From a virus (taxonomy: Duplodnaviria > Caudoviricetes), in IMG/VR virus record IMGVR_UViG_3300028591_000084: a DNA stretch of 64,000 nucleotides; one strand, written 5' to 3'. Shown one piece after another: positions 1 through 64,000 of this stretch. The position numbers and the translations under genes are program-made. Positions within the stretch are counted from its first letter, which is position 1. Every line of letters starts with the position of its first letter. The notes under the pieces are model-generated. The model was not told where the DNA came from, ran no database searches, and was given only the letters and a program-made list of their open reading frames with translations.

Positions 1-2
1 TT

Positions 3-668
3 AATTTTAATGGGTTTAATAATAATAGAGAGTTTAAAGTTGTTCCTATAAATGATCCTGATTGGAGTATTGAGTCCTTTAAATTTGATATGGACGACTA
101 TGATGAAGATGGTGTAAAATATCTGAAGGGGAGACATGCTTATTTAGGGGAACTTTATAAATTACTAGATTTTAAATTCTTAGATGGTAATGTGGTAGTG
201 CCATTCAAACATAATGGGGAAGTATTCTATTACCAGATTAGATTTAGTAATCCAGGCAATAAGATTAAGTATTTTATGCCTAGAATAGATCAAGGATGTA
301 AACCCCCATATATTATAGAAAGAGAAAATGAAGATGCAAGACATAGGATCTTAATAGTAGAAGGAATTTTTGATGCTATAGCTGCTCTTATTCAATGTCC
401 AGAATATACTCCTGTTGCCGTATTAGGTTCTAGTATAACACCATATCAAATGGAGTTTATTAGAAATTATAGTGGTTATATCAAAGAAGTTAGAATTTGG
501 ATGGATGAGACTCACATCTCTAAAGGAATAGCTAAAAGATTAAAAACACAGATAGATTATTGTCCTATAGAAATTATAAAGTCATACGGCCCTGATCCTG
601 AGGAAATTTTAAAGGATAGAATGGCTAAAGGATTACCTGTTCAGTGGATTTGGAGTAAGTATAAATAA
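3..668 (+). CDS. DNA primase, TOPRIM domain (5'-partial; frame open from window start)
   Basis: IVEGIFDAIA and VAVLGSS TOPRIM motifs; VVVPF..YYQIRF primase-like segment; adjacent to helicase and polymerase. Confidence 0.8.
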   Translation, partial: NFNGFNNNREFKVVPINDPDWSIESFKFDMDDYDEDGVKYLKGRHAYLGELYKLLDFKFLDGNVVVPFKHNGEVFYYQIRFSNPGNKIKYFMPRIDQGCKPPYIIERENEDARHRILIVEGIFDAIAALIQCPEYTPVAVLGSSITPYQMEFIRNYSGYIKEVRIWMDETHISKGIAKRLKTQIDYCPIEIIKSYGPDPEEILKDRMAKGLPVQWIWSKYK

Positions 669-674
669 GACGGT

Positions 675-2192
675 ATGTTAGAAATAAAGCACGATAAGAG
701 TATTAATCGACTTGTATTATTAACAGATGACCCTAGCGTTCACTTTTTTCTAGAGTCTAAACAATCTGAGTATGCCTATTGCGCATGGAAAAAACAGTAT
801 GATTGGGTTCACAAGATAATTAAGGTCTATGAACCAACCAAACATAGTATTACCGGTGGATATAGGTATGTTCTGGGAATAGGTTGGGCTGGATATCTTC
901 TTGGCGTATTTAAAGAATATATGAGTAAGGAAAACTACGATGATATTCTATATAATGTAGTTTTAGCAGATTCCTATAGAACAGCACCATTTCCAGAGCT
1001 TAGAGATTATCAAAATGATGATATTCTGTTTCTCTTAAAATATAGGGTAGGTCTGGTTACAGTTAATACCGGTTATGGAAAAACGCAAACCATAGCCACT
1101 TTAACAAACTATGCTTACCGAGTGTTAGGAAAGAAAGTACTCATTGTAACGCCTAATAATAAAGCGAAGGATGAGTTGATAAAGAGATGTAAGAATGTTT
1201 TTGGACTTGAAGTAAGTGACGGAAAAAATAAACTCCCCGATGGAGAGCTAGACTGTCTTATTACAGCAGGAGTTATGAATTCTGGTAGAATCAAGGATCC
1301 TGAAGAAAATGCTGAATTTCTTAAGATGTTAAGTGGCTATGAGTGGGTCTTAGCGGACGAAGTAGAATATACTATCAATAATGGTGGTAAGTATATATAT
1401 GATCATTGTACTGGGGCAGAAAGATTCTATGCTTTCTCTGGTACTGCTGATAAAACAGCTGGAGAAATAATATCCTTCGCCCAGGGACTTAGTGAGGTCG
1501 TATTAAGAAATAAAGACCTAATTAAGTATTTTGGTCCATCACTTGTTTATAGAATGCCTCTTAATATTAGTATAAGTAATATAAAAGTTAAAACAATGTC
1601 TCTGGACGATCTCCACCTTGATCGTGAAAAAATTGATGATAGTGGTAATCTTTATTCAGAGATTATGACACAAATTTGGAGTAATCCAGATGTTTGTAAT
1701 ACTTTAGTCAGAATTATAAGAAAGTATCCAAGATGCTTTATACCAATTAATAATTTGGTAAATATCTTATACTTCTGGATTGAAAATTACTTTATTGGGA
1801 GATTTAGAACTCTCTTGGTTTGCGGAGAAGGATATATCTACTATGACTTGACGGGACATACAACACACTTAACGCTTCAAGAGGCTTGTGATAAAATTGA
1901 GGCTGGAGAGGTTGATGTGATTCCAAGTACTAGTAGCGGATATAGAGCACTCGATTTTCCAGGATTAGAAAATATTTTCTTAGCTCAAGGTAAAGTGGCT
2001 GGTGTTACTCTCCAGACGATAGGACGTTGTGCTAGAGGGAAACATATGAATATAATATCATTAGAACCATTTAATACAAAAAAGAAAATCCCTGTCTACA
2101 CAAACGGATCTAAAAATCGAGAAGAGATGATTAAATCCTACTATAAATATTGTGAGATTGAGGATGTGATTATTGTAGAGGATGACTTATAA
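675..2192 (+). CDS. uvsW: SF2 DNA helicase, UvsW-like
   Basis: LRDYQ Q-motif, TGYGKT Walker A, DEVE, SGT, QTIGRCAR motif VI. Confidence 0.8.
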   Translation: MLEIKHDKSINRLVLLTDDPSVHFFLESKQSEYAYCAWKKQYDWVHKIIKVYEPTKHSITGGYRYVLGIGWAGYLLGVFKEYMSKENYDDILYNVVLADSYRTAPFPELRDYQNDDILFLLKYRVGLVTVNTGYGKTQTIATLTNYAYRVLGKKVLIVTPNNKAKDELIKRCKNVFGLEVSDGKNKLPDGELDCLITAGVMNSGRIKDPEENAEFLKMLSGYEWVLADEVEYTINNGGKYIYDHCTGAERFYAFSGTADKTAGEIISFAQGLSEVVLRNKDLIKYFGPSLVYRMPLNISISNIKVKTMSLDDLHLDREKIDDSGNLYSEIMTQIWSNPDVCNTLVRIIRKYPRCFIPINNLVNILYFWIENYFIGRFRTLLVCGEGYIYYDLTGHTTHLTLQEACDKIEAGEVDVIPSTSSGYRALDFPGLENIFLAQGKVAGVTLQTIGRCARGKHMNIISLEPFNTKKKIPVYTNGSKNREEMIKSYYKYCEIEDVIIVEDDL

Positions 2193-2224
2193 GGTAGGGA
2201 ACTAATCCTTACCTTTATTTTTTT
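2191..2224 (+). terminator. Repeated intrinsic terminator AAGGTAGGGA-AYTAA-TCCTTACCTT + T tract; near-identical copies at 47666-47700 and 59071-59104
   Basis: Hairpin plus T run directly after plus-strand stop codons; three copies seen. Confidence 0.8.
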
Positions 2225-2251
2225 GGAGAAAATAAAAAAAAAGAGGCTCTG

Positions 2252-2707
2252 TCACCTAGCCTCTAATTGTAGTAGTCTGTTAGTTAGATATTGTCCTAGA
2301 AGGAACAGTACATCAAGCTCTGAATCCTGGCACCTTAGATCCGAGAATATAACATCAGTGTTAGTTGTCATTGTATTTTCATAAATACTTATCTCATCTT
2401 TGAAATACTCTTTTATCTCTTCTAACACCTGGTCTTCAGTATTACCATCGTCACTAAGATCCCAGCCGAACTTTCGCCCCACTAGAAACTCAAAGACCCT
2501 ATAGCAGCAAGCTTTAAGTCTATTTTTTGTTACTCTTCTAACAAACTTGTTCTCGCACTTAGTGATTCGATATGCATTAACAGCTGCGTAATAATCACAT
2601 AGTGCCTCTGTTTTAGTTTCGATATCATCATAGATATCCTTAACTCTGACTCTGGTGCCTACTAAACAATAGGCCCAAGAGATCAATATAATATAAAATT
2701 TATTCAT
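2252..2707 (-). CDS. hypothetical protein
   Basis: 151 aa ORF directly preceded by promoter-like motif AAATCCTTATTGGTGAT-ATG. Confidence 0.7.
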   Translation of the reverse strand: MNKFYIILISWAYCLVGTRVRVKDIYDDIETKTEALCDYYAAVNAYRITKCENKFVRRVTKNRLKACCYRVFEFLVGRKFGWDLSDDGNTEDQVLEEIKEYFKDEISIYENTMTTNTDVIFSDLRCQDSELDVLFLLGQYLTNRLLQLEAR

Positions 2708-2793
2708 ATCACCAATAAGGATTTGAAGTGTTTATTTAGTCATATTTTCACCCTGCACTTCCTTATAGTTGAATATAAATTTCAAAAATATAT

Positions 2794-5700
2794 ATGAAGA
2801 GAGTTTTGTTATTGGATCGAGATGAGGTTAAGGACTTTGCGAGATACGTGATGAAATATAGTGCATTGTCCGTCCAAGATCTCGAATTTATGTTGGAGGA
2901 CGACCCAGTTAAATTCAAATCTATTATGTCTTTTGGCCCAGGTGATGCTATTATGTTGTGGGGCTCTAAAGCTTTTACATTCATAAAGCAATATTATCAC
3001 CTAGGTATTAGATCAGAGAATTACTGGGATTGTGCTAAATTACGAAGAGTCAGTATGGAGGGAGGAGCTTATGCGAAAGTTATTGTCGAACCTCCTACTG
3101 ATGAAGAATTGAGAGACTTTGGTAGTAGGTCTTTCACTACTAAGGTCGAATTTAACGGATTAAATGCTGGTATAATTAGTACTTATGGAGAGGCGATTGA
3201 ATTCTTGAAATTTCTTCAAGCTCAGCCGTTGAGTGATTACTTCGGCTTTGACTATGAAGGATCAGGTTTTCCTATGGATCGCTGGTATGAATTGAGTGGT
3301 TTTTCTCTATCAACAGAATCTATAGTACGTTTTATATCTTTAACTGATATTCGTCATGAATTGGGAGGAAGTGACAATGAGTCTTATCGAACGCTTCTTG
3401 CAGTTCTTGGTCAATTCTTAGTGGATCGTCAAGACCATATTGTTGTATATAATATGCAGTACGAATGGCAAGCAAGTCATCGTATGTTAGGCGTAGATTT
3501 ATACAACTTAGTAGATGCTAGTGTAGTTAATGTTCTTGATGGTTTTCATGAGAAAAAATATAGTTTAAAGTGGACGGGTCAACGAGTTCTTAGTGTTGAT
3601 GTTTGGGATGCCGAATTTGATAGAATTTCAGACCTAGTAGACCAAATGCTATTCACGGAAGAAGGAAAATTGAAGAAAGATAAACGTAAAGTTCTTCGCG
3701 TAGATCCCGGAAATTTTGAAGCTACTGAAGAGTGGGGTATATTGTGTAGTAGGTACCCAGATTATATAGATGAATTCAGATCTTTGATTTTAGAATATTG
3801 GGGTAATCCTTTTATGTGTATCCCAAGTAAAATTCTAGGCTATTACTGTAATTTGGATGCATTTTATACTCTCCAAATATTCCTAACCAAGAAGAAGGAA
3901 TATAGCGATGAGTGTATTAACGTATTTTTAGATAATATACGTCTTGGTTGTCGTCTTATGTCTAGCGGCTTGTATATAGACGAGCCTTTTAGAGCTAAAT
4001 ACGATCATTATTGTAGACAGATGATGGCCTGGGGAATAACCTATTGTGCTATGGCTAGATGCTGGATCAAGATGGAAAAGCATAAGGTTAATGCCAATAA
4101 TATAAAACGGTATAATCCCACGGCTCAGAAATTATTAAGAGAGAATCAATTTTATCAAGGAAATGCGGTAGAGATCGTTAAAAACTTGATGGCTAGATTC
4201 ATAGATCAGAACGATACGACAGAAACAGGCTTGGATGAAGGAAGGCTAATGATGACTTACGGTCCAAAATTTGCCGAAAAGTTTGTTGAAATCGTAAAGG
4301 AGTCTATGATTGAGGTTAAGATGAAGGGGAAGATAGATTCCGGTATAGTGAGAAAAAAGAAGATACTAAATATTATAGCGGAAAAATCTATTCACCTTCT
4401 CGGCCTTGATGCTGTGAAATTAGGAAATAAGCATATTGAGTTAGAGAAGTATATTTATTATGAGACAGCTTTTAATGAACTATCAAAAGTAGCCTATAAA
4501 CAGCTGACAGATATTAATAATATACCTGACAAACTCTACTTCTTTGGTAAATATTGGGATCTCTTAGAGTATTCTGATTATGTATCTGATAATTACTTTA
4601 AATGTAAGAGTCCGTTAGAAAATGACGAAATAATTTATGATATGACAATGTTATTTCGCTCACAAACAGCCTTCTTAGGGGCTCTGTCAGAAAGTACTCA
4701 ACAGCTCCCGAATACAGATAAATTTTATAGTAAGAGGGAGATAACGGATATAAATGAGGCATTTCAGGAATTTATGTGTGCCTGGGAGTTAAATTATAAG
4801 ACAGGGGAGAGAGATTCTTTATATCCTCAAAAAATGTTTACCTTGGCCTTAGAATTTTTCCAATGTCCAAAAAAGACAAAGGATCCTAAGAAAAGTACAG
4901 AAGAAAAGACTGAGTATATTTATGGAACAGCAGATAAAGTCAAAGAAATATGGACTGATTTTGTAGGTTTTAATGCTCAAACAACATATTTTCCTGCCTA
5001 TAAAGATCAATTTATAGAGTATTCAAAGCCCTTTAGACCAGAAACAGAAGCTGATGATGTATTCTTCTTTATGAGGAAATTTACCATCAACTATCTCCTC
5101 TATAAGAAATATGCTAAGATGTATTCAACTTATGTAGGACCAGATGGAATGTTTAAGAAGAATAATAAGTATGTTATTGTAGACGAGCATCACTTACCGA
5201 TAAAAGAAGTAGATCCAGAAGAACCGGGAGCAGTTGAGCTTTGTTTAGTTCGATATGAGGTACTTTCAAAAAGTAGTAAGAGATGGTCTAGTGCCTTTCA
5301 TACTATTATATCTCATAGTGACTGTAAAAATGTTCTATGTCCACCGCCAACGAGAGATGAGAATGGAAATATAGTATATGGAGGAAGCGATCAGATGCTA
5401 ACGTATTTTGACATTAGCAGCGCAGAGGTTAAATTTAGCCGTCACCTATAGTAATGTAGGTGAGCATAAACGGGCAAATAACGGTGGAATCTGTGATGAT
5501 AATACCGTGCTAACTCACCTGAATTGCGAAAGGTTAGGTGAGTAGTGTAGAGCATAGGAAGTGAATAAATATAATCTTCCCACGAGTGTCCGTCATCCTT
5601 CTGGATGAAAATATATGCCGAACTGTAGAGAAAGAGAATCTACAGAACTACTAGATAAAAAGCTAGTAGGTTAACAGAATTGTAAGGCTGCTGGCTTCTC

Positions 5701-6634
5701 GTCCCTTGACAGAGGCCTTATTTCTAAATTCAGTGCTGGCGAAGATATATACATATACAGTACAAAGCTTTATCTTGGTGAAGAAGGTTGGAATTCGCTA
5801 AGTAAAGAACAGCAGAAGGCTTGGCGTAAGAAATTCAAAACAGTCTTCCTAGGTGTCTTATACGGCTTAGGTAAAAACTCACTAGCAGAACGTTTGGAAT
5901 GTAGTTTAGAGGAAGCTGAAAGAATTATTCAATCACTCTACACATCATTCCCAGGCCTAAGAGAGTATGTGGATAAACAAGGTCAATATCCTCTTGATCA
6001 TGACGGTTACATCAACACATTTTTAGGTGATAAGCTAAGATTAAGAGAATTTTATGATTATCTCCCCAAGGCTACTAGTGATTACGAAAGGAAGAATATA
6101 ATTGCTAGAATTAAACGCCTAGGAGTTAATCTTCCAATTCAAGGTGGAACAAGTAGTATTATGGCTTGTGGATTCTTCAACAATATTAGGCAATCAATAA
6201 AAGAAGGCTGGGATCAACCTCTTCAACCTATTATTGTAGTGCATGATTCAAATACTAATTACATCCCAGTTGAAAAGATCTTTGACATCAGACATTTTTA
6301 CGATGTAAATTATACTGATTTCTGTGCTAGTTTTGGTCCTAGAATCAAGCTACTATTTGATTTATTGGCGGGCTATTCTTATGAGTCAGCTAAGGAGATG
6401 AAAACTAGAAACAATGAAATTGAATTTACTGGGGATGCCACGAGTTTAATGATGATTAGGAATAAAATAATGTCCTGTCCAAAATTAAACGTTGAATGTA
6501 GTATGTCTGTTGAAGAACTAATTGCATCTCGTCAAATAATCACGGATCCTATCGATAGATTTATTAAGGAAAATGGTTGTTGTATGGACAAAGATGTAAG
6601 TAAAGTAACTATCAAATTCAGAAAGCTTAACTAA
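2794..6634 (+). CDS. polA: DNA polymerase family A, spliced (exons 2794-5429 and 5683-6634; about 1195 aa)
   Basis: 3'-5' exonuclease motifs FDYEG, YNMQYE, YCNLDA; motif A DISSAEV-KAAG restored by splicing; motif B RKKFKTVFLGVLYG; NLPIQG; motif C VVHDS. Confidence 0.92.
5430..5682 (+). mobile_element. Group I intron without ORF in polA motif A (253 nt)
   Basis: P1 GGUUA/UAGCC with U5429-G wobble; terminal G5682; P7-like GCAUA/UAUGC; removal restores GAG GTT AAG in frame with the 5894 ORF. Confidence 0.92.
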
Positions 6635-6728
6635 AAAAAATTAGAACTTACCATTATCGTTTCGTGTAATGGCAGGTTCTTTTTTTTTTATTCGGAGTAA
6701 AAAAGAAAAAGAGGATCTTAGTCCTCTC

Positions 6729-7322
6729 TTACCAAACAATACCTTCAGAAATCATTAAGAAATCTGAAAGTAGATCCAAACTTTTCTGTCCTACTCCTTT
6801 CTTTCTAGCAAAAAGGGCGCTAGAAGGATATTTAATTAGAAATTCTTGAATTGTAAAATTTTTACTTGCACTACCCCAATAAGACATTGCGGAAATCAAG
6901 CAGTTTCTTAACCTTCCTACTCCCCTTTGATCACCATAGAGTAGATTAATTTTATAGATCATTGAGTCGGGCCTTAGTTTTTCTACTACCTGTTGTTTAC
7001 CGACTCTTTCTCTAATATCCAGTCTCTTAAGTCCATCAGCCATTCTCAAAAGTCTGGCAATTCCGTAGGACAATCTAAAATTCTCTTTTTCTTCTAATAA
7101 TGGTGGTCTATGATTTATAAATCCCGGCACCTCGTCTGCCGCAAAATTAAGAGAAAGGACATAAGTATAAGTTCCTCCTCCATCTAAAGTAACATAAGTT
7201 CTGCCTTGATCCTTAAGTTCTACTATTCTCTTTTCCACATAATAGTAGGCCTCGTTAACTAATTCTTGAAGTTCGAGCGGTTTGAACCTTAATTTCTCAC
7301 CCTCCACTATAAACAGTTTCAT
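6729..7322 (-). CDS. protein with C-terminal RNA polymerase alpha-CTD-like domain
   Basis: GRLRNCL...TIQEFL...KGVGQKSLDLL resembles alpha-CTD VRSANCL...TIGDL...NLGKKSLTEI. Confidence 0.6.
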   Translation of the reverse strand: MKLFIVEGEKLRFKPLELQELVNEAYYYVEKRIVELKDQGRTYVTLDGGGTYTYVLSLNFAADEVPGFINHRPPLLEEKENFRLSYGIARLLRMADGLKRLDIRERVGKQQVVEKLRPDSMIYKINLLYGDQRGVGRLRNCLISAMSYWGSASKNFTIQEFLIKYPSSALFARKKGVGQKSLDLLSDFLMISEGIVW

Positions 7323-7800
7323 CTATTACTAAATTATCTAAATTAAATAAAAGTAGACATTCACAATCCCAAGTACAGAATAATTCATGTTCTTCTGATT
7401 CCCAGGGCCTTAATTCTTGCTGACTAAGAATATAGGCTTCTTCTGTCAACCAAATACCATCATAATCTTGAGCTAGTTTTTCAAAGTTTATTGTCTTATA
7501 CTTTCTATCAAGCCAAATTTGATCAGGCGTCGGAAGAAGTATCTCTGTATATTGTTCTACATCTTTTGCTGTTTTAATTTTTAGAAGATTTTTAGGTTTA
7601 CTAAAATGGAACTTAGTAAAAGTCCCTAAGCTCTCTCTTCTAAAATCCTCTAACTCACAGAAATATTTCCAATCAAACCTTACATTATCAACCGGACAAC
7701 ACCAAAGACCACCTCTGGGCTTATTACTAATAGCTAGTTCATTTTTTATTAATCTAAACTTATTCTTATCAATAATATGTCCGTAAGTTATTAAATTCAT
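7297..7800 (-). CDS. conserved phage hypothetical protein (paralogue of 41891-42382)
   Basis: Shared NKPxGGLW, W..CE.E, YD(G/A)(I/V) and WDCECLL motifs. Confidence 0.75.
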   Translation of the reverse strand: MNLITYGHIIDKNKFRLIKNELAISNKPRGGLWCCPVDNVRFDWKYFCELEDFRRESLGTFTKFHFSKPKNLLKIKTAKDVEQYTEILLPTPDQIWLDRKYKTINFEKLAQDYDGIWLTEEAYILSQQELRPWESEEHELFCTWDCECLLLFNLDNLVIDETVYSGG

Positions 7801-7846
7801 TTCATAATTTAGGCATTGGAGGGGGCACTAAATCCTTACTATTGAT

Positions 7847-8221
7847 ATGAATAGTATTTTTGAAAGTACAGCGACTATTTTTTCGCTTATTAAGAAACCT
7901 GGAGTAGATAGTTATGAATTCTATTTCTTAGGTATGACAGAAGACAATAATAATGTCTTTTGGACTAGTGATTTGAACTTAGGTAAGAGGTTTCCAATTG
8001 GTGATGCTGAAAGTAATGACTTCTTTGCCGAAACTTTTTTGAAGGTTACTGATCCTGAATCTCCTATATATCAGGACCTAATAAAAAGGATCGAACCCCC
8101 TTATCGAGAGGATGCTGAAATCTATGTCGGTAAATTTAGATTACACCTTGATGTTCTTCCCGGCACTGTAGTTAGGAAGATAAAGAAAGGAAAACCTATC
8201 GACGTTGATCTCAAGAATTGA
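7847..8221 (+). CDS. hypothetical protein
   Basis: ORF with AAATCCTTACTATTGAT-ATG motif. Confidence 0.7.
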   Translation: MNSIFESTATIFSLIKKPGVDSYEFYFLGMTEDNNNVFWTSDLNLGKRFPIGDAESNDFFAETFLKVTDPESPIYQDLIKRIEPPYREDAEIYVGKFRLHLDVLPGTVVRKIKKGKPIDVDLKN

Positions 8222-8732
8222 GTGGTATTTGAGATCCCCCCCAATTCTTTAATAATGTAATAAGAAGATTATGCAAAAAAGATTCCTGTTATTAAACTGG
8301 AATTTCGGTTAGATTGTTTCCTCAGGGATAACATTACTAACCGGCATAATACTCTTATTAACCTGGAATTTATATTAGAGACACAATACAAATATTTACA
8401 GATAGATCTTCCTTCCCAAGTAGAAATATTTGGGAGATACTTAAGCTTTACGCGCAATAAATACGAGGACGGCTTAAGTATGAAGAACTATCTTTTGCTT
8501 ATAAAACATAAAAAGTAGTTTGGTAGGTCAATTAGATCTATTTAAACGAAACCACAGGCTGGTTAGGACCGTTATAAGTTCTGTAAAATGTTAGGCCTGG
8601 CATAATATTACTATTCTTATTTATATTTATTCGACCTAACATAACCAGTATAAAATAAGTATTAATCTACTAACTATCGCTGCATAGTGGTAGTTTTTCT
8701 TTTTTTTTATTTTATACCAAACAAATCATCTC

Positions 8733-8823
8733 AATTCCTTAATAATAGATAGTGCTAGCTAGTTATTTTAGTTATTTGAATATTTGGGAGGGAAATTGCT
8801 TGTGATAAGTAGTTTCCCTTTTT
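8733..8823 (+). ncRNA. candidate sRNA cassette A (promoter motif, U-rich segment, GUGAU-loop terminator)
   Basis: AATTCCTTAATAATAG, then about 40 nt without ORF, then AGGGAAATTGCTT-GTGAT-AAGTAGTTTCCCT and T run. Confidence 0.55.
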
Positions 8824-8846
8824 ACTTTGAAAATGAAATCCCTATC

Positions 8847-8929
8847 AAATCCTTACTAGTGAAGTAAATTTTTCGGTTGCTATTTCAAAAGGTAGTGGTC
8901 TGTGAAGATCGCTACTTTTCATTTTTTTT
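8847..8929 (+). ncRNA. candidate sRNA cassette B
   Basis: AAATCCTTACTAGTG, then about 25 nt, then GTAGTGGTCT-GTGA-AGATCGCTAC and T run. Confidence 0.55.
8892..8919 (+). repeat. 28-bp dispersed hairpin repeat GTAGTGGTCTGTGAAGATCGCTACTTTT; identical copies at 12411-12438 (-), 20939-20966 (+), 43714-43741 (+)
   Basis: Four exact copies read from the sequence; GUGA tetraloop terminator architecture. Confidence 0.9.
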
Positions 8930-8938
8930 ATTCCCCTC

Positions 8939-9027
8939 GAATCTTTATTAATATATATTAGTGGTTTTATTATTATAATTTCGTTAGAAGAGACCGTTCG
9001 TGATGAATAGTCTCTTTTTTCTTTTTT
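8939..9027 (+). ncRNA. candidate sRNA cassette C
   Basis: GAATCTTTATTAATA, then about 35 nt, then AGAGACCGTTC-GTGAT-GAATAGTCTCT and T run. Confidence 0.55.
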
Positions 9028-9141
9028 CAACCCGTTAAATCTTTAATATTGATATGAGTAATAAAACATATATTATAAGTAAGATTTGTATTGGTAATAT
9101 AATGCTCGGATTCAGGAGGTCCGGGCTATAATAAAAATAGT

Positions 9142-9366
9142 ATGGAAGAGATCAAGAAAGGATTGATTGTTGAATTTAAAGATAAGAGTCCTAATCCAAA
9201 AACAGGATTAAGTCACGAAAATGCTTATCAAGTTATCGGTACTTGCTTCATGAAAGATCCTACTAGTAGAGAGTGGTTACCGGCCGTAATCTATAAAGGG
9301 GGTGATGAAGTTTATGTTAGAGAACTTAATGAATTCATTGAAAAATTTCAAATTAGAACATCATGA
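9142..9366 (+). CDS. DUF1653-like small protein
   Basis: Y.VIG...VIY...VYVRELNEFIEKF pattern. Confidence 0.6.
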   Translation: MEEIKKGLIVEFKDKSPNPKTGLSHENAYQVIGTCFMKDPTSREWLPAVIYKGGDEVYVRELNEFIEKFQIRTS

Positions 9367-11057
9367 TTGGTCAATCTATTATTAACTTATTCGACGGTAT
9401 TATTAAAGGTAATGCACAATTAATTGTAGGCGATTATCAAAGAAGACCAGATTCGTGGCAGAGAATGCAACACAAGAGGCTCTTCGACGATATTATTCGA
9501 TCTTCTGAGAGAGCAGAACGAGGAGAACAGGCAGAGCATTATATCCAGACAGTAACCTTGTTTAGAGGTGAAGGTCGATTAGGGGATCCTTATCAATCAG
9601 CTTATATTGTTGATGGATTGCAGAGAACCACTAATATTTTTATTCTTTGCGCTGCTTTAAGAAATGCTATTCTTAATTCTCCAGAACTAATTAAAGAAGA
9701 CAAGTATAATGACTGTCAAAGAGATCTAAAGAGGCAATTTCTTATTAATTCTGAATCGGGAGAACGAAAATTAAAACTTTATCGTCAAAGTGATGATGAG
9801 ATATTAGATTTTATCGTTCAAAATGATAAGGAAAATCTTGAAAAACTTAAAGAGATTCCACTAATAAAGGTCTACCAATATTACTATAATAGAGCTAAAT
9901 TGGTTAAAAGATCAATCCCTAAGTATTATGAGAAGGGATTGAGAAACTTTACGTGGATTCTTGAAGAGTGTCAATCAGAAAGACAAGCAATAGAACTTTT
10001 CATTGATAAAAACGCTCTACAAAAAGGTACTACAAGCGGCGAAGTGATTCAAGCTAAATTTAGAAATGCTATTATGGATCACTTAACACCTGAAGAGTCT
10101 AAAGAAATAACAAAGCTAATAGATGAAGTAATTGAGTATGAGGAGCTTACGCTTAGTTCCTTTTTTACTGATTTTCTCTACTACAGCTATAATGAAAAGT
10201 ATTCAGATCAAACAACAAAAGAGGTTTATATGAACCTTCTTGACGATCCTGGCGTTGATTTAGTAAGAACTATAAAGAAATTATATTCCTATTATCTATT
10301 TGATAAAGCTTGGAAAGAGAAATCATTTAATCTCGAACCAGCTAAACATCTTCTGGAATCTACCTATACTAAACAATCCTTAAAGGATCTCTTTGTAGAT
10401 CTTTTCAGTGATAAATTTGATGGTAAGTTTGAACTAGGAATGCAGGACAAAGTTCTTATATATAAACTGTGTGAAGCCTATATTATAAGACGAGATGCTG
10501 TAGGTAGAACACAGCACGATAATAAAGTCCTGGCGAAAGTTCTTAGCACTGCGCTAACAGAAGATACTGATTCATATAAAAACCCAGTCGATAAGGTTAG
10601 AAATTTTCTATATAAAAGACCAGGAAAAGAACTGTCCGTCGTCTCTGATGAAGAACTAAGAAAAGAAGGATTAAAGAGTGATGTCTATAAGAATAATGCC
10701 ATGAGAAGACTGACCCTGTGCATACTTCAAAGAATCAATGATAGATTCAGAGTCATCGGGGAACCAAGAATCTATGGGGCTGATAGCATCTCCCTTGATC
10801 ATATTATGTGTCAAAAAAATAATGACAAGAATCCACTCCTGAATATGATCGGAAATCTAACAATTCTTACATCATCCGCCAACTCCCAAATTAGAAATGC
10901 TAAGTTTGAGGAGAAAAGACATCAACTTTATGACCAATCTATATTTAAAATTAATTGGTATTTTAAAGAAAATGAAATTGAACACTGGACTGATGATGAA
11001 ATTCTGAGGAGAAATGATTATATTATTGACCAAGTTATTGATCTCTGGCCAATCTAA
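9363..11057 (+). CDS. gmrSD: GmrSD-like (DUF262 + DUF1524) type IV restriction endonuclease
   Basis: YQR..SW and IVDGLQRTT (DGQQR-like) in the N-terminus; LDHIMCQ...IGNLTIL...NS HNH-type C-terminus. Confidence 0.8.
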   Translation: MIGQSIINLFDGIIKGNAQLIVGDYQRRPDSWQRMQHKRLFDDIIRSSERAERGEQAEHYIQTVTLFRGEGRLGDPYQSAYIVDGLQRTTNIFILCAALRNAILNSPELIKEDKYNDCQRDLKRQFLINSESGERKLKLYRQSDDEILDFIVQNDKENLEKLKEIPLIKVYQYYYNRAKLVKRSIPKYYEKGLRNFTWILEECQSERQAIELFIDKNALQKGTTSGEVIQAKFRNAIMDHLTPEESKEITKLIDEVIEYEELTLSSFFTDFLYYSYNEKYSDQTTKEVYMNLLDDPGVDLVRTIKKLYSYYLFDKAWKEKSFNLEPAKHLLESTYTKQSLKDLFVDLFSDKFDGKFELGMQDKVLIYKLCEAYIIRRDAVGRTQHDNKVLAKVLSTALTEDTDSYKNPVDKVRNFLYKRPGKELSVVSDEELRKEGLKSDVYKNNAMRRLTLCILQRINDRFRVIGEPRIYGADSISLDHIMCQKNNDKNPLLNMIGNLTILTSSANSQIRNAKFEEKRHQLYDQSIFKINWYFKENEIEHWTDDEILRRNDYIIDQVIDLWPI

Positions 11058-11103
11058 ATAAAAAAAAGAGAGTAGTTTAAACGCTACCCTCTTTAATTTT
11101 TTT

Positions 11104-11427
11104 TTACTTTACCTCAATTAGTTTAGCCTCAGTTCCCTGCTTTTTGGGAACTAGTACTGTCAAAATTCCATTCTCAAGACTGGCTGTAATACCTTCTTGA
11201 TCAACATCAACCGGCAAAGTATACCTGAGATTGAACCTATCTTTGAAGGGGCCAAACTTATCAGAAGACTTAATTAGCAAACAATCACGTTCAGTTTTAA
11301 TCTCTAGCTCATCTTTAGTTACTCCTACAGCTCTAACCTCAATAATAAAATTCTCCTCACACTCTCTTACATCTGTTACCGCACTCTCCTTGAAAGTCGG
11401 AAACATAAAATCATTAAATGCTATCAT
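11104..11427 (-). CDS. Hsp20 / alpha-crystallin small heat shock protein
   Basis: LPVDVD..ITASLENGILTVLVPK signature. Confidence 0.92.
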   Translation of the reverse strand: MIAFNDFMFPTFKESAVTDVRECEENFIIEVRAVGVTKDELEIKTERDCLLIKSSDKFGPFKDRFNLRYTLPVDVDQEGITASLENGILTVLVPKKQGTEAKLIEVK

Positions 11428-11458
11428 AATATTTTATCTCCTTTCTATTAACCTCTAA

Positions 11459-11521
11459 TGCAAAAACTATACCAAAGAAAAAAGAATGACAAAATGACAT
11501 AAAGATGTGTCATACTGTCAG
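11459..11521 (-). promoter_or_regulatory. sigma54-type promoter TGGTATAGTTTTTGCA with upstream TGACA/TGTCA boxes, upstream of hsp20
   Basis: GG-N10-GC spacing at 11459-11474 (minus strand); TGACA at 11487 and 11495, TGTCA at 11508 and 11516. Confidence 0.6.
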
Positions 11522-11524
11522 AAA

Positions 11525-11713
11525 AAAAATTTTAAAGCGCACCAACTCCCATTGCTACACTCTTGCTATCACCTAAGAGCTCCACAATTCCATTAATGCG
11601 CTTTTAGACCAACAACTTACTTCTCTTAGCCTACCGATTCTTGCTATTACCTAAGAACCTAATATGCTTAAAAGATCTTTATTATTGATCTCTCTTACTA
11701 TTCTTATTTATTC
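11525..11713 (-). ncRNA. candidate structured ncRNA with two TCTT-AGGTRATAGC-AAGA hairpins
   Basis: 18-nt repeat at 11561-11578 and 11639-11656; upstream AAAGCCTTATATATG promoter motif; closing stem AAAGCGCA/TGCGCTTT and T run. Confidence 0.5.
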
Positions 11714-11792
11714 ATATATAAGGCTTTAAGACGATTTTAAAGGTAGTTTTTGGCCTATTTTTAACCAAAATTTAAAGAAAAATAAAGAAAAA

Positions 11793-12185
11793 TCAAGGTA
11801 AATCCTTGATTTTCCCCAAAAACTCCTTATCAAAGGCGGACGTTTCGGAAATCGCCCAGATCTTACTTGGAGTTTTTATGTATACTTCTGTGAAATGCTC
11901 GATTTCTCGAGCTGCATCACATACTTTACTTATCTCAACATTTCCGTAAATGAAATGCTTAGATAATGTATCGTGTGCGCTACAAACGCCCTCCAACCAC
12001 TCCTTCTCCCGAAAGAATGGTATTTTTTGGTCCTTACCTGCTTTCTCACAAGCGGCCCTTAGTTTCTCTACTCGGGGCAATCCCTGTTTTATTATCAGGA
12101 TGATTTTTATTACCCCAAGGGACTCGGCCCTCTCCCAAATGGAGATAACCGACTCTCTAAATCTTAATTCTTTTGTTTTTTCCAT
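11793..12185 (-). CDS. hypothetical protein, probably early
   Basis: ORF downstream of CTCCTCAAAGCCTTATATATG motif at 12272-12292. Confidence 0.65.
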   Translation of the reverse strand: MEKTKELRFRESVISIWERAESLGVIKIILIIKQGLPRVEKLRAACEKAGKDQKIPFFREKEWLEGVCSAHDTLSKHFIYGNVEISKVCDAAREIEHFTEVYIKTPSKIWAISETSAFDKEFLGKIKDLP

Positions 12186-12297
12186 AACTTGTTGTTGTTA
12201 GGCTCCTTTTTCTCATTCCTCAGGATCGGAACCTACTAATCCCTTGGAAGATAACTTACTACGTTTCAGTTACATATATAAGGCTTTGAGGAGAAAG

Positions 12298-12379
12298 AAG
12301 AAAGAGAGCTATTCATCACGAACGGCTCCCTCTAAAGTAATAAATAAAAACAAATAGGTATTTATATATGTAAGGTTTT
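12298..12379 (-). ncRNA. candidate sRNA cassette D
   Basis: AAAACCTTACATATA, then about 30 nt U-rich, then AGGGAGCCGTTC-GTGAT-GAATAGCTCTCT hairpin (same core as cassette C). Confidence 0.55.
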
Positions 12380-12482
12380 AATGGTTTAATACAGAGTCCG
12401 GTTAAAAATGAAAAGTAGCGATCTTCACAGACCACTACCTTTTGAGAAGGTCCAGGATTTTACTCCCAGACCCAACCAAGTA

Positions 12483-15257
12483 TTAATTAACAACTACTTT
12501 AACTTTTTTCTCTTCCTCATCCCAGTCCGTATTAAACTTATTAACAGTAGTATCTTCTACCATTTTAAGACTAATAGGACCTACAATATACTCAATAATC
12601 TTTCTCTGAAGATCTCTAGCTCCAAAGGTCTTATCACAAGCCTCAATAATTACATCTCTAAGCTTTGGTGAGATCTTGATTGATATATTAGACTTGTTTA
12701 ACTGCTTCTTAATTTTATCGAGCTCCAGAACAAATATCTTCTCCAGCTCTTTCTTTCCGAGCGGATTAAAAACAATAACCTTATTTAGTCGGTTCAGAAA
12801 TTCCGGCCTGAAATAGCTCTTGACGCTCTTCATAACAATATCTTGCGTTCTTTGAGCCTCATCATTTTCTTCGCCTTCCTTACCAAACCCGATCTTAATA
12901 GTATTCTTTAGTTCTTTAGTTCCAATATTGCCGGTAAAGATTATAATGGTATTTGTGAAATCTACTTCTTCACCATTAGCCATTTTTATTTTACCTTCAT
13001 CTAGCATATTAAGAAACAGGTCGAGTATAGACTCATGCATCTTCTCCACTTCATCGATTAGGACAAGTGAATTTTTGTGGCGCCTTACTTGCTCAAGTAA
13101 TGTTCCACCAGCATTATCATAACCAACATATCCCGGAGGAGCACCTATTAGTTTAGAGATTGAGTGGGATTCTTTAAGTTCACCACAATCAATCTTTACT
13201 AAATTCTTCTCTGATCCAAAAAAGTTTTTAGCTAGTTGTTTAGCTATCAGAGTTTTACCAACACCAGAGGGACCAACTTCCAAAATGCTACAAATTGGTT
13301 TTCTTTGATTTCTAAGTCCAAGCGCATTAAGCTGAATCGCCTGAATAAATGTATCAATAGCTCCTTGTTGTCCTATTACCTGTTTTTCAAGCTCTTTCTT
13401 GATTTTAGCTACTTTCTCAGTATCAGTCTGAATAATCTTTTCTACTGGTATTCTTGAAAGTTTTGAAACAGCCAGGGCAACATCACTCTTTGTCACTTCA
13501 AGCCAGTTCTTTCTATTATTAGTCTCCTTGGCTTGAGCTTTTTCTCGTTTATCTAATTCTTCTTTAAGAGCTCGTTCCTCTTTTTGCAATCGATCACCCT
13601 CCTCAAAATCCATCTTTACTGTAACAGCATCGATCTTGTCTTGAATAACCTTCTCTAACTTCTCCTCAAGATCAGCATTAGGATTATCCTTCGAACAAAG
13701 ACTTAAAGATCTCAAAGATACTATAGATCCCGCCAAATCCAGAACATCTATTGATTTGTCTGGTTGATGTCTATCTGAAATATACCTCTCGCTCCAATCA
13801 ACACAAAGTTCAATTACTTCTTTGGTGAATTTTACTTTATGGTATTTCTCATAGGAACTATTAACACCCTTTAGAATCTTTATACACTCTGCTCTGGAGG
13901 GTTCAATAATATCGATCTGTGAAAACCTTCTCTTCAAGGCTGCATCTTTCTCGATATATTTATGATATTCGTCACTCGTAGTTGCTCCTATACACTGAAA
14001 TTCTCCACGCGCAAGATATGGTTTTAAAATATTAGCCATATCACCAGAGCCACTAGAACCGGCATTAACGATATTATGAATCTCGTCAATAAAGATCATG
14101 ACCTTACCTTTATTTTCGATAAGCTCTTTAATGATTTTCTGGATTCTTTCCTCAAATTGGCCGCGATATTGTGTTCCTGCTATAAGATCATTTACGTTGA
14201 GAGCACAGAGACGTATTCCCCTTAAGTTCTTAGGTACCTCATCTCTACTAATTCTTTGTGCTAGTCTCTCAATAATAGCGGATTTTCCACAACCTGCCTC
14301 GCCCGTTAGGATGACATTATTTTTCTTCCTCTTAGTTAGAACCTCTATCATTTGATCTACAATGTCATCTCTTCCGATAACAGGATCAAACTTATTCTTC
14401 TCAGCTAGTTTTGTATAATCAACTGCAAAAGAGTCAAGGATAGGGGTATTACTACTAGGATCGATAGCAGTCCCTGAAAAAGCATTGGATTCTCCAAACT
14501 TCTCAAAAGCTTTATCATCCTCATTTTTTTCATCAATTCCACTGAAGGGAGAACTAATAATTTTCTCTTTCAATTCACCCTCCTCATCACTTTTTTTCTC
14601 AGCTCTCTTTTTCATGAACTCCTCGAAATCAGTGATAGTTGATATAATTTTATCAGCAAAGTGGGGATCATCAGGGCTTGGTATAGAGTCCAGCCAATTG
14701 CTCATTTTATCAAGAGTACCTCCTAAAGTCTTGACTAGTTCTTCATACTCCTCGTCGATAAATTTCTTAACAACTTCAGCAAAATCTTCACCCGTTACGT
14801 CTAAGATCCCGGGAATAACATCAAGTTCCTTATGAAGTAAACAGGAGTAAAGTAAAACCTCGGGAAATAATAAACCATTAAATTTTGGGTAATGTTTCGA
14901 AACTAAATCCGTAGCCTCTTCATAGATGACATCAAGAACTGGACTAAAAGGTATAGGATCATTGGGACCCATAAGACCCTCTTGAATATTTTTATCCAGT
15001 CTAAGCTCAGTCATTTCCTTCTCCTTAACAAGCTCAACATCAATAGCCTGTAAGATCTCAATTCTCTGTTTTGGCGTTAAATACTCAAAATAGATCTTAG
15101 ATAACAAACCCCCACTCTTAAGTAATCCTTCTTTTGTCATAACGAAGGAAGAAGCAATAAAGTTTGCTACAGTAATGACTTTAACATTACTTCGTCTCGC
15201 ATATTCTGATCCAAATTTCAGAATATTTGATAGTTCTTTGCTTTGTGATCTTTCCAT
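12483..15257 (-). CDS. clpC: ClpC-type AAA+ unfoldase (ClpA/B family)
   Basis: DPVIGRD, GEAGCGKS, FIDEIH; GPSGVGKT, LIGAPPGYVGY, LIDEVEK, RPEFLNR; short coiled-coil M domain; KIGFG ClpP-docking loop. Confidence 0.9.
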   Translation of the reverse strand: MERSQSKELSNILKFGSEYARRSNVKVITVANFIASSFVMTKEGLLKSGGLLSKIYFEYLTPKQRIEILQAIDVELVKEKEMTELRLDKNIQEGLMGPNDPIPFSPVLDVIYEEATDLVSKHYPKFNGLLFPEVLLYSCLLHKELDVIPGILDVTGEDFAEVVKKFIDEEYEELVKTLGGTLDKMSNWLDSIPSPDDPHFADKIISTITDFEEFMKKRAEKKSDEEGELKEKIISSPFSGIDEKNEDDKAFEKFGESNAFSGTAIDPSSNTPILDSFAVDYTKLAEKNKFDPVIGRDDIVDQMIEVLTKRKKNNVILTGEAGCGKSAIIERLAQRISRDEVPKNLRGIRLCALNVNDLIAGTQYRGQFEERIQKIIKELIENKGKVMIFIDEIHNIVNAGSSGSGDMANILKPYLARGEFQCIGATTSDEYHKYIEKDAALKRRFSQIDIIEPSRAECIKILKGVNSSYEKYHKVKFTKEVIELCVDWSERYISDRHQPDKSIDVLDLAGSIVSLRSLSLCSKDNPNADLEEKLEKVIQDKIDAVTVKMDFEEGDRLQKEERALKEELDKREKAQAKETNNRKNWLEVTKSDVALAVSKLSRIPVEKIIQTDTEKVAKIKKELEKQVIGQQGAIDTFIQAIQLNALGLRNQRKPICSILEVGPSGVGKTLIAKQLAKNFFGSEKNLVKIDCGELKESHSISKLIGAPPGYVGYDNAGGTLLEQVRRHKNSLVLIDEVEKMHESILDLFLNMLDEGKIKMANGEEVDFTNTIIIFTGNIGTKELKNTIKIGFGKEGEENDEAQRTQDIVMKSVKSYFRPEFLNRLNKVIVFNPLGKKELEKIFVLELDKIKKQLNKSNISIKISPKLRDVIIEACDKTFGARDLQRKIIEYIVGPISLKMVEDTTVNKFNTDWDEEEKKVKVVVN

Positions 15258-15301
15258 ATATCTTTAAAACTTTTACCACTTTTAAGGGTCTGGCTACTTT
15301 T

Positions 15302-16138
15302 TTAGTGGATTTTTATAAGTTTTACTTTAGCTGCATTATCACCACAATCATTAGTAGCTATAATTTGAGATTTATAGTCATAACCACATCCTTTGATGGC
15401 CTTCCAGACAAGACGCATAACATCTCTCCTCTCCTCTTTAACGGGACAGATCAAAGAAGCAATTCCTCTTCTCGCCAATAAGAAAAAGTTAGCGTAAGCA
15501 ATGAAGATCGGTGAGTTATATTGATCTGGCCCTAACTCTTTTTTCAGAAATTCTTTAGCCTCCTCTCTGGAACTTTCACTAATACCAGTTTCGAGGGAGG
15601 TATCTAGATTTATTTCTTCCGGAACAAGAAGCTTATTCTCTCCTATCTCTTGCATTATTGATCTAAATTCTTCGATTTCTTTTATAATACAAGTCTGATA
15701 AGGAGTCTTTGGAATCATATTTTCCAACTCCCTAAATCTCTTTTCTGTAATTATATGTTGGGATATAGACTCTTTGGCCTGTATCTCCCCTAATCTTACC
15801 GCTATAAGAGATTCAAATTTGGTTGAGGGATAGAATGATATTTTATATAGATTCTCAGAAATAATCTTACCCACCAAATTAAAAGTAACTTTATAGGCAT
15901 AAGATGTGTAATTAGAAGAGAATATAATAAGAAACTCAGGCTCCTTATCCATCTTATCAGGCCAATCAATAGGCGTGTCTGACTGAATAAATCTGATATA
16001 CTGAGAAATTCTCTCAATAAACTCTTTAGAGAATAGATCATACTCACTGGATACTTTAATCAATCCACATCCATCTAGATCTTCTAATTCTCTAGTACCA
16101 ATAAACGGATCATTAACGATATTAAATTTCTTAATCAT
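15302..16138 (-). CDS. hypothetical protein
   Basis: 278 aa ORF with GATCCTTACTATTGAC-ATG motif. Confidence 0.7.
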   Translation of the reverse strand: MIKKFNIVNDPFIGTRELEDLDGCGLIKVSSEYDLFSKEFIERISQYIRFIQSDTPIDWPDKMDKEPEFLIIFSSNYTSYAYKVTFNLVGKIISENLYKISFYPSTKFESLIAVRLGEIQAKESISQHIITEKRFRELENMIPKTPYQTCIIKEIEEFRSIMQEIGENKLLVPEEINLDTSLETGISESSREEAKEFLKKELGPDQYNSPIFIAYANFFLLARRGIASLICPVKEERRDVMRLVWKAIKGCGYDYKSQIIATNDCGDNAAKVKLIKIH

Positions 16139-16154
16139 GTCAATAGTAAGGATC

Positions 16155-16823
16155 TTAGCCGATTAAATTATATCCAGGAATATATCTCGCTGAGTAAGAC
16201 GCTATAAGCATTTTTAGTGAGTTACCACCATGTATTTTGATATATCTATGTGAATCAGCCATAACTATAAAAATATTATCCCAATCGTAAATTTTTTTTA
16301 TGAGGTCACAAAATTGATCTTCATAAGTCGTTCCAATATTATTTTTCAGAACATTAATAAGCGGAGAAGAAGGTTCCACCATCTTCTCAAAAAGTGCTAT
16401 TTTTGTTTCAATAAAAGTTCTGAAAAGTGTTCTATCTATCCCAGGTATTGATAAGAATTTCGCTCCATACGAGCCCCTGTCACTACTGGTAAGATTATTT
16501 TTTAAAAAATTCTCAACATCCGCAAGGATACTGTTGAAAGTTATATATTTTCTTGAATTAGGACTTATAAAAAATTCATAAGAAGGGTAGTATCTTTCAT
16601 AACCAGCTTTTACTATAGCGCTCTGGGTAAAATCAAAGAATTTTTTTATTTTATCCTTCTTCGTTAGATAATCTGAACTTTTTAATAATCCGTCAAGATA
16701 ATCCAAATCAGATTTCCCTATTTTATCAAAATAGTTCTGAATTGAAGGTAATAATAATTGTCTTTTAACATCATTAGAAATGAATCTAACAAATCCAAAG
16801 CCAGTATTAAAAAACAGCATCAT
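16155..16823 (-). CDS. hypothetical protein
   Basis: ORF in tightly overlapping minus-strand operon. Confidence 0.65.
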   Translation of the reverse strand: MMLFFNTGFGFVRFISNDVKRQLLLPSIQNYFDKIGKSDLDYLDGLLKSSDYLTKKDKIKKFFDFTQSAIVKAGYERYYPSYEFFISPNSRKYITFNSILADVENFLKNNLTSSDRGSYGAKFLSIPGIDRTLFRTFIETKIALFEKMVEPSSPLINVLKNNIGTTYEDQFCDLIKKIYDWDNIFIVMADSHRYIKIHGGNSLKMLIASYSARYIPGYNLIG

Positions 16824-17455
16824 ATCTTTACGCAGTCCTTTGTTACTAACTTAAATTCTTCAACTCCCTTTTTATAATACCCATAAGATTGTATGATAAG
16901 AAGGGAGTATCTATCATTCCAAGAAGGATAAGACTCCACATCTTTTTTTAATAGGTTTGTAATTCTATCAAAATCAAAAAATTCATTGATTATACTATCA
17001 CACTCCTCATCAATTTTATTACCAAAGTCACTAGTAAAAACACGCACTTGTCTCTCAGGAATACTTTCGAATTGGAGTGCATGTAGCTGCGATCTTGGTT
17101 TATCATCATATCCATAAGGAAAAAAGTGACCAAAATAATTTAAATTGAATCTTAAAACTCTTTCAATTAGGAATCTTGGTGTCAAAAACTTTAGGGAAGT
17201 GAAAATAGGATCATTATAATAAATAGATAAAAGTATTTCATTCTTAATGATTGCTTCTGATTTCCTTTTCCTTATCTCCTCTACCATCTCACTCAAGAAT
17301 CCAGGATCTTTAAAACGTTTATCTACTATAGGTCGGGGAGATCCGCCCATTAAGCCATATACTAGAGAGCTAATATTTTGTGTTAATAGATAATTACATT
17401 TAACCCCCTCTAGGATAAAACAATAGTTTTGGGTTGGTTTTTTGAAGCATCGCAT
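16820..17455 (-). CDS. hypothetical protein
   Basis: ORF in overlapping operon. Confidence 0.65.
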   Translation of the reverse strand: MRCFKKPTQNYCFILEGVKCNYLLTQNISSLVYGLMGGSPRPIVDKRFKDPGFLSEMVEEIRKRKSEAIIKNEILLSIYYNDPIFTSLKFLTPRFLIERVLRFNLNYFGHFFPYGYDDKPRSQLHALQFESIPERQVRVFTSDFGNKIDEECDSIINEFFDFDRITNLLKKDVESYPSWNDRYSLLIIQSYGYYKKGVEEFKLVTKDCVKI

Positions 17456-18051
17456 AATATATCCTGTTTAAAAATATAGGATGATACAAAAAGGGACATA
17501 ATATTATCCCAGACTGACATAAGCTTGAAGGAGGGATCTGGAAACTTCATTATCTTCAAGAGATTTGAGAACTGTAGATAATTATTAAGTCCTATTATAA
17601 ACTCTTCTTCATTAAAGCTAAAATAGTTTGTAATAATTTCAGACCCGATCATATATGAAAATTTGTCTATTGATAAAAATCTATCATTAAGTTTACCATC
17701 AAGTTGAGTATTTATAAGACTTCCCCTAGTAATCAAATCTGTTCGGGCTATTATATCTAAAAAAGAAGTTATAGAAAATACTTTATATCCCAACAAAGAA
17801 TGGTGAAATTTAATAGAAAAAGTAGTACTTTCCTTAGACAATGAATAGTCCTTTGCTTTTTCAGCCAATTTAATCAGATTCTCACTATTAACTTGGTCAA
17901 AAAAATTTGGACTAACACTAAGGGCTAGTTGTCTCAATCGATTAGACATTATATACCTAAAAGTAATCTTCTTGTTACACGAAAGAAGACAAATATCATC
18001 TGACTTTAGTATAAACATTTTAATAACTTTGAGTCTTGGGCGGTACACCAT
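17410..18051 (-). CDS. hypothetical protein
   Basis: ORF in overlapping operon. Confidence 0.65.
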   Translation of the reverse strand: MVYRPRLKVIKMFILKSDDICLLSCNKKITFRYIMSNRLRQLALSVSPNFFDQVNSENLIKLAEKAKDYSLSKESTTFSIKFHHSLLGYKVFSITSFLDIIARTDLITRGSLINTQLDGKLNDRFLSIDKFSYMIGSEIITNYFSFNEEEFIIGLNNYLQFSNLLKIMKFPDPSFKLMSVWDNIMSLFVSSYIFKQDILCDASKNQPKTIVLS

Positions 18052-18058
18052 TTAATTG

Positions 18059-18577
18059 CTACTTGATACTTACTCCAACCCACTCTAAAAATATCCTCTG
18101 AAAATTCTTGAAAGATACTAAACGACTATTGAAATATATAAATCTTCTCGCTATCTCTTGATCAAACTCATCAGTAAAAATATATTTAGGAAGTAAGCTT
18201 ATCATTTCCTCTTTTTCCTTTCTACACTTCATTGACCTAGAGAACGTTAGATACTTTTCGTAATCACTTCTTGTCAAGATCCTAGCATCGTATTTTAACA
18301 ATCCCATTAAGATCTGCTTCATACTTATCACTTTAGGCCCATGGAATAAAGCAATTTCATTAAAAGAAATCCTCACCTCAGAAATATTTATATCTTCATA
18401 TTTTTTACCTTTATTAAATAGTTTCTCTATGGTATCTGGAAAATCTATTGAATTTCTTTCCATATTTATATTAACAGATCTTATTTTCGTTTTTCTCTGA
18501 TTAAAAATAAAAGTTACTCTATCACAATAATTGTTACCACCCCACACGCCAAGCGATCTTGTCTTAACTAAAATCAT
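18059..18577 (-). CDS. hypothetical protein (tandem paralogue of 18574-19104)
   Basis: Shared MILV start and LP.(Y/F)IFTDEFDQEIARRFI.(F/V)NS.LV. Confidence 0.75.
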   Translation of the reverse strand: MILVKTRSLGVWGGNNYCDRVTFIFNQRKTKIRSVNINMERNSIDFPDTIEKLFNKGKKYEDINISEVRISFNEIALFHGPKVISMKQILMGLLKYDARILTRSDYEKYLTFSRSMKCRKEKEEMISLLPKYIFTDEFDQEIARRFIYFNSRLVSFKNFQRIFLEWVGVSIK

Positions 18578-19104
18578 ATTGTATCTTTCATTATTTTAAT
18601 GAGATTATATCTATAAGAGACATTATTCTCAAGTTTCTTCAGGTCAACTAGAACTGAATTAACGAATATAAATCTTCTTGCTATCTCTTGGTCAAACTCA
18701 TCAGTAAAAATAAACTCTGGTAATCTTCCCTTAGTAAGACTATAAACAGGTCTCCCCATGTTAATTACCATATCATAAGAGGCACTAAAGGTTAGGGTTT
18801 GATAGTTTTCTCTTGATATTGGGTCGACGGTACCTCGACTTATCTTTTTAACTATTTGTTGAGTAGATATTAGTTTATAAGGGGACCAATCTACACAAAG
18901 TCTATTAAAACATACTCTTTGATATGATACTGCTGTCTCCATTTGCAGTATTTCGTGTAAAGTTCTTGGTGGTTTTAGTAAAAAAAGTCTTTTATTAACT
19001 CTTATGTCTTTCAATAGCATATTATTTTGATTGAAAGCAAAAGATAAAGCTAAAATTCGATTTGATCCTTTTGCTTGTACATTAACAACATTAACTAAAA
19101 TCAT
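18574..19104 (-). CDS. hypothetical protein (tandem paralogue of 18059-18577)
   Basis: Shared IFTDEFDQEIARRFI motif. Confidence 0.75.
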   Translation of the reverse strand: MILVNVVNVQAKGSNRILALSFAFNQNNMLLKDIRVNKRLFLLKPPRTLHEILQMETAVSYQRVCFNRLCVDWSPYKLISTQQIVKKISRGTVDPISRENYQTLTFSASYDMVINMGRPVYSLTKGRLPEFIFTDEFDQEIARRFIFVNSVLVDLKKLENNVSYRYNLIKIMKDTI

Positions 19105-19158
19105 AATAAAATAAAAGGATTACACATACTCTTTTATAAGTAAGGTAATCCCGTGTTT

Positions 19159-19350
19159 TTAGATACTTCCTGCAGCTTCAGGGTCGAGTCGGCTAAGAAT
19201 TTTATGTAATCTCCAGATCTCTTTCTTTAATCTTTTATTCTCGTCACTAAGTTTATTAAGTCGATTATTAGTTTTCTCAGTTGTATTAACTAAGCTCTTT
19301 ATATTCTTCTCATTAGTTAAAACCTTCTTCTGCATTGACTCATTGGACAT
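19159..19350 (-). CDS. small coiled-coil protein
   Basis: 63 aa heptad-like ORF with A-rich start region. Confidence 0.6.
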   Translation of the reverse strand: MSNESMQKKVLTNEKNIKSLVNTTEKTNNRLNKLSDENKRLKKEIWRLHKILSRLDPEAAGSI

Positions 19351-19415
19351 TTCCGTTAGTTATTTATTAATTAGAATTGGGGGCCACTAAGAACCCCAGT
19401 TTGTATTTTTCTAAA

Positions 19416-20150
19416 CTAATTGCTTAATTGGAAAAGTTCATTAATACCTAAACACCTATAATTAGTTTCTCCACTATGACCGCAATAAGAATGATGATAA
19501 TGACCATAGAACCACCAAGAAGATCTAACCTCTCTTAATACAAAATCTAAGTAGTTTCTATCATCAAGTATTTTCTTATACGTCTCATACTGAACTTGCG
19601 ATCCTCTAATAAGTGGTGGATCAAAAGATAACGGGGCTTCATGAGATATAATAATATCTACTTTAATTGGAAGATCTGATGTCTTCTTTAAAATCTCTTC
19701 ATCAGGCCACCAAATTCTTTTACTTGACCCTAAAGAGATTAAGTAGTTATTATATTCTCTTCTACTTCTCCCCTTAATAGCATCAGGAAAATCTATATCA
19801 ACACTAACACCACCACCTATTGGATAAATCTTTTTTCCACAGATCTCAACAACTTCATGATCTTTCAAAAGTTTAAGTCGATCATAAGTATGAGTTCCAT
19901 CAAAATAAGCTGGGTCATCATGGTTCCCTCTAATAGCATAGATATTAAGATTATTCTCTTCTAAGGTTTTCTTTATCTTATCATACAAAACATCAAGACT
20001 ATTAGGGCCACCAAATCCTACACCAAAGTCCCCACAAATAATAATATCAGACTCCGATATCTTATTACGGGCCTTTAAAATCACATTTACTAAGTAATTC
20101 AATTCACCATGAATATCACCACAAAATAATAAACCTCTAATATTATCCAT
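19416..20150 (-). CDS. calcineurin-like metallophosphoesterase
   Basis: GDIHG, CGDFG, RGNHD, ISHEAP, GHYH. Confidence 0.9.
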   Translation of the reverse strand: MDNIRGLLFCGDIHGELNYLVNVILKARNKISESDIIICGDFGVGFGGPNSLDVLYDKIKKTLEENNLNIYAIRGNHDDPAYFDGTHTYDRLKLLKDHEVVEICGKKIYPIGGGVSVDIDFPDAIKGRSRREYNNYLISLGSSKRIWWPDEEILKKTSDLPIKVDIIISHEAPLSFDPPLIRGSQVQYETYKKILDDRNYLDFVLREVRSSWWFYGHYHHSYCGHSGETNYRCLGINELFQLSN

Positions 20151-20220
20151 ATATAGGTAAGGAATTTACCTGAGAATTCCAGCAAAATCCTTATTATTGA
20201 CATTAAACAAATTAAATTTT

Positions 20221-20901
20221 ATGGGATTTAGAGATTTTTATAAAGCAGAACATCCTTATGGTATGTCTGCTCTTGATGATTATGCGAAGAAGAGTGTGAT
20301 TACTCCTTATATCACAAGAGAGAGTAAAGATCGCATGGTTCAAGTTGATGTATTTTCTGAGCTGATGGATAATAGAATTATGTTTCTCGGAGATGAGATT
20401 AATTCAGATGTTTGTTGTATTGCCCTCAGTCAGCTTGTATATCTTCACGCAGTAAATCCAACCGCCCCAATAACAGTTTATATCATGAGCCCTGGGGGTG
20501 AAGTATACTCAGGGATGGCACTTTATGATACTATGGAGCTTATTAAAAAAGATTGTGTAATTAATACAACTTGCCTTGGGCTGGCCGCTAGTATGGGCAG
20601 TATATTAATGCAAGGAGGTACACGAGGATATAGAAGCGCATTACCACATAGCAGAATTATGGTTCACTCTGCTAGTACCGGGGCAGAACGCATAACTTAT
20701 CCTGACCTTAGAATTATGGCAGATGAAACAGAACAGCTGAATAACGAATTGCTTAGAATTCTTAGTGAATCTAGTGGTAAACCTTTTGAGGAAGTAGAGA
20801 AAGATTGTCAAAGGGATTGCTGGGTTAGGGCAGATGATGCGCTACCTGGAAAATATGGAGAATTTGGATTGATAGATAAAATTATAGATAAATTAAATTG
20901 A
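20221..20901 (+). CDS. clpP: ATP-dependent Clp protease proteolytic subunit
   Basis: DVFSELMDNRIMFLG, YIMSPGG, GLAASMGS (Ser), RIMVH (His), RD (Asp), GLIDKI; ATG at 20221 preferred over TTG at 20197. Confidence 0.93.
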   Translation: MGFRDFYKAEHPYGMSALDDYAKKSVITPYITRESKDRMVQVDVFSELMDNRIMFLGDEINSDVCCIALSQLVYLHAVNPTAPITVYIMSPGGEVYSGMALYDTMELIKKDCVINTTCLGLAASMGSILMQGGTRGYRSALPHSRIMVHSASTGAERITYPDLRIMADETEQLNNELLRILSESSGKPFEEVEKDCQRDCWVRADDALPGKYGEFGLIDKIIDKLN

Positions 20902-21025
20902 TTTTACATTTGTTTTAGCTTTACTTATTGTGAGGAAAGTAGTGGTCTGTGAAGATCGCTACTTTTCATTTTTAACCGGACTCTGTATTAGGGTCTTTGA
21001 GTTTCTAGTGGGACGAAAGTTCGGC

Positions 21026-21535
21026 GCGGAATCTTTGGTTTTGTAATCTCGGGAAAAATAAACAAACCTGACTTGCTTAAAGGCAGGAGTTAGGAGCGTT
21101 TCCCCGAAGACATAACTCTGGAATGAAACGACTGATTAAAGGAGTGAAATGAAGGATTAAATTAAAAGTTGAGACGGGAGCCCTAATTCTAAAAGAATTA
21201 GCCCTCCACACCACCCGTCTCACTCAATTGGCGCTATCGCTCCAACTGAGGTAAATTATATCAATAAAATCTCTATATTTCCAAAGGAAATTTGGTGTGG
21301 TGGGCTATTCTATACTTGGCGAATCTTATGATGACATGGCGCACTTTAGGGCGACAGGGCAGAATAAGACAATGAGATAGTATAGAATAGGGCTTGTTTT
21401 TAAAGATTTTATATTAAAATTAGTAAAATTAAAATTTGTCATTTTTTTAAAATTTATGTAGTATATAAGGGATAACGGAAAAATTATCTCAAAAATGACA
21501 AAAAATACTGATAAATTCAACCTAAATCCTGACAT
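21026..21535. other. structured intergenic region, candidate replication origin or ncRNA
   Basis: Several long hairpins (TGAGACGGG/CCCGTCTCA, CTATTCTATACT/AGTATAGAATAG), AT-rich tract at about 21395-21460, inverted TTTGTCATTTT/AAAATGACAAA, near the coding-strand switch. Confidence 0.45.
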
Positions 21536-21583
21536 GTGGGAAATACTCCCAACTGCAGAAATTTTAAGCTAAATTTATATAGT

Positions 21584-23653
21584 ATGAAAAAAGAGAGAAT
21601 CATTGTACCAGAAGGAATTAGGTACTTAAGTGATTGGGAAGATTATAAGTTAAGTAATTTTTCATTTCCACACATTCTTAACAAGGTTCTAACAGGGTGT
21701 GGATTTACTGAATACTGCCTAACTAATAATCAACCCCTAGTGTTAGGATCTCCAAGAAGATTTTTATTAGAAAACAAAGAAGATCAACATCCAGGTGAGG
21801 TTTACTATGCTAGAAACGACTTTGAAGAGGTTGTTGATTATGAGCTAGATCTTTCTGTTGATGATCTTAGAGCTTGTAATAAAATTGAAAGAGCTCAAAA
21901 TCTTGAGTTATTCAAAAAAAGAGCAGAAGATTTTAAGGATAATCTTAATAATTATCTGAACAATTGCTTGATAACAGGTAAAATTCCAAAAATTCTCGTT
22001 ACCTATGACTCCTTTAAACTGGTAAAGGAAGTATTAAAGGATCGAGGCTTTCTATATGATTTTCAAGTAGTTATCGATGAATTTCAGTCAATTTTTATCG
22101 ATTCCAGATTTAAAGCAGGTACAGAATTAGAGTTACTCTATCATCTTCAGGATCTTCAAAAAATTTGTTTTGTATCTGCTACTCCAATGTTGGATGTATA
22201 TTTGGAGAAGCTTGATGAATTTAAAGATCTGCCATATTTCGAATTAGATTGGAAAACTGCTGATCCTGGCAGGGTAATTAATCCGATGCTGAATGTCAAA
22301 TTTGTTAGATCCTTGAATGAAGAGGCAGAGTCAGTTGTTCAGTCCTATCTTAAAGGTAAATTTGATACAAGATTAGATGCTAAAACCGGCGGATTTATAG
22401 AATCAACAGAGGCAGTTATCTTTATGAATTCTGTATCAGCTGTTTGCCAGGTTATACGAACAAATTTTCTTCACATTGATCAGTGTAATGTCTTATGTGC
22501 TAAGACTGCCGAGAATGAGAAAAAAGTGAGAGCAGCATTTAATCAAGTCTTAAAGAAGGAGCATAAGAATGAGTATAATATCCCAAGGGTTCCATCAAAA
22601 ATGCCTGTAATAGGTTCGATACCTAAGAAGGGAGAACGACACAAAATGTTTACTCTCTGCACTAGAACTGTCTATCTCGGAGCAGATTTTTATTCAACTT
22701 GTGCTAGAACTTTTATCTTTAGTGATGCTAATATTGAGTGTTTGGCAGTTGATATTAGTATGGATCTTGAACAGATTCTTGGTAGACAAAGACTTACTGA
22801 AAATTTATGGCGAGACGAGGCAAGTTTATTTGTAAGAACTATTAAGGATGATTATAAGATTCCCAGAGAGGAGTTTGATGCTTGGCTGACAGAGAAAGTT
22901 AGAAAAACAAATAGTTTATTGGAAATTTATAACGAAGTAACAGGTGGTTTAAAAAAGCACGACCTTGCAGACAAGTTCCTTGATGCTAATTTGATTAAAC
23001 ACTATAGAAAAGATTATATAGGCGTCAATAAACATGCAGGGAATGATCTCCTACCACAGTTTAATAATCTCGTCTTAGTGGCAGAACAAAGAGCATTTGA
23101 TATTCAGCAAATAGATTATGCAGATCGATTCAACGTTTTCAGTGCATTAAAGAAAGAAGATTTTCAGAGTACAAAAGAAGAGGTGATTGAGTTTGCTAGA
23201 GAATTTAACAGTATTAAAAATGTCTCTCAGAAATTGAAATGTCTTGTTGAATTTGGTGAAAAGGAGGATATTACCCCAGAAGATATCAAGAAGTTATTCA
23301 ACCTAATCCCTGGTAAGTATAAGGATTACTATACGCTCCTAGGGCCGGACAGAATAAGGGCCAATTCTTATCACGAGTCTGAACTTAAGAAAGAGTGGAT
23401 AAAGCTTCATACTGTTGATGGTACTGTTAGCCTTAAAACTAGAATTCTTGAAACTTTTGAGGTTGGCGAAAGATACTCAAAAGAAGATATTAAAGAGGCA
23501 CTGAGAGAAATTTATAAAAATTTAAATTATAACAAAACGCCAAAAGCTACGGATCTTAGTGAGTGGTATATTCTTAAGAGAGTTTATATTTCTGAGCGAA
23601 AGAAAAATGGCTTTGAGATTTTAGGTTTAAAAGAAGATGTTATACCTGATTAA
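21584..23653 (+). CDS. divergent SF2 helicase-like protein (possible origin-binding/replication initiator)
   Basis: LTGCGFT (degenerate Walker A), VIDEFQ, FVSAT, YLGADF, QILGRQR; ATG 21584 likely start. Confidence 0.6.
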   Translation: MKKERIIVPEGIRYLSDWEDYKLSNFSFPHILNKVLTGCGFTEYCLTNNQPLVLGSPRRFLLENKEDQHPGEVYYARNDFEEVVDYELDLSVDDLRACNKIERAQNLELFKKRAEDFKDNLNNYLNNCLITGKIPKILVTYDSFKLVKEVLKDRGFLYDFQVVIDEFQSIFIDSRFKAGTELELLYHLQDLQKICFVSATPMLDVYLEKLDEFKDLPYFELDWKTADPGRVINPMLNVKFVRSLNEEAESVVQSYLKGKFDTRLDAKTGGFIESTEAVIFMNSVSAVCQVIRTNFLHIDQCNVLCAKTAENEKKVRAAFNQVLKKEHKNEYNIPRVPSKMPVIGSIPKKGERHKMFTLCTRTVYLGADFYSTCARTFIFSDANIECLAVDISMDLEQILGRQRLTENLWRDEASLFVRTIKDDYKIPREEFDAWLTEKVRKTNSLLEIYNEVTGGLKKHDLADKFLDANLIKHYRKDYIGVNKHAGNDLLPQFNNLVLVAEQRAFDIQQIDYADRFNVFSALKKEDFQSTKEEVIEFAREFNSIKNVSQKLKCLVEFGEKEDITPEDIKKLFNLIPGKYKDYYTLLGPDRIRANSYHESELKKEWIKLHTVDGTVSLKTRILETFEVGERYSKEDIKEALREIYKNLNYNKTPKATDLSEWYILKRVYISERKKNGFEILGLKEDVIPD

Positions 23654-24323
23654 GGCTGCTTATTTGGATGATAATGGATTACCTAAGTCAATATTAAAAT
23701 TTGGTTACTCAGACAATTGGATTAAGCGCTACACATCATATCGTTCTTATCAGCCAGGGGTCAGGGTACTTAAGTTATATGATGGTGGTAATTTAGATGA
23801 TGAAGCAAGAGTAAAGGAATATTTGAAATTATTTTGTATTTATGGTTCAGAGTGGTTTATTGATTGTGAAGTTGTAATTGAGTTTTTCAAGTTCAATGAT
23901 ACTTTAGATAAGCTACGTGAATCAACCAAATATTCCTTACCTTTGTCTTCATTAGATCTTAATCCTCCTGATTATTTTCTGATTAATTTTGTCATCGATT
24001 CTTTTTATTCTATGGAGAGTAAAAAGTTTTGTCTTCTTCGTTCTAGACTATTTGGTGAAGAATTACGTGGTCATTCCTTTTCAGAACAGCGTGACATAAT
24101 TTTCAAGAGGTATAGTTGTAATGAGTCTGACTATAGAAATTGGTTTATGAAGAATAGCCCTAAGTCGCCTAGTAAAGAATTATTAAGTATGGTAAAGGAA
24201 ATACGCGAGGAGTCTAATGAAGTTAGGAGATTAGCGTTATTAAGGGAGTTCAAATCAAACCATAGTGAGGAAGATTATCAATCTCTCTTGTTCTATTTAC
24301 CTCGAGAATTAAAAACCCCTTAA
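23637..24323 (+). CDS. GIY-YIG/T5orf172-like nuclease-domain protein
   Basis: LYLIK...LKFGYS...KRY..Y...E......GSEWF pattern. Confidence 0.55.
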   Translation: MLYLIKAAYLDDNGLPKSILKFGYSDNWIKRYTSYRSYQPGVRVLKLYDGGNLDDEARVKEYLKLFCIYGSEWFIDCEVVIEFFKFNDTLDKLRESTKYSLPLSSLDLNPPDYFLINFVIDSFYSMESKKFCLLRSRLFGEELRGHSFSEQRDIIFKRYSCNESDYRNWFMKNSPKSPSKELLSMVKEIREESNEVRRLALLREFKSNHSEEDYQSLLFYLPRELKTP

Positions 24324-24532
24324 AACCCTTATAAATGACTAATAATAATATCCCAGATACCTCTAAGTGGTTTATTAGACTAATAGAGCTAAAGATCTCG
24401 AAGCTAAAATCTGGGCGAATCGAAGAGATAGGAAAAGGATTGCGAAAAACTTCGTCAGAGGAAAAGTAGCCCCTTAGTACTATTTCATTAGAGGAGTATA
24501 ATAAAAGTTTTTACGAACTTATATTTAAACAC

Positions 24533-25150
24533 ATGAGTAGAGTTAAAAGTATAACTGATGATATTTTATTTGTAAAAGAAAACAACAACATTGATATGAG
24601 GGACGAAAATAGCAGTGCGCGTAATAATAATAGTAGTCTGAGGGGAGATCAGAGCATTACTAGGGTGATCTCCGGTGGAAGGAGAGATGAAAAATATGTA
24701 GTGAATAATAATGAAGGAGGATTCAGGAGATTCCGTGGTTCTGATCAGAAACTTAGCGAAATAACGATTGATCCTCTAACTGCTGGTCCATATGAAGCAG
24801 ATTTGTTATTCAGACAGGAAATTTTTAGGATACTGTCTGGTGAAAACAACATTGAGAATATAGATGACTTTTATAGTCAGTTCTATAATGCGATTATGAC
24901 AAGTTTTCGTTTCAACAAGGATATTGTGTCTTTGTTGCCAACATCTACGTCAAGTTTTGTAAAGATGACTAAACGTCTTAAGATGTGGCGCAGAGTAATA
25001 AATTATATCGAAGGAGGAGCTACGACTTTGCCAAACAACAACAAGCACCGTCATATTATTGTGCCGGTGATTGAGAAGAGCAAATCAAAATTCCGGGTGG
25101 TACAACAAAGGCCCAGAAAAGTTGGCAGGGTAGTAGTAGAGGGAGACTAA
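24533..25150 (+). CDS. hypothetical protein
   Basis: 205 aa ORF followed by terminator. Confidence 0.65.
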   Translation: MSRVKSITDDILFVKENNNIDMRDENSSARNNNSSLRGDQSITRVISGGRRDEKYVVNNNEGGFRRFRGSDQKLSEITIDPLTAGPYEADLLFRQEIFRILSGENNIENIDDFYSQFYNAIMTSFRFNKDIVSLLPTSTSSFVKMTKRLKMWRRVINYIEGGATTLPNNNKHRHIIVPVIEKSKSKFRVVQQRPRKVGRVVVEGD

Positions 25151-25204
25151 CCAACTCCCTTTCTTTTTTTTCTTTTCCCAGCCCTTAGGATCCTTACTAT
25201 TGAT

Positions 25205-26629
25205 ATGGTTATACAAGAAAAGTTAATAGTATACTTATTGAAGAGTTATAAGGACAGTCTCCCTGCTCCTCCTCGGGCTTATTTTATAGGCCAGAAGGAT
25301 ACCACTCAAAGAAAACAAACTTTATTGGAAAACATGGCTAGTTTTCTTGGTATTTTAAGGGAGGATAATTGGAAGGAAGATAAGATAGTTCAGTACGTTA
25401 TTCCCAATGGTAATTTTACTGTTGAAATTTGTGCTGATGATATTAATTGGTATGGTTATAAATTTATTCCAATAACTATTTCTTCCAAGGCTTTAGAGGA
25501 GACTGTTGGTATTCCTGGTTTTAAAGTATCCAGTTATATTTTTATGAGTGATTTTCTTAATCTTCTGAATAAGGTTAAGAATATTAACAACCTAACTCTG
25601 CCTGGGACTTATTGTATTGCTGATAGCGGGAGCACAGGAAGAGTCATTCCTAGATGTCTACTTGGGCATTTCTCTAGTGTAGTATTAGAGGACAGTAAAA
25701 ATAGTTTATACAGGGCTGCCGTTAGTGCAGGCAATGCTAAGTGTGTAGATAGAATGACTAGTAAGTGGAAGCCCGGGTGTTCTTATATTACCAGAAAAGG
25801 TGAAGAATTTTTATATCTGGGTAATATTGGTGAATTCCTATCAACTCAAACTTTTGGAAACGTTAATAGTAGGTTAAGAGAGTTTTATCTAGATTTAAAC
25901 TTTGAATCTGATCCTAAAAAATTAAGATATTTTATTCCCAGGTCTTTTTGTGTTAGTGGAGGTAAGTTATTACTAAATCTAAATTCATCAACAGGGGGAG
26001 TACAAATCAGAGATCGGATTGAGAAGATTAAGGATTCTTACACTATGGATGATTTCTTGATGGCTCTTTTTGACCCTTCTCGTGATATAGAGGGTATTAA
26101 GTGTTCTGACGTTCTTATTAACTTACCCCAAAGTGTAATAACCGGTGTAAGAGAGAAGGAGTATTTTAAAGTTGATTCAGACAACTTAGATAATATTGTA
26201 AAGGCAGTAGCTAGAGATTATTTTTATGGTCATTCGGTAGATAGAGTTCCAGAATTAATATCAAGTAACTATAGATCTAATGTCTGGGTCTTACTATCTG
26301 TTCTTGGTTCAGAAATATTTAAGAATTCAGAATATAGACCTTATTTGTTGGCAGGTGATAGAGCCTCAACGATCTGGAGTATTAGGAAAGATTGTACGTA
26401 TGTGTATGCCTGTAAGGAAAAAAAGATTAGTACTACTCAGAGAGCTAAGGATTACATTAAAATTATAGAAGGTGGTAAGAGTACGGATAGTGTTACTGGT
26501 CCTTTCTCTTATCGTTATATACCACTTGCTTTGGAAGAGGTGGGCAGTGAGTTTGACTTAATGAAATATACAGCAGAAGAGCGTCAAAACCTTATAAACG
26601 ACTTAAAACAAATATTTAATGTTGTATGA
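25205..26629 (+). CDS. hypothetical protein
   Basis: 474 aa ORF; GATCCTTACTATTGAT-ATG motif. Confidence 0.75.
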   Translation: MVIQEKLIVYLLKSYKDSLPAPPRAYFIGQKDTTQRKQTLLENMASFLGILREDNWKEDKIVQYVIPNGNFTVEICADDINWYGYKFIPITISSKALEETVGIPGFKVSSYIFMSDFLNLLNKVKNINNLTLPGTYCIADSGSTGRVIPRCLLGHFSSVVLEDSKNSLYRAAVSAGNAKCVDRMTSKWKPGCSYITRKGEEFLYLGNIGEFLSTQTFGNVNSRLREFYLDLNFESDPKKLRYFIPRSFCVSGGKLLLNLNSSTGGVQIRDRIEKIKDSYTMDDFLMALFDPSRDIEGIKCSDVLINLPQSVITGVREKEYFKVDSDNLDNIVKAVARDYFYGHSVDRVPELISSNYRSNVWVLLSVLGSEIFKNSEYRPYLLAGDRASTIWSIRKDCTYVYACKEKKISTTQRAKDYIKIIEGGKSTDSVTGPFSYRYIPLALEEVGSEFDLMKYTAEERQNLINDLKQIFNVV

Positions 26630-26751
26630 AAAAGGATAAAGAAAATTCTAGTATTGTATTTTTCAAACCAGACACTAATGTAGTTATTGGAGAAATACAA
26701 CAAGAAACAAAGGTAACTCTTCCTAATTCCGTCTACTTCTCATAAAGGGGT

Positions 26752-27318
26752 ATGCTTAGTGCAGAGTATATAAGGAGTATAAAAGAAAAACTCCTTGCGT
26801 GTTGTGAGAATCCTGATGACTTGAAGAAGTTCTTGTCTCAGGAGAATATTGGAAAGGAGGATTACGATATGATTTATTCTTATTATTTTCCAGAGAATAT
26901 TGGTGATAGAGAATTACCTGGAATCATTAATAAGAGTAGAGAGCAAAGAGGTTTTCTGGAAGGATTCTTACAACCAGACTCTATTGAAATTGGGATCTTA
27001 ACCCGAGCTTATAGTACTAGACAGTATAATAGGTATATGCTTCATTTATTGAATTCTTTCATTAATCATAGTGATAAGATTCAAGTTGAAGGTGGTTACG
27101 GTCAACATCAATGTGGGGTATGTGGTAAGAATATCTTTTGTTATGACACTTGGGATTTAATATTGAAACAAAATCCTACTTGGGAAGCTGAGAGGACGAA
27201 TAGACAATATTTATCCTTTACAAGTGATTATACAAATCAGAGAATATGTATTAACTGTCTTATTCAGTTGCGAGGATTATGGGACTGGATAGAGACTTTA
27301 AAACAGGTAAAATGCTGA
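26752..27318 (+). CDS. hypothetical protein with CxxC...CxxC zinc-binding motif
   Basis: CGVC and CINC. Confidence 0.65.
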   Translation: MLSAEYIRSIKEKLLACCENPDDLKKFLSQENIGKEDYDMIYSYYFPENIGDRELPGIINKSREQRGFLEGFLQPDSIEIGILTRAYSTRQYNRYMLHLLNSFINHSDKIQVEGGYGQHQCGVCGKNIFCYDTWDLILKQNPTWEAERTNRQYLSFTSDYTNQRICINCLIQLRGLWDWIETLKQVKC

Positions 27319-27436
27319 TCAAAACCGGTCAATATCTTATTAGTAGAGAACTTAGTTTTGATTAACAGACAATTTGAATGGAGAATTAGACAAGTTCTGA
27401 TTCTCCATCTCTTTTTAACAATTTAAAAAATTTAAA

Positions 27437-28078
27437 ATGATTAAAAATTTATTTGTTTTGGTTTGCAGCTTGGCCATTATTTCTTGTGCTGGCTGTAAGG
27501 GTAATCAAGAATCGCAAGAGCAGGAAACTCAGGCCACAGCAGTTGCCCCTCTTACTGTAGAGCAGGCTATTTCTATGGACCGTGAGTTTATGTATCTTAA
27601 CCATGCTAAGGATTATCGTTGGTTTGAGACTGATCTTGTTTTGAATGATTGGTTTGATTCTGAGGGTTGTGATGGTTCTGTTGAATCTGTACTCAACGTT
27701 TTTCAGACAGTTATTCAATGCAGTGAAACTACCTACGATACCATGGTTTATAAGATTACCCACGAAAAGGGTGAGTCATTGGTTGATTCAGTTCATGGAT
27801 TCTATGTCGAAGCTGTTATTCTGAATGAGGAAGACATTAAACTGACTTATAAAGAGGCCTATGAGGTTACCACTAAGGTTAATCTCCCCAAGCCTCATTC
27901 CAAGCATTGCACTCTCTACAAACCCGTTGGCCCCGTTGATTGTAATCCCCAGTATGTGTTTGGTAATACCAAGCAACAGATTTGGGTTGATGCAGTGACA
28001 GGCGAAGCTACTGATTCAAATCCCGCATTTAAAGGTTATGAGTCTAGTTTTGGTAAGCCTCTGGGTGAGTGGCCCTAA
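27437..28078 (+). CDS. putative lipoprotein with PepSY-like C-terminus
   Basis: Lipoprotein-type signal MIKNLFVLVCSLAIISCAGC; IWVDAVTGE. Confidence 0.6.
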   Translation: MIKNLFVLVCSLAIISCAGCKGNQESQEQETQATAVAPLTVEQAISMDREFMYLNHAKDYRWFETDLVLNDWFDSEGCDGSVESVLNVFQTVIQCSETTYDTMVYKITHEKGESLVDSVHGFYVEAVILNEEDIKLTYKEAYEVTTKVNLPKPHSKHCTLYKPVGPVDCNPQYVFGNTKQQIWVDAVTGEATDSNPAFKGYESSFGKPLGEWP

Positions 28079-28129
28079 GTTTTCAGTCCCCTATCGCTAA
28101 TATCAGAGGTAGGGGATTTTAATTTTCGT

Positions 28130-28699
28130 ATGATAGATAAGATAGAGTATTTCTTTTTTCCTGACATACCTCTTCAACCTTACCCTATTTATCTGGTTAA
28201 TAAGTCGGGAAAGTTGGCTAATTTTAAGTCTATTGTGTATCCTAATTCGACGAGTGTGAAGAGATACACAAGGAAGAAACAATTAAGATACAGATCACAG
28301 CAGGCTAAGATCATGGATGCCATTATTAATATTGGCTATTTTGACCCCCTAGTTGTTTACCGAGAATTTCCAGTACCTGTTCAAAATGTGTATAGACTGC
28401 CTGATCAAAAACGGCTCTATTATATTTTGGATTACTATTTTCCTAATTTAGATCTTGCTATTGAGTTGGATTCAGATTATCACGATTCTCAAACTAAGGA
28501 TCCTGATGATCTTCGTGATAGATACTTAATGGAAGCTCATGGTATTAAAGTTCTTAGACTTAGGGATCTTCAGAAAGAGTCTGTTCAAATGAAAAATTTT
28601 AGGGAGATGGCAGTTGAAATGAAGGGCTTAACTCCTCATGTTGAAGTTCCTCTGATTTTTACTAATGACCTTTCTAAGTTGATAAAAACGCAGTCTTAG
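28130..28699 (+). CDS. DUF559/Vsr-like endonuclease
   Basis: YILDYY...LAIELDSDYH...D..RDRYL...GIKVLRL. Confidence 0.75.
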   Translation: MIDKIEYFFFPDIPLQPYPIYLVNKSGKLANFKSIVYPNSTSVKRYTRKKQLRYRSQQAKIMDAIINIGYFDPLVVYREFPVPVQNVYRLPDQKRLYYILDYYFPNLDLAIELDSDYHDSQTKDPDDLRDRYLMEAHGIKVLRLRDLQKESVQMKNFREMAVEMKGLTPHVEVPLIFTNDLSKLIKTQS

Positions 28700-28742
28700 T
28701 CCCGTTAAATCTTTATTATTAGTAAGTAAAACAAATTATAAT

Positions 28743-29342
28743 ATGGTAAAGATTATTACAGAAATTAATGTCACTGATCAGAAATTTAATATGACGGTAG
28801 AATCAGAGTCTACTTTGGTTAGTGATCATTTCTCGAGTCTTAAGGGGATGTTACTTAATGATTCTACTTCCCCTAGCGGTATAAATGTTGATCTTATTGG
28901 TAAGAACTCTGCAATTATTACTTTCCCAATTAGAGGAGGTATTATTAGAAAATCAGAAACTATGGCAGCTGTTAGTGACTCTGCTACTGAGGAGGTTAAC
29001 AAGGTAGCTAAGATTGTTTATAGATTTATTCAGGCTTACGTCAAGAGTCGTTTTAGCACGACAGAATTTCTCCCTATTCTTGATTTTAGTGGGGGTTATT
29101 CTTTTGAGGAGGCTCAGCATGATGCGCTTACTGCCGTTGAGAAGAAACGTGACATCTTAGTTATTGATACCTATGAGAGTTATAAGAAGCAGACAGAGTC
29201 AATGAGTTGTCAGTTTAATCAGTATCTTCTTAAATGGGGAACATCTGATTATGTAGATTTTGTCTTACTAATGAGACGAGGTGATCTGAAACAAATTAGA
29301 AAAACATACGGACCAAGACTTAAAAAATTTACTTGGTACTAA
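28743..29342 (+). CDS. hypothetical protein
   Basis: 199 aa ORF flanked by promoter motif and terminator. Confidence 0.7.
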   Translation: MVKIITEINVTDQKFNMTVESESTLVSDHFSSLKGMLLNDSTSPSGINVDLIGKNSAIITFPIRGGIIRKSETMAAVSDSATEEVNKVAKIVYRFIQAYVKSRFSTTEFLPILDFSGGYSFEEAQHDALTAVEKKRDILVIDTYESYKKQTESMSCQFNQYLLKWGTSDYVDFVLLMRRGDLKQIRKTYGPRLKKFTWY

Positions 29343-29398
29343 AAACAAAACAATAAGAAGAGTGATTAATCCCGCTCTTCTCTTTTTTATTCTTTACT

Positions 29399-29980
29399 AT
29401 GATACAACTCAGCGATAATGTAATTCAGTATTTTCCCGGTGAAGGTCCTGGTCCTGAGGCCGCCGGGTTCATAAAGATAGCTCTTGTTGGTTCTGATTCT
29501 TATGAGCCTAGTGGAGCTTATGATTGGCAGGGTAAATTTGCTCAAGGATTAGCTAGTATTTGTGATCCTAACTCTGGTAATGGCCTAATAATGTACAAGA
29601 ATATGAAATTTGCAGTTCTAACTTGTAAGCCTGCCAACCCGCCTATAAATCCCGTATTGGAGCTTAACAACCCCGATGCTGTTAATAAAATTTCAGCCAC
29701 AATTGATTTTTGTGAACAGGCTGATGGAATTTTTTGTAACTTCCTAAAGAAATCAGAAGCTACTTTTCCAATATTTGCTTTTGGTTATCTGGCAAATTCT
29801 GGTAAGATGGTTGTTAGATGTCCGGAAGAATATAAGAATTATCCTCTGGTTAACATGATTTGCCAGAGAAAGGGTATCCCTCTTTATCCAGGGCGACTCA
29901 CTAACGTTCTAACAATTCTTCAAGGTCTCTTAACACTTCCCAATATTTCAAAATATCAGCAATATAGTCTCCCTGAGTAG
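29399..29980 (+). CDS. nucleoside 2-deoxyribosyltransferase-like protein (divergent)
   Basis: IALVGS...DWQ...ADGIFCNF...GKMVVRCPEEY..Y..V..IC pattern. Confidence 0.5.
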   Translation: MIQLSDNVIQYFPGEGPGPEAAGFIKIALVGSDSYEPSGAYDWQGKFAQGLASICDPNSGNGLIMYKNMKFAVLTCKPANPPINPVLELNNPDAVNKISATIDFCEQADGIFCNFLKKSEATFPIFAFGYLANSGKMVVRCPEEYKNYPLVNMICQRKGIPLYPGRLTNVLTILQGLLTLPNISKYQQYSLPE

Positions 29981-31200
29981 TGCGAAGCCTTGTTATTGTG
30001 AAGGGCTTAGTTGAAAAAAAGAAAACAGGATGGGCTAGAAAGGAGAATCTTCAGAATTTTTATCTGAATATTGAATCTGCCAGGAGTTTATTTTATAGAC
30101 CTGAATTTAGAGGGCAAAGGGAATTTCTTACTAAATCCTTTGATGACTTAGTCTATAAAGTCTTTATCAAATCACTCTGTACAAGATTAGCAACGGGATG
30201 TCTTGTTGTTGTGGATATGGGTCAAGAATCTACCACAATTCTTGAAGAACTAGCGGAAGTGTTTGGATATACAGTCTTTTACCATATTGAATCAACTCCA
30301 TCTGATTATCTCTCAAAATACAGAAAATATTGTAACCAGAAATACTCAATCCCTAGGAAAGAGCAGATTATGGATCAAATCAATAAGTTTAATGAGGAGA
30401 TCAAAGATATTCCAAAAATCAAGAAGGTTAATCAATATTCAGACTTAGAGAGATATTGGAAATATGAATTAAAAGAAAGAAGAATTCCTATAGATGGAAG
30501 TGTTTTACATGTATCTGACATTCATTCACACTATAGGATCCTTAATGATGAAGTACCGAGCCCAGAAGATTATAGCCTAACTGTTTTTGTTGGTGATTAT
30601 ATTGATGGTCCAGAAGTTGGAGGAAGTAGAAAAATCATAGATCAGATATTAAGTTACTCGGAAGATGATATTGTTTTTTTAGAGGGTAATCATGAGCTAA
30701 GACTTAGAAAATATCTTGGATACTTACTTTTTAAGTCGAGAGGAAGAAAAGTTGTATCTGAGATCTTACTTGAAGAGATACCAGATGAATTTTTGGAAAC
30801 AACTGCTAAAGAGTTTAAAGATCTCTTACCATTTGAAGCTCATGAAATGCTTGACAAACTTAATAAAATTCTTAAGGATTTTGTTATTTATTCTAGAGGG
30901 GATTGTACTTATATCTGTACCCATAGTGGTCTGAGGTGGCTTGAACAACTAAGCCCGAAGTATATAGGAAGTGTAATCTATTCAAATAAAAATGTAGATC
31001 GAATAGATAAAGCATTCTCAGACTCTTATAAGACTCAAAATATTTTTAGCATCCATGGACACTGTTCTTATCCTTCAGGCCTTGATTTCCTTAAATATGA
31101 TAGAGTAGTAAATATCGATGTTGAAAATGAAAATTGTATAAACTATTTTATAAACGAGAAAAATAATAAGTTTAAATTATGTATCTTAAAGGAAGAGTAA
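29980..31200 (+). CDS. Pnkp-like fusion: degenerate kinase domain + metallophosphoesterase
   Basis: SDIHS, VGDYIDG, LEGNHE, THSG, IHGH; N-terminal LVIVKGL...KKT remnant P-loop. Confidence 0.7.
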   Translation: MRSLVIVKGLVEKKKTGWARKENLQNFYLNIESARSLFYRPEFRGQREFLTKSFDDLVYKVFIKSLCTRLATGCLVVVDMGQESTTILEELAEVFGYTVFYHIESTPSDYLSKYRKYCNQKYSIPRKEQIMDQINKFNEEIKDIPKIKKVNQYSDLERYWKYELKERRIPIDGSVLHVSDIHSHYRILNDEVPSPEDYSLTVFVGDYIDGPEVGGSRKIIDQILSYSEDDIVFLEGNHELRLRKYLGYLLFKSRGRKVVSEILLEEIPDEFLETTAKEFKDLLPFEAHEMLDKLNKILKDFVIYSRGDCTYICTHSGLRWLEQLSPKYIGSVIYSNKNVDRIDKAFSDSYKTQNIFSIHGHCSYPSGLDFLKYDRVVNIDVENENCINYFINEKNNKFKLCILKEE

Positions 31201-31757
31201 AAGTAACTATTGATAAAGAGAACATAAATTCTTTTGTTGAGAATATTAAGAACTTTATAGGTTCAACAATTACTCTGGAGTTTGATTGGCAAGGTGCTGA
31301 ACCCATCGAATTTAATAAGGATGATGATGGGGAGAGAAAGAATACTACACAAATTTTCAATAGACTGGAAGATGGAGAGATATCACCAGCCATTGATGAG
31401 GACGTTAGAGCTATTTATCAGTGGGTCAAGGAGTGTCAGCCACAGACTATTATAAACTTTGATTCTTATCGTGCATACAGTATTCTCTCCTCTACTCTAA
31501 CCTTGAAAAAATCCAGAAATTCAATGTGGGGATTTCATCTAGGTGTTTGGAAGAGATATTTTAGCAATATTAGCACGGTCTACTTCGATGCTGAGACTGT
31601 TGAAGCAATTAGCAGCCTTCTAGATCAGTATAAAGATGGTTCAGAAAAATTTATGGCATTTCTTACTGGCTTAAAGAATGCTTGGCCTAAAATCAAACCA
31701 GATCATGACATACTCAAAGTAGTTGAGTTAGTTTTTAAAACAACAATTGCACCGTGA
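31179..31757 (+). CDS. hypothetical protein
   Basis: ORF in operon. Confidence 0.7.
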   Translation: MYLKGRVKVTIDKENINSFVENIKNFIGSTITLEFDWQGAEPIEFNKDDDGERKNTTQIFNRLEDGEISPAIDEDVRAIYQWVKECQPQTIINFDSYRAYSILSSTLTLKKSRNSMWGFHLGVWKRYFSNISTVYFDAETVEAISSLLDQYKDGSEKFMAFLTGLKNAWPKIKPDHDILKVVELVFKTTIAP

Positions 31758-32080
31758 TAGGACTAGAAGATAGGATTAGATTTGCTAATGCCAAACTCAG
31801 AAATATAATTTATTACAGGCTAACAGTAGAAGAGGCTTGCGAGAAGTCTAGAGATCCTTATCTGAGTAGATATCGAGCAACTTATATGCATGTCTTAAGA
31901 TTATATCGAAAAATCTTAGTGGAACTTGTCAATGATATACCCCAAGAAGATCCAAGAAAGAATTGGTTTCAGGGAATTATTGACTTGATTTCCCCTAAAG
32001 TTAGAACCGATGAATGTAAAGATACCATAAAGAGGCTTAGAGATTATCTTAATAGTTATGTCCAAGAGCAAGAAAAGTAA
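31754..32080 (+). CDS. hypothetical protein
   Basis: ORF with 4-nt overlap. Confidence 0.65.
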   Translation: MIGLEDRIRFANAKLRNIIYYRLTVEEACEKSRDPYLSRYRATYMHVLRLYRKILVELVNDIPQEDPRKNWFQGIIDLISPKVRTDECKDTIKRLRDYLNSYVQEQEK

Positions 32081-32504
32081 AGAGAGACGATTAGAGAGAC
32101 ATAATAAGAATATCCAGAAAGAAAAAGAGCATAAGATAAGTGCGTGGAATAATGGTAAGTTGATAGAAGAGAATAGAAATCAAGGACCATATTCACCAAC
32201 CTATACTCGGGCTCTTACGGATAGATTATGTTTATATCTAAACGAAGAAAAAGAAAAGGCTAATCAGGTTGAGAGAGGGACTATTAAAATCCTAAACAAA
32301 ACAACAGGGCTTCCACTCTCACCTGATGAGGTCTTTATTAGAGGATTTAGAAAATATAAAGAAAAAATTATTGATCTAATTATCTACTGGTCTCCTGAGG
32401 TTCCACAAGATCTTTCTTATCAGTCACTAAAATTTCTGATGGAAGTCTATTGGGATGAGGTTATTGAAAAGAAAAATCCAGGAGCACTTAGAAAAGCCTT
32501 ATGA
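32058..32504 (+). CDS. hypothetical protein
   Basis: ORF in operon. Confidence 0.65.
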   Translation: MSKSKKSKERRLERHNKNIQKEKEHKISAWNNGKLIEENRNQGPYSPTYTRALTDRLCLYLNEEKEKANQVERGTIKILNKTTGLPLSPDEVFIRGFRKYKEKIIDLIIYWSPEVPQDLSYQSLKFLMEVYWDEVIEKKNPGALRKAL

Positions 32505-32956
32505 TTAATACTGACATCATAATAAAGATTGAAAGACAGAGAGGCCACAAATATGATTGGCCAGAACAAACCAGAGAAATGATTAAGAGATTGAATGAAC
32601 TGAAACTGGGATTTCCAGGACTAGGTAATGATCACTTATCACTAGTACCCTTTGAACAAATAAAACAAGGGGACTGGTTTATCTGGGATGAGTATATTGA
32701 GTCTAAAAAAAGAGGTGATTCTGCCCCTATGATGCTTAATTGGATTGAGCCAGGGAAAGCAAGAATTGAAGGTATTGGTTGTGGGCTTGACTTGAAACGA
32801 GACCCAGATAGAATTAGATATAGGTGGATGGATATAATTGATCTCCCTGAGTTAAAGGAGGGTCAGTTAGTGGTAAGGGTAGATGTCAGGCCTACATTAA
32901 ATGGTGGACCTGGATATTACTACTTTTATAAGTCATATAGAGACTTTAGATATTGA
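32501..32956 (+). CDS. hypothetical protein
   Basis: ATGA overlap; terminator follows. Confidence 0.7.
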   Translation: MINTDIIIKIERQRGHKYDWPEQTREMIKRLNELKLGFPGLGNDHLSLVPFEQIKQGDWFIWDEYIESKKRGDSAPMMLNWIEPGKARIEGIGCGLDLKRDPDRIRYRWMDIIDLPELKEGQLVVRVDVRPTLNGGPGYYYFYKSYRDFRY

Positions 32957-32993
32957 GAGGACTTAGTTCCTCTTTTTTCATTTTCTTATTATT

Positions 32994-33383
32994 ATGAAGA
33001 TTGGTTTTAAGTTTGGATGGCTCAAAGACTTCTTTACTTACCTAGGATCCTTCCCTAATATCTTCAGCGAGAATAGTACTAAACTTCTCGCCCTTCTTAT
33101 TTCTGCTTTAGCTGGGGGATTTGTCATGTCTATTGTTATCCCCTTTACTTTGATTTGGGACGTAGTTACTAATGGCTATATCAAAACTAATCTAGTCGAT
33201 TATGGTATCTTTCTTGTTTCCCTTGGTGCCGTTATGGTGGGGGCATCATATAATGTCAAGGTTCCAGGTAAATTAGGAAAAGATATGGAGGACACAATGG
33301 GAAATAGGGTTAGAGAAAGAGGAAGAGGTGATAAAGGTAGAAGAAGAGCTGAAGAGTATGAGGAGGAAGAACTAGTAGGTTAA
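32994..33383 (+). CDS. membrane protein with two TM segments (holin-like topology)
   Basis: Two hydrophobic stretches and a highly charged C-terminal tail. Confidence 0.55.
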   Translation: MKIGFKFGWLKDFFTYLGSFPNIFSENSTKLLALLISALAGGFVMSIVIPFTLIWDVVTNGYIKTNLVDYGIFLVSLGAVMVGASYNVKVPGKLGKDMEDTMGNRVRERGRGDKGRRRAEEYEEEELVG

Positions 33384-33433
33384 TAAAATGAAGATTTTTC
33401 GCCTCAAGCAGTAGTAGTAGCCTTATCCTTAGT

Positions 33434-34024
33434 ATGAAGATAAGAATTTATTATGGACTTAGTGGGAGCATGAAAGGTGCTACTATTGAAAAATTAAAAG
33501 AGCCAAGCACTAAGATTATCTACTCCTTAAATAAGACGTGGAAATCTTATCAGTTTGGACTTTTTGAAGGACGTACAGAATATAACGACTTGAATTATGG
33601 AATCCTACACATGATTCAACTTAGGTTAGCGATGGAAGAAAGAAATTGGACAAACCTTATTGTTGAAAGAGGAATATCAGACTTTGCTTTCTATCATTAT
33701 TACAACAATCTGAAACAAGATCCTGAAATTGATTTTGTTACGTCCTTGGTAAGTGCAGAGCGTAATTTATTACTGCCAGACTTTCTAGGAGAAGCTGAGA
33801 AAATACTTCTAATTCAGAAAGATCAAAATTTCGTTAAGGATATTGTCCTTAAAGATGAATATAGAAAAAGAACGTTTAATGATAATCCCGATCTTTACTT
33901 TGAACTCCAAGAAAAGTATGTGGAGTTTACAAAAAAGTTTAATGATATAAGTGAGATCATTGAGATTACTAATGCCAAGGATTATATAATAAACGTCCTT
34001 GGTACAAGTTGGAATGAGGTTTAG
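33434..34024 (+). CDS. deoxynucleoside/nucleotide kinase-like P-loop protein
   Basis: YYGLSGSMKGAT P-loop-like motif, LIVERGISD; directly upstream of nrdD. Confidence 0.55.
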   Translation: MKIRIYYGLSGSMKGATIEKLKEPSTKIIYSLNKTWKSYQFGLFEGRTEYNDLNYGILHMIQLRLAMEERNWTNLIVERGISDFAFYHYYNNLKQDPEIDFVTSLVSAERNLLLPDFLGEAEKILLIQKDQNFVKDIVLKDEYRKRTFNDNPDLYFELQEKYVEFTKKFNDISEIIEITNAKDYIINVLGTSWNEV

Positions 34025-34053
34025 TAAATAAACAAATAAAATCAAATCTTTAT

Positions 34054-37000
34054 ATGAAAGTAATAAAACGAAACGGTGAACTAGAAAAGTTCAGTATCAG
34101 AAAAATGACTACGGCCGTTGCTAAGGCTTATAAGGCCTGTAAAACGACATTCACTAGGGAAACTCAGAAGGAGCTGAAGATAGAATTCTCTGAGGCAGTT
34201 GAGGGAGTTGAAATTATCAGTGTTGATGAGATCCATGATTTTGTAGAGAACTTTCTCATGAAGAATAATCCCGATGTGGCAAAAGCGTATATCATTCATA
34301 GAGATGATCATACGAGAATAAAAGAATTCGTTAAAGGGAAAATTGATTTTATAAATAAATATAAGAAAACAAAAAATACCGCTGATGCAACTGTTGATGA
34401 TAACAGTAATGTTGGCGGGAAAAACATTGGAATACTTAATGCAGAAATTCACAAAGAAGACAATATAAATGTCTCTAGAGGAATGATAATGCAAAAGTTA
34501 AAAGAGCTTTATCCAGATTTCGATTCAAAGCAATATGTAACTGACCTGGAGTCTAAAATAATCTATAAGCATGATGAAAGCTCGTTTAGTGGTGCTATCG
34601 CTCCTTATACTTATTCAGCAAAAGAGGTAATAACGGTAAAATATAATGAACATATTCTACTATTACCATTCGATGCATTGTGGGACATGGTAGAAGAAGA
34701 GGAAGTTCTTGTAGATAATAAAAATACCGTGTATCAAAAATATCCTGAGAATCTTTATGTATTAGATAAGAACGGATGGACAAATGTAACTCACATTACT
34801 AAAAAATTAAGACATAGAGAGCTTGTAAGAGTTAAAACTTCTTTTGGAGAAGATATTATTGTAACAGATAATCATCCAATGATTATTAGTGAAAATATCG
34901 GCGAAACCGTACCTGCTCAAGATTCCTTAGGAGAAAAACAGTATAAGCTTGGAGACAAAGGAATGTTTGGGGTGTCCAAAAGCACGGTAGTAGACATGTC
35001 ACAATGTAATATTACATCTGAATGTACTGATACTTATTGTTTTAATCAGAATGAACACACAAATTGTTGGTGCAAACGTACAGTTGAGCTTAATTGGGAC
35101 TTAGGGTATTTTGTAGGATTTTTTATAGGAGACGGTAATTATGATAATACCGATGGTCATATACACTTTACTCAAAATGATAGACAAATTCTGCTAAATT
35201 TAAATTCTATAATATTTAAATCGTTAGGAATTGGTGGTAGACTTTATACAAAAAAAGATATTGCAAACTGTTATACGTTAGATATTACTAGTAATTATTT
35301 AAATTGGTTACTAAAAGATTATTTCAAAATCCAGGACAAGGCGTATAATAAAACATTACCATTCAACATCTATGAAACTAATGAAGAATTCGCGAAAGGT
35401 ATACTATGTGGTTTAATAGATTCGGATGGAACAGTTAATGGGTCCCAATTAAGCATTCGACTATCTTCTAGAAGCGCCATACTTCAATGTACCCATTTAT
35501 TGAGACATTTTGGCTATGGCGTCGGAAATACCAAACAATCTTTACCATTTAACTGCAACAAAAAATATAAAATAAATTATTCTTTGTGGGGGGTTAATTG
35601 TTCAGTCAGAAAAGATTCCATTAATCTCGGAAATTCCTATAAATTACAAAATGTACAAACATCAGATTCTTCATTAAAATATAAAATAGATGGAATAACT
35701 AAGATTATTAATGTAGAAAAATTATCAGAAGAAGACAGTTTTGTAAAAAATAATGAATTTATATATGATATAACTACTTCTTCGCACACTTTTGCTTTAA
35801 ATAATATACTTGTGCATAATTGCTGCAGTATTACAATGTATCCATTCTTAACAGATGGAATAAAAAAAGTAGGTGGGCTGTCTGCAAAACCGAAGAACCT
35901 TGATTCTTTTTGCGGGATGTATGTAAATCTGATTTTTGCTACAAGTGCCCAATTCGCAGGCGCCGTGGCCACGTCAGAGCTGCTTCTTTACTTCGATTTC
36001 TTCTCAAGAAAAGAGTGGGGTGAAGATTATTATAAAAAGGCAGACGTAGAAATAACTAATGATCATAGTCTGAGACCTATGACTATTAGAAAAAAGATTC
36101 ATCAGCATTTTCAGCAGATCATATACTCCATCAATCAACCTGCTGCAGCACGAGGACTTCAGAGTGCATTTGTAAATTTTAGCTACTTTGATAAACCATT
36201 CTTCGAAGGAATGTTCGGAGATTTCTACTTTCCAGATGGAACAAAGCCGGTATGGGAAAGTTTCTGCTGGTTACAGAAAGATTTTATGATGTGGTTTAAT
36301 GAAGAGAGAACTAAATGTATGCTCACTTTCCCGGTTGAATCTTTTGCCTTAGTTTACAAAGATGGAGAATTTTTGGATAAAGATAGTGCAGATTTCGTAT
36401 CAGAAGAGTATTCCAGAGGTCACTCATTCTTTACATATATTAGCGACACTGTAGATAGTCTATCTTCTTGTTGTTTTACAAAGGATACTAAGGTACTTTG
36501 GAAATCTTCTACCTTGGGAGTACAGCTATCTACATTTGAAGAGATGTATAAGGAGCCAAGTGAGAAGAGCCTTAGGATCTTTCATAATGGTAGTTGGGTA
36601 TCTGGAAAGCCTATAAAGTTAAAGAATAGGAAAATGTACAAGGTCACCACTGCTAATCGTAAGGAATTTTATATGACTGATAATCATATAAACGTAACTT
36701 ATGATGGAGAGAAAACAACTTCGGAACTTACTACAGATGATTTTTTGATGTTTAACACAGCCCCCTTGCAAGCGGTACCTGAACAGGATGAAAAACTATC
36801 ATACGCCCAGGGATTTGCTGTAGGAGCTTTCTTAAGGGACGGAAGTTTTGGACCTAAGAATGAAAGTGCGCTAGTTGACTTTATTCAGAAATGGACTCTT
36901 TGGTCAGAAGAAGCTTGTGTATCATTAAATCTAGATTGTCTACTGCAATCTTATGAATTTAGAAAGGGAATACTAGATGGATATAGTGCAGGTGAAGATA

Positions 37001-38515
37001 AGTGTTATACTACTTCCGAAAGTCTAAAGAATTGTATGGAGGTTTTAATCACTTCCCTGGGAATTAATACCACTATAGATGAGACGTCTGATAGAGAAGG
37101 ACAAGGATGGTGTATTAATCTGTGTAATGAAAGAGCCGTGGAAGGAGTCTCTCGGTGGAAGAACAATAGCCAATATTTTAAGGTAATTGACATCGAGGAG
37201 GTTGAATACCAAGATGAAGTTTATTGTGTTGAGCGTGACAATTCTAGTGATCCATATTTCACTCTTCCTTCTGGATTAATCACACATAATTGTAGATTGA
37301 AAAATAAAGTACAGACTAAAGAGTTCAATTTCACAAATGGTAATATGGGAGTACAAACAGGAAGTAAGTCTGTTATTACTCTGAATTTAAGCAGAATTGT
37401 TCAGGATTGGGCAAAAAATTTTGAGGATCTTCCTAAACAGTTAGATGGTTCATTCAGTGATTATCTTAATGAAATCCTTGAGAGAGTCTATAAGTATCAT
37501 ATTGCCTACAACGAACTTCTTTGGGATATGTATGATTCTGGACTGTTACCTGTATATAAAGCTGGATTTATAAACCTAGATAAGCAATATTTAACTATTG
37601 GTATTAACGGTCTTAATCAAGCAGCAGAGTTTCTCGGTCTTCAGTGTAATGATAATGAAGATTATAAGCGCTTTTGTCAGTTTATATTTGGTACAATAAA
37701 AGATGCTAATACAAATAAGAACGGAAAGTATTTTGGTCATACAGTTACACTTAATACCGAATGTGTTCCCGCTGAATCTTTAGCTATTAAGAACTACAAC
37801 TGGGATAAAGAAGATGGATTAGAACCAATGTCCATCTAAAACCTCACTTAATTGACTCGAAACTCCCTATGGCTATGGCTATGGGACAACGAGGGGCAAG
37901 CAATAACAATAATGTTATGTGCAGCCTGAGAGACTAAATAGAGAGGGCTTCTGTTGTGAAATAGAAGTATGCAATAGTCCGAACTCTATGGTAATATAGA
38001 GAGTATGATAGAAATATTATACCGCTTACTAATAAAATTAATTAACCTTATTAGTAAGTCTTCTCCCTGTACAACGGGGGAGAGCGTAACAGAATGATTG
38101 GGTTCCAGAAGATACTAATCTTTATGCATCTTATATTTATAAACCAAATGATAAGTCCCTGTCTATTCTTGAAAAGTTAACACTTCACGGAAAAGACTAT
38201 ATTGGGGAGTATCTTGATGGCGGAAGTGCAGCTCATATTAATATCGATCATCACTTTAGCAAGGAACAGTATAACAAGCTACTCCATTTTATTGCTGAAG
38301 TTGGTTGTCAGTATTTCACATTTAATTGTGTGAATTCTGAGTGTGAAGACTGTGGGTATATTAGTAAAGAGCCATTTGATGTTTGCCCGAAGTGTGGTAG
38401 CCATAATATTAATTATTATGATAGAATTATCGGCTATTTGACAAAGATTAAAAACTGGTCAAGCGGGCGACAGATTGAACAAAAGACTCGTGTTTATAGT
38501 AACGATATAGAATAA
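34054..38515 (+). CDS. nrdD: anaerobic ribonucleoside-triphosphate reductase, spliced (exons 34054-37819 and 38097-38515) with two inteins; about 717 aa mature
   Basis: ATP cone MKVIKRNG; IYKHDE; APY-CCSI and SSC-CRLKN after intein removal; ECVPAE; CxxC...CxxC; RIIGYL glycyl-radical motif in exon 2. Confidence 0.95.
34609..35820 (+). mobile_element. Intein 1 in NrdD with LAGLIDADG endonuclease (404 aa), N-terminal residue Thr
   Basis: TYSAKEVI start, VTDNHP block B, LGYFVGFFIGDG and ILCGLIDSDG, IYDI...LVHN/C end. Confidence 0.9.
36472..37290 (+). mobile_element. Intein 2 in NrdD (273 aa) with eroded LAGLIDADG domain
   Basis: CFTKDTKV start, MTDNH block B, VYCVE...ITHN/C end; GAFLRDG and GILDGYSAGE remnants. 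Confidence 0.92.
37820..38096 (+). mobile_element. Group I intron without ORF in nrdD (277 nt)
   Basis: P1 AGAUGGAU/GUCCAUCU with U-G wobble; P10 CCAAU/AUUGG; P7 GACUA/UAGUC; terminal G38096; splicing restores DG-Y-WVPED. Confidence 0.95.
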
Positions 38516-38521
38516 TCCAGT

Positions 38522-38773
38522 ATGAAAATATTAAAATTTTATGCCGAATGGTGTGGGCCTTGTAAACAATTAACAAAAACTATTGAAGAGTTTAAGGATC
38601 TACATCCAGAGGTTGAGTTTGAATCTATTAATGCAGAGGATAGTGAGGATCTTGTTGAAAAATATGGGATACGAAATGTTCCTGTATTAATAAAGCTCGT
38701 CGATGGTGTTGAGGTTTCAAGATTCCACGGTATTCTGTGTTTAGCAGATTTAGAAAAGTTTGTTCTAGAGTAA
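38522..38773 (+). CDS. trxA: thioredoxin
   Basis: KFYAEWCGPCK and YGIRNVP. Confidence 0.9.
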   Translation: MKILKFYAEWCGPCKQLTKTIEEFKDLHPEVEFESINAEDSEDLVEKYGIRNVPVLIKLVDGVEVSRFHGILCLADLEKFVLE

Positions 38774-38775
38774 CA

Positions 38776-39237
38776 ATGAAATATACAGAAACAGAGGTAG
38801 TATTTAAAGAGGTACCTGACGAAATAGCACTAGCTATTAATATTTCAGGGTGTCCAATCCACTGTCCAGGATGTCATAGTAAATATCTCTGGGAAGACGT
38901 TGGGGAGGAATTAACAGAATCGGTTTTGGAAAAACTGATAAAAAAGAACCATGGAATCTCCTGTATATCTTTTATGGGAGGTGATGCCACACCCCAGGAA
39001 ATAAATAAACTAGCAAGGTATGTAAAGTCTAAGTTTCCTAATATAAAAGTGGCCTGGTATAGTGGACGGGAGAAGATTTCGGAAGAGATCGATCTCAAGA
39101 ACTTTGATTTTATTAAGATAGGACCTTATCTAGATGATGGAGGACTTATTAATAAAAATACCAATCAAATCTTTTATCAAGTTTTAGATTCAGGTAATAC
39201 TCTTGTGGATATTACTGATAAGTTCTATACGGAATAA
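38776..39237 (+). CDS. nrdG: anaerobic RNR activating enzyme (radical SAM)
   Basis: EVPDEIAL..SGCPIHCPGCHS, FMGGD, KIGPY. Confidence 0.93.
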   Translation: MKYTETEVVFKEVPDEIALAINISGCPIHCPGCHSKYLWEDVGEELTESVLEKLIKKNHGISCISFMGGDATPQEINKLARYVKSKFPNIKVAWYSGREKISEEIDLKNFDFIKIGPYLDDGGLINKNTNQIFYQVLDSGNTLVDITDKFYTE

Positions 39238-39289
39238 AACTTAACGGGCAGGCGATTGCAATTTTAGTGATCCCTGCCCTCTATTTAAA

Positions 39290-39691
39290 TTGATTATGAA
39301 AAATAATAGAGACCAAAGTGAGATGACTGATCAGTTGTTGAAATTTAGAAAGACATCAATAGGAAAGTATGTTGTTTACATAGTTTTTCCAACTAATCAG
39401 AAAGATGATAGTGTTAGTTCAGTTTGTATAGCTTGGCCAAAAATTAAATTTGATAAGGAGGCCACTGATTTTTTCATTAGAAGTATGCTTGAGAACTATA
39501 GCTTTTCTGGCGTCATTAATATCAACCAAAGTCATGAAATTTGGGATAAGATTCTGCATAATAGATCTTCCCACCCGACCTATTATCGATTTAAATCAAA
39601 GTCAGGAGATTCAGAGCAAGTGATTGTTGAAGCCTGTATTATTAAATCTTTGGATGAGGCAAATACTAACTTCGTCACTGAACAGCTCTAA
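39290..39691 (+). CDS. hypothetical protein
   Basis: 133 aa ORF. Confidence 0.6.
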   Translation: MIMKNNRDQSEMTDQLLKFRKTSIGKYVVYIVFPTNQKDDSVSSVCIAWPKIKFDKEATDFFIRSMLENYSFSGVININQSHEIWDKILHNRSSHPTYYRFKSKSGDSEQVIVEACIIKSLDEANTNFVTEQL

Positions 39692-39708
39692 TCCTTACTT
39701 TTGATATT

Positions 39709-40101
39709 ATGGTATATTATGTAATTGAACTTGATGGATTGAAATGTACGATTAAAGATCGTAGTAGACCATCTTTAGTTATAGGAAAATCATTTAGAAA
39801 AAGTTTTTTGGTTATCTTAAGTAAGAACCGTCTACCATGCGAACCACTAGGTCTTGTAGAGAAGTGTTTATCAGTTTCTCCTGATTATTTATTGGAGGCA
39901 TGGAGGCATCGCATTCGTTTTCAACGAGTTAATTGCTGGACATTAGAGGAAGATTATGTTTCAGATAAACTTTGGTTTTTTATATCTCCAATTATTCTTA
40001 ATAAATTAGATAAACGAAAATTAACCTTTAAGGTGCTCTATAATTACGTTAGAGAGAAAAAGATATTAGTAGGTTTTTCTACTACAATTGCTGTTCTGTA
40101 A
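39709..40101 (+). CDS. hypothetical protein, paralogue family (1 of 5)
   Basis: LVILS...LDKRKLTF..L shared motif. Confidence 0.7.
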   Translation: MVYYVIELDGLKCTIKDRSRPSLVIGKSFRKSFLVILSKNRLPCEPLGLVEKCLSVSPDYLLEAWRHRIRFQRVNCWTLEEDYVSDKLWFFISPIILNKLDKRKLTFKVLYNYVREKKILVGFSTTIAVL

Positions 40102-40463
40102 TGTTTTTTACCTTAGTAAACATTATTGATTCAGATATTGAAGAAAGGACTGTACGCCCTGGTCGTTATTATTGGAAGTTAGTAGTATTAAGTCAAAGAA
40201 GTATACCAGAAAATTGCAAGGCACTAGTTCATATGTGCCTTGATGGTAGTATTCCCAGCCGTCATCTATATCGGCGTGGTATTATGGAAGTTTTCTCTGA
40301 AGATCTGTTTTCTTATGAGAGTCTTCCTGTGATTAACGGGGCAGTAAGGCCGTTCTTAGATCCTAGGAAACTAACATTTAGGCTTCTTTGGAAATTTATA
40401 ATAAATCAACCTAATAAATATTTCAGAAGTCAGAAGCACTTTGTCTTCATCACATGTATCTAA
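40101..40463 (+). CDS. hypothetical protein, paralogue family (2 of 5)
   Basis: LVVLSQ...LDPRKLTFRLLW. Confidence 0.7.
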   Translation: MFFTLVNIIDSDIEERTVRPGRYYWKLVVLSQRSIPENCKALVHMCLDGSIPSRHLYRRGIMEVFSEDLFSYESLPVINGAVRPFLDPRKLTFRLLWKFIINQPNKYFRSQKHFVFITCI

Positions 40464-40849
40464 GTTTAATAGGATTATATGGGATTAAGTATGAAGAAGG
40501 TTTTATAGTGGAGTCTGCACCGCCCACGCAGATTTTAGTTATTTTTAGTCGGAAACCAGTACCTCAGGACCCTTTGCACGTAATTGAAAAAGCATTGAAA
40601 ATAGGAGGGCCAGTTTATCGCCTAAAATTAAAAAGCTTTAGAAGACGGGTAAGATGTATGAGGCTTAATGATCAAATTTTCGGAGATGAGGCTACGACTG
40701 ATAGTTCTGGTTTGTATTGGAGATGCTTTCTTTATAATTTAAGATCTAAAGTCGATCTTCAAAAAATGACCTATGATTTTCTCTGGGGATGGATTAAGAA
40801 GCGTGGCGGTCTTTTATATGGCCGTTATTCTATTTATGTTAGTCTCTGA
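40454..40849 (+). CDS. hypothetical protein, paralogue family (3 of 5)
   Basis: LVIFSR...VDLQKMTYDFLW. Confidence 0.7.
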   Translation: MYLSLIGLYGIKYEEGFIVESAPPTQILVIFSRKPVPQDPLHVIEKALKIGGPVYRLKLKSFRRRVRCMRLNDQIFGDEATTDSSGLYWRCFLYNLRSKVDLQKMTYDFLWGWIKKRGGLLYGRYSIYVSL

Positions 40850-41239
40850 ATGTTTTTAACTAAATTGAGCCTTTTTGGATTTAGTATTGAGTCAAATAAT
40901 CTCACTTTAAGTAATTATCGCGGTGTAGAATTAGTCATTCTCAGTCAGGAGTCTTTAGGAGATCGTATAACAACTCTTGATGAACTTTTTGACGTAACAC
41001 CAGCGGGCTATTTTAGAGATAATATAGAAAAATCAAAAATTTGGTTTTATAATAAATATGTTGAAGATACAGACTTCATATATTCTTCCTTAGGCCCACT
41101 AAGATGGGAAGCTATATTCGGCAATTTGGTTTCTTGCCTTGATAAAAGAAAGTTAACATATAGAAGTCTCTGGAGATGGATAAACAGGAAGCCAAACAAC
41201 AGGTTTTTCACGAGTATATATATTTTCCTTAGTATATAA
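40850..41239 (+). CDS. hypothetical protein, paralogue family (4 of 5)
   Basis: LVILSQ...LDKRKLTYRSLW. Confidence 0.7.
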   Translation: MFLTKLSLFGFSIESNNLTLSNYRGVELVILSQESLGDRITTLDELFDVTPAGYFRDNIEKSKIWFYNKYVEDTDFIYSSLGPLRWEAIFGNLVSCLDKRKLTYRSLWRWINRKPNNRFFTSIYIFLSI

Positions 41240-41240
41240 T

Positions 41241-41621
41241 ATGTTTTTAAGTACATTAGTGCTTACTGGTTTTGAAGTTGATTGCAATAATATATTAGTG
41301 ATGAAACATGATTACTATACATGGGATTTATATGTTTTCAGCCAAGATCCTATCTTTGATGATCTAGAGTTTGTTGTTGGAAAAATTTTTAAAGAACCTT
41401 TATGTATACAAAATAAAAGATGTATATCTTATGTATTTTTAAATAGGCCAGTTCTGGAAGAGAACTTTTTGATTAATGATTATCCCTGTCTTTTTAGATT
41501 TAAAGGGTGTGATCTATCAAAAGCAACATATAAATTCTTCTGGAAATATTTAAAAAGGCAGAGTGGATTTTTGACTATATCTCGTGGTACTTTTGCAATT
41601 TTTGAAAATGTTGTTATATAA
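41241..41621 (+). CDS. hypothetical protein, paralogue family (5 of 5)
   Basis: LYVFSQ...DLSKATYKFFW. Confidence 0.7.
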   Translation: MFLSTLVLTGFEVDCNNILVMKHDYYTWDLYVFSQDPIFDDLEFVVGKIFKEPLCIQNKRCISYVFLNRPVLEENFLINDYPCLFRFKGCDLSKATYKFFWKYLKRQSGFLTISRGTFAIFENVVI

Positions 41622-41695
41622 AAGCGTAATTCTACTTAGAGGGTTTATGCCCTCTTTTTTTACTACTCCTGAAATCCCGTCAAAACCTTATATAT

Positions 41696-41860
41696 GTAAT
41701 AGATGGGTTAGTGGCTCATGTTCTGAGCCGAGTCCCGAGGATAGGCGTTATGATCCCTATAGACCTCAAAACGAAATATAAGTCAGCGACCCCGCAAGCA
41801 CTGGCCACGATCCGGAAGTAGGATGCGCGCCGCAGCTATTTGGCCGCTGGCTTTTTTTTT
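41696..41860 (+). ncRNA. candidate GC-rich structured ncRNA (about 160 nt)
   Basis: AAAACCTTATATATG motif upstream; hairpins GGCTCA/TGAGCC and GAGG-ATAGG/CCTAT-CCTC; closing stem AGTCAGCG/CGCTGGCT and T run. Confidence 0.55.
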
Positions 41861-41890
41861 ATTTTTGTCCCCTCAATTCTTTATTATTGT

Positions 41891-42382
41891 ATGAAACTAA
41901 ATAAAGAATTTATTGTATATGGAAAAATAATAGACTCAAAGAAATTTATTAAACCCCATAATGGACTGAACCAGTTCATAAACAAACCTGACGGAGGCCT
42001 ATGGGCTTCACCGACGGATTCGGGATGGGGTTGGCGTGATTGGTGTGAATCGGAGGATTATCCGATTACACTAGATGTATGGACAAGGTTTAAGTTAGTT
42101 CCAGAAGCAAGGATCTTAGAAATTCATTGCTTAGATCATCTCAGAGATGTCTTCAGTCGATATGGACGACGACATCCACGACTTGGAATGGTAGTCTTAG
42201 ACTGGAATCTCTTGAGAAATCACTATGACGCAGTGTTCTTGAGTGAACAAGGAAATAACGAGTGTCACCTTCCAATGGAACCAAGTGCGCCAGATCTTAA
42301 TGGTTGGGATTGCGAATGTCTCTTAGTACTAAATATAACAAAAATATTAGTGACAAAAGAATCTGACCAGAAAAGAAAATAA
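41891..42382 (+). CDS. conserved phage hypothetical protein (paralogue of 7297-7800)
   Basis: NKPDGGLWASP, YDAVFL, WDCECLL; ATG 41891 follows promoter motif. Confidence 0.75.
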   Translation: MKLNKEFIVYGKIIDSKKFIKPHNGLNQFINKPDGGLWASPTDSGWGWRDWCESEDYPITLDVWTRFKLVPEARILEIHCLDHLRDVFSRYGRRHPRLGMVVLDWNLLRNHYDAVFLSEQGNNECHLPMEPSAPDLNGWDCECLLVLNITKILVTKESDQKRK

Positions 42383-42438
42383 TAGAAGAGAGACTAGATC
42401 TCTTTTCTTTTTTGTCCCTTTAATTCTTTATTATTGAT

Positions 42439-43062
42439 ATGATAGAATATAAATTTGGTTGTATTTTTGAGACTTCTTGTCAAACTATCACAAACACGGT
42501 CAACACAGTAGGAGTTATGGGTGCAGGATTAGCTCTAGTTTTTAAAGCTCTGTATCCAAAAATGTTTAAAATCTATAAAGAATATTGTGACCGTGGACAG
42601 TTTAGACCAGGAATGTTATGGATTTACAAGGGATCAGAGAGATGGCCACAAGTACTAAATTTTCCAACTAAATTACATTGGAAGAACCCTAGTACTATTC
42701 CTATTATTGAGGATGGACTAAAAAAATTAGTGGAAACCTATAAAGAAAAGAGTATAACTTCATTAGCTATACCGGTTTTAGGAACTAATAATGGGAGATT
42801 AGATCCCAGAGTTGTTGTTCCTGTTATGGAACATTATCTTAGAAGACTCAATATACCAGTAGAAATCTGGACTCATAAAAGTGATTCAGTTAACCCTATT
42901 TGGGAAGAACTTAGAAATTCATGTGTTGCTGGGAGATCTAGATTTGAAGATCTTGTTCTTAGTAGTAATGGGTTTGTTGATTTGGCTAAATCTTGTGCAA
43001 CTCTTGGGAGGAAAGATGATTTTGGAGAAGAGATTAATAAACTAATAAAAATAGAAAAATGA
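42439..43062 (+). CDS. DarG-like macrodomain ADP-ribosyl hydrolase
   Basis: NTVNTVGVMGAGLA..FK..YP, NFPTKLHW, SLAIP.LG.NNG.L. Confidence 0.88.
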   Translation: MIEYKFGCIFETSCQTITNTVNTVGVMGAGLALVFKALYPKMFKIYKEYCDRGQFRPGMLWIYKGSERWPQVLNFPTKLHWKNPSTIPIIEDGLKKLVETYKEKSITSLAIPVLGTNNGRLDPRVVVPVMEHYLRRLNIPVEIWTHKSDSVNPIWEELRNSCVAGRSRFEDLVLSSNGFVDLAKSCATLGRKDDFGEEINKLIKIEK

Positions 43063-43673
43063 TAGAGTTTAAAGAAGGTTGTTTATTTTCAACTAATTGC
43101 CAGACTATAGTTAATACTGTTAATACTGTAGGAGTTATGGGTACTGGATTAGCTCTAGTTTTTAAGGCCATGTTTCCAAAGATGTTTCAAGAATATAGGT
43201 ATTACTGTAGATCTGAAATGTTTGGAGTTGGTAAATTGTGGCTATACAAAAATACAAACAGGTGGCAGGTTTTGAATTTTCCAACTAAAACGCATTGGAA
43301 AAATTATTCAGAACTTCCGATTATAGAAGCATCTCTCTATAATCTCTTGGCAACTTATAAAGATCGAGGAATTACATCATTAGCCATCCCTATGTTGGGG
43401 TGTCAAAAGGGAGGCCTAAGATCTAAACAAGTATTTCCGTTGATGAAAAAATATCTTGACCAGCTTGATATACCGGTTGAGCTCTGGACTAATAATAAGA
43501 AGCACGTTAATCCTATTTGGGCTGAATTATACGCAGCCAGCAGAGACGCTGATAGTCCCTTTAAAAGATTAGTGCTTAGTTGCAGAGACTTTGAAGACTT
43601 AAGTAAGAAAGTTGGTGATAGAAAAGACGTTTTTGGAGTTGAAGTTAATCGAATAATTAGATTTGAGCCTTAA
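43059..43673 (+). CDS. DarG-like macrodomain ADP-ribosyl hydrolase (tandem paralogue)
   Basis: NTVNTVGVMGTGLA, NFPTKTHW, SLAIPMLGCQKGGL. Confidence 0.88.
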   Translation: MIEFKEGCLFSTNCQTIVNTVNTVGVMGTGLALVFKAMFPKMFQEYRYYCRSEMFGVGKLWLYKNTNRWQVLNFPTKTHWKNYSELPIIEASLYNLLATYKDRGITSLAIPMLGCQKGGLRSKQVFPLMKKYLDQLDIPVELWTNNKKHVNPIWAELYAASRDADSPFKRLVLSCRDFEDLSKKVGDRKDVFGVEVNRIIRFEP

Positions 43674-43777
43674 ATGCATACGTTGTTAAATTCTTCCATT
43701 TTTATTAAGAAAGGTAGTGGTCTGTGAAGATCGCTACTTTTTTTGTTTTATATTAAAATTTTAATAGAAGATAGGTA

Positions 43778-43819
43778 TTTCAAAACCTACCTCTAAATTC
43801 TCCTCAAAGCCTTATATAT
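43778..43819 (+). promoter_or_regulatory. extended promoter-like element; identical 42-bp inverted copy at 61703-61744, partial copies near 11714-11752 and 12270-12295
   Basis: TTTCAAAACCTACCTCTAAATTCTCCTCAAAGCCTTATATAT upstream of small genes. Confidence 0.7.
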
Positions 43820-43842
43820 AGTAATAATTAATTTATACAACT

Positions 43843-44046
43843 ATGGGATATCTAGTGAATGGTTTATTGAGCTACGTCATCACCACAGGAGCTGTGATGA
43901 GCGGAAATGCTTTAACTGACTGCATAAAGATTTTTATGCTAAGTCAGAAGAGAGATTTGGAGGAGGAGTATCAGCAGATGCTCCTTGAGAAAGAAGCTTC
44001 CCTAAGAGTTAGGGAAGAAAAAATTGGAGAAAGGATATTGTCATGA
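43843..44046 (+). CDS. small hypothetical protein
   Basis: ORF directly after promoter-like element. Confidence 0.55.
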   Translation: MGYLVNGLLSYVITTGAVMSGNALTDCIKIFMLSQKRDLEEEYQQMLLEKEASLRVREEKIGERILS

Positions 44047-44237
44047 AAAAAAATAATGTTCTTTCTAGAATGATATCTGGCGGCTTAAACAGAGTCGTCA
44101 GTAATTTCGAATCAGAAATGCTTGGGTTTGCCCAAGATTTAAAAAGGAACCTCTATTTAAAAAGAGAGGTTGCAGAGCTGAAAAAAGGAGAAGGACGTTG
44201 AGCCCTTCTTTTTTTTTATTTTTAACAATAAGAGGTA

Positions 44238-44420
44238 AAAAAAGATTTCGGTTGGGAACTAAAATATAAGCTTAAACCTATATTCACCTTTTTAGTTCCC
44301 AACCTAATTTCTTAAACTCAAGTCCTTTTTTAATCTGACTTGAAACGACCTGACTTTCCCGGGAGACTTATAGTAAGTCTTGTGGAAAATCTAAGCTGAA
44401 ATTCCTCGGTTATAAGGCAT
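44238..44420 (-). ncRNA. candidate three-hairpin ncRNA
   Basis: AATGCCTTATAACCG motif, then AGACTTA/TAAGTCT, TCAAGTC/GACTTGA and GGTTGGGAACTAAAA/TTTTAGTTCCCAACC stems, then T run. Confidence 0.4.
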
Positions 44421-44444
44421 TGATCCTCCCTGATTGGTAAAATC

Positions 44445-44963
44445 TTAGCCTTCAATAATATCGTACCAGGGATAATTATCATCTGGATCAATGAAAAAGA
44501 CGCTATACAATCTCTTATTTAGAATGTCAGGATCATCGTCTTCTACTTCGAAATCATCTCTTACCTGATCCAAGTCATCAATTGCTTTTTTATCTTCATA
44601 GACCTTTCTTAGCGTAGTCCAGATATCCAATCCCTTGTCACCTATTTTCTTAATGACCGAATTGACACAGAATAAGTCGCCCTCTAGAATAATATCCTCC
44701 TCATCGCTTAAAAGATCTATATCTTCATCAACGATCCACTCTCCTGAAACAGGATCAACCTTAAATACGCCGAGAATAACAGCATTAATCTCGCGCAATC
44801 CTGAAATCTCGAACAAACTAATAGCTAATTTTCCAAGATCGTCGCTTTCCAGATAATTGATTCTTAGATCTACAAATTCTTTTAATCTCTTTAAGACGTT
44901 AACATCTGTAATTTTCTTCAGCTCTTCAACAATCGGTGATACCGTCATTTTTCTTTTCTTCAT
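44445..44963 (-). CDS. hypothetical acidic protein
   Basis: ORF in operon. Confidence 0.7.
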   Translation of the reverse strand: MKKRKMTVSPIVEELKKITDVNVLKRLKEFVDLRINYLESDDLGKLAISLFEISGLREINAVILGVFKVDPVSGEWIVDEDIDLLSDEEDIILEGDLFCVNSVIKKIGDKGLDIWTTLRKVYEDKKAIDDLDQVRDDFEVEDDDPDILNKRLYSVFFIDPDDNYPWYDIIEG

Positions 44964-45517
44964 TAGTATATTTTATCACTTAGAATAATATAAATATCCA
45001 TTCTATCTTTATCAGACAATTTCTCATTGAACCAATCCAGCTCTTCTCCGTTGTGTCTGATAATATAATATTCATCACCCTTTCTACCAAAACCTTTGCC
45101 CCATTTACCTAGATCAACATCTTTATAGGATCCTGGCTTAAAATATTTGGGTAATTCTTTCATTACGTCTTTAACTAAACCAGTCATAGCTTTGTTATAA
45201 GACTCTACTATGTTTTTTAAGGTTTTGCCAGACTGCTTGCTTTCATACTCATCAACAAACATTAAGATCTTTTGAATATCGCTAATTAAAGCTTCTTCGC
45301 CAGTCCAAGGATAAGTATGGCCTTTAAGAACAGTTACGATTTCCCCTGTACCCGCTATTCTACCTATTAGATCACAGACTCCCTCAATAGTATAGGGGAA
45401 GAACTGTCCTGGCGCTATAGTCTTGCAAATTATTCTATCAACCGTCACCAATAAGTTCTTAATTCCAATATCCTTATTCTCCTGGATATGTCTGTATTTT
45501 ATACTAAAGTCCCTCAT
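44963..45517 (-). CDS. hypothetical protein
   Basis: Likely start MRDFSIK overlapping the upstream gene end. Confidence 0.6.
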   Translation of the reverse strand: MRDFSIKYRHIQENKDIGIKNLLVTVDRIICKTIAPGQFFPYTIEGVCDLIGRIAGTGEIVTVLKGHTYPWTGEEALISDIQKILMFVDEYESKQSGKTLKNIVESYNKAMTGLVKDVMKELPKYFKPGSYKDVDLGKWGKGFGRKGDEYYIIRHNGEELDWFNEKLSDKDRMDIYIILSDKIY

Positions 45518-45971
45518 AAACTCTAATAACGTTATTTTTAAAGTCAAATAAAACTGAACCAAAATTACAAAGAATATCAGAACCAATCATAGTACTATCT
45601 CCGATAAAGATTCTTGTTTTATCTATAACACATCCTGCAAAATTAAGGGATGGTGCATAGACGGAATCGATTAGATGGCCTTGAGTTTGTAGAAAGTCAA
45701 ACTCTACCTTAGATACCATTAACCCGCCTAAAGAATCAAAGCTAATTCCGGATTTAATTGGAATTCCGCCAACTAATATTACGACCTTATGATCCTTTGA
45801 TAGTCTGGTAGAAGTCGTTGATACTTTAGTTGGGATAGTCTCTTTCTTCTCAGTTGGAATAGGTAATGGCTTATTGAATAAACCTTTATTGTCGCTATAA
45901 AAAACGAATCCTAATCCAATAATAATAAAACTAACTCCAAACGCAAATAAAAACTTACTAATTATATTCAT
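45504..45971 (-). CDS. membrane-anchored protein, possibly degenerate retropepsin-like aspartic protease fold
   Basis: N-terminal TM; C-terminal MIGSDIL...VLFDFKNNVI resembles the ILGxDxL...IDF motif; no canonical DTG. Confidence 0.4.
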   Translation of the reverse strand: MNIISKFLFAFGVSFIIIGLGFVFYSDNKGLFNKPLPIPTEKKETIPTKVSTTSTRLSKDHKVVILVGGIPIKSGISFDSLGGLMVSKVEFDFLQTQGHLIDSVYAPSLNFAGCVIDKTRIFIGDSTMIGSDILCNFGSVLFDFKNNVIRVYEGL

Positions 45972-46053
45972 ATTCTCAACTATAAGGAAAAGAAAGGGGA
46001 AAGTAATCCTCTCAGACAACTTCCCCTTATAATAACTCGGCATGAGAATAGTT

Positions 46054-46139
46054 AAAAAGGATCGGCCTTCACAGGCAAATCCTCAAAGACTCCAAGGCTA
46101 ACGCTATAGCCTTTACATACTTCACAATAGTAAGGAAAT
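46054..46139 (-). ncRNA. candidate sRNA cassette E
   Basis: ATTTCCTTACTATTGTG, then about 40 nt, then AGGATTTGCCT-GTGA-AGGCCGATCCT and T run. Confidence 0.45.
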
Positions 46140-46205
46140 AAGGGGTTTGTTTTTATTAGAATAATATTTTAGCATTCTCACCCTCCTCTTTTCCTTATTC
46201 CTGAT

Positions 46206-47099
46206 ATGAAGAAAAATAAAGAAGAATTAATTAAAATTTTTGAAGAAACCCTAGAGGTTTGTAAGATTGGTGGTTATGAAGCTGAAAATGGTAATTTTAT
46301 TTCAATTTCAAATTCATGGCCTGGAACTAGGTTTTGTGCTAGTGTACCTCACTCCTCTTCTTCTAAGTGGCTAAGGGTATATAAATTTAAGTCCCCCATT
46401 GTAGATCCTACGAGAAAGATTAAAATAACAGTCCAGAATATAGACACTTTTAATAAGGCTAAAGAATTCGGTCCTGATTGTGTTGTTTTAAATATGGCAT
46501 CTTTCCGTTTTCCAGGTGGTGGTGTCATCAATGGTGCTAGGGCTCAAGAGGAAGATTTGTTTAGGCGCTCAAATTTAGCTCAATCCTTATACTACTACTC
46601 CCCTATGAACAACATTTTTGACTATAATGATTGGAAAAAGAAGACTTCGGGGGAGATTTTTCCTAGTGGTGAGTACCCGATTCCTATCTATGGTGGAATT
46701 TATACACCTCGTGTCACAGTTTTTAGATCAACTGAATCATACTCTTTCTTAAACAATCCTTTTGAATGTGCTGTTATTAGTTTTCCCGCCATCAAAAATC
46801 CGGATATGAATAAGTATGGTATGATGTCAGAATTAGCGGCAACTATGATGAAAGGTAAAATTCGTGGTGTTTTAAGGTTGGCTAAATTCGGTGGTCATGA
46901 AAAGGTTGTTTTGGGTGCTTGGGGTTGTGGGGCTTATAAATGCCCAGCTACTCATGTTGCCCAGTTATTTAAAGAAGTAATAGAGGAGATAGAATTTGCA
47001 GGCGTCTTCAGTGAAATTTGTTTTGCCATTATAGAAGATGCCAATAGTGTTAGAGTTAATGGTAGTAATATTAGAGCTTTTAAGGAGGTATTTTTATGA
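46206..47099 (+). CDS. bacterial-type poly(ADP-ribose) glycohydrolase (TIGR02452/DUF2263)
   Basis: VLNMAS..PGGGVINGARAQEEDLFRRS; VLGAWGCGAY. Confidence 0.9.
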   Translation: MKKNKEELIKIFEETLEVCKIGGYEAENGNFISISNSWPGTRFCASVPHSSSSKWLRVYKFKSPIVDPTRKIKITVQNIDTFNKAKEFGPDCVVLNMASFRFPGGGVINGARAQEEDLFRRSNLAQSLYYYSPMNNIFDYNDWKKKTSGEIFPSGEYPIPIYGGIYTPRVTVFRSTESYSFLNNPFECAVISFPAIKNPDMNKYGMMSELAATMMKGKIRGVLRLAKFGGHEKVVLGAWGCGAYKCPATHVAQLFKEVIEEIEFAGVFSEICFAIIEDANSVRVNGSNIRAFKEVFL

Positions 47100-47680
47100 T
47101 GGATAATCCGAGATATAAAGGAATTCTTATTGATAGGAATAACGTGCCAATTCCTGGAACTGACTTTTTTGGTTGGAAGTCTAGATCCTTAGCAGTAACG
47201 GTTGTAATTTTAAGTAAAACTAGATCAGGATTGTATGAAGCCCTCGTTGAAAAGCGCGGCCCTGGTTGTCCTGATTACGTAGGATCCTGGTGTTGTCCTT
47301 GTGGTTATTTAGGCTGGGATGAAACACTCAAGGAAGCAGCAGTAAGGGAGGTGTATGAAGAAACTGGTCTAGAGCTCAAAGAAGAGGAGCTATCATTACT
47401 TGGAATTGATGATGATCCAGAAGCGAATAGACAAAACGTTACAGTTAGGTTTTATTGTGAAATAGATGAGAGGAGAATTTTTCCAGTCATTAATCACGCC
47501 TTGTATAAGAAATCAGACAGGGGAGGTGAAGAAGATGAAGTTGACGAATTAACTCTTGTTCCATTATTTTACGTTAGAGTCAACGAGAATAGTTTTGCTT
47601 TTGGCCATAACAAAATTATTGAAGAGGCTTTTTTGAAGATAAAAAATGAAGAAACAATAAAAAAGAAGGTAGGGAATTAA
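47096..47680 (+). CDS. Nudix hydrolase (ADP-ribose pyrophosphatase-like)
   Basis: Nudix box GYLGWDETLKEAAVREVYEETGL; FAFGH tail. Confidence 0.9.
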   Translation: MMDNPRYKGILIDRNNVPIPGTDFFGWKSRSLAVTVVILSKTRSGLYEALVEKRGPGCPDYVGSWCCPCGYLGWDETLKEAAVREVYEETGLELKEEELSLLGIDDDPEANRQNVTVRFYCEIDERRIFPVINHALYKKSDRGGEEDEVDELTLVPLFYVRVNENSFAFGHNKIIEEAFLKIKNEETIKKKVGN

Positions 47681-47752
47681 TCCTTACCTTTATTTTTTTT
47701 TATTTAGAGTAAAAAAAGAGACTACTTAATCTAGTAATCTCTTGGCATGTTT

Positions 47753-48019
47753 CAGGTTATGTTATCTCGAAGGCTTTTTATCCCCCGAATCAGGCAGTTC
47801 TCATTTCCCGCCTGCTCAGCATACATATTCATCCACTAGGGATGGCGGACACTCTTGGGTAGATTATATTCTTTATTCCTAAAGTTTCACTACCTATGCG
47901 TTACGATACTAGACCATATTACAAACCTAGTTATCTCGGTATTAGCAAATTTCACAGCCTCCACCGATATTGCCCGCTGGTTATCTTAAGTATTGCTACC
48001 TAAGACGGCAAACCAAATT
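47753..48019 (-). mobile_element. Group I intron without ORF located in a 3' UTR (about 267 nt), homologous to the polA intron
   Basis: P1 GGUAA/UUGCC; blocks shared with polA intron (CGGGCAA, CGGTGGA, TAATACCG, GCATAGG.AGTGAA, ATATAATCT.CCCA.GAGTGTCCG.CATCC, GATAAAAAGC); P10 GUUU/AAAC. Confidence 0.85.
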
Positions 48020-48024
48020 ACCTA

Positions 48025-48924
48025 CTACTCATAAATATATTTCCCCTCCAGTAAGTTATATAGGTCAATATAATCAATCATACAATTATGAGCAGCATCC
48101 TTATCTCTACTACTAAGTCCCCATCTGCCAGAATGAGTCCCTATGTAAACCAAATCATCAAGGTTTTTCCAATCACTAATCGCCCCAGATACAGTTCTCT
48201 CCTTAGGAATTCCTTCTCGCATCTGTTTCATAACGACACAAGCTTGTCTTGGAATTCTGAGATATGTGGTTACTGAGTGTGCAATATACTCAAGTGCTGC
48301 CTCTGAACTTTCCCTATTTCCAAACGAAGGGATCAGCTCAGGTGCAGGCATAATCACATAAATTTTCTGTGGAGCAAAAGAAGCGAGCTTGTCCCAGACA
48401 TCGAATCGTGGTTTCAGATCAAATACGGCTCTAGGCATTATGTCTGGCTTTCCATTACTTTCCCAAGATTCATAAAGACAATCAAGGACGTCACAAATAA
48501 TAGCTCTTTTAACCTTTCTTTCTTCTTGTTCTGCTGGTGTTTCTTCTTTTTTCCAGGGTGCAGATTTTTCACTAGCAGGTTTCCAACCACTTGAAGATGA
48601 TCCACTTCCCCAGCCACTGAATCCTCCAGCAGGACTCCAAGGTTTCCTATCCTCTGCTTTTTCCCAAGGAGCCTTACTTGATCCGGTCCCTGATCCGGTC
48701 CCTGATGATCCCCAGCTAAACGGGTTAGGAGTAGTTTCTGCCATTTCTTTTTTTACTAAATTTTCTTGTTGTTCCATGAGGTTGTAAAGCTTAACTTCCT
48801 CTTCATCAACCTCCTCGTCAATTAAATAATCGTCATCATCATCGTCTTCCGTTGGATGCCCCGTATAATCAGGCGGAAGATATGATTTTCTTTCACAATC
48901 ACTATTATCCATTTGTTGATTCAA
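48025..48924 (-). CDS. disordered N-terminus + degenerate HAD/polynucleotide 3'-phosphatase-like domain
   Basis: IICDVLDCL; VYIG..SG...S.RD..AAHNCMIDY; acidic and Gly/Ser/Trp-rich N-terminus. Confidence 0.55.
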   Translation of the reverse strand: MNQQMDNSDCERKSYLPPDYTGHPTEDDDDDDYLIDEEVDEEEVKLYNLMEQQENLVKKEMAETTPNPFSWGSSGTGSGTGSSKAPWEKAEDRKPWSPAGGFSGWGSGSSSSGWKPASEKSAPWKKEETPAEQEERKVKRAIICDVLDCLYESWESNGKPDIMPRAVFDLKPRFDVWDKLASFAPQKIYVIMPAPELIPSFGNRESSEAALEYIAHSVTTYLRIPRQACVVMKQMREGIPKERTVSGAISDWKNLDDLVYIGTHSGRWGLSSRDKDAAHNCMIDYIDLYNLLEGKYIYE

Positions 48925-49450
48925 CCGGAGCAGCTTGACCTTGTTCTACATTGTTATCTCTCTCGGCTGGTAACTTATACTCTCTATTCTTAAACAAATC
49001 ATATAAGATACACATGTGATTAGATGTATTACACTCAGTATGATCTTTGTTCCAGTTAGGGCAAGTATCCTGACAAATTGCATCAATAACCTCATTAATC
49101 TTCACGAACTTATTTTCGCTGATGAGGTTTTGAAAGCAATCGGATACGTCATAAAGATTAGCCTCCAGAGTTCCACTTGCTGGCACATAAGACAGTTCAT
49201 CTTCATTCTCAGTCGTTGCGTCTTCATTTCTCCCGATCCCACAACAAAAATCCTGGAAGGAATATAATTTGTCATTCGGGTGTCTCGGATCAATAAGATG
49301 AGAACAAACCTTAACGCCATAAGGACATGCGGTTGTACAAACAATCTGAGCCCCTCCTGGTGCCTTTGGAACTGGACGGAATTCTAATGCACGAGTTCCC
49401 TTTTCTGTTTCAATTCTAAATTTCTTAACTTTTAATACTGATTCTGACAT
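48905..49450 (-). CDS. Cys-rich hypothetical protein
   Basis: Multiple CxxxCP motifs. Confidence 0.65.
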   Translation of the reverse strand: MSESVLKVKKFRIETEKGTRALEFRPVPKAPGGAQIVCTTACPYGVKVCSHLIDPRHPNDKLYSFQDFCCGIGRNEDATTENEDELSYVPASGTLEANLYDVSDCFQNLISENKFVKINEVIDAICQDTCPNWNKDHTECNTSNHMCILYDLFKNREYKLPAERDNNVEQGQAAPVESTNG

Positions 49451-49502
49451 AATAATATTTTAATTAGTTTTAAAATAAATTCTCATATCAACTATAAGGA
49501 TT

Positions 49503-51026
49503 TCACACCTTCACAGTAACTTTCTTAATTCTCCAATTAACGAAAGTCTTATTCTCTTTTTTTACAGAAATATGTGATCCATCAATAAATACTTTCCTTC
49601 CTGTTTTTTCTGAGAATAAAGAATATGACTTCCCAACATAGATCTTGAAAATCTCATAGCGTAATCTTCTCTTTAGGATCTTACAGATTTTTTCCCAATC
49701 ATAAGGATTCCTATCAATCATATCTAAAAACTTACTATAAGATTCATGAGGTCTTCCATTCATAAGACCTAATCTAATGAGAATTGTAGAAATCTTTCTC
49801 TCAGACTCAGCTAAGAATCCACTAACCCTATAATAGATCATCTCAGTCTCATATTCATATTTTGGATCTTCATATCCTTCATAGGGTGGGTAGTAGAATG
49901 ACCCGTAGATTCCATTTTCTCTCAAAAATAGCTCCTTTTCACTCAGATCTTCCTTGCCATTTCTATATCTATCCTTAGAGGCCTTTACTCTTTTATAAAA
50001 CAGTGCCTCCTTAGCAACAGTATATTTCCAGACAAGACGACTAAGAGCTTCTATACTAAGGGGTTTCATTTCCCTTTTACTTAGTACGGGCAACTTTCTA
50101 AGATCCAACAAATAAATCTTATCTGAATCTTCCAGATTTATGAATTTTGCTTCAACACAATTCACTGATCTTAGTACTCTGGCTAATTCTTCTGGAATTT
50201 TGACTAAGATGAATGCTGTGTTTATACAAGCATCTTTAACAATATTGAGATTTCTAACTACAGTTAAATTCTCAACCTTATCAATTCCAAATTTATTTTC
50301 AGGTAAGGATACTGTAATAGGCTGTTTAAACTCTAGGGATAAATTAGCTCTATTTTGATTACCAACTACGCCGAGGATCTTTACAAAATTCTCCTTAATT
50401 TTCTCCATACAAGCCCTTCTTTTTTCACGAGGGCCAATAAGAGTTCCTTTCATTAGTTCATAATCAGCTATGAACGAGGATCCGGTTCTCTCCAAATCCA
50501 ATAGAAGTTTGGTCACTGAATACCTCTGACCCTTCTTAAAGCATCTTCTTGGAAGTACATGATAATCAGTACAATTCTTATACCACTCTCTATTCCGAAT
50601 AAGATGCTTGCAATTCTGTTTAACATTTCTTTGTATATCTGGAGAGAAAGCGTTATAGAATGACGAAATCAATAGACCATTCTTCACACTAAGAATCAGA
50701 GCCTCCAAGGGATCTTTGTAGTTGATAGGAATGGCATAAATAAATGCCAGGATCTTAGCAGTTGATTCAAAGTCATAGTTACCTGCCATAGGAGGATTAA
50801 CAGTCTTATTTTTATACAGAATAAGAATCTCATCTAATCCTCTCGAATCAATCTTATTAGTTCGTGCAGTTGATATAGACTGAATAATCCTATATCCACT
50901 TTTCAATCCAACCACGAACTGATATACCATCTCCTTTTTATTTGGGAGAGTAAACGTATTAGCCCCATTTGTTGGGTAACTTTCAATTCTAAATCTCGAT
51001 TCGCATATTTGTATAATCATAATCAA
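49503..51026 (-). CDS. hypothetical protein
   Basis: 507 aa ORF with promoter motif. Confidence 0.7.
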   Translation of the reverse strand: MIMIIQICESRFRIESYPTNGANTFTLPNKKEMVYQFVVGLKSGYRIIQSISTARTNKIDSRGLDEILILYKNKTVNPPMAGNYDFESTAKILAFIYAIPINYKDPLEALILSVKNGLLISSFYNAFSPDIQRNVKQNCKHLIRNREWYKNCTDYHVLPRRCFKKGQRYSVTKLLLDLERTGSSFIADYELMKGTLIGPREKRRACMEKIKENFVKILGVVGNQNRANLSLEFKQPITVSLPENKFGIDKVENLTVVRNLNIVKDACINTAFILVKIPEELARVLRSVNCVEAKFINLEDSDKIYLLDLRKLPVLSKREMKPLSIEALSRLVWKYTVAKEALFYKRVKASKDRYRNGKEDLSEKELFLRENGIYGSFYYPPYEGYEDPKYEYETEMIYYRVSGFLAESERKISTILIRLGLMNGRPHESYSKFLDMIDRNPYDWEKICKILKRRLRYEIFKIYVGKSYSLFSEKTGRKVFIDGSHISVKKENKTFVNWRIKKVTVKV

Positions 51027-51083
51027 TAATAAAGAATTGACCCGCTCCCCTAGAAACCTTAAATATAAAAAGTTATTATTTAT

Positions 51084-52199
51084 ATGGAACTATTTTATGG
51101 ATTAGATGACATCACATTGATACCTTCGGCAACGAATAGTGGATATGTAGATGTAGATTTTTATGTTCAGGATACGAAGGACCAGACAGGAGCAAATCCA
51201 AACTCTCTTCCTATCTTTACATCACCTATGGAGTCGATTGTTGATGAAAAAGCAGCTAAAAGTTTTGTTGATGCTGGAATAAAACCAATCTTGCCGGTTG
51301 GTATTTCTATTGAAACAAGACTTACTTACTGTCAGTGGATATTTTCTGCTTTCACGGTTAATGAGATTCAAAGATATTTTATTAATCAGGATAGAAGAAA
51401 CACTAACAGCCAGTTTCATCTTTGTATTGATCATGGGAACGGTCATGATTCTAACCTATTAACTCTCTGTTTAAATTTAAAAAAGAGATACGGGAATCAG
51501 GTTATTATTATGGCAGGAAATGTAGCTTGCCCCGAGATTTATACAGAATACTCAAGGGCAGGGATAGATTACATGAGAGTTGGCATTGCATCGGGATCCC
51601 TAGACGACATGAGTAGGTTTGGGTTTAACTATCCAATGGCATCACTTCTAGATTCGTTCAAAAAATTCAAGAAAACGTCAGGAGTAGGCCTAACTAATCA
51701 AGTCAAGATTATTGCTGATGGTGGTATTAACTCTTATTCAAAAATCTTAAAAGCTATAGCACTTGGAGCGGACTATGTTATGATTGGTAAAGATTTTGCC
51801 AGAGTATTAGAAGCGGCTGGTGAAATTTATCAGAAAAATAATACTAAAATCAGAGATGCTTCTAATCTTTTAGCCATAGATCCAGCCACAATCAAAGACT
51901 TTAATCGAGATAAGGCTAAGATTAATGGTTATAGTAGATTTTATAGAAATAACACAGACCTAGAAACAAGAGCTAGACAGGCAGGATATCCAAGTGTTGA
52001 AGCTTATTTGAAAGATGATAGACCTGGCAATAAAATAGATAATATTGTTAAAATCTGGGTTAATATTGATATGACCCTGGAAGAATGGGTCGATGATTTT
52101 AAGAAAGTAGCTTATCACGGATTCCTAATGACAGGAAGTACTGGATGGAAAGAATTTAAAAAGAACGCAAGGTATGGTGTATCCATTTCCAACCTCTGA
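51084..52199 (+). CDS. IMPDH/GMP reductase-like protein lacking the catalytic Cys
   Basis: DDITLIP, PIFTSPM, IDHGNGH, IMAGNV, RVGIASGS, IIADGGI, KAIALGADYVMIG. Confidence 0.8.
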   Translation: MELFYGLDDITLIPSATNSGYVDVDFYVQDTKDQTGANPNSLPIFTSPMESIVDEKAAKSFVDAGIKPILPVGISIETRLTYCQWIFSAFTVNEIQRYFINQDRRNTNSQFHLCIDHGNGHDSNLLTLCLNLKKRYGNQVIIMAGNVACPEIYTEYSRAGIDYMRVGIASGSLDDMSRFGFNYPMASLLDSFKKFKKTSGVGLTNQVKIIADGGINSYSKILKAIALGADYVMIGKDFARVLEAAGEIYQKNNTKIRDASNLLAIDPATIKDFNRDKAKINGYSRFYRNNTDLETRARQAGYPSVEAYLKDDRPGNKIDNIVKIWVNIDMTLEEWVDDFKKVAYHGFLMTGSTGWKEFKKNARYGVSISNL

Positions 52200-52563
52200 C
52201 GACTTTACGGATTATTGGTTACTAAAAGAACATCCCTCTTCTTGGGCTGGATTGATGATTAATGCACCAATAGGCCTCGAGATTCAAGAGATCAAAAGAT
52301 TAATCTGGAGAGTTTGTTTTGAGGATCTTATACCACCAGTAATAGGAACAAATAAATATATTTCGTTAAAAGAATTTTCATTTTTATACGAATTATACAA
52401 AAATGATAATCTAAAATCTGGAATTATTAACCCTCCCCAAAAGGTAATAAAATCTGTTCCAATAACTATCTTTTATTGGGACGGATCAGAGGATATAAAC
52501 ATGTTTGATATCCATTTAGTAGAATATACAAGATGGATCGCGGAACAAGAGGTATTAAGATGA
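52174..52563 (+). CDS. hypothetical protein
   Basis: ORF in operon. Confidence 0.6.
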   Translation: MVYPFPTSDDFTDYWLLKEHPSSWAGLMINAPIGLEIQEIKRLIWRVCFEDLIPPVIGTNKYISLKEFSFLYELYKNDNLKSGIINPPQKVIKSVPITIFYWDGSEDINMFDIHLVEYTRWIAEQEVLR

Positions 52564-53003
52564 AAGACTATAATTTTTATTTTAAAAAGTTTTATTTTAA
52601 AAGCAATACTGAGATCCTTTTAACAGAATGTGCCTATCAAATTTATATATTAACAAAGGATAGTTCAATAACAAAAGAAAAGTTAGTAGAAGCATTTTTA
52701 AAAATGAAATATCTCTTTGTTAAAGGAGGTAAACATGCTTCTAGATCAATTCTTTTAAAGGAAATCAGCAACGATAAGCTATTACACTATAATTATGGTA
52801 TAGAGGATGCAGTGTTCTTTGCGGGAAATCACCTATTTAGAAGTATTGATGAGCAACATTTATCCCGTCTGTTGAGTATAGATAGGGGTATAATAATTAA
52901 TAAGGGTATGATAATATCAAAAGCCGTCAAAATTTGGGAGAATGATAAAATTGATGTAATTGAATATCCAACTGGTAGGACAGCCCTTTTAATAATAAGA
53001 TGA
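52560..53003 (+). CDS. hypothetical protein, paralogue family B (1 of 3)
   Basis: ITKEKLV...GKHAS...KIWE. Confidence 0.7.
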   Translation: MKDYNFYFKKFYFKSNTEILLTECAYQIYILTKDSSITKEKLVEAFLKMKYLFVKGGKHASRSILLKEISNDKLLHYNYGIEDAVFFAGNHLFRSIDEQHLSRLLSIDRGIIINKGMIISKAVKIWENDKIDVIEYPTGRTALLIIR

Positions 53004-53410
53004 TAAACTCTGATTTTATTATTAAAAAGATTTATTTCGAAAAATACCCAGGATTTTCCAAAATCCCCAACATATTTATCTTATCTAAAGAAGGTTTAAT
53101 AACTAAAGAAAAGATAGTTAGTGCTATAGTAAATGAGAATCTTCTTATAACTAGTGATGGTAAATATGCCTCACGCTCTTTCTTAGAAGACACTATATTT
53201 AGTCTAGAAGCTATAATATTATTTGATTTATGTGTCTTCTCTGATTATGATGAGATGTGTTTAAACTATATTCTTAATCTAGGAAAATATAATGACATGA
53301 GTGTGAGTATAGAAGACGTTATTATAAAATCTGTAGAGAAACTTTGGGAAGATAATAGCGTTAGAGCCGTTAAGGCAAAAAAGAACCAAATCCTATTAGT
53401 GATAAAATGA
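53000..53410 (+). CDS. hypothetical protein, paralogue family B (2 of 3)
   Basis: ITKEKIV...GKYAS...KLWE. Confidence 0.7.
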   Translation: MINSDFIIKKIYFEKYPGFSKIPNIFILSKEGLITKEKIVSAIVNENLLITSDGKYASRSFLEDTIFSLEAIILFDLCVFSDYDEMCLNYILNLGKYNDMSVSIEDVIIKSVEKLWEDNSVRAVKAKKNQILLVIK

Positions 53411-53820
53411 TCGACGAATCTCCACTTGTTATTAAGGAAATTTGTTTCGCGTGGGATACAGAAATAGTCGATCCAAGATTCCTGTTTGCCTTAACTAGGG
53501 AGAATCTAATGACGAAAGAAAGATTATTTAACTTCCTAGTGAAAGAGCGTGTTCTAACTGTTCGTGGAAAAAAATTTGCTTCTTATACAATACTAAATAA
53601 GGACCTTTGGATAAAAGATGTAACATATTCTCCATCATATATTAAAATGCTTAACATCGAAGAGACACAGTTAAAATATCTTCTTAATATCAATAATGTG
53701 TCTTTAATAAATACCGAAAATAGAGAGGATATTTTTGTGAAAGCAGCAGAAAAAATATGGAATGAGGGAATCGAAATTATCAAATGTTATGAACAAGCAG
53801 TCTTAGTAGTAATTAAATGA
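53407..53820 (+). CDS. hypothetical protein, paralogue family B (3 of 3)
   Basis: MTKERL...GKKFAS...KIWN. Confidence 0.7.
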   Translation: MIDESPLVIKEICFAWDTEIVDPRFLFALTRENLMTKERLFNFLVKERVLTVRGKKFASYTILNKDLWIKDVTYSPSYIKMLNIEETQLKYLLNINNVSLINTENREDIFVKAAEKIWNEGIEIIKCYEQAVLVVIK

Positions 53821-54191
53821 TACAAGAAGGAAAGTATTTATTAGCATTTGTACCAATGATTGTTAAGCCCTATATTATTTTGAAATCTTCAGGTGATATG
53901 GAAAGGGATGCAAAGAGATTACTGAATTATATAAACAGAAATCTAGATATATATGAAGATCGGATCCTCGCAATGTTTCAAGACCAAAAAAAGGGATTTA
54001 CTAGAGAAGAAATATCCCTAATTGGTGGAAAACGGGGAGAAGACGATTGGAAGAAAAGAGCTATTGGTTTCTTTAATGTTGATTTGAAAAAAACTGATAA
54101 AGGATTTGAAGGTATTATAACAAAAGATGATATATATCTTTTTAGCGTCGAAGGTACTGATGCTGACTTTGTATTACTAGAAGAGGACTAA
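53817..54191 (+). CDS. hypothetical protein
   Basis: ATGA overlap; terminator follows. Confidence 0.65.
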   Translation: MIQEGKYLLAFVPMIVKPYIILKSSGDMERDAKRLLNYINRNLDIYEDRILAMFQDQKKGFTREEISLIGGKRGEDDWKKRAIGFFNVDLKKTDKGFEGIITKDDIYLFSVEGTDADFVLLEED

Positions 54192-54251
54192 GATCCTCTT
54201 TTTTCTTTTTTACTCACCTAATAACCTTACTATTAGTATAAAATTAATAAA

Positions 54252-56934
54252 ATGAACATGAAAGAAATTAATTCTGTAAAAACAAATGAAGAAGTGATTG
54301 AGTTTCTTCCATTTCCAGAATGTGTTAGGCGTCGAGTAGGTGTTTATCTTGGCGGCAATGATCAAGAGGCTGTTAATACGGCTTTTAGAGAGATTGTCGA
54401 TAATGCCTCAGATGAAATAGCAGCTGGATATGGAGATACAATTTTATTAAGTACAAATTTTAATGGATTTTGTTTTGTAGCAGATAATGGTAGAGGTATT
54501 CCAATCTCAATGAGCAGAGATGTTCCTGAGAAGACGAGTGCTTATCTATCAATATCAGAACTACACACAGGATCAAAATTTACCAGTACCCAAGGAGTAG
54601 CAAGAGTTGGTCTTAATGGCTTAGGATCCTCAGCTACTTCTGCCTGTTCAACGGTCTATTGCTTATTGTCCAGGATAACTGAGGATAATTATAATAGATC
54701 TATTCCTGATGTAAAAACTGTTTGGGAAAAGGCAGGACCACGTTCTAAGAGAGATCTATATTATATTGTCATTATGGAGAAGGGATATAGAACGTATGAA
54801 AGTGCTGGTTCACTTAGAGATATTGAGAAGCTCTTGTTTGGAAAGGATAAAGAATATAAGATTCCCTCCGGCATGAGTACTCTGGTATTCTTTAAACCTG
54901 ATCCTGAAATTTTTGAGTCTATTAATCCCGCCATTCCTGTTAAGAATCTCCAATATTTTATGTTAATCCAGGAGAAATTCTTTAAGAGGAAAGTTAATGT
55001 TGTAATTGATGGCGTTAATATTAAAAATGATTTCAAGCCTTATCGATTTGAGGTAACAAAGATCATAACACCAAAGGACACAAGTATGAACAAAGAAGTT
55101 GGTATTTATATGTCCTTTGAGGCTGATCCTGAATTGAAAACTAAAGAAGTTACTGGATCAGTTAATGGTTTGGATTGTACAGGCCATCATCTTAGTATAG
55201 CAGAGTCAATTTATAAGGCGGCACTTAAAGATCAGTTCAAGATTAAACATTCTTATCTTGAACCTGGTATGAAATTAAATGTCATAATTCTGGCTAATGA
55301 GACGATCTTTGACTCTCAGAATAAAAGTAGAGTTAAGAGTATAGCCAAAGTCAAATCTACAGACTTCACTGAGGTAGTAAAGGATGTTGAGAAGATTTTT
55401 AGAAAATACTCTGACTATTGGGAGACTCACGTTCAGAAGTTACAATATCTGGCAGATTCTATGAGAAATATCGGTGCTATTGAAAAGGCACAGAAAATCA
55501 TAGATAGTGCCGGAGGTAATGGTATGTATCGAACAAAAGGAGATATGATAGCTGGTTTTGCTGATGCTACTGCTCCTGCAAATGATAGATGGGCTTGTGA
55601 GTGCTTTATTACTGAGGGGCTTAGTCCTTGCGGCTCTTTGAAGGCTGCTAGAAAAGCTATAGATGTAAAATATAGATGTTGTGTTCCTTTACGTGGAAAA
55701 GTGCTTGATACAAGTGATAGTACTGTCGATAAGATGATGGAAAATAAGGAATTCTTTACGATCTTTTCTCTTATGGGACTAGGTATATCAGCAAATAACG
55801 TTATCAAAGACGCTAAAGATCCGGAAGAGGCATACGAAATAATTAAAAAGAAGTCACGTTATGGCAAATTAATTATAGCTACAGATAAAACGAAAGTTTG
55901 TGTCTGAGGGTGTAGAGATACACCTAAGGAATCCTATTGTTGCGAGGAACTCTGGTTAGGTCTTAGGTACTAAAGAGTTGTAGTTAACTCTTAGTAACAA
56001 TCTTAAGAATACAGACAATTCGCTTTGTTATAAGATTAGTCTATTAATTCTATAACAAGACAACGACTATCCCTCTATGGGAGTAAGACAGCAAGTCAAT
56101 AATGGCTGTTTGAAAGATAGGATACCCAAACGTTTAAGGCGTGGGTAAAAATATAGTCTGATCTGTATGGAGACATGCAGGAGTTCATAAGAGAACCGGG
56201 AAGTAGTGACGACACTTCTTGAACAAAATGGCCGATGAAGATGGGTGGCAACAGGTTGCCCAGGGATATAGAAATATATTTCGTAATATTGCATTAAAAG
56301 CGGGGAACTCCTGTTAGGCATAAGGTACCAAAGTGTAACAACCCTTATGATAGGGACAATCCGCAGTAGAAATACTTCAACGACTATCTCAGTGATGAGA
56401 GTAGGGTGGCAAGTCTGTATAATGGCCATTCGAAAGATGCAATATCTGACCACGTAATGGTGAAGATAAAAATATAGTCTGAGCACATGGGAAACTATGT
56501 GGAGAAGAAATTCTCGTACTAAGTGTAGACGACTTAGTGTAAACAAAACTGTATCAATTCAGAAAGGTATATTATATACTATTTTGAAGTTTGCTAGATT
56601 TATGATAGATTTTGGTTTGGTTTATATTGCCGAATCTCCAATATTTGAACAAGGAGGTAAGTATTTCTATCCTAGTGATCCTAGAATACCTGGCAGTCAA
56701 TTCTGTGTAGGAATGGATCCTAATAAGAAATTTAGACGTTTTAAAGGCCTTGGTGCTCTTGAACAAGAAGATGTATATTATTCGTTCTACAATGAGCAAA
56801 CAAGACGTCTAATAAGAGTAACTCCAGAGTATGCTGATTATGCCATGGGCTTAGTAGAGGACATAAATAAAAGAAAGAAGTTACTGTTTGATAAAGACAT
56901 ATTAACTAATCCATATAATTTCACAGATCTTTAA
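54252..56934 (+). CDS. gyrB: type IIA topoisomerase ATPase/TOPRIM subunit (GyrB/ParE-like), spliced (exons 54252-55886, 56231-56246, 56552-56934; about 677 aa)
   Basis: EIVDNASDE, DNGRGIP, LHTGSKF, GLNGLG, TEGLS, PLRGK; ATD-ADEDG-LSI after splicing; RFKGLG. Confidence 0.93.
55887..56230 (+). mobile_element. Group I intron 1 in gyrB (344 nt, no ORF)
   Basis: P1 CAGAU/GUCUG; P7 GACUA/UAGUC; terminal G56230. Confidence 0.9.
56247..56551 (+). mobile_element. Group I intron 2 in gyrB (305 nt, no ORF)
   Basis: P1 UGGGU/GCCCA; P7 GACUA/UAGUC; terminal G56551; frame restored with 56552 exon. Confidence 0.9.
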
Positions 56935-56940
56935 TTAATT

Positions 56941-58281
56941 ATGCCAAAGAAAAAACCAATTGTAGAAAATTTAACAAAATCTGTTGGAGAAATAACTGAA
57001 CAAGCTTATGTTTTGTATGGTGGATATGTGGCTAATAGTAGAGCCCTCCCCAGCATACAAGATGGTCTCAAGGTGTCAATAAGGCGCTTAATTTATGGGG
57101 CAATGCAATATAAAAAAGGTGAGTGGGTCGGAGGAGATTTGTTAACTAAGACGATGCAGAAATGGCATCCACACTCAGTTGATCAAATGCACTCCTCTGC
57201 TGCTCACTTAGTTAGAGATGGTATATTTTCTGGTCATGGATTTTTTGGCTACACCTCTATTGATGGTGTGGAATCTCCCCCAGCTGCAGGTCGTTATCTT
57301 AAAATGAGACTTAGTGATCTTTACTGGGATGTGTTAGGAGAAACAACGAAGGAACCTTTTGCTCCTTTCTGTGAATCTCCCCAAGGACCAGAAGAACCAA
57401 AGTATTTCAATGTACCAATACCTATTTGTCTCTATCAAAAGATTCAGACTATGGGTTTGGCAGTAGGTTGTAGAACAAATATTCCGTCCTTCTCACCCAA
57501 ATCAATCTTAATGGCAATGAAGAATGACGACCCTAGCTTATTAGAGTGTTCAGTAGATCTTATTATCGACAAAGAAAACTCTGAGCTTGATCGTATTTGG
57601 AGAACAGGAAGAGGAACTCTCTGTTTAGCCTATAAGATTTCAAGGATGAAAAGTGAGGATGGAAAATCTGAAGGTATCTTATTTGAAAGTGCAGATAGAT
57701 GTAGTACTGATATCTTCACACCAAAGATCTCAAAGTTCCAGAAGCTTGTTGATGATGGAAAGGTTTATATTGAAGACTTGACTGATGAAAATGGTCCAAA
57801 GCTTTTCGTCGGAAGAGTTCCTGGTGCTAGAGGGATAGCGATAGAGGACATAGAGTCAATTGCTAGAAAAATTTGTTATTCAAAGATTGAGTATCAGATT
57901 TGGGTAACTGATGGAATGAGGGCTTTTAGAATTCCTATTAAAGATTGGGTTGTAGGAACTTATGACAACTATATTAATACCTTAGTGAAAGTCAATAATT
58001 CTAAATTGGAAAAGGCTAAGTTTGATCTAGCTGTTCAAGAGGCTCTCCCTGTTATATCTTCTTATATTATGAATGTTAACCCCAAAGCTAGTGATTCTGA
58101 AATTCAAAAGGAGACTGGCCTAGGGTTAGATATCATAGAAGCAGTAATGTCTAAACCGATATCACAATTAAGAAAAAATAAAGATAATTCAGATAGAATT
58201 AAAGCAATTAAAGAACGGATTAAAGAATTGAAAAAATTTGATCCAATTGTTTATACTGACAACTTAATTAACAGCTTATGA
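56941..58281 (+). CDS. gyrA: type IIA topoisomerase breakage-reunion subunit (GyrA/ParC-like, no CTD)
   Basis: RALPSIQDGLK...RRLIY, WHPH, PAAGRY catalytic Tyr; 446 aa, T4 gp52-like length. Confidence 0.88.
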   Translation: MPKKKPIVENLTKSVGEITEQAYVLYGGYVANSRALPSIQDGLKVSIRRLIYGAMQYKKGEWVGGDLLTKTMQKWHPHSVDQMHSSAAHLVRDGIFSGHGFFGYTSIDGVESPPAAGRYLKMRLSDLYWDVLGETTKEPFAPFCESPQGPEEPKYFNVPIPICLYQKIQTMGLAVGCRTNIPSFSPKSILMAMKNDDPSLLECSVDLIIDKENSELDRIWRTGRGTLCLAYKISRMKSEDGKSEGILFESADRCSTDIFTPKISKFQKLVDDGKVYIEDLTDENGPKLFVGRVPGARGIAIEDIESIARKICYSKIEYQIWVTDGMRAFRIPIKDWVVGTYDNYINTLVKVNNSKLEKAKFDLAVQEALPVISSYIMNVNPKASDSEIQKETGLGLDIIEAVMSKPISQLRKNKDNSDRIKAIKERIKELKKFDPIVYTDNLINSL

Positions 58282-58538
58282 AGAGTAGGTATATATTTGA
58301 TAATCCTGAATGTATATGTCCGGAGTCAGTTTGTGTGGTCTGGAATAGGCTACCAAAGCATGTAACAAAAACTCTCCCCTTTGGATTAATGAAGAATATA
58401 AAAATGGTTGATCCGAGTACAGGAGAGGTTTGTGAAAAGTCAGTTGTATTTTTAAAACCTGTTGAAGATTATGAAGATTGTAAGATCAAAAGACTTCATC
58501 AGATAACGGAGGACTTAGAAATCGCAGAAGTATCATGA
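58278..58538 (+). CDS. hypothetical protein
   Basis: ATGA overlap. Confidence 0.6.
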   Translation: MKSRYIFDNPECICPESVCVVWNRLPKHVTKTLPFGLMKNIKMVDPSTGEVCEKSVVFLKPVEDYEDCKIKRLHQITEDLEIAEVS

Positions 58539-59077
58539 TATATAATAGCGGTTTAGAATCAGTTATTGAAGCTATCTATTTGGACGAGAAACTTGTACCG
58601 AAGATAGGAAAAGCAAATATTGAAGTTAATCCCAGTGAGGCCTCTTATGCTGTTGGGAAAACTATTATCTTAACCAATAATAAGTGTACGAATGTTGATA
58701 TCTTAATTAGAAATGGAAATAAAGTTATTTCTAGAGTAAAAGGATATGATGATGACGTTCAGTTTCAGCCTTATATCATTCGCCCTAATTTCAATATTTT
58801 CTGGAATGGCGAAGTTTATGAGTGTCCCAGAGAATTTAGTGGAGACCTTGATGATATTATGGAGTGGTTAGGGGCCCAAGATAAATTTCCAGTTAATTAT
58901 GACGAAAAGGTGTCTTTATGTTTCCCCAAGGTAACAGGAATATTAAAGGATGTCTTAGTTGGGCCAGAAGGAAATCTCACTTCATTAGGGTGGCTATTAC
59001 ATCAGGTGGGTGTTAATGTTGGGAAAACTTTTCTCGATATGGACTTATTAAAAACAAAAAAAATAATAAAAAGGTAG
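58535..59077 (+). CDS. hypothetical protein
   Basis: ATGA overlap; ends in repeated terminator. Confidence 0.65.
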   Translation: MIYNSGLESVIEAIYLDEKLVPKIGKANIEVNPSEASYAVGKTIILTNNKCTNVDILIRNGNKVISRVKGYDDDVQFQPYIIRPNFNIFWNGEVYECPREFSGDLDDIMEWLGAQDKFPVNYDEKVSLCFPKVTGILKDVLVGPEGNLTSLGWLLHQVGVNVGKTFLDMDLLKTKKIIKR

Positions 59078-59103
59078 GGAATTAATCCTTACCTTTATTT
59101 TTT

Positions 59104-59757
59104 TTAATCTTTGAAGTTTGAGACAACAATACTTCTAGCCTGCTTAATTGTTTTTACTACTCTTTTCCAATAATCATCTCCGCCAAGTCTTTCTAAGATT
59201 ATTCTACTTGACCTAATATTGATAATGATGATACAATCTTCTTCAGGATCCTCAAAATAGATTTCTCCACGATTTGGAGTCATAGACACGATATTTAATC
59301 TCTCCAAAAACTTTATAGATTTTTCAGAGATTAGGTGTCCTATGAAACTATTTGTAAGATAAGATCTTGGTCTGTAATGTTCTCTAAAATCCTCATACGT
59401 AATCTTTTTTATTAAAAATAGACGTACTGTTGGCAGAAAACTATTCTCCTTAAAATATTGAAAGGGCCTTCCTTCCAGATATTCTCGACCAAAAAGTCTG
59501 TTATTAATACTAATTCTACCACCATAAATTTTGCCAGCTCGAATACTAAGAACAAGATACCTACTATTATCTATACCTCTAACTGTTACTGAAAGGAAGT
59601 ATTTTTTTGGGATATAATGTACCTCAAAGTTACCAGGAAGATTACAGAAGATATTTGCCAATTCTATACAACACTTAGCAAAATCAGATTCTAAGTTATG
59701 ATCAAGAATTATATCTTTAAGTAATTCCTTAAATTTCTGTATTGTTAGTGGCATCAA
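59104..59757 (-). CDS. hypothetical protein
   Basis: ORF in operon. Confidence 0.65.
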   Translation of the reverse strand: MMPLTIQKFKELLKDIILDHNLESDFAKCCIELANIFCNLPGNFEVHYIPKKYFLSVTVRGIDNSRYLVLSIRAGKIYGGRISINNRLFGREYLEGRPFQYFKENSFLPTVRLFLIKKITYEDFREHYRPRSYLTNSFIGHLISEKSIKFLERLNIVSMTPNRGEIYFEDPEEDCIIIINIRSSRIILERLGGDDYWKRVVKTIKQARSIVVSNFKD

Positions 59758-60202
59758 TGAAACTACAACTCTTTAAGTTATAAGTTAGTGGAGGAATCTT
59801 AAGCTTTAAAATATCACTGAGGAAATGAATCTCTCCTAGGTACTCAGGATCCTTATCATTACTGAACGCTGGATGAAAAAAGACCCATCTCTCATCGACT
59901 ATAAGAACATACTCGCCCTCTGTAATAAAATCAATCTGTAATACTCCAAAAACTAAATTCGAGTCTTCCTTGACCACCTTACGAATCAATTTACATAACC
60001 TGGAGGGGTAATTAGTTAAATATCTTTGAAGGGATGGGATATGAAAAGCCTTTAAGATACTCATAATACTAACAGGTATCTCTTCTAAACACTTTCTGAT
60101 ATCTTTATCCAGATTTTGAGAATTTCGAACAATTATATAATGACTAGTTCGTTTTCTTTCTCTCAGAATAACATCACTCTTTAAAGTAATAATTTGTTCC
60201 AT
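59729..60202 (-). CDS. hypothetical protein
   Basis: ORF in operon. Confidence 0.65.
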   Translation of the reverse strand: MEQIITLKSDVILRERKRTSHYIIVRNSQNLDKDIRKCLEEIPVSIMSILKAFHIPSLQRYLTNYPSRLCKLIRKVVKEDSNLVFGVLQIDFITEGEYVLIVDERWVFFHPAFSNDKDPEYLGEIHFLSDILKLKIPPLTYNLKSCSFIDATNNTEI

Positions 60203-61013
60203 CCAAAGCTAAACCTCTGTCAATCAAGCCGTTTATGTCGATTCGATAAGTTACGGCAAAATTTCTACCAGCCCGAGTGTTCAGAAGTAAATTATTATAA
60301 TATTCCATCTCCTTTTCTTTTGATGAAAAATGTCTTACGTTCTTCTGGAGACCATTAACAAACAGATTAAATAATAATTTCTTCTTACCATTAACTAGAT
60401 GATATTCATAAATCTCCTTGAGCGGAACAAGATAAGGAATAACCCCTGATAGGTCATTAAAGGATCCATCACTTAAGTAAACTTTAAGAACCCCGTTAGT
60501 ATCCTTTCTGATACCTTCCAAAAGACAATCTTTATCGTTTACTAGATTCTTTACTAACAATGATTCTTCAAGTCTCATCGAAAGATCAGATCCTAAGATT
60601 TTCAACTCATCCTTATCTAGAATACAAATACCGCCTTTATCAGCAAATTCAATAAAGGATTTGGGTTCTCTATTTCTAAAGGATGAAGTCTTGCAATAAA
60701 GATCATAATACTTCTCCCAAACTTCAAGTCTGTGTAAAACCTCATTGCAAAACTTATCGTATCTTTCGTCCCAGGAGTTAATAACCTCATTTGATCCAGA
60801 GGGTTGGGTTGCATTAAACCAGTCAAGTTGATCAACAATCTCAATACTTTCACTAATTAAACCCTTAACTGTCACATAATCCTTTAAAAACCAGGAATTA
60901 ACCTCCGGGAAGTTCTTAATAGCCTCTTCGACATAATCTACTTTGTTGTCGGAGAAAGGACATTTTTTCAAATCACTCAATAACGTCAATAAATCTTCTT
61001 TACCAAGAGTCAT
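60174..61013 (-). CDS. hypothetical protein
   Basis: ORF in operon. Confidence 0.7.
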   Translation of the reverse strand: MTLGKEDLLTLLSDLKKCPFSDNKVDYVEEAIKNFPEVNSWFLKDYVTVKGLISESIEIVDQLDWFNATQPSGSNEVINSWDERYDKFCNEVLHRLEVWEKYYDLYCKTSSFRNREPKSFIEFADKGGICILDKDELKILGSDLSMRLEESLLVKNLVNDKDCLLEGIRKDTNGVLKVYLSDGSFNDLSGVIPYLVPLKEIYEYHLVNGKKKLLFNLFVNGLQKNVRHFSSKEKEMEYYNNLLLNTRAGRNFAVTYRIDINGLIDRGLALDGTNYYFKE

Positions 61014-61194
61014 AATCTGTTATATCTTTTGTTACTTTACAATGATTGCATCGTATGCTAACACCAACACCTATTCCGGTTGGTGTAAAAATATAAGAGT
61101 AGTAACTGTAATTTTCTTTGCATGACTTATTATGCTCCTCTATAAAATCTTCAGCTCTCTTATATTCAACATCATTCAATATAAATTCTTTCAT
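61000..61194 (-). CDS. small zinc-binding-type phage protein
   Basis: FTPTGIG..V.IRCNHC...DITDYDSW; promoter motif abuts ATG. Confidence 0.7.
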   Translation of the reverse strand: MKEFILNDVEYKRAEDFIEEHNKSCKENYSYYSYIFTPTGIGVGVSIRCNHCKVTKDITDYDSW

Positions 61195-61243
61195 ACAATT
61201 ATAAAGAAATAAAGGGTTAAAGAAAGAAAAAAAAGAGAGCAGA

Positions 61244-61573
61244 CTAAATCTGCTCTCCTTTAAAGTAAGTGGTAATCAGCACAAATCTGCTGTAGTTCGC
61301 CAACCTACTCTTTCCATTGAATACCCACCATAGGTAGCAAATATTCGCTGCCATTGGCAATGCTGCGATTGCCAGTAGAGTTTGTCCCCACCAACCGAAG
61401 GCGAAGACGCCTACAAACCATGTCAGATTCAGTAGATTACCTACTATTACCAGTGACATCATGGGCCATTTCACTTTCAGTCCATACTGGCGCTTGATCT
61501 TCCAGAAACGGAAAACCAGCTGTCCGATATTAAGAATTAACATCAGGAAACTAGCCATTAATATAGTTCGCAT
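61244..61573 (-). CDS. small multi-pass membrane protein, probably early
   Basis: Three hydrophobic segments; downstream of the 42-bp promoter-like element. Confidence 0.6.
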   Translation of the reverse strand: MRTILMASFLMLILNIGQLVFRFWKIKRQYGLKVKWPMMSLVIVGNLLNLTWFVGVFAFGWWGQTLLAIAALPMAANICYLWWVFNGKSRLANYSRFVLITTYFKGEQI

Positions 61574-61796
61574 AGTATCATCCGCACTAAAAATCCCTCA
61601 TCAGGACCACCCACATGCGGTCAGGTGTTGTGTTGTTGTTTTCTTCCTTAAATAAAAAAAATGTAATAATATAGAAACCTACTTAAGGTAACTTATTATT
61701 ACATATATAAGGCTTTGAGGAGAATTTAGAGGTAGGTTTTGAAAAAAAAAGAAAAATCAGAGCTAAAACTCTGACTCTTCTTTAACCACTTATCTT

Positions 61797-63107
61797 TTAT
61801 AAGACTTCATTCTCATCAAACAACTTGTCTTCTAGGTGTGTGAACAAACCAATTTGATCGTCAATACTAACCTGGTTATCTGTAACAATACACAGCTTTT
61901 CCAGATCTATTATCAACTTATCAGCTAATGTTTCAGGATAGACCGACTCAAGAATATAACTCAGATAGACAAACTTAGTCCATTTATTTCTAAGTTGATT
62001 TCTGGTCAATGAGAGTTTAGATCCTTGATTCTTTGTACTTTCAGAAAACAAGAGGATCGCATTAAGAATATAGATCCAGCTTAATATCTTTCTGAAATTA
62101 TAAGTTGGTCTAAGAAATCTAAACTCTATCGTCTTATTAACCCGATAACACAGGGCATTAATTAAGTTCAGCCAAAAATACCTAGTGTTGATTTGCCATT
62201 TCCTACTTCTTTCTGGATCTTGAGGATGTGGCTGAGTGAAGGATCCTGCAAAGTTTCTTCCTACCAACGCAAAATAGAGATCCCTAAATGTCCCCATTTG
62301 CGGCAATTTCTTACAATAATCCTTACCGCTCTTCTTATACTTGGCGGTATTAAAGGTTAGTGGTGGTAATAGTTTTTGCAGATCATTTTCAATCTTACAA
62401 CAGACCGTATATAGTCGCCATATAGTATCTTCCTCCAGCGGAAAACCTCCCATGTGAATATGCAATGAACACTCTTTATTAAATGTTGTATTTGCTTTTA
62501 GGGAAGTTACCTGCTGTTTTAGTAGATTTAATCCAAAGTTTCCCTGAAGTACGACAGTTGAATATTCTAATCCAGATATTGAACCATCTCTTAATGGAAT
62601 CAAACCATCTTGAATAATGATATTCTCTGGTAAATAACCCGATCCTGTTTCAAATTCTAAACCAAAAGTATATTTTATCAGTTCAGAGTGAGGAAACGCG
62701 ATCTCTTCGCTACGTAGGGTCTGTTTAGATTTGAATATGTCGAAAGATTCAACAGCTTCATATCTCTTCTGAAGAATTTTATAAGGGAACCCGCCTTGTC
62801 CAAACATATACTTAGATCTTAGTTTGAAATCTGGAGGCAATACACCTGAGTCTAGGAAGTAACCACCATTCTTTTGATTATAGATGATTGCTTTCTCGAT
62901 ATTAGGTTTTCCTAAGAGATAATATTCATTTTCAAAATAATTACCTCTTTCCGGACTGTGTTTAGCCACGGGGACCCTTCTTACTCTGGTGATATCTCTG
63001 GTATAACCATATATCAGCTGGTTCTCAACTATATCTACTATAACAAGTCTACTACCGACACTGCCAAAATCAATTAATTTTCCAGTTAGTTCATCAATAA
63101 CTTGCAT
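61797..63107 (-). CDS. putative amidoligase (COOH-NH2 ligase, amidoligase_2-like)
   Basis: FGLEFE, DGSI..LEYST, CSLHIH, RY..LN, KTIEFR. Confidence 0.8.
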   Translation of the reverse strand: MQVIDELTGKLIDFGSVGSRLVIVDIVENQLIYGYTRDITRVRRVPVAKHSPERGNYFENEYYLLGKPNIEKAIIYNQKNGGYFLDSGVLPPDFKLRSKYMFGQGGFPYKILQKRYEAVESFDIFKSKQTLRSEEIAFPHSELIKYTFGLEFETGSGYLPENIIIQDGLIPLRDGSISGLEYSTVVLQGNFGLNLLKQQVTSLKANTTFNKECSLHIHMGGFPLEEDTIWRLYTVCCKIENDLQKLLPPLTFNTAKYKKSGKDYCKKLPQMGTFRDLYFALVGRNFAGSFTQPHPQDPERSRKWQINTRYFWLNLINALCYRVNKTIEFRFLRPTYNFRKILSWIYILNAILLFSESTKNQGSKLSLTRNQLRNKWTKFVYLSYILESVYPETLADKLIIDLEKLCIVTDNQVSIDDQIGLFTHLEDKLFDENEVL

Positions 63108-63999
63108 TCTTCATTAATTTTACTAAGTACTACTCCGTCTGGTTTATCAAATACTTCAAACGGCGTGGCATAGTCGCCCTCCGTATTAAGTTGCTTAGTA
63201 ATATTTCCTTTCTCTATATTGGAAACCCACATACTTCCTAATTGCTGATAGGTTCCAGTATAGACCTCATAGGAATCGATATAAGTTGCCTTAAACCAGG
63301 TATTATTCTTCTTGAATAGCTGATCAACGCTGAAAAATCTAACAACGTTTTCATACTTCTCGAAAAACTCTGCAGCCTTCATCTTACACTTAATTTGGAG
63401 ATATTCCAAGAACCTATAATACTTATAAGCTCTAAGAGGCACACCATTATAGAAGGCTATTGGAAAAGTCTTGAAATCAGTCTTCTCATCCTTCTCATAA
63501 ATCCTTCCGAATTTTGAGATTTTATACATTCCGTGCACTGAGTCTCCTTTTGTTCCACGAAAGGAATACGTATTAGTTCCAAAGTCCTCCTTTAAGAACG
63601 ACGGGAGTGCTTCTTCTTTTTTCTTTTGTGGCTGAAACTGGGCTTGATTATTCTGGTACCCTCCCTGGTAACCAGCTCCATAAAATCCACCATAATACCC
63701 AACATACTCACGACCCCACGACTTTGACTGAAAGGAGTTCTTTCTTGGATATTCCTTAAATATTTCCAGTTCTCCTTTATCAATATCAAATTTCACCAAG
63801 GTATTTTCTCTTGGCACTAAAAGTTTTGTCTTCCTTGCTGTCGTTTGAAGCCATTTTGGAATAGAGCTAAAGATTATTCTATTCTTATCACTCACTAACC
63901 ATAAAGGCCTCTCTTCATCTTCAGTATTACTATTTTCAGTCTTCTTTGAAACACCCCTCCATAAAAGAACTAGGGGAGAAGGCTGTCTATAATCAACTA
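63086..63999 (-). CDS. probable class II glutamine amidotransferase, C-terminal part (5'-partial)
   Basis: Frame continues upstream of the 63895 start with EERPLWLV...IIFSS, typical of the GATase-II C-terminus; adjacent to amidoligase. Confidence 0.45.
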   Translation of the reverse strand, partial: VDYRQPSPLVLLWRGVSKKTENSNTEDEERPLWLVSDKNRIIFSSIPKWLQTTARKTKLLVPRENTLVKFDIDKGELEIFKEYPRKNSFQSKSWGREYVGYYGGFYGAGYQGGYQNNQAQFQPQKKKEEALPSFLKEDFGTNTYSFRGTKGDSVHGMYKISKFGRIYEKDEKTDFKTFPIAFYNGVPLRAYKYYRFLEYLQIKCKMKAAEFFEKYENVVRFFSVDQLFKKNNTWFKATYIDSYEVYTGTYQQLGSMWVSNIEKGNITKQLNTEGDYATPFEVFDKPDGVVLSKINEECKLLMN

Positions 64000-64000
64000 C

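Follow-up and report, generated by a model that had tools for sequence, protein, structure and literature searches.

An array of gene-less promoter-hairpin units in a large ruminant-gut phage: possible stacked junctions with one candidate small RNA

The window analysed here, a 64,000-nucleotide stretch of IMG/VR virus record IMGVR_UViG_3300028591_000084, is part of a 311,995-bp contig derived from a large (~312-kb) phage of ruminant guts, and encodes phage-type functions which include an intein-bearing NrdD, a topoisomerase II, a ClpB-like AAA+ protein and a GmrSD nuclease. Near-identical DNA was found in sheep, goat and bovine gut runs (15 studies, 6 of them RNA libraries), and the data suggest the Bacteroidota as the host group. 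The largest gene-free gap of the window (8222-9141, 920 nt) holds the array described below, an accessory region of the phage located between a structured RNA gene of ~450 nt and the operon encoding a 74-aa protein and GmrSD. A blastn search of positions 8000-10000 against 50,697 phage records produced 0 matches, viral contigs searched with the 124-aa protein and the ClpB-like protein revealed no related locus, and a tRNA/tmRNA scan returned nothing.

The array consists of three consecutive units, each made of a promoter block, a short U-rich segment and a hairpin followed by a T-run, which occupy positions 8733-9027 exactly where a previous sequence-only reading had placed them (Table 1). That reading had described the units as gene-less and their 5' segments as U-rich and unstructured, and both descriptions were borne out: none of the units can hold an ATG-initiated ORF of more than 8 codons, conserved micro-ORFs are excluded by indels that break the frame between strains, and the segments, 24-38 nt long, are predicted to be unpaired and contain 55% U, compared to 32% T in the window. 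The hairpin loops are GUGA or GUGAU in all three units, as reported, and the distance from the CYTTA of the promoter to the hairpin end ranges from 68 to 81 nt in five units. The single units which had been located at 12298-12379(-), 46054-46139(-) and 27331-27416 also exist. A 61-aa frame on the minus strand (8845-9030) was considered and rejected, as it corresponds to no gene on record and is broken by indels.

Table 1. Positions of the array elements, of the neighbouring features and of related units in the window.
Feature	Positions	Strand	Remarks
P0 promoter block (CCCCCCC..TTCTTTAATAATG)	8237..8262	+	14.4 bits; drives the non-coding stretch upstream of the array
Structured conserved non-coding RNA, ~450 nt	8261..8710	+	left neighbour of the array; ends in hairpin T0 (8672-8695) and a T-run
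P1, unit 1 promoter block	8727..8757	+	13.8 bits; 3' box degenerate, no ATG; varies between strains
Unit 1 5' segment	8752..8789	+	U-rich
T1, hairpin A and T-run	8788..8823	+	hairpin 8788-8818, loop GUGAU; invariant in L004 and X3
P2, unit 2 promoter block	8840..8870	+	17.6 bits; invariant in the L004 and X3 strains
Unit 2 5' segment	8864..8887	+	conserved between strains
T2, hairpin B and T-run	8886..8930	+	hairpin 8888-8919, loop GUGA, 14 pairs including 3 G-U
P3, unit 3 promoter block	8933..8964	+	18.4 bits
Unit 3 5' segment	8956..8987	+	56% U; evolves at or above the neutral rate
T3, hairpin C and T-run	8986..9027	+	hairpin 8986-9018, loop GUGAU
P4, promoter of the 74-aa/GmrSD operon	9031..9056	+	full strength, 27.1 bits
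Inverted paralogue of T2-P3-segment-T3	12298..12445	-	hairpin B, promoter, U-rich segment, hairpin C'
Single gene-less unit	27325..27414	+	non-GUGA loop
Single gene-less unit	46045..46150	-	21.6-bit promoter, GUGA hairpin

The promoter of the array is the standard gene promoter of the phage, CCC-N3-5-AWTCYTTA-N-TATTGAT, which recurs through the window and abuts, at a fixed position, the true ATG of at least 10 genes with long ORFs. That these ATGs are true starts is supported by the metallophosphatase motif GDIHG at residues 11-15 of one product, by a macrodomain beginning at residue 2 of another, and by several products containing no other Met. Since the ATG of the motif is a real start codon at these genes, the corresponding mRNAs must be leaderless or nearly leaderless. 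A weight matrix trained on 16 gene-proximal copies assigned 19.5-28.2 bits to the gene promoters, the 99.9th percentile of the window being 1.5 bits. P1, P2 and P3 (CYTTA at 8737, 8851 and 8943, respectively) each scored below every gene promoter because their TATTGAT(ATG) part is degenerate and the ATG has been lost; the 3' box of P2 reads TAGTGAAGTA, as in the unit at 46135(-). Within a span of 800 nt, one strand carries 5 matches that reach 13.8 bits or more, compared to 23 in the whole 128-kb double-strand space.

RNA-derived contigs provided evidence for initiation just behind the array and for termination at its first hairpin. In four assemblies, representing at least 3 samples, such contigs start at 9061, 9062, 9063 and 9063, just past P4, one of them with the Illumina adapter directly attached, and run through the 74-aa and GmrSD genes, while DNA contigs extend further left. 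These results indicated that the block is a promoter and that transcription starts at its 3' end or immediately behind it. As several 5' nucleotides are usually lost in standard cDNA libraries, the boundary at 9061-9063 is compatible with a transcription start at the P4 motif ATG (9054). This same ATG opens a 25-codon frame, 9054-9131(+), ending 10 nt before the 74-aa gene, which may be a leaderless upstream ORF with the RNA 5' boundary inside it. At the left side, a 959-nt contig from RNA run X2 (SRR7634034) covers 7870-8827 with 0 mismatches and stops four bases past the T-run of the first hairpin, where DNA contigs run on, indicating that T1 terminates in vivo. RNA depth in that run was 47 before the array, 1.7 in the bin after 8827 and 234 after the array. 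As for P1-P3, we infer that they fire. No discrete small RNA was detected among the RNA contigs, and the unique parts of units 2 and 3 had no RNA-contig cover in runs X2 and X5; such libraries lose RNAs shorter than 100 nt, among them any RNA of 60 nt, so that this missing cover is no evidence either way. For the individually promoted RNAs of 60-80 nt previously proposed, a recognisable phage promoter and an intrinsic terminator are present in every unit, but the size of these RNAs would only be ~55-70 nt. Further downstream, L002 (with adapter) and L003, both RNA-derived contigs, stop at 11008, which is 49 nt short of the GmrSD stop codon and may be a site of RNA processing or the 3' end of an RNA.

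The left neighbour of the array, the 8261-8710 RNA, is covered by RNA contigs and folds with a z-score of -5.9 relative to shuffled sequences. It has accumulated 16 events where 40 were expected under neutrality, about a third of the neutral rate, and all 7 substituted stem positions keep their pair, with 0 of 138 pairs broken. Five of these stem changes lead to G-U (plus strand) and one is a double change from C-G to U-A, whereas a 26-nt insertion falls in a loop. No match to this RNA was found in Rfam. A protein-coding role for 8261-8710 was ruled out by frame-breaking indels, and a programmed frameshift at the A6 run (8275), which would give a protein of ~85 aa, was discarded as the L004 variant needs the opposite shift. 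We therefore regard the 8261-8710 RNA as a candidate for a new phage RNA, outside the known families.

Fold z-scores of hairpins A, B and C were -4.1, -4.4 and -2.6, respectively, and a simple terminator scanner flagged only the middle one. Hairpin A is present as a single copy in the window, whereas hairpin C has one paralogue, 12301-12333(-), with compensatory changes in the outer stem. Hairpin B (8886-8926) has a 100% identical copy at 12404-12445(-), behind the ClpB-like gene (a ClpB/ClpA-type AAA+ protein, which had been misnamed clpP), and near-identical copies at 20940-20971, behind gene 20221-20901, and at 43706-43745, behind gene 43059-43673, and is therefore the terminator of three protein genes. 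The notion of hairpins shared between units was correct in that B and C have copies elsewhere, but the three hairpins of the array are three different sequences. Outside the window, hairpin B used as an exact pattern gave 0 matches in viral, genome and metagenome contigs, a 29-mer of hairpin A gave 0 matches in metagenome contigs, and an 18-mer of it gave 8 matches in 185,579 genomes, which is at or below chance, the Prevotellaceae match not being a hairpin. Two terminator families with other loops are likewise present as three near-identical copies each behind unrelated genes, one at 2191-2215, 47666-47690 and 59070-59096, and the other at 6704-6733(-), 32955-32974 and 54179-54202. Identical repeats are thus a general habit of this genome and not the mark of a special handle, and they point to concerted evolution or to the spread of terminator modules. 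The constant 3' handle that had been attributed to the array does not stand up to these data, given three differing array hairpins, one of which ends protein genes, and non-GUGA families that are equally identical.

The 5' segments had been described as unique, which did not apply to two of the three. The tail of unit 2 aligns with 25-30 nt of the 3' UTRs of two genes, the ClpB-like gene and gene 43059-43673, where this stretch precedes hairpin B; in view of this homology, the unit reads as a promoter, GTG-AAG-TAA and then a terminator module, namely a 3'-UTR-like flank and hairpin B. Unit 3, in turn, is paralogous to the 12.3-kb unit, and the whole block from hairpin B through P3 and the tail to hairpin C (8885-9020) has an 81%-identical inverted paralogue at 12445-12300. 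These inverted blocks (~150 bp) bracket a 3.3-kb module composed of two convergent operons, 74-aa/GmrSD and 130-aa gene/HSP20, which meet at a bidirectional terminator (11065-11094), and the inverted repeat may delimit an accessory module that is mobile or invertible. Another gene-less unit, ~190 nt long and with two hairpins and an 11.9-bit promoter variant (..AAAGCCTTATATATG), lies at 11534-11723(-), between the 130-aa gene and HSP20.

For strain comparisons we used lineages L004-6 (93% protein identity in the 124-aa gene) and the goat contig L016 from run X3, and took the neutral rate from four flanking genes (dS about 0.10). Strains at this distance keep all three units, and among them we found neither a strain without one of the units nor filled slots, that is, ORFs between the same promoters and terminators. 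Positions 8790-8918, which comprise hairpin A, the spacer, P2, the unit 2 tail and hairpin B, have undergone 1 event versus 12.9 expected (P = 3e-5), with 0 changes over 8749-8918 in strain X3, and the T1-P2 spacer plus the unit 2 tail show 0 changes versus 4 expected (P = 0.018). Conservation was also seen in hairpin C with its tail (8988-9027; 0 events versus 4.0 expected), in P4 (9028-9056; 0 versus 2.9) and in the operon leader (9057-9141; 1 versus 8.5). Segment 8709-8789, containing the T0 tail, P1 and the start of unit 1, accumulated 13 events versus 8.1 expected, including two 4-nt deletions, which in the L004 variant affect the 5' segment of unit 1, a segment that carries a 5-nt insertion in run X6. 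The unit 3 tail has 8 substitutions (5 events if counted with indels) versus 2.3 expected, in addition to a 5-nt insertion in the 3' box of P3 found in goat and other strains, and the paralogous unit at 12.3 kb is an equal hot spot of change, the indels in the unit 1, unit 3 and 12.3-kb segments being of 4-5 nt. Relative to the neutral rate, unit 2 is thus the only one constrained beyond its hairpin; in units 1 and 3 the terminators are kept while the promoter 3' box and the tail drift. It should be considered that the conservation of 8790-8918 could also stem from a recent recombination tract or from a role at the DNA level. The change in the tails of units 1, 3 and 12.3 kb is as compatible with absent constraint as with the seed turnover anticipated for relatives.

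Two further observations were made on the variation of this region. The 130-aa gene, 11793-12185(-), shows a dS of 0.42 between the window and the goat strain, compared to 0.10 for its neighbours, with jumps in divergence at ~11795 (terminator 11785-11817) and ~12095 (within the gene), so it represents a recombinant (mosaic) allele. In addition, a 24.8-kb JGI contig (L007) joins window position ~8380 directly to ~24530 (L007:1560-1800) through a junction with 5-nt microhomology, which lies 3 nt before the ATG of a 205-aa gene and not in a cassette. The 16 kb that carry the array, GmrSD, HSP20 and the ClpB-like gene are missing from this contig, which must be a deletion variant or else a chimera of assembly or cDNA. 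The Logan assembly of RNA run X2 (SRR7634034) contains the full-length form, and X2 and L007 may belong to the same sampling campaign.

The reading which we tentatively favour, with somewhat less than even confidence, is that the array is a stack of terminator-promoter junctions, similar to the PeSL cassettes of other phages, that makes RNAs of 55-70 nt, unit 2 being one credible small RNA in the style of the Bacteroides RNA FopS. According to this proposal, the locus would comprise four stacked junction cassettes, T0/P1, T1/P2, T2/P3 and T3/P4. The 3' end of the standard promoter normally provides the ATG of a gene that is leaderless or almost so; P1-P3 have lost this ATG and the next terminator would be met 25-40 nt later, so that each unit could only yield a non-coding RNA of ~55-70 nt, formed by a U-rich 5' tail and the terminator hairpin. 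The cassettes would stop transcription arriving from the left four times over before a clean restart at P4 for the GmrSD module, whose other end would be guarded by the inverted hairpin B-promoter-hairpin C block. Unit 2, together with hairpin A and the preceding spacer, would be under purifying selection over its whole length, as expected for a small RNA that is maintained, is built like FopS/GibS and pairs by means of its U-rich tail, and units 1 and 3 would be spare junctions in which the promoter 3' box and the tail can drift freely. Consequently, a working small regulatory RNA is to be expected from one unit of the array at most. We infer that the unit 2 RNA would act in trans; the target search, which covered 64 of the 312 kb of the phage, found no target for it. 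A further difficulty is that plain recombination of the PeSL type between two flanking cassettes removes an entire unit, and alone leaves units with the promoter next to the terminator unexplained. The uniform size of the units and the GUGA bias detailed below nevertheless hint at a selected class of RNAs broader than unit 2.

This hint leads to the first alternative, a true array of sibling trans-acting antisense small RNAs, single copies included, whose U-rich seeds would pair with the A-rich start regions of mRNAs from host or phage and whose GUGA-capped hairpin would serve as terminator and perhaps as a handle for a protein. We hold this reading to be doubtful, in spite of the number of features that agree with it. 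Architecture and size equal those of FopS (PMC11697453), the tails are rich in U and the unit length is uniform. GUGA(U) loops are enriched in gene-less units, since 5/8 GUGA(U) terminators have a gene-less location versus 1/14 of the others (Fisher p = 0.011, the copies not being fully independent). The Bacteroides small-RNA models GibS, BTnc060 and BTnc231 come up repeatedly as weak Rfam matches owing to the hairpins; moreover, the array adjoins another RNA gene, is retained in all strains at dS 0.10 and keeps its hairpins fixed while its tails vary. However, the covariance models themselves did not recognise the units. No significant Rfam match was obtained for the array, FopS (RF04319) was absent from a cmscan of 8660-9145 at E <= 10 and also from 12270-12470 and 46030-46170, and GibS (RF04182) reached only 20.6 bits (E = 1.5) and 15.5 bits, at the hairpin apex only, compared to a gathering score of 115. 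FopS carries a conserved R1/R1' seed in its single-stranded 5' end (PMC11697453). In the phage 5' tails this seed (UUUUUCAU-type) is absent, UUUUCAU being found only in the 3' tail after hairpin B.

Nor did complementarity support variable antisense seeds, as had been postulated. For six seeds, duplex energies with the window's 78 start regions did not stand out from those of shuffled controls (empirical p = 0.17-1.0); the lowest p for seeds against neighbouring RNAs and leaders, 0.015 among 16 tests, fails correction for multiple testing; and blastn-short of the segments against the window produced antisense matches at chance level only. The best match of unit 3, 11 nt to the start of gene 28743, likewise does not rise above chance and has disappeared in the goat strain. 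In addition, an array of siblings is difficult to reconcile with three differing hairpins of which B is a generic gene terminator, with promoters that score below gene promoters in the weight matrix, and with tails in units 1, 3 and 12.3 kb that accumulate changes and indels as DNA without constraint would. The data do not support a guide-like family with a constant handle. We give an equally doubtful standing to the wider view of 8222-9141 as a phage RNA island combining the new ~450-nt structured RNA with an array of individually promoted small RNAs of FopS style whose seeds change fast. If this were true, a jumbo phage of the rumen would reprogramme the translation of host or rival-phage genes beside its GmrSD anti-phage nuclease.

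Slightly less probable, and in our opinion unlikely, is that the units are purely structural leftovers, either emptied gene slots or duplicated junctions, with no RNA function in any of them, kept only since stacked terminators insulate the GmrSD module. The loss of the ATG and the degenerate promoter 3' box in all three units, the composition of unit 2 as promoter, GTG-AAG-TAA, 3'-UTR-like flank and hairpin B, the drift of units 1 and 3 at the neutral rate or faster, and the identical terminators behind genes, suggestive of cassette spread or gene conversion, are all in line with such an origin, for which the PeSL junctions of T4-type phages offer a precedent (PMC2839356, PMC4122927). Yet the spacer and tail of unit 2 evolve well below the neutral rate, more slowly than a terminator or a promoter would need by itself; random decay would be expected to produce neither such a narrow size class nor the GUGA bias; and 0 relatives have a filled slot.

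Attenuation or antitermination, in which the units would be leader-terminators giving a short terminated RNA unless a phage factor permits read-through, as at lambda pR'-tR', seemed improbable for the array. It fits better the single units at 46135(-) and 27335(+): genes 45504-46043 and 27437-28078 directly follow them, begin within 10-30 nt and have no promoter block of their own, which suggests leader-terminator control (read-through or antitermination) of these two genes. In the array, by contrast, a new promoter follows every terminator, the downstream operon is driven by P4, a strong promoter with a sharp RNA 5' boundary that no read-through contig crosses from upstream, and three redundant serial leaders would have no obvious use. 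Lastly, that the units encode micro-peptides is barely credible. In its favour are a GTG-started 17-codon frame in unit 1, ending in the hairpin loop, and a TTG-started 27-codon frame at 8784-8867. Against it, 4-nt and 5-nt inter-strain indels break every candidate frame in units 1 and 3, unit 2 offers Met-Lys-stop only, and the 8784-8867 frame begins within the terminator hairpin, where the RNA ends.

Returning to stacked junctions with one maintained small RNA, its two components differ in their implications. Few phage-encoded small RNAs are known, and in the literature searched they are treated as single genes. If unit 2, along with similar units in other places of this phage and in other jumbo phages of the rumen, is a real small RNA, such phages would be equipped with whole sets of host-style riboregulators under their own promoters. 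If they are stacked junctions only, the PeSL principle of self-contained, insulated expression units that ease gene shuffling extends from T4-type coliphages to phages of a very different host group, here with a different, leaderless or nearly leaderless, promoter type. Either way, the array provides a defined promoter and efficient terminators as possible genetic tools for rumen bacteria, of which the Bacteroidota are the suggested hosts.

Three known systems are informative for comparison. In the 6S RNA leader of lambda pR'-tR', which is subject to Q antitermination, a promoter is followed at a short distance by an intrinsic terminator and a short RNA is made. A similar arrangement is seen in the single units at 46135(-) and 27335(+), which lie in front of genes; the array differs in having a fresh promoter after each terminator, and no antiterminator or qut-like site was identified. 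The second are the FopS and GibS small RNAs of Bacteroides, which join a single-stranded 5' seed to a terminator (PMC11697453, PMC7366714). FopS is also marked by binding of the RRM protein RbpB and by its repression of susC-type start regions. Like these RNAs of Bacteroides thetaiotaomicron, the phage units stand alone, combine a promoter of their own with a U-rich, single-stranded 5' part and a Rho-independent terminator, and show the FopS plan of one unpaired 5' stretch, one terminator hairpin and no ORF. Their size is similar to that of FopS (~60-80 nt), the hairpin 1 consensus of GibS equals the apical 15 nt of hairpin A, and the BTnc060 terminator has the same GUGA loop cap. They depart from FopS and GibS in their phage-type promoter, in the lack of a covariance-model match or R1 seed, and in tails that are not conserved except in unit 2. 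The closest parallel to the array as a whole is offered by the PeSL (promoter-early stem-loop) cassettes of T4-type phages (Arbiol et al. 2010, PMC2839356; Comeau et al. 2014, PMC4122927), which are also associated with mini-circles arising when cassettes recombine. The phage junctions differ from PeSLs in being stacked without intervening ORFs, in drawing on several unrelated hairpin families, in a promoter that is not sigma-70-like and has no Shine-Dalgarno sequence, and in showing no gain or loss of units among strains; the mosaic allele with one of its breakpoints at a terminator may be a point in common. As in PeSLs, however, a terminating stem-loop is followed by a strong phage promoter that abuts the next start codon, and this composite recurs through the genome in many near-identical copies between small accessory genes and in a variable region, here beside GmrSD.

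Follow-up and report, generated by a model that had tools for sequence, protein, structure and literature searches.

The window analysed here is a 64,000-nt stretch of viral DNA (Duplodnaviria; Caudoviricetes; IMG/VR record IMGVR_UViG_3300028591_000084). Its minus strand carries a three-gene operon for proteins of 505, 181 and 295 aa, and the 295-aa gene, which comes last and is translationally coupled to the gene before it, belongs to no Pfam family. The identical 295-aa protein (P0001) is present on a 311,995-bp contig. Right behind the stop codons of this gene lies an element with the hallmarks of a group I intron, called the UTR intron below. The features of the locus, in window coordinates, are these:

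48025–48912, minus strand: 295-aa gene
48027–48025 and 48024–48022, minus strand: first and second TAG at the end of the 295-aa ORF
48020–48027, minus strand: the tandem stops TAG TAG followed by GT, the 5′ exon end, as read from the sequence
47753–48019, minus strand: UTR intron, an ORF-less group I intron of 267 nt with IA-like architecture
47706–47752, minus strand: 3′ exon, consisting of AAACAUGCC and then an intrinsic terminator
47743–47716, minus strand: stem of the terminator, 11 bp, plus a U run

The end of the 295-aa ORF, read along the minus strand, is ...TAT GAG TAG TAG GT, which gives the protein the C-terminus ...GKYIYE. The intron starts 5 nt past the tandem stop and ends 9 nt before the hairpin of the operon terminator. 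Its 5′ splice site falls after U48020, the U of a U-G wobble, and its last base is G47753, the terminal G. The sequence directly 3′ of the 267 nt reads AAACATGCC and runs into the terminator hairpin, in keeping with an original prediction, made from the sequence alone, that the 3′ exon is only a short sequence plus a terminator (AAACAUGCC and then the 11-bp stem). No open frame crosses the intron junction in any of three frames, by frame computation or by direct reading. Splicing out the intron alters no protein and shortens the 3′ UTR from ~310 nt to ~45 nt.

The original prediction that the intron interrupts no gene is upheld by homologues of the upstream protein, which stop at the same residue. 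Ninety-seven homologues were found, 95 full-length and 2 short ones that match only the middle of the protein. All but 4 of the 95 have a C-terminal ...Y-x-Y-E or a Y/F/W variant of it, and most of the closer homologues finish ...Y-x-Y-E like the window protein. This agreement speaks against a missing exon, read-through or a recent stop, and the C-terminus of the 295-aa protein, to judge from its homologues, is native. A recent stop in the upstream ORF had been one candidate explanation and is ruled out by the shared C-termini, and the homologues give no sign of an ORF that reads through the junction. Another candidate, in which the 295-aa ORF is a homing endonuclease lodged in the P1 loop (as in phage PJN02) with the true 5′ exon farther upstream, was rejected because the homologues share its length and occur in non-intron contexts, the protein matches no nuclease family and the gene is translationally coupled. 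In relatives the homologous gene directly precedes another gene or a terminator without an intron there, and the loci of five relatives lack an intron at the equivalent site.

The elements of the predicted secondary structure of the UTR intron, all on the minus strand, are as follows:

48022–48018 with 48011–48007: P1, GGU|AA with UUGCC, including the U-G wobble at the splice site
47752–47749 with 48013–48010: P10, AAAC with GUUU
48007–48013: internal guide sequence 5′-GUUUGCC, which pairs with the ligated exons GGU|AAAC
48006–47983: P2
47977–47971 with 47851–47845: P3
47967–47962: P4, with P5 and P6 also present
47899–47895 with 47823–47819: P7
47894–47890 with 47862–47858: P7.1
47844–47840 with 47834–47830: P8
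47814–47808 with 47797–47791: P9
47789–47783 with 47773–47766: P9.1

The helices follow the order P3-P4-P5-P6-P7-(P7.1)-P3′-P8-P7′-P9 with a P3/P7 pseudoknot, and between the guide GUUUGCC and the ligated exons GGU|AAAC, P1 and P10 together amount to 7 bp. The UTR intron forms 57 of the 58 pairs of a covariation-supported family consensus. At alignment columns conserved at 85% or more it deviates 4 times, and 2 of these deviations compensate each other, A-U replacing U-A in P9. In J8/7 a single base is out of the ordinary, the segment reading GAAUAUG where the consensus has GAAAAUG. The claim of an intact group I intron thus holds up on a full-length profile match, the 57 of 58 pairs and the retention of P1, P10 and the terminal G. 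The UTR intron shows no decay: an intron that splits the DNA polymerase gene (polA) of the same phage, and that has to splice, deviates at 8 conserved columns against the 4 of the UTR intron. The element is a full-length, undecayed group I intron. The available strains are only ~1% divergent, so intactness cannot tell selection from recency. A search of positions 47650–48120 with Rfam found no ligand aptamer.

Assigning the UTR intron to a family required a profile of its own. The Rfam model RF00028 gives no match to it in a 471-nt slice, either at the gathering threshold or at E ≤ 10, and also misses the polA intron of the window. An nhmmer profile was built from 22 family members, all from outside the window. 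This profile matches the UTR intron at profile positions 2–251 with 159.8 bits (E 1.7e-48), above the 121.6 bits of the polA intron, and it has no further match elsewhere in the window. For the structure, 24 compact members were aligned (alignment A2), an RNAalifold consensus was derived (P2, P3, P4, P5, P6, P7.1, P8, P9 and P9.1), and P7 was added as the pseudoknot partner. Across the 24 sequences 96.3% of the cells are paired and 41 of the 58 pairs show compensatory change; none of 500 shuffles reached the observed values, and slid controls were 31–42% paired. The placement of P7.1 between P7 and P3′ is the layout of phage IA-type introns, and P7, the helix predicted to bind guanosine, is invariant as GCAUA/UAUGC in all 24 members. 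The family core motifs, searched as a two-block pattern, occur at no fewer than 77 IMG/VR loci, and of 36 compact members the majority are flanked by long open frames at either end. Two loci (L074 and L017) were considered as further members without exons and set aside because they carry endonuclease genes or split polA. On this sequence evidence the UTR intron belongs to an IA-like intron family that is widespread in phages and escapes Rfam.

A sensitive blastn search of the region returned matches in three phages of Gram-positive bacteria, and the nearest known members are ~74–80% identical to the UTR intron. In the Alicyclobacillus phage MMB025 the intron separates the two parts of a DNA polymerase gene and has an endonuclease ORF in its P5 loop. 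The intron of the Bacillus phage vB_BsuS_PJN02 splits the Walker A motif of a helicase (GGT|AAA TCT) and holds two ORFs in its P1 loop, and that of the Clostridium phage phiCD211 comes first, without annotation, in a tandem pair within the tape-measure gene, a type of gene in which introns of B. cereus prophages have also been described (PMC2504315). By profile and by covarying structure these introns are of the same RNA family as the UTR intron, and they share with it the guide core GCC opposite GGU, the invariant P7 GCAUA/UAUGC and the P9.1 loop AUAAAAAG. They differ from it in that they split coding sequence and their splicing restores a protein, whereas splicing of the UTR intron restores nothing. 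Guides and exons covary across the family: AUUUGCC goes with GGU|AAAU in PJN02, UUUUGGC with GCU|GAAA in phiCD211 and UUUAGCC with GGU|UAAG at polA. An ENA gut metagenome contig (L095, positions 2696–2967) has an intron of the same family in an AAA+ ATPase gene, at the Walker A motif. Its P7 (GCGUA/UACGC) and P3 (GCGAGUG/CAUUCGC) are compensatory versions of two helices that vary little or not at all among the other 24 members.

Some public records reflect this gap in detection. The GenBank entry for PJN02 (L001, OM634653.1, 3680–8845) presents the helicase halves as two genes, each called "RecD-like helicase", and marks no intron between them, and the phiCD211 record (L002) annotates only the second of the two tandem tape-measure introns. 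Because RF00028 misses the whole family, many split phage genes are probably mis-annotated.

Four further group I introns of the same phage serve as internal comparisons for the UTR intron:

5430–5682, plus strand: polA intron, same family, splitting the family-A DNA polymerase gene after ...CAGAGGT
37820–38096, plus strand: nrdD intron, group I, 277 nt, with an Rfam score of 27.6 bits in local search only
55879–56501, plus strand: two tandem introns detected by Rfam in a GyrB/Toprim-type large-subunit topoisomerase gene (55887–56551 in the comparison with intron-less contigs)

At polA, joining ...GAG GT|T AAG GCT... would give ...ISSAEV|KAAGFSS..., with motif B downstream. A spliced full-length PolA identical to that of this strain was searched for and not found, the best match being 72%. 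The polA intron, too, forms 57 of the 58 consensus pairs. The original prediction described the UTR intron as a close homologue of this intron. Common lineage is supported; a close copy is not, since identity between the two is 65% when counted over aligned columns and 71.5% when they are aligned as a pair. They differ on both sides of 22 consensus pairs with pairing preserved, which is the compensatory pattern that the original prediction had proposed looking for. The two tandem introns lie in the type II topoisomerase gene, not in polA.

Evidence for splicing comes from contigs that lack exactly these 267 nt, which were found by looking up the exact 295-aa protein in public assemblies. One contig (L082, JGI 3300037675) is 100% identical to window positions 51005–48018 and then continues with 47752–47699. 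The same junction occurs in a strain of 98.9% identity (L084, JGI 3300024337) and in a 24.8-kb contig (L097, JGI 3300024345) that is 100% identical over the compared lengths. In all three the spliced junction reads ...GAGTAGTAGGT|AAACATGCC and joins 48018/20 to 47752, the predicted position within a 2-nt AA ambiguity. Our initial reading of L082 and L084 was an empty-site DNA allele left by a recent clean insertion. It was dropped because the topoisomerase introns, too, are missing from contigs of two of these datasets, and the nrdD intron from one of them. In contigs L100 and L101, from 3300024345 and 3300037675, both topoisomerase introns are absent and a 16-nt micro-exon is kept (L100:1670–1685 and L101:108–123, without mismatches to the window), which yields one 675-aa ORF and supports double splicing of the topoisomerase introns. 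The 24.8-kb contig of 3300024345 (L097, L099) is without both the UTR intron and the nrdD intron; the latter is precisely absent, so that NrdD becomes a single 1394-aa ORF in which two inteins are kept. The simplest reading of the intron-less JGI contigs is that they represent spliced RNA, which would mean that the UTR intron is spliced accurately in vivo, presumably by autocatalysis, together with as many as three other group I introns of this phage.

One could instead take these contigs as DNA of intron-free strains, the difference being a presence/absence polymorphism and not splicing. The RNA origin of the datasets is deduced from the contigs rather than from library records, and the 24.8-kb contig and the window are set apart by a 16-kb segment, with the join at a short repeat, as might be seen in a genomic variant. 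We nevertheless regard this explanation as very improbable. It would require one dataset to be without four introns in three genes at once and a second to be without three, with zero mismatches in the segments flanking the introns and a total of three differences elsewhere in the 24.8-kb contig. Furthermore, contigs start and stop at operon limits in several datasets, and the fifteenth-ranked contig of one assembly is just 24.8 kb long. Operon-sized contigs of 1.05, 1.45 and 3.0 kb recur across datasets, and three of them share an end base. In the DNA run SRR8436538, by contrast, the topoisomerase introns are present, as is the polA intron, which lies in a contig of 52.5 kb. Its 11,430-nt contig spans two repeated terminator hairpins (47639–47700 and 59047–59105), a length that fits only if the 267-nt UTR intron is present.

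Two features of the public assemblies deserve mention in their own right. Logan contigs from two runs break at or near exon-intron boundaries (the end of L083 at window position 48025 and the start of L102 at 56552), as a mixture of spliced and unspliced forms in those runs would produce; the L083 break, oddly, falls 7 nt short of the expected branch point. In addition, a terminator-like hairpin with the core AAAGGTAAGGATTAATTCCCTACCTTT is repeated at operon ends (47639–47700, 59047–59105 and 2191–2224), and this element is the apparent break point of several public assemblies.

The mechanism proposed for the locus is as follows. The UTR intron would be transcribed together with the operon mRNA and fold so that its guide GUUUGCC grips the exon end GGU through the U-G wobble. 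A guanosine would then attack after U48020, and the released exon end would attack after the terminal G47753, giving the product ...UAGUAGGU|AAACAUGCC-terminator. The element would have arrived by ectopic integration at GGU|AAAC, a mimic of the GGU|AAA targets of its close relatives, and its ribosome-free position right behind a stop codon would make it costless to the phage. Members with the guide core UUGCC do occupy GGT|AAA sites, two of them in the Walker A motifs of ATPase genes, as illustrated by the PJN02 helicase (GGT|AAA) and the AAA+ ATPase of L095 (GGT|AAAACT). For the T4 td intron, a ribosome halting right at the intron start aids intron folding. By analogy, the position of the UTR intron, 5 nt behind a stop codon, may be a permissive niche. 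We consider it probable that the element is a selfish IA-like group I intron, predicted to be catalytically competent, that reached the 3′ UTR of the last gene of the operon by ectopic integration at a target look-alike. No near-identical donor copy was found in IMG/VR, where one chance match aside nothing exceeds ~77–80% identity, so the arrival route is one that we infer and is unproven. A search with the exon end returned one chance match in metagenomes and nothing in IMG/VR.

The intron might also be a stranded relic. The 295-aa gene would once have been followed directly by an AAA+ ATPase gene whose Walker A codons (GGT|AAA ACN) housed the intron, and the ATPase exons would since have been lost and replaced by the terminator and a convergent PARG-Nudix cassette. 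Some of the relatives lend this idea substance. In L004, L090, L094 and L095/L096 the stop of the homologous gene coincides with the start of an AAA+ ATPase gene (TATGAGTAAATGG), and in L095/L096 the ATPase gene holds a same-family intron at GTG|KTV (118.7 bits) ~290 nt downstream. A homologue of that ATPase is missing from the window, which retains ATGAGTA at the same place. A tblastx comparison of the genes downstream of the ATPase in the relatives with the window gave no match. Against this scenario, both deletions would have had to end within 3–4 nt of the intron and spare just P1 and P10, and no other ATPase remnant is left in the 5 nt upstream or in the 9 nt downstream to the terminator. 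Moreover, the L095 intron is 69% identical to the UTR intron and thus no nearer to it than other members are (65–77%), and in L091–L093 the homologous gene is likewise followed by a terminator, with no AAA+ gene of the L095 type. Stranding after loss of a host gene is on these grounds rather unlikely, and ectopic integration is put ahead of it.

A third possibility is domestication, with splicing itself, a structured unspliced 3′ UTR or an excised and possibly circular RNA serving the phage, for example in the stability or timing of the operon mRNA. The ribozyme is wholly intact even though no protein needs splicing, and it is apparently spliced in two strains that are 1.1% apart. There is also precedent in the allosteric group I ribozyme of a C. 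difficile 5′-UTR mRNA, in which a c-di-GMP-II aptamer is combined with an intron and which has a regulatory role (PMC3984707). Like the UTR intron, it is a bacterial-type group I ribozyme in untranslated mRNA. It differs in lying in a 5′ leader and having an aptamer, and in that a ribosome-binding site is created or lost depending on which splice site it uses; the UTR intron lies in a 3′ UTR, has no aptamer and has no visible effect on translation signals. Its RNA is that of an ordinary family member with no extra domain, no relative conserves an intron at this gene, and the divergence at hand is too small to reveal purifying selection. We judge domestication to be distinctly unlikely. Both ideas had appeared in the original prediction, which suggested either a role for the RNA itself or a record of ectopic reverse-splicing transposition. 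The first found no evidence here, and the second gains circumstantial support from the 7-bp guide, the GGT|AAA sites of the relatives and a contig end at a second gene of the window:

6729–7322, minus strand: 197-aa gene, its stop TAA directly followed by a terminator
6729–6736, minus strand: possible second target, ...UUUGGU|AA (stop UAA), just before the terminator

The far end of the 24.8-kb contig (L103) crosses the 197-aa gene to its last bases, ...ATTGTTTGGT, and then matches, at 100% identity, nucleotides 1–119 of the UTR intron, AATTTGGTTTGCC... (L103:3590–3711 corresponds to window 48022–47901 and follows window 6729). The window DNA at the end of the 197-aa gene reads GGT|AAGAGAGG... 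without an intron. The 5′ junction in L103 is GTTTGGT|AATTTGG, and its 3′ partner would be CATAACCTG|AAGAGAGG. The two parts are joined sense to sense, after GGU and exactly at the 5′ end of the intron, and in the normal mRNA this GGU is followed by AAG, which is able to pair with the UUU of the guide. The source of this junction could be an RNA formed by reverse splicing, a DNA variant in the minority that has gained a transposed copy, or a chimera that arose by cDNA template switching or assembly at the 5-nt microhomology GGTAA. The exact match to the intron boundary together with the specificity of the guide favors a ribozyme-guided event, as seen in a single contig end, although the same contig has a further join, at a short promoter-like repeat.

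Reverse splicing has been considered for other group I introns. In vivo, the Tetrahymena intron is reported to have reverse-spliced into the 23S rRNA of E. coli (Roman and Woodson, as cited in PMC3984707 and PMC2504315), ectopic spread has been inferred for group I introns of fungal rDNA (PMC1299323), and direct evidence for the full pathway from RNA to DNA is lacking (PMC3984707). In such cases 4–7 nt of complementarity to the guide pick the target, and both GGU|AAAC and GGU|AAG fit the guide of the UTR intron. The rRNA cases are experimental or rest on phylogenetic inference, whereas here the argument is built from one contig end and the resemblance of sites. Taken a step further, the UTR intron may be transposing now at the RNA level through guide-directed reverse splicing into ribosome-free GGU|AA sites between stop codon and terminator, with the L103 end as a natural product or a fixed DNA copy and the resident copy as an earlier event of the same kind. 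We offer this reading tentatively, as a possibility that falls well short of probable.

Bacterial and phage group I introns have been described in genes for proteins, tRNAs and rRNAs, in which the host depends on splicing (PMC3984707). The UTR intron is ordinary as an RNA; what is unusual is its position and its apparent splicing in vivo with nothing to restore. The surprise is tempered by the fact that intron-dense jumbo phages are documented. The gut "Jug" phages have ~18 group I introns per genome, with splicing established by metatranscriptome mapping (PMC12880540). Like the present ~312 kb phage, they combine many ORF-less group I introns with inteins in replication genes, and splicing is visible in community RNA data for them and, by inference, for this phage. 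The introns in that study fragment genes, none being described there outside coding sequence (PMC12880540), and the comparison does not imply that this phage belongs to the same clade. An intact intron in a 3′ UTR bears on whether ribozyme activity is maintained for the sake of the element itself, free of the confounding effect of host selection, and on how introns without endonucleases gain new sites. The resident site and the possible second site both match the guide and both lie between a stop codon and a terminator, which makes the long-proposed, undemonstrated reverse-splicing route testable in a natural system.

The JGI contig that ends in L103 shows one more rearrangement relative to the window. 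At a short promoter-like repeat, GTGTCTAATATAAATTC (L103:1940–1957), it joins window position ~8383 to 24515 and so skips ~16 kb that include GmrSD-like and ClpB-like genes, as a result of either a real island polymorphism or chimeric assembly.

Follow-up and report, generated by a model that had tools for sequence, protein, structure and literature searches.

The DNA analysed here, a stretch of 64 kb that we call the window, carries a GyrB/ParE-like topoisomerase II large-subunit gene, and the genome that hosts this gene is that of a jumbo phage of roughly 312 kb. The gene is divided into three coding segments by two inserts lying 16 nt apart, and a GyrA/ParC-like gene lies downstream, so that the two make up a two-gene topoisomerase II unit; the topoisomerase gene order is the same in all related loci compared. 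The features are as follows.

54252-55886, + strand: exon 1 (545 codons, ending ..KLIIATD) of the gene for the GyrB/ParE-like large subunit of topoisomerase II; ATPase domain and first part of TOPRIM
55882-55906, + strand: P1 of intron 1, formed by exon CAGAU (55882-55886) and guide GUCUG (55902-55906), with U.G at the splice site
55887-56230, + strand: intron 1 (site A, after the first Asp codon); 344 nt, group I, without an ORF; P7 at 56065-56070 / 56153-56158; terminal G at 56230
56231-56246, + strand: micro-exon GCCGATGAAGATGGGT; 16 nt, encoding A-D-E-D-G plus the first base of a Leu codon
56242-56262, + strand: P1 of intron 2, formed by exon UGGGU (56242-56246) and guide GCCCA (56258-56262); GGC/GUU extends the helix, and an alternative GGCAA/UUGCC hairpin lies inside
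56247-56551, + strand: intron 2 (site B, after GGGU); 305 nt, group I, without an ORF; P7 at 56382-56387 / 56474-56479; terminal G at 56551
56552-56934, + strand: exon 3; (L)SIQKGILYTILKF..NPYNFTDL and stop; remainder of TOPRIM, then the KGLG-bearing C-terminal tail of GyrB
56941-58281, + strand: GyrA/ParC-like (T4 gp52-like) topoisomerase II subunit gene, the downstream neighbor; Pfam DNA_topoisoIV, E 1.2e-20

The initial annotation had proposed these exons, introns and junction bases, and every one of them was confirmed on the sequence. Exon 1, which shares its frame with the ORF starting at 54252, ends in GCTACAGAT with U55886 as its last base; intron 1 ends in ..AACAAAATG at G56230 and intron 2 in ..AACAAAACTG at G56551, and exon 3 opens with TATCAATT. 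Joined, the three exons give a single open frame of 677 amino acids reading ..IIATDADEDGLSIQKG.., with predicted mRNA junctions ACAGAT-GCCGATGAAGATGGGT-TATCAATT, a predicted junction-spanning peptide that includes ..ATDADEDGLSIQK.. and, across both junctions, the predicted protein sequence ..LIIATDADEDGLSIQK. Taking the next G as the 3' end of intron 1 shifts the frame into a stop, and the 3' junction of intron 2 is fixed because it is colinear with intron-less alleles. Omitting the micro-exon in silico, which had been predicted to cause a frameshift, does exactly that, yielding ..IIATDYQFRKVYYILF and then a stop, with the frame lost and terminated after 16 codons.

The Pfam matches within the exons, each below the cut-off of its own family, place HATPase_c (E 8.9e-5) and a partial Toprim domain (positions 3-64 of 96, E 0.0031) in exon 1 and DNA_gyraseB_C (E 2.5e-4) in exon 3. 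An uninterrupted homologue (P0003, 78% identical) matches ParE and GyrB structures with E 5.6e-37, and the features of a type IIA topoisomerase B subunit are all present: a GHKL ATPase, a TOPRIM domain with its Glu and DxD, the KGLG tail and a partner A-subunit gene. The spliced 677-aa protein is colinear with GyrB of Cobetia phage Carin-5 and Vibrio phage 1.031.O, with consistent homologue spacings of 23 aa and 22 aa. As the initial annotation had held, it is the micro-exon that carries the TOPRIM acidic motif, supplying the second and third Asp and the Gly of DxDxDG: ATDADEDG aligns to MTDADTDG of Streptococcus pneumoniae ParE (4juo_C), and D544, D546, D548 and G549 are invariant across 13 full-length homologues. 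The junctions themselves are colinear with the uninterrupted homologues, and the closest intron-less allele (L014, 78% identity) reads KLIIATDADEDGLSIQKGI, identical to the junction peptide of the spliced protein, while the intron-less L012 and L013 (79% identity) read KLVIATDSDEDGLSIQKGI. In L012 and L014 alike, exon 1 lies 21 nt from the portion of exon 3 that aligns, a distance that matches the spacing of the micro-exon.

That both inserts are group I introns was borne out by profile matches, mapped helices and covariation. When the 1-kb region was searched, the Rfam model RF00028 matched 55879-56180 (46.6 bits, E 1.7e-10) and 56237-56501 (39.9 bits, E 1.8e-8), the alignment spanning the full model in both cases; searched over the whole 64-kb window, the same two matches had E 1.1e-8 and 1.1e-6 and there were no others. 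A search of the window at the Rfam gathering threshold gives no match, because both scores lie under the RF00028 gathering score of 50 bits, which is a curation threshold rather than a structural feature; judged by their E-values, both matches are far outside what chance would give. To our knowledge, the RF00028 model was not built on the subgroup to which these introns belong. The two introns share 76% mean column identity and the same helices, and P3, P4, P5, P7 and P8 could be mapped in both. An RNAalifold consensus of six related ORF-less introns, two of them from the window, recovered P2, P3, P4, P5, P5a, P7.1, P7.2, P8 and a P9 hairpin; once P7 was added, 92.7% of cells in this six-sequence alignment were paired, as opposed to 37-46% when the partners were slid by 1-3 columns, both sides had changed in 38 of the 64 pairs, and the observed values were reached by none of 500 shuffles. 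P7.1 and P7.2, which lie between P7 and P3', show 94% and 88% pairing, and both partners have changed in 3/3 and 5/7 of their pairs, respectively. By these extra helices the predicted folds of both introns are of the subgroup IA-like phage type. Matches to the intron cores also occur in other phage DNA, some of them within or next to genes for ribonucleotide reductase, DNA polymerase and HNH homing endonucleases; one match is annotated as Intron_gpI in a Staphylococcus phage. A motif scan of the window for ACGACTAT..ATATAGTC found exact copies in the two introns only, and when 24 kb of the window was compared with phage records by megablast, the only matches were of 50 nt and lay inside intron 1.

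The splice sites have the form expected of such introns, each 5' splice site being preceded by U and each intron closing with G. P1 of intron 1 is the minimum-energy local fold (-7.9 kcal/mol), and P1 of intron 2 ties for the minimum energy in its local fold. P1 covaries with the exon sequence in seven related loci (L003, L004, L005, L007, L009, L010 and L011); in the four of these with a site-A intron homologous to intron 1 (L003, L004, L005 and L009) it reads CGGAU/GUCCG, both sides changing along with the synonymous Thr codon ACA/ACG. P10, judged by eye, is weak, with 5/6 pairs (mostly wobble) in intron 1 and about three pairs in intron 2.

Comparison with related loci sets this arrangement in a wider pattern. 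Among the best 120 homologue clusters, 49 are broken within the six DxDxDG codons, at four positions; 28 more are broken at the KGLG motif, and 44 have an intein-sized insertion adjoining the TOPRIM glutamate. The motif itself holds zero, one or two introns in the relatives, some of which carry homing-endonuclease genes. L003 and L004 have, within the motif, the site-A intron only, followed by contiguous ADEDGLAIQ, whereas L005, from a separate lineage, has a twin arrangement of its own, with a 15-nt micro-exon between introns A and B; in the sister allele L006, intron A is missing and the sequence runs unbroken as ACGGATAGCGATGAAGATGGT. At three sites in the motif the intron family follows an Asp codon within GGAU, the pairing partner of guide GUCC. 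In the window, sites A and B are both occupied and both endonuclease genes are absent. An Rfam search of L003 and L004 at E <= 0.001 returned nothing, though both clearly carry homologous introns. A viral-contig search for relatives with exon 1 found none; a search of metagenome contigs added two closer uninterrupted loci (L015 and L016), the other matches being just 23-34% identical to the query and too divergent for a census at the DNA level. Pairwise identities of the intron ends (70-89%) are too flat for a parent relative to be assigned to each intron. From this comparison of loci, many related phages have a hot spot for mobile elements here, of which the twin arrangement represents one state; the arrangement is not a special device, and the breadth of the hot spot lowers its singularity.

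Taken together, it is very likely that this GyrB/ParE-like gene is interrupted inside its DxDxDG codons by two related, ORF-less group I introns 16 nt apart and is spliced to a 677-aa subunit. Each intron would pick its 5' splice site with a guide of its own, as the pairings CAGAU/GUCUG (intron 1) and UGGGU/GCCCA (intron 2) indicate, and would then remove itself by the two usual transesterifications, as group I chemistry suggests and on the assumption that no protein helper is required. Splicing at both sites would leave an mRNA of exon 1, micro-exon and exon 3, and a 677-aa subunit with an intact ..ATDADEDGLSIQ.. motif. Intron 1, being transcribed first, probably splices before intron 2; cross-folding and exon skipping should be disfavored by the differences between the introns in P1 and P3 sequence. 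As for origin, the related loci suggest that one intron family has spread among neighboring sites of this gene.

A very unlikely alternative is that the inserts are dead, unspliced relics or plain insertions, the gene being either a pseudogene or the source of an enzyme assembled from separate polypeptides in the manner of T4 gp39 and gp60. There is precedent for the latter, in that the T4 topoisomerase II is functional with its large subunit split near the DxDxDG motif (bioRxiv 10.1101/2022.08.31.505936), and an ATG at 56497, within intron 2, does start an ORF in frame with exon 3. Without splicing, however, neither product would contain the last two Asp or the Gly of DxDxDG, residues that are nevertheless invariant in the homologues. 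Exons 1 and 3 are open and conserved, and in each intron all core helices, P1 and the terminal G are intact; the helices have kept their pairing through compensatory changes, which argues against decaying relics. We regard it as extremely improbable that 55887-56551 is removed as one unit, by exon skipping or by a composite ribozyme, with the micro-exon a coincidence. The two introns in this gene are indeed related, and passages of PMC10136302 describe skipping both of the 23-nt exon between two similar IA2 introns in Twort orf142 and in engineered tandem Tetrahymena introns. Removal as a unit would, however, shift the frame into the stop after 16 codons, and the 16 nt encode exactly the residues of uninterrupted homologues at the correct spacing. 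The introns also differ in their P1 guides (GUCUG vs GCCCA) and in P3 (UCCUAUU/GAUAGGA in intron 1, UUGCAUU/GAUGCAA in intron 2), a hybrid P3 having, by eye, two central mismatches, and exon inclusion is favored once the elements of splice-site recognition are differentiated (PMC10136302).

The splicing of the two introns might also serve as a regulatory device, in which competition between P1 of intron 2 and GGCAA/UUGCC, or an obligatory order of splicing, gates the production of active topoisomerase; we give this little credence. Both introns do depend on one 16-nt exon, and in the local fold the alternative hairpin, combined with a hairpin within the micro-exon, equals the energy of the extended P1 (-9.4 kcal/mol). 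The GGCAA/UUGCC hairpin noted in the initial annotation does exist, but the ordering or gating role tentatively proposed for it there is unsupported: on its own it reaches -5.0 against -9.4 kcal/mol for the extended P1 (the 5-bp P1 alone has -4.7 kcal/mol), it amounts to a shifted register of the P1 extension, and the most closely related introns (L007 and L009), inspected by eye, do not have it. The relatives, moreover, function with any number of introns from zero to two, and the positions of these shift, a pattern of selfish spread and not of a conserved switch. A similarly doubtful though marginally better prospect is that the 16-nt exon, being at once the 3' exon of intron 1 and the 5' exon of intron 2, could force a splicing order or a tunable ratio of inclusion to skipping. 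If so, that ratio would set the amount of active topoisomerase II, for example early versus late in infection, and the enzyme could be disabled when a co-infecting relative disturbs splicing.

The reading we prefer, of two self-splicing introns within the catalytic motif, bears directly on how such genes are annotated. Gene callers split this essential gene into ORFs of 551 aa and roughly 145 aa and lose the catalytic DxDxDG residues; the micro-exon is missed just as had been foreseen, in that the protein-collection entry for the gene is a 551-aa product ending ..ATDKTKVCV and the spliced form from this phage is absent there. The same mis-splitting affects dozens of related metagenomic phages and, being so common, calls for the “truncated” topoisomerase genes of gut and rumen jumbo phages to be read as intron-bearing. 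The locus is a compact natural case of dense packing of mobile elements into active-site codons: introns occupy four positions in six codons and one more site at KGLG, and an insertion of intein size adjoins the catalytic Glu motif. One type of intron sits after different Asp codons with a matching P1, a testable hint that retargeting of the guide moves the family between neighboring GAU sites. The 16-nt exon common to two differentiated ribozymes offers a natural test of inclusion rules so far studied in engineered tandem introns, while our understanding of how group I introns work is unchanged by the finding.

Twin group I introns around a very short exon are already known (23 nt in Twort, 34 nt in Coxiella), and the pair in the window fits this type: introns of one family in one gene, with an exon of at most a few tens of nt between them. 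A close likeness, as described in passages of PMC10136302 (citing Landthaler and Shub, 1999), is Twort orf142, where introns 2 and 3 are separated by the 23-nt exon; there too, two highly similar phage introns sit in one protein gene, and the short exon is the 3' exon of one and the 5' exon of the next, raising the same question of inclusion versus skipping. The exon is shorter in the window (16 nt) and in L005 (15 nt), and it encodes catalytic metal-binding residues, whereas orf142 is without known function; skipping was shown by RT-PCR in Twort but is predicted to break the frame here. The 23S rRNA gene of Coxiella burnetii likewise has two group I introns around its 34-nt exon, with skipping observed (PMC10136302), but it is an rRNA gene and its introns are of different subgroups, in contrast to the one family in a protein gene of the window.

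The same spot of the same protein family is occupied in T4 by the gene 39/mobA/gene 60 arrangement with its 50-nt translational bypass, that is, by a split protein and ribosome hopping instead of RNA splicing; insertions of the mobA element invariably fall within TOPRIM (bioRxiv 10.1101/2022.08.31.505936). The T4 coding gap follows directly on ..IMTDADHDG (GAT GGA, gap, TTA), so that the ribosome-hopping element shares its Gly/Leu boundary with these intron sites: the boundary is the intron B site of L005 and L006 and lies one base upstream of the intron 2 site in the window. The 50-nt gap of gene 60 shares TATAGAAATA with the 5' end of such an intron, but we rejected the idea that it is left over from one: aligned locally against eleven intron 5' ends, the gap scored within the shuffle range, the best p being about 0.05.

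Short group I introns, homing endonucleases and inteins cut many essential genes in the Jug and crAss-like phages of gut Bacteroidales, which are likewise large phages with essential genes split by short group I introns; passages of PMC12880540 report an average of 18.5 introns per genome and splicing supported by metatranscriptomes for 37 of 76 introns. The split genes named in those passages are terL, nrdD and DNA polymerase, topoisomerase IV is listed only as a conserved core gene, and the passages searched make no mention of a micro-exon or a TOPRIM hot spot. For the origin of the pair, a close parallel is polr2a of Bodo saltans virus, an essential gene in which an intron with an endonuclease gave rise to related copies without an ORF at sites close by (PMC5871332). 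Although that is an RNA polymerase gene of a eukaryotic giant virus and ours a phage topoisomerase gene, its pattern of parental and offspring introns is the one that we infer for the gene in the window.

The interrupted gene lies on the plus strand of the window, where one ORF runs from 54252 in frame to 55886 (..RYGKLIIATD), with a stop seven codons further on, and a second ORF, in a different frame, occupies 56554-56934 (SIQKGILYTILKF..NPYNFTDL). On exon 1 Pfam recognizes HATPase_c and Toprim, the latter over its first two thirds, and on exon 3 the GyrB C-terminal domain, and the neighboring downstream gene matches DNA_topoisoIV (E 1.2e-20); judged by its domains, the gene therefore encodes the B-type (GyrB / ParE / T4 gp39+gp60) subunit of a type II topoisomerase of a phage and is interrupted within TOPRIM. 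Its 551-aa called product is encoded on a 311,995-bp contig. When 54252-55886, 56231-56246 and 56552-56934 are joined, they form a single open frame of 677 aa.

Features of the topoisomerase region of the window (all plus strand)
52533-53820: three tandem ORFs (156, 136 and 137 aa) immediately 5' of the topoisomerase gene, resembling paralogues (common ..(I/M)TKE(K/R).. and ..G(K)..AS(R/Y)(S/T).L..; ends ..(I/V)I(R/K) in all three)
54252-55886: exon 1
55887-56230: intron 1
56231-56246: micro-exon
56247-56551: intron 2
56552-56934: exon 3
56941-58281: downstream gene, DNA_topoisoIV

Against the uninterrupted GyrB of two phages, the alignment of the spliced protein is gap-free at the junction:

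Junction region of the spliced product and of two uninterrupted proteins
Window (spliced): KLIIATDADEDGLSIQ
Cobetia phage Carin-5: KLIIAADADPAGQFIC
Vibrio phage 1.031.O: KFVLFADEDADGKQIC

In tblastn, the separate matches of exons 1 and 3 stand 23 aa apart in the Carin-5 and 1.031.O records and 22 aa apart in Rhizobium phages, as predicted with the micro-exon in place. The closest relatives, loci L012, L013 and L014, are uninterrupted and read ARYGKLIIATDADEDGLSIQKGII (L014, 78% identity) or ..KLVIATDSDEDGLSIQKGIL (L012 and L013, 79% identity) at this point; in L012 and L014 alike, 21 nt separate the parts aligned to the two exons, equal to 16 + 5 in the window. The initial annotation held that the micro-exon carries the TOPRIM metal-binding motif and that skipping it would cause a frameshift, and both statements agree with the alignments: ATDADEDG of P0003, an uninterrupted homologue 78% identical to the window protein, aligns on MTDADTDG of Streptococcus pneumoniae ParE, and the skipped product would read ..ATDYQFRKVYYILF and then stop. 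The acidic cluster at this position of ParE and GyrB binds Mg2+, and D544, D546, D548 and G549 are invariant among 13 full-length homologues. By all these comparisons, the micro-exon is genuine coding sequence.

At the Rfam gathering threshold neither insert gave a match. In E-value mode the group I intron model RF00028 was covered in its entirety at both 55879-56180 (46.6 bits, E 1.7e-10) and 56237-56501 (39.9 bits, E 1.8e-8), each match taking in the last 8-10 nt of the preceding exon, which hold the 5' strand of P1, and at E <= 0.01 the whole window contained no match besides these two. Neither this search nor a motif scan for the present intron family picked up anything at 47753-48019 (minus strand); a group I intron at that place, if real, would be of a different type. 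The introns align with 76% mean column identity, and their cores match other phage DNA, in some cases in or next to genes for ribonucleotide reductase, DNA polymerase and HNH homing endonucleases, with one match annotated Intron_gpI (Staphylococcus phage). We added four introns without ORFs, taken from homologous genes in related metagenomic phages, to make an alignment of six, from which RNAalifold recovered P2, P3, P4, P5, P5a, P7.1, P7.2, P8 and one P9 hairpin. With P7 (GACUAU/AUAGUC, found in both introns) added as a pseudoknot, 92.7% of cells held standard pairs, vs 37-46% when the 3' partners were slid by 1-3 columns; both sides had changed in 38 of the 64 pairs, and none of 500 shuffles attained any observed pairing measure. 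Covariation from six sequences is supportive rather than final, and P7.1 and P7.2 point to subgroup IA. The matches to the model and the covarying core helices bear out the annotation of 55887-56551 as twin group I introns.

The junctions proposed earlier (U55886, G56230, 56231-56246 and G56551) likewise stood up, on P1 pairing, terminal G and reading frame. Exon CAGAU (to U55886) pairs with GUCUG at 55902-55906 in the minimum-energy local fold, and for intron 2 the partners are exon UGGGU (to U56246) and GCCCA at 56258-56262, with GGC/GUU lengthening the helix (-9.4 kcal/mol); P10 is, by eye, weak in both introns. Read from the sequence, ending intron 1 at the next G instead of G56230 would shift the frame into a stop, and no alternative U as the 5' site of intron 2 leaves the frame open. 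Moreover, P1 co-varies with the exon across related loci, of which nine interrupted ones (L003-L011) were examined as DNA; the window pair CAGAU/GUCUG differs from CGGAU/GUCCG on both strands, in line with a synonymous Thr codon (ACA for ACG).

Interrupted topoisomerase loci of metagenomic phages, with exon/guide pairs (site A, after the first Asp codon of DxDxDG, as intron 1; site B, at or just after its Gly, as intron 2)
L003: ORF-less introns at site A (CGGAU / GUCCG) and at the KGLG site (GGAU / GUCC)
L004: site A intron containing a 352-aa ORF (CGGAU / GUCCG)
L005: intron A with a 320-aa ORF (5115-6451; CGGAU / GUCCG), 15-nt micro-exon AGCGATGAAGATGGT, intron B (6467-6725)
L006: sister allele of L005 with no intron A and the same intron B
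L007: ORF-less intron after the third Asp (AGGAU / GUCCU)
L008: ORF-less intron after the third Asp
L009: site A intron with two HNH ORFs (CGGAU / GUCCG) and KGLG site intron (GGGU / GCCC)
L010, L011: introns after the second Asp, with HNH ORFs (CGGAU / GUCCG)

Given its intron A, 15-nt micro-exon and intron B, L005 is thus, in its anatomy, another twin arrangement, independent of the first and found in a lineage just 53% identical in protein. It lies on a 301,585-bp contig, the same protein occurs on four more contigs, and its intron B, which matches RF00028 weakly (22 bits, E 0.0064), belongs to a more divergent type. The KGLG introns (L003:2502-2826, L009:3982-4355) sit within a conserved motif, after GGAU or GGGU of K-G-L; the L009 exon context, GGGU before and UA after the intron, is identical to that of intron 2, and the equivalent site in the window (FKGLG, about 56744-56755) is uninterrupted.

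We sorted the best 120 homologue clusters by the position on P0003 at which the called ORF stops, so that the counts refer to called proteins and not to inspected DNA.

ORF ends among the best 120 homologue clusters
Normal C-terminus: 41
After first Asp (site A): 25
After second Asp: 13
After third Asp: 8
At or just after Gly (site B): 3
At KGL(G): 28
Near residues 494-498: 2

An insertion of more than 60 aa between ..ECFI and TEGLS, beside the TOPRIM catalytic Glu motif, occurs in 44 of the same 120 clusters (e.g. P0013, P0017, P0020, P0022, P0053-P0081), most of them with Pfam Intein_splicing (PF14890), and is absent from the window gene. As far as these sequences tell, the window arrangement is part of a hot spot and not a one-off. 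In P0004 (507 aa, 78% identical, one of the three closest relatives) the ORF breaks earlier, after ..DKM of ..VDKMMENKEF.., which hints at another insertion site upstream of DxDxDG.

Near-identical intron 5' ends (TAGAATTA.TCTGAGTCCGTGAG..) follow the first Asp in L004 (2693-4111) and L009 (2105-3767) and the second Asp in L010 (5100-6566; the L011 intron spans 5121-6691), and the exon context CGGAU is common to both sites; one and the same element is therefore present at different Asp codons, which suggests movement of introns between neighboring sites. The repeated GAU codons of DxDxD may serve as several landing sites for one intron family; the route would be homing, driven by an endonuclease that accepts look-alike targets, or else reverse splicing.

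Anatomy, junctions and conservation of ribozyme structure are established here at the level of DNA, and each intron would be expected to self-splice, intron 1 probably ahead of intron 2, given that the core of the latter is transcribed about 300 nt later. With its first bases the micro-exon would contribute to the weak P10 of intron 1, and its final five bases would pair in P1 of intron 2. Both the guides and P3 differ between the introns (UCCUAUU/GAUAGGA in intron 1 vs UUGCAUU/GAUGCAA in intron 2), and a hybrid P3 would carry two central mismatches; in engineered tandem Tetrahymena introns, differentiated splice-site recognition elements favor exon inclusion (PMC10136302), so that here too the exon would be expected to be mostly included. 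The initial annotation also proposed that a GGCAA/UUGCC hairpin at the start of intron 2 competes with P1 and might order or gate splicing. The hairpin can indeed form (-5.0 kcal/mol), overlaps the guide and, together with a small micro-exon hairpin, equals the extended P1 in energy (-9.4 kcal/mol). It amounts to the P1 extension in a shifted register and was not found by eye in the closest related introns; nothing supports a regulatory role, which is a remote possibility.

Taken together, the twin introns and micro-exon are confirmed as an observation, and the main reading of them is supported. An open-access term search, which cannot prove absence, turned up no publication describing a phage topoisomerase gene with group I introns in its TOPRIM motif. 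The T4 mobA element splits the same protein in TOPRIM (bioRxiv 10.1101/2022.08.31.505936), and the 50-nt bypass gap of T4 gene 60 (NC_000866, 2803-2852, minus strand) falls exactly after ..IMTDADHDG and before Leu, the same Gly/Leu boundary as intron B of L005 and L006 and one base off intron 2 of the window; the likeness of the gap to intron 5' ends is not above chance. Parental and offspring introns share a single polymerase gene in Bodo saltans virus (PMC5871332), and a gut jumbo phage genome has about 18 group I introns, whose splicing metatranscriptomes confirm (PMC12880540). PMC10136302 describes exon skipping in two genes where a short exon separates a pair of group I introns: a 23-nt exon in Twort orf142, where both are IA2 introns and similar, and a 34-nt exon in Coxiella 23S rRNA. 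The mechanism is not new, the hot-spot context is well documented, and the exon is unusually short; the locus is of value for gene annotation and as a natural model of tandem-intron splicing.
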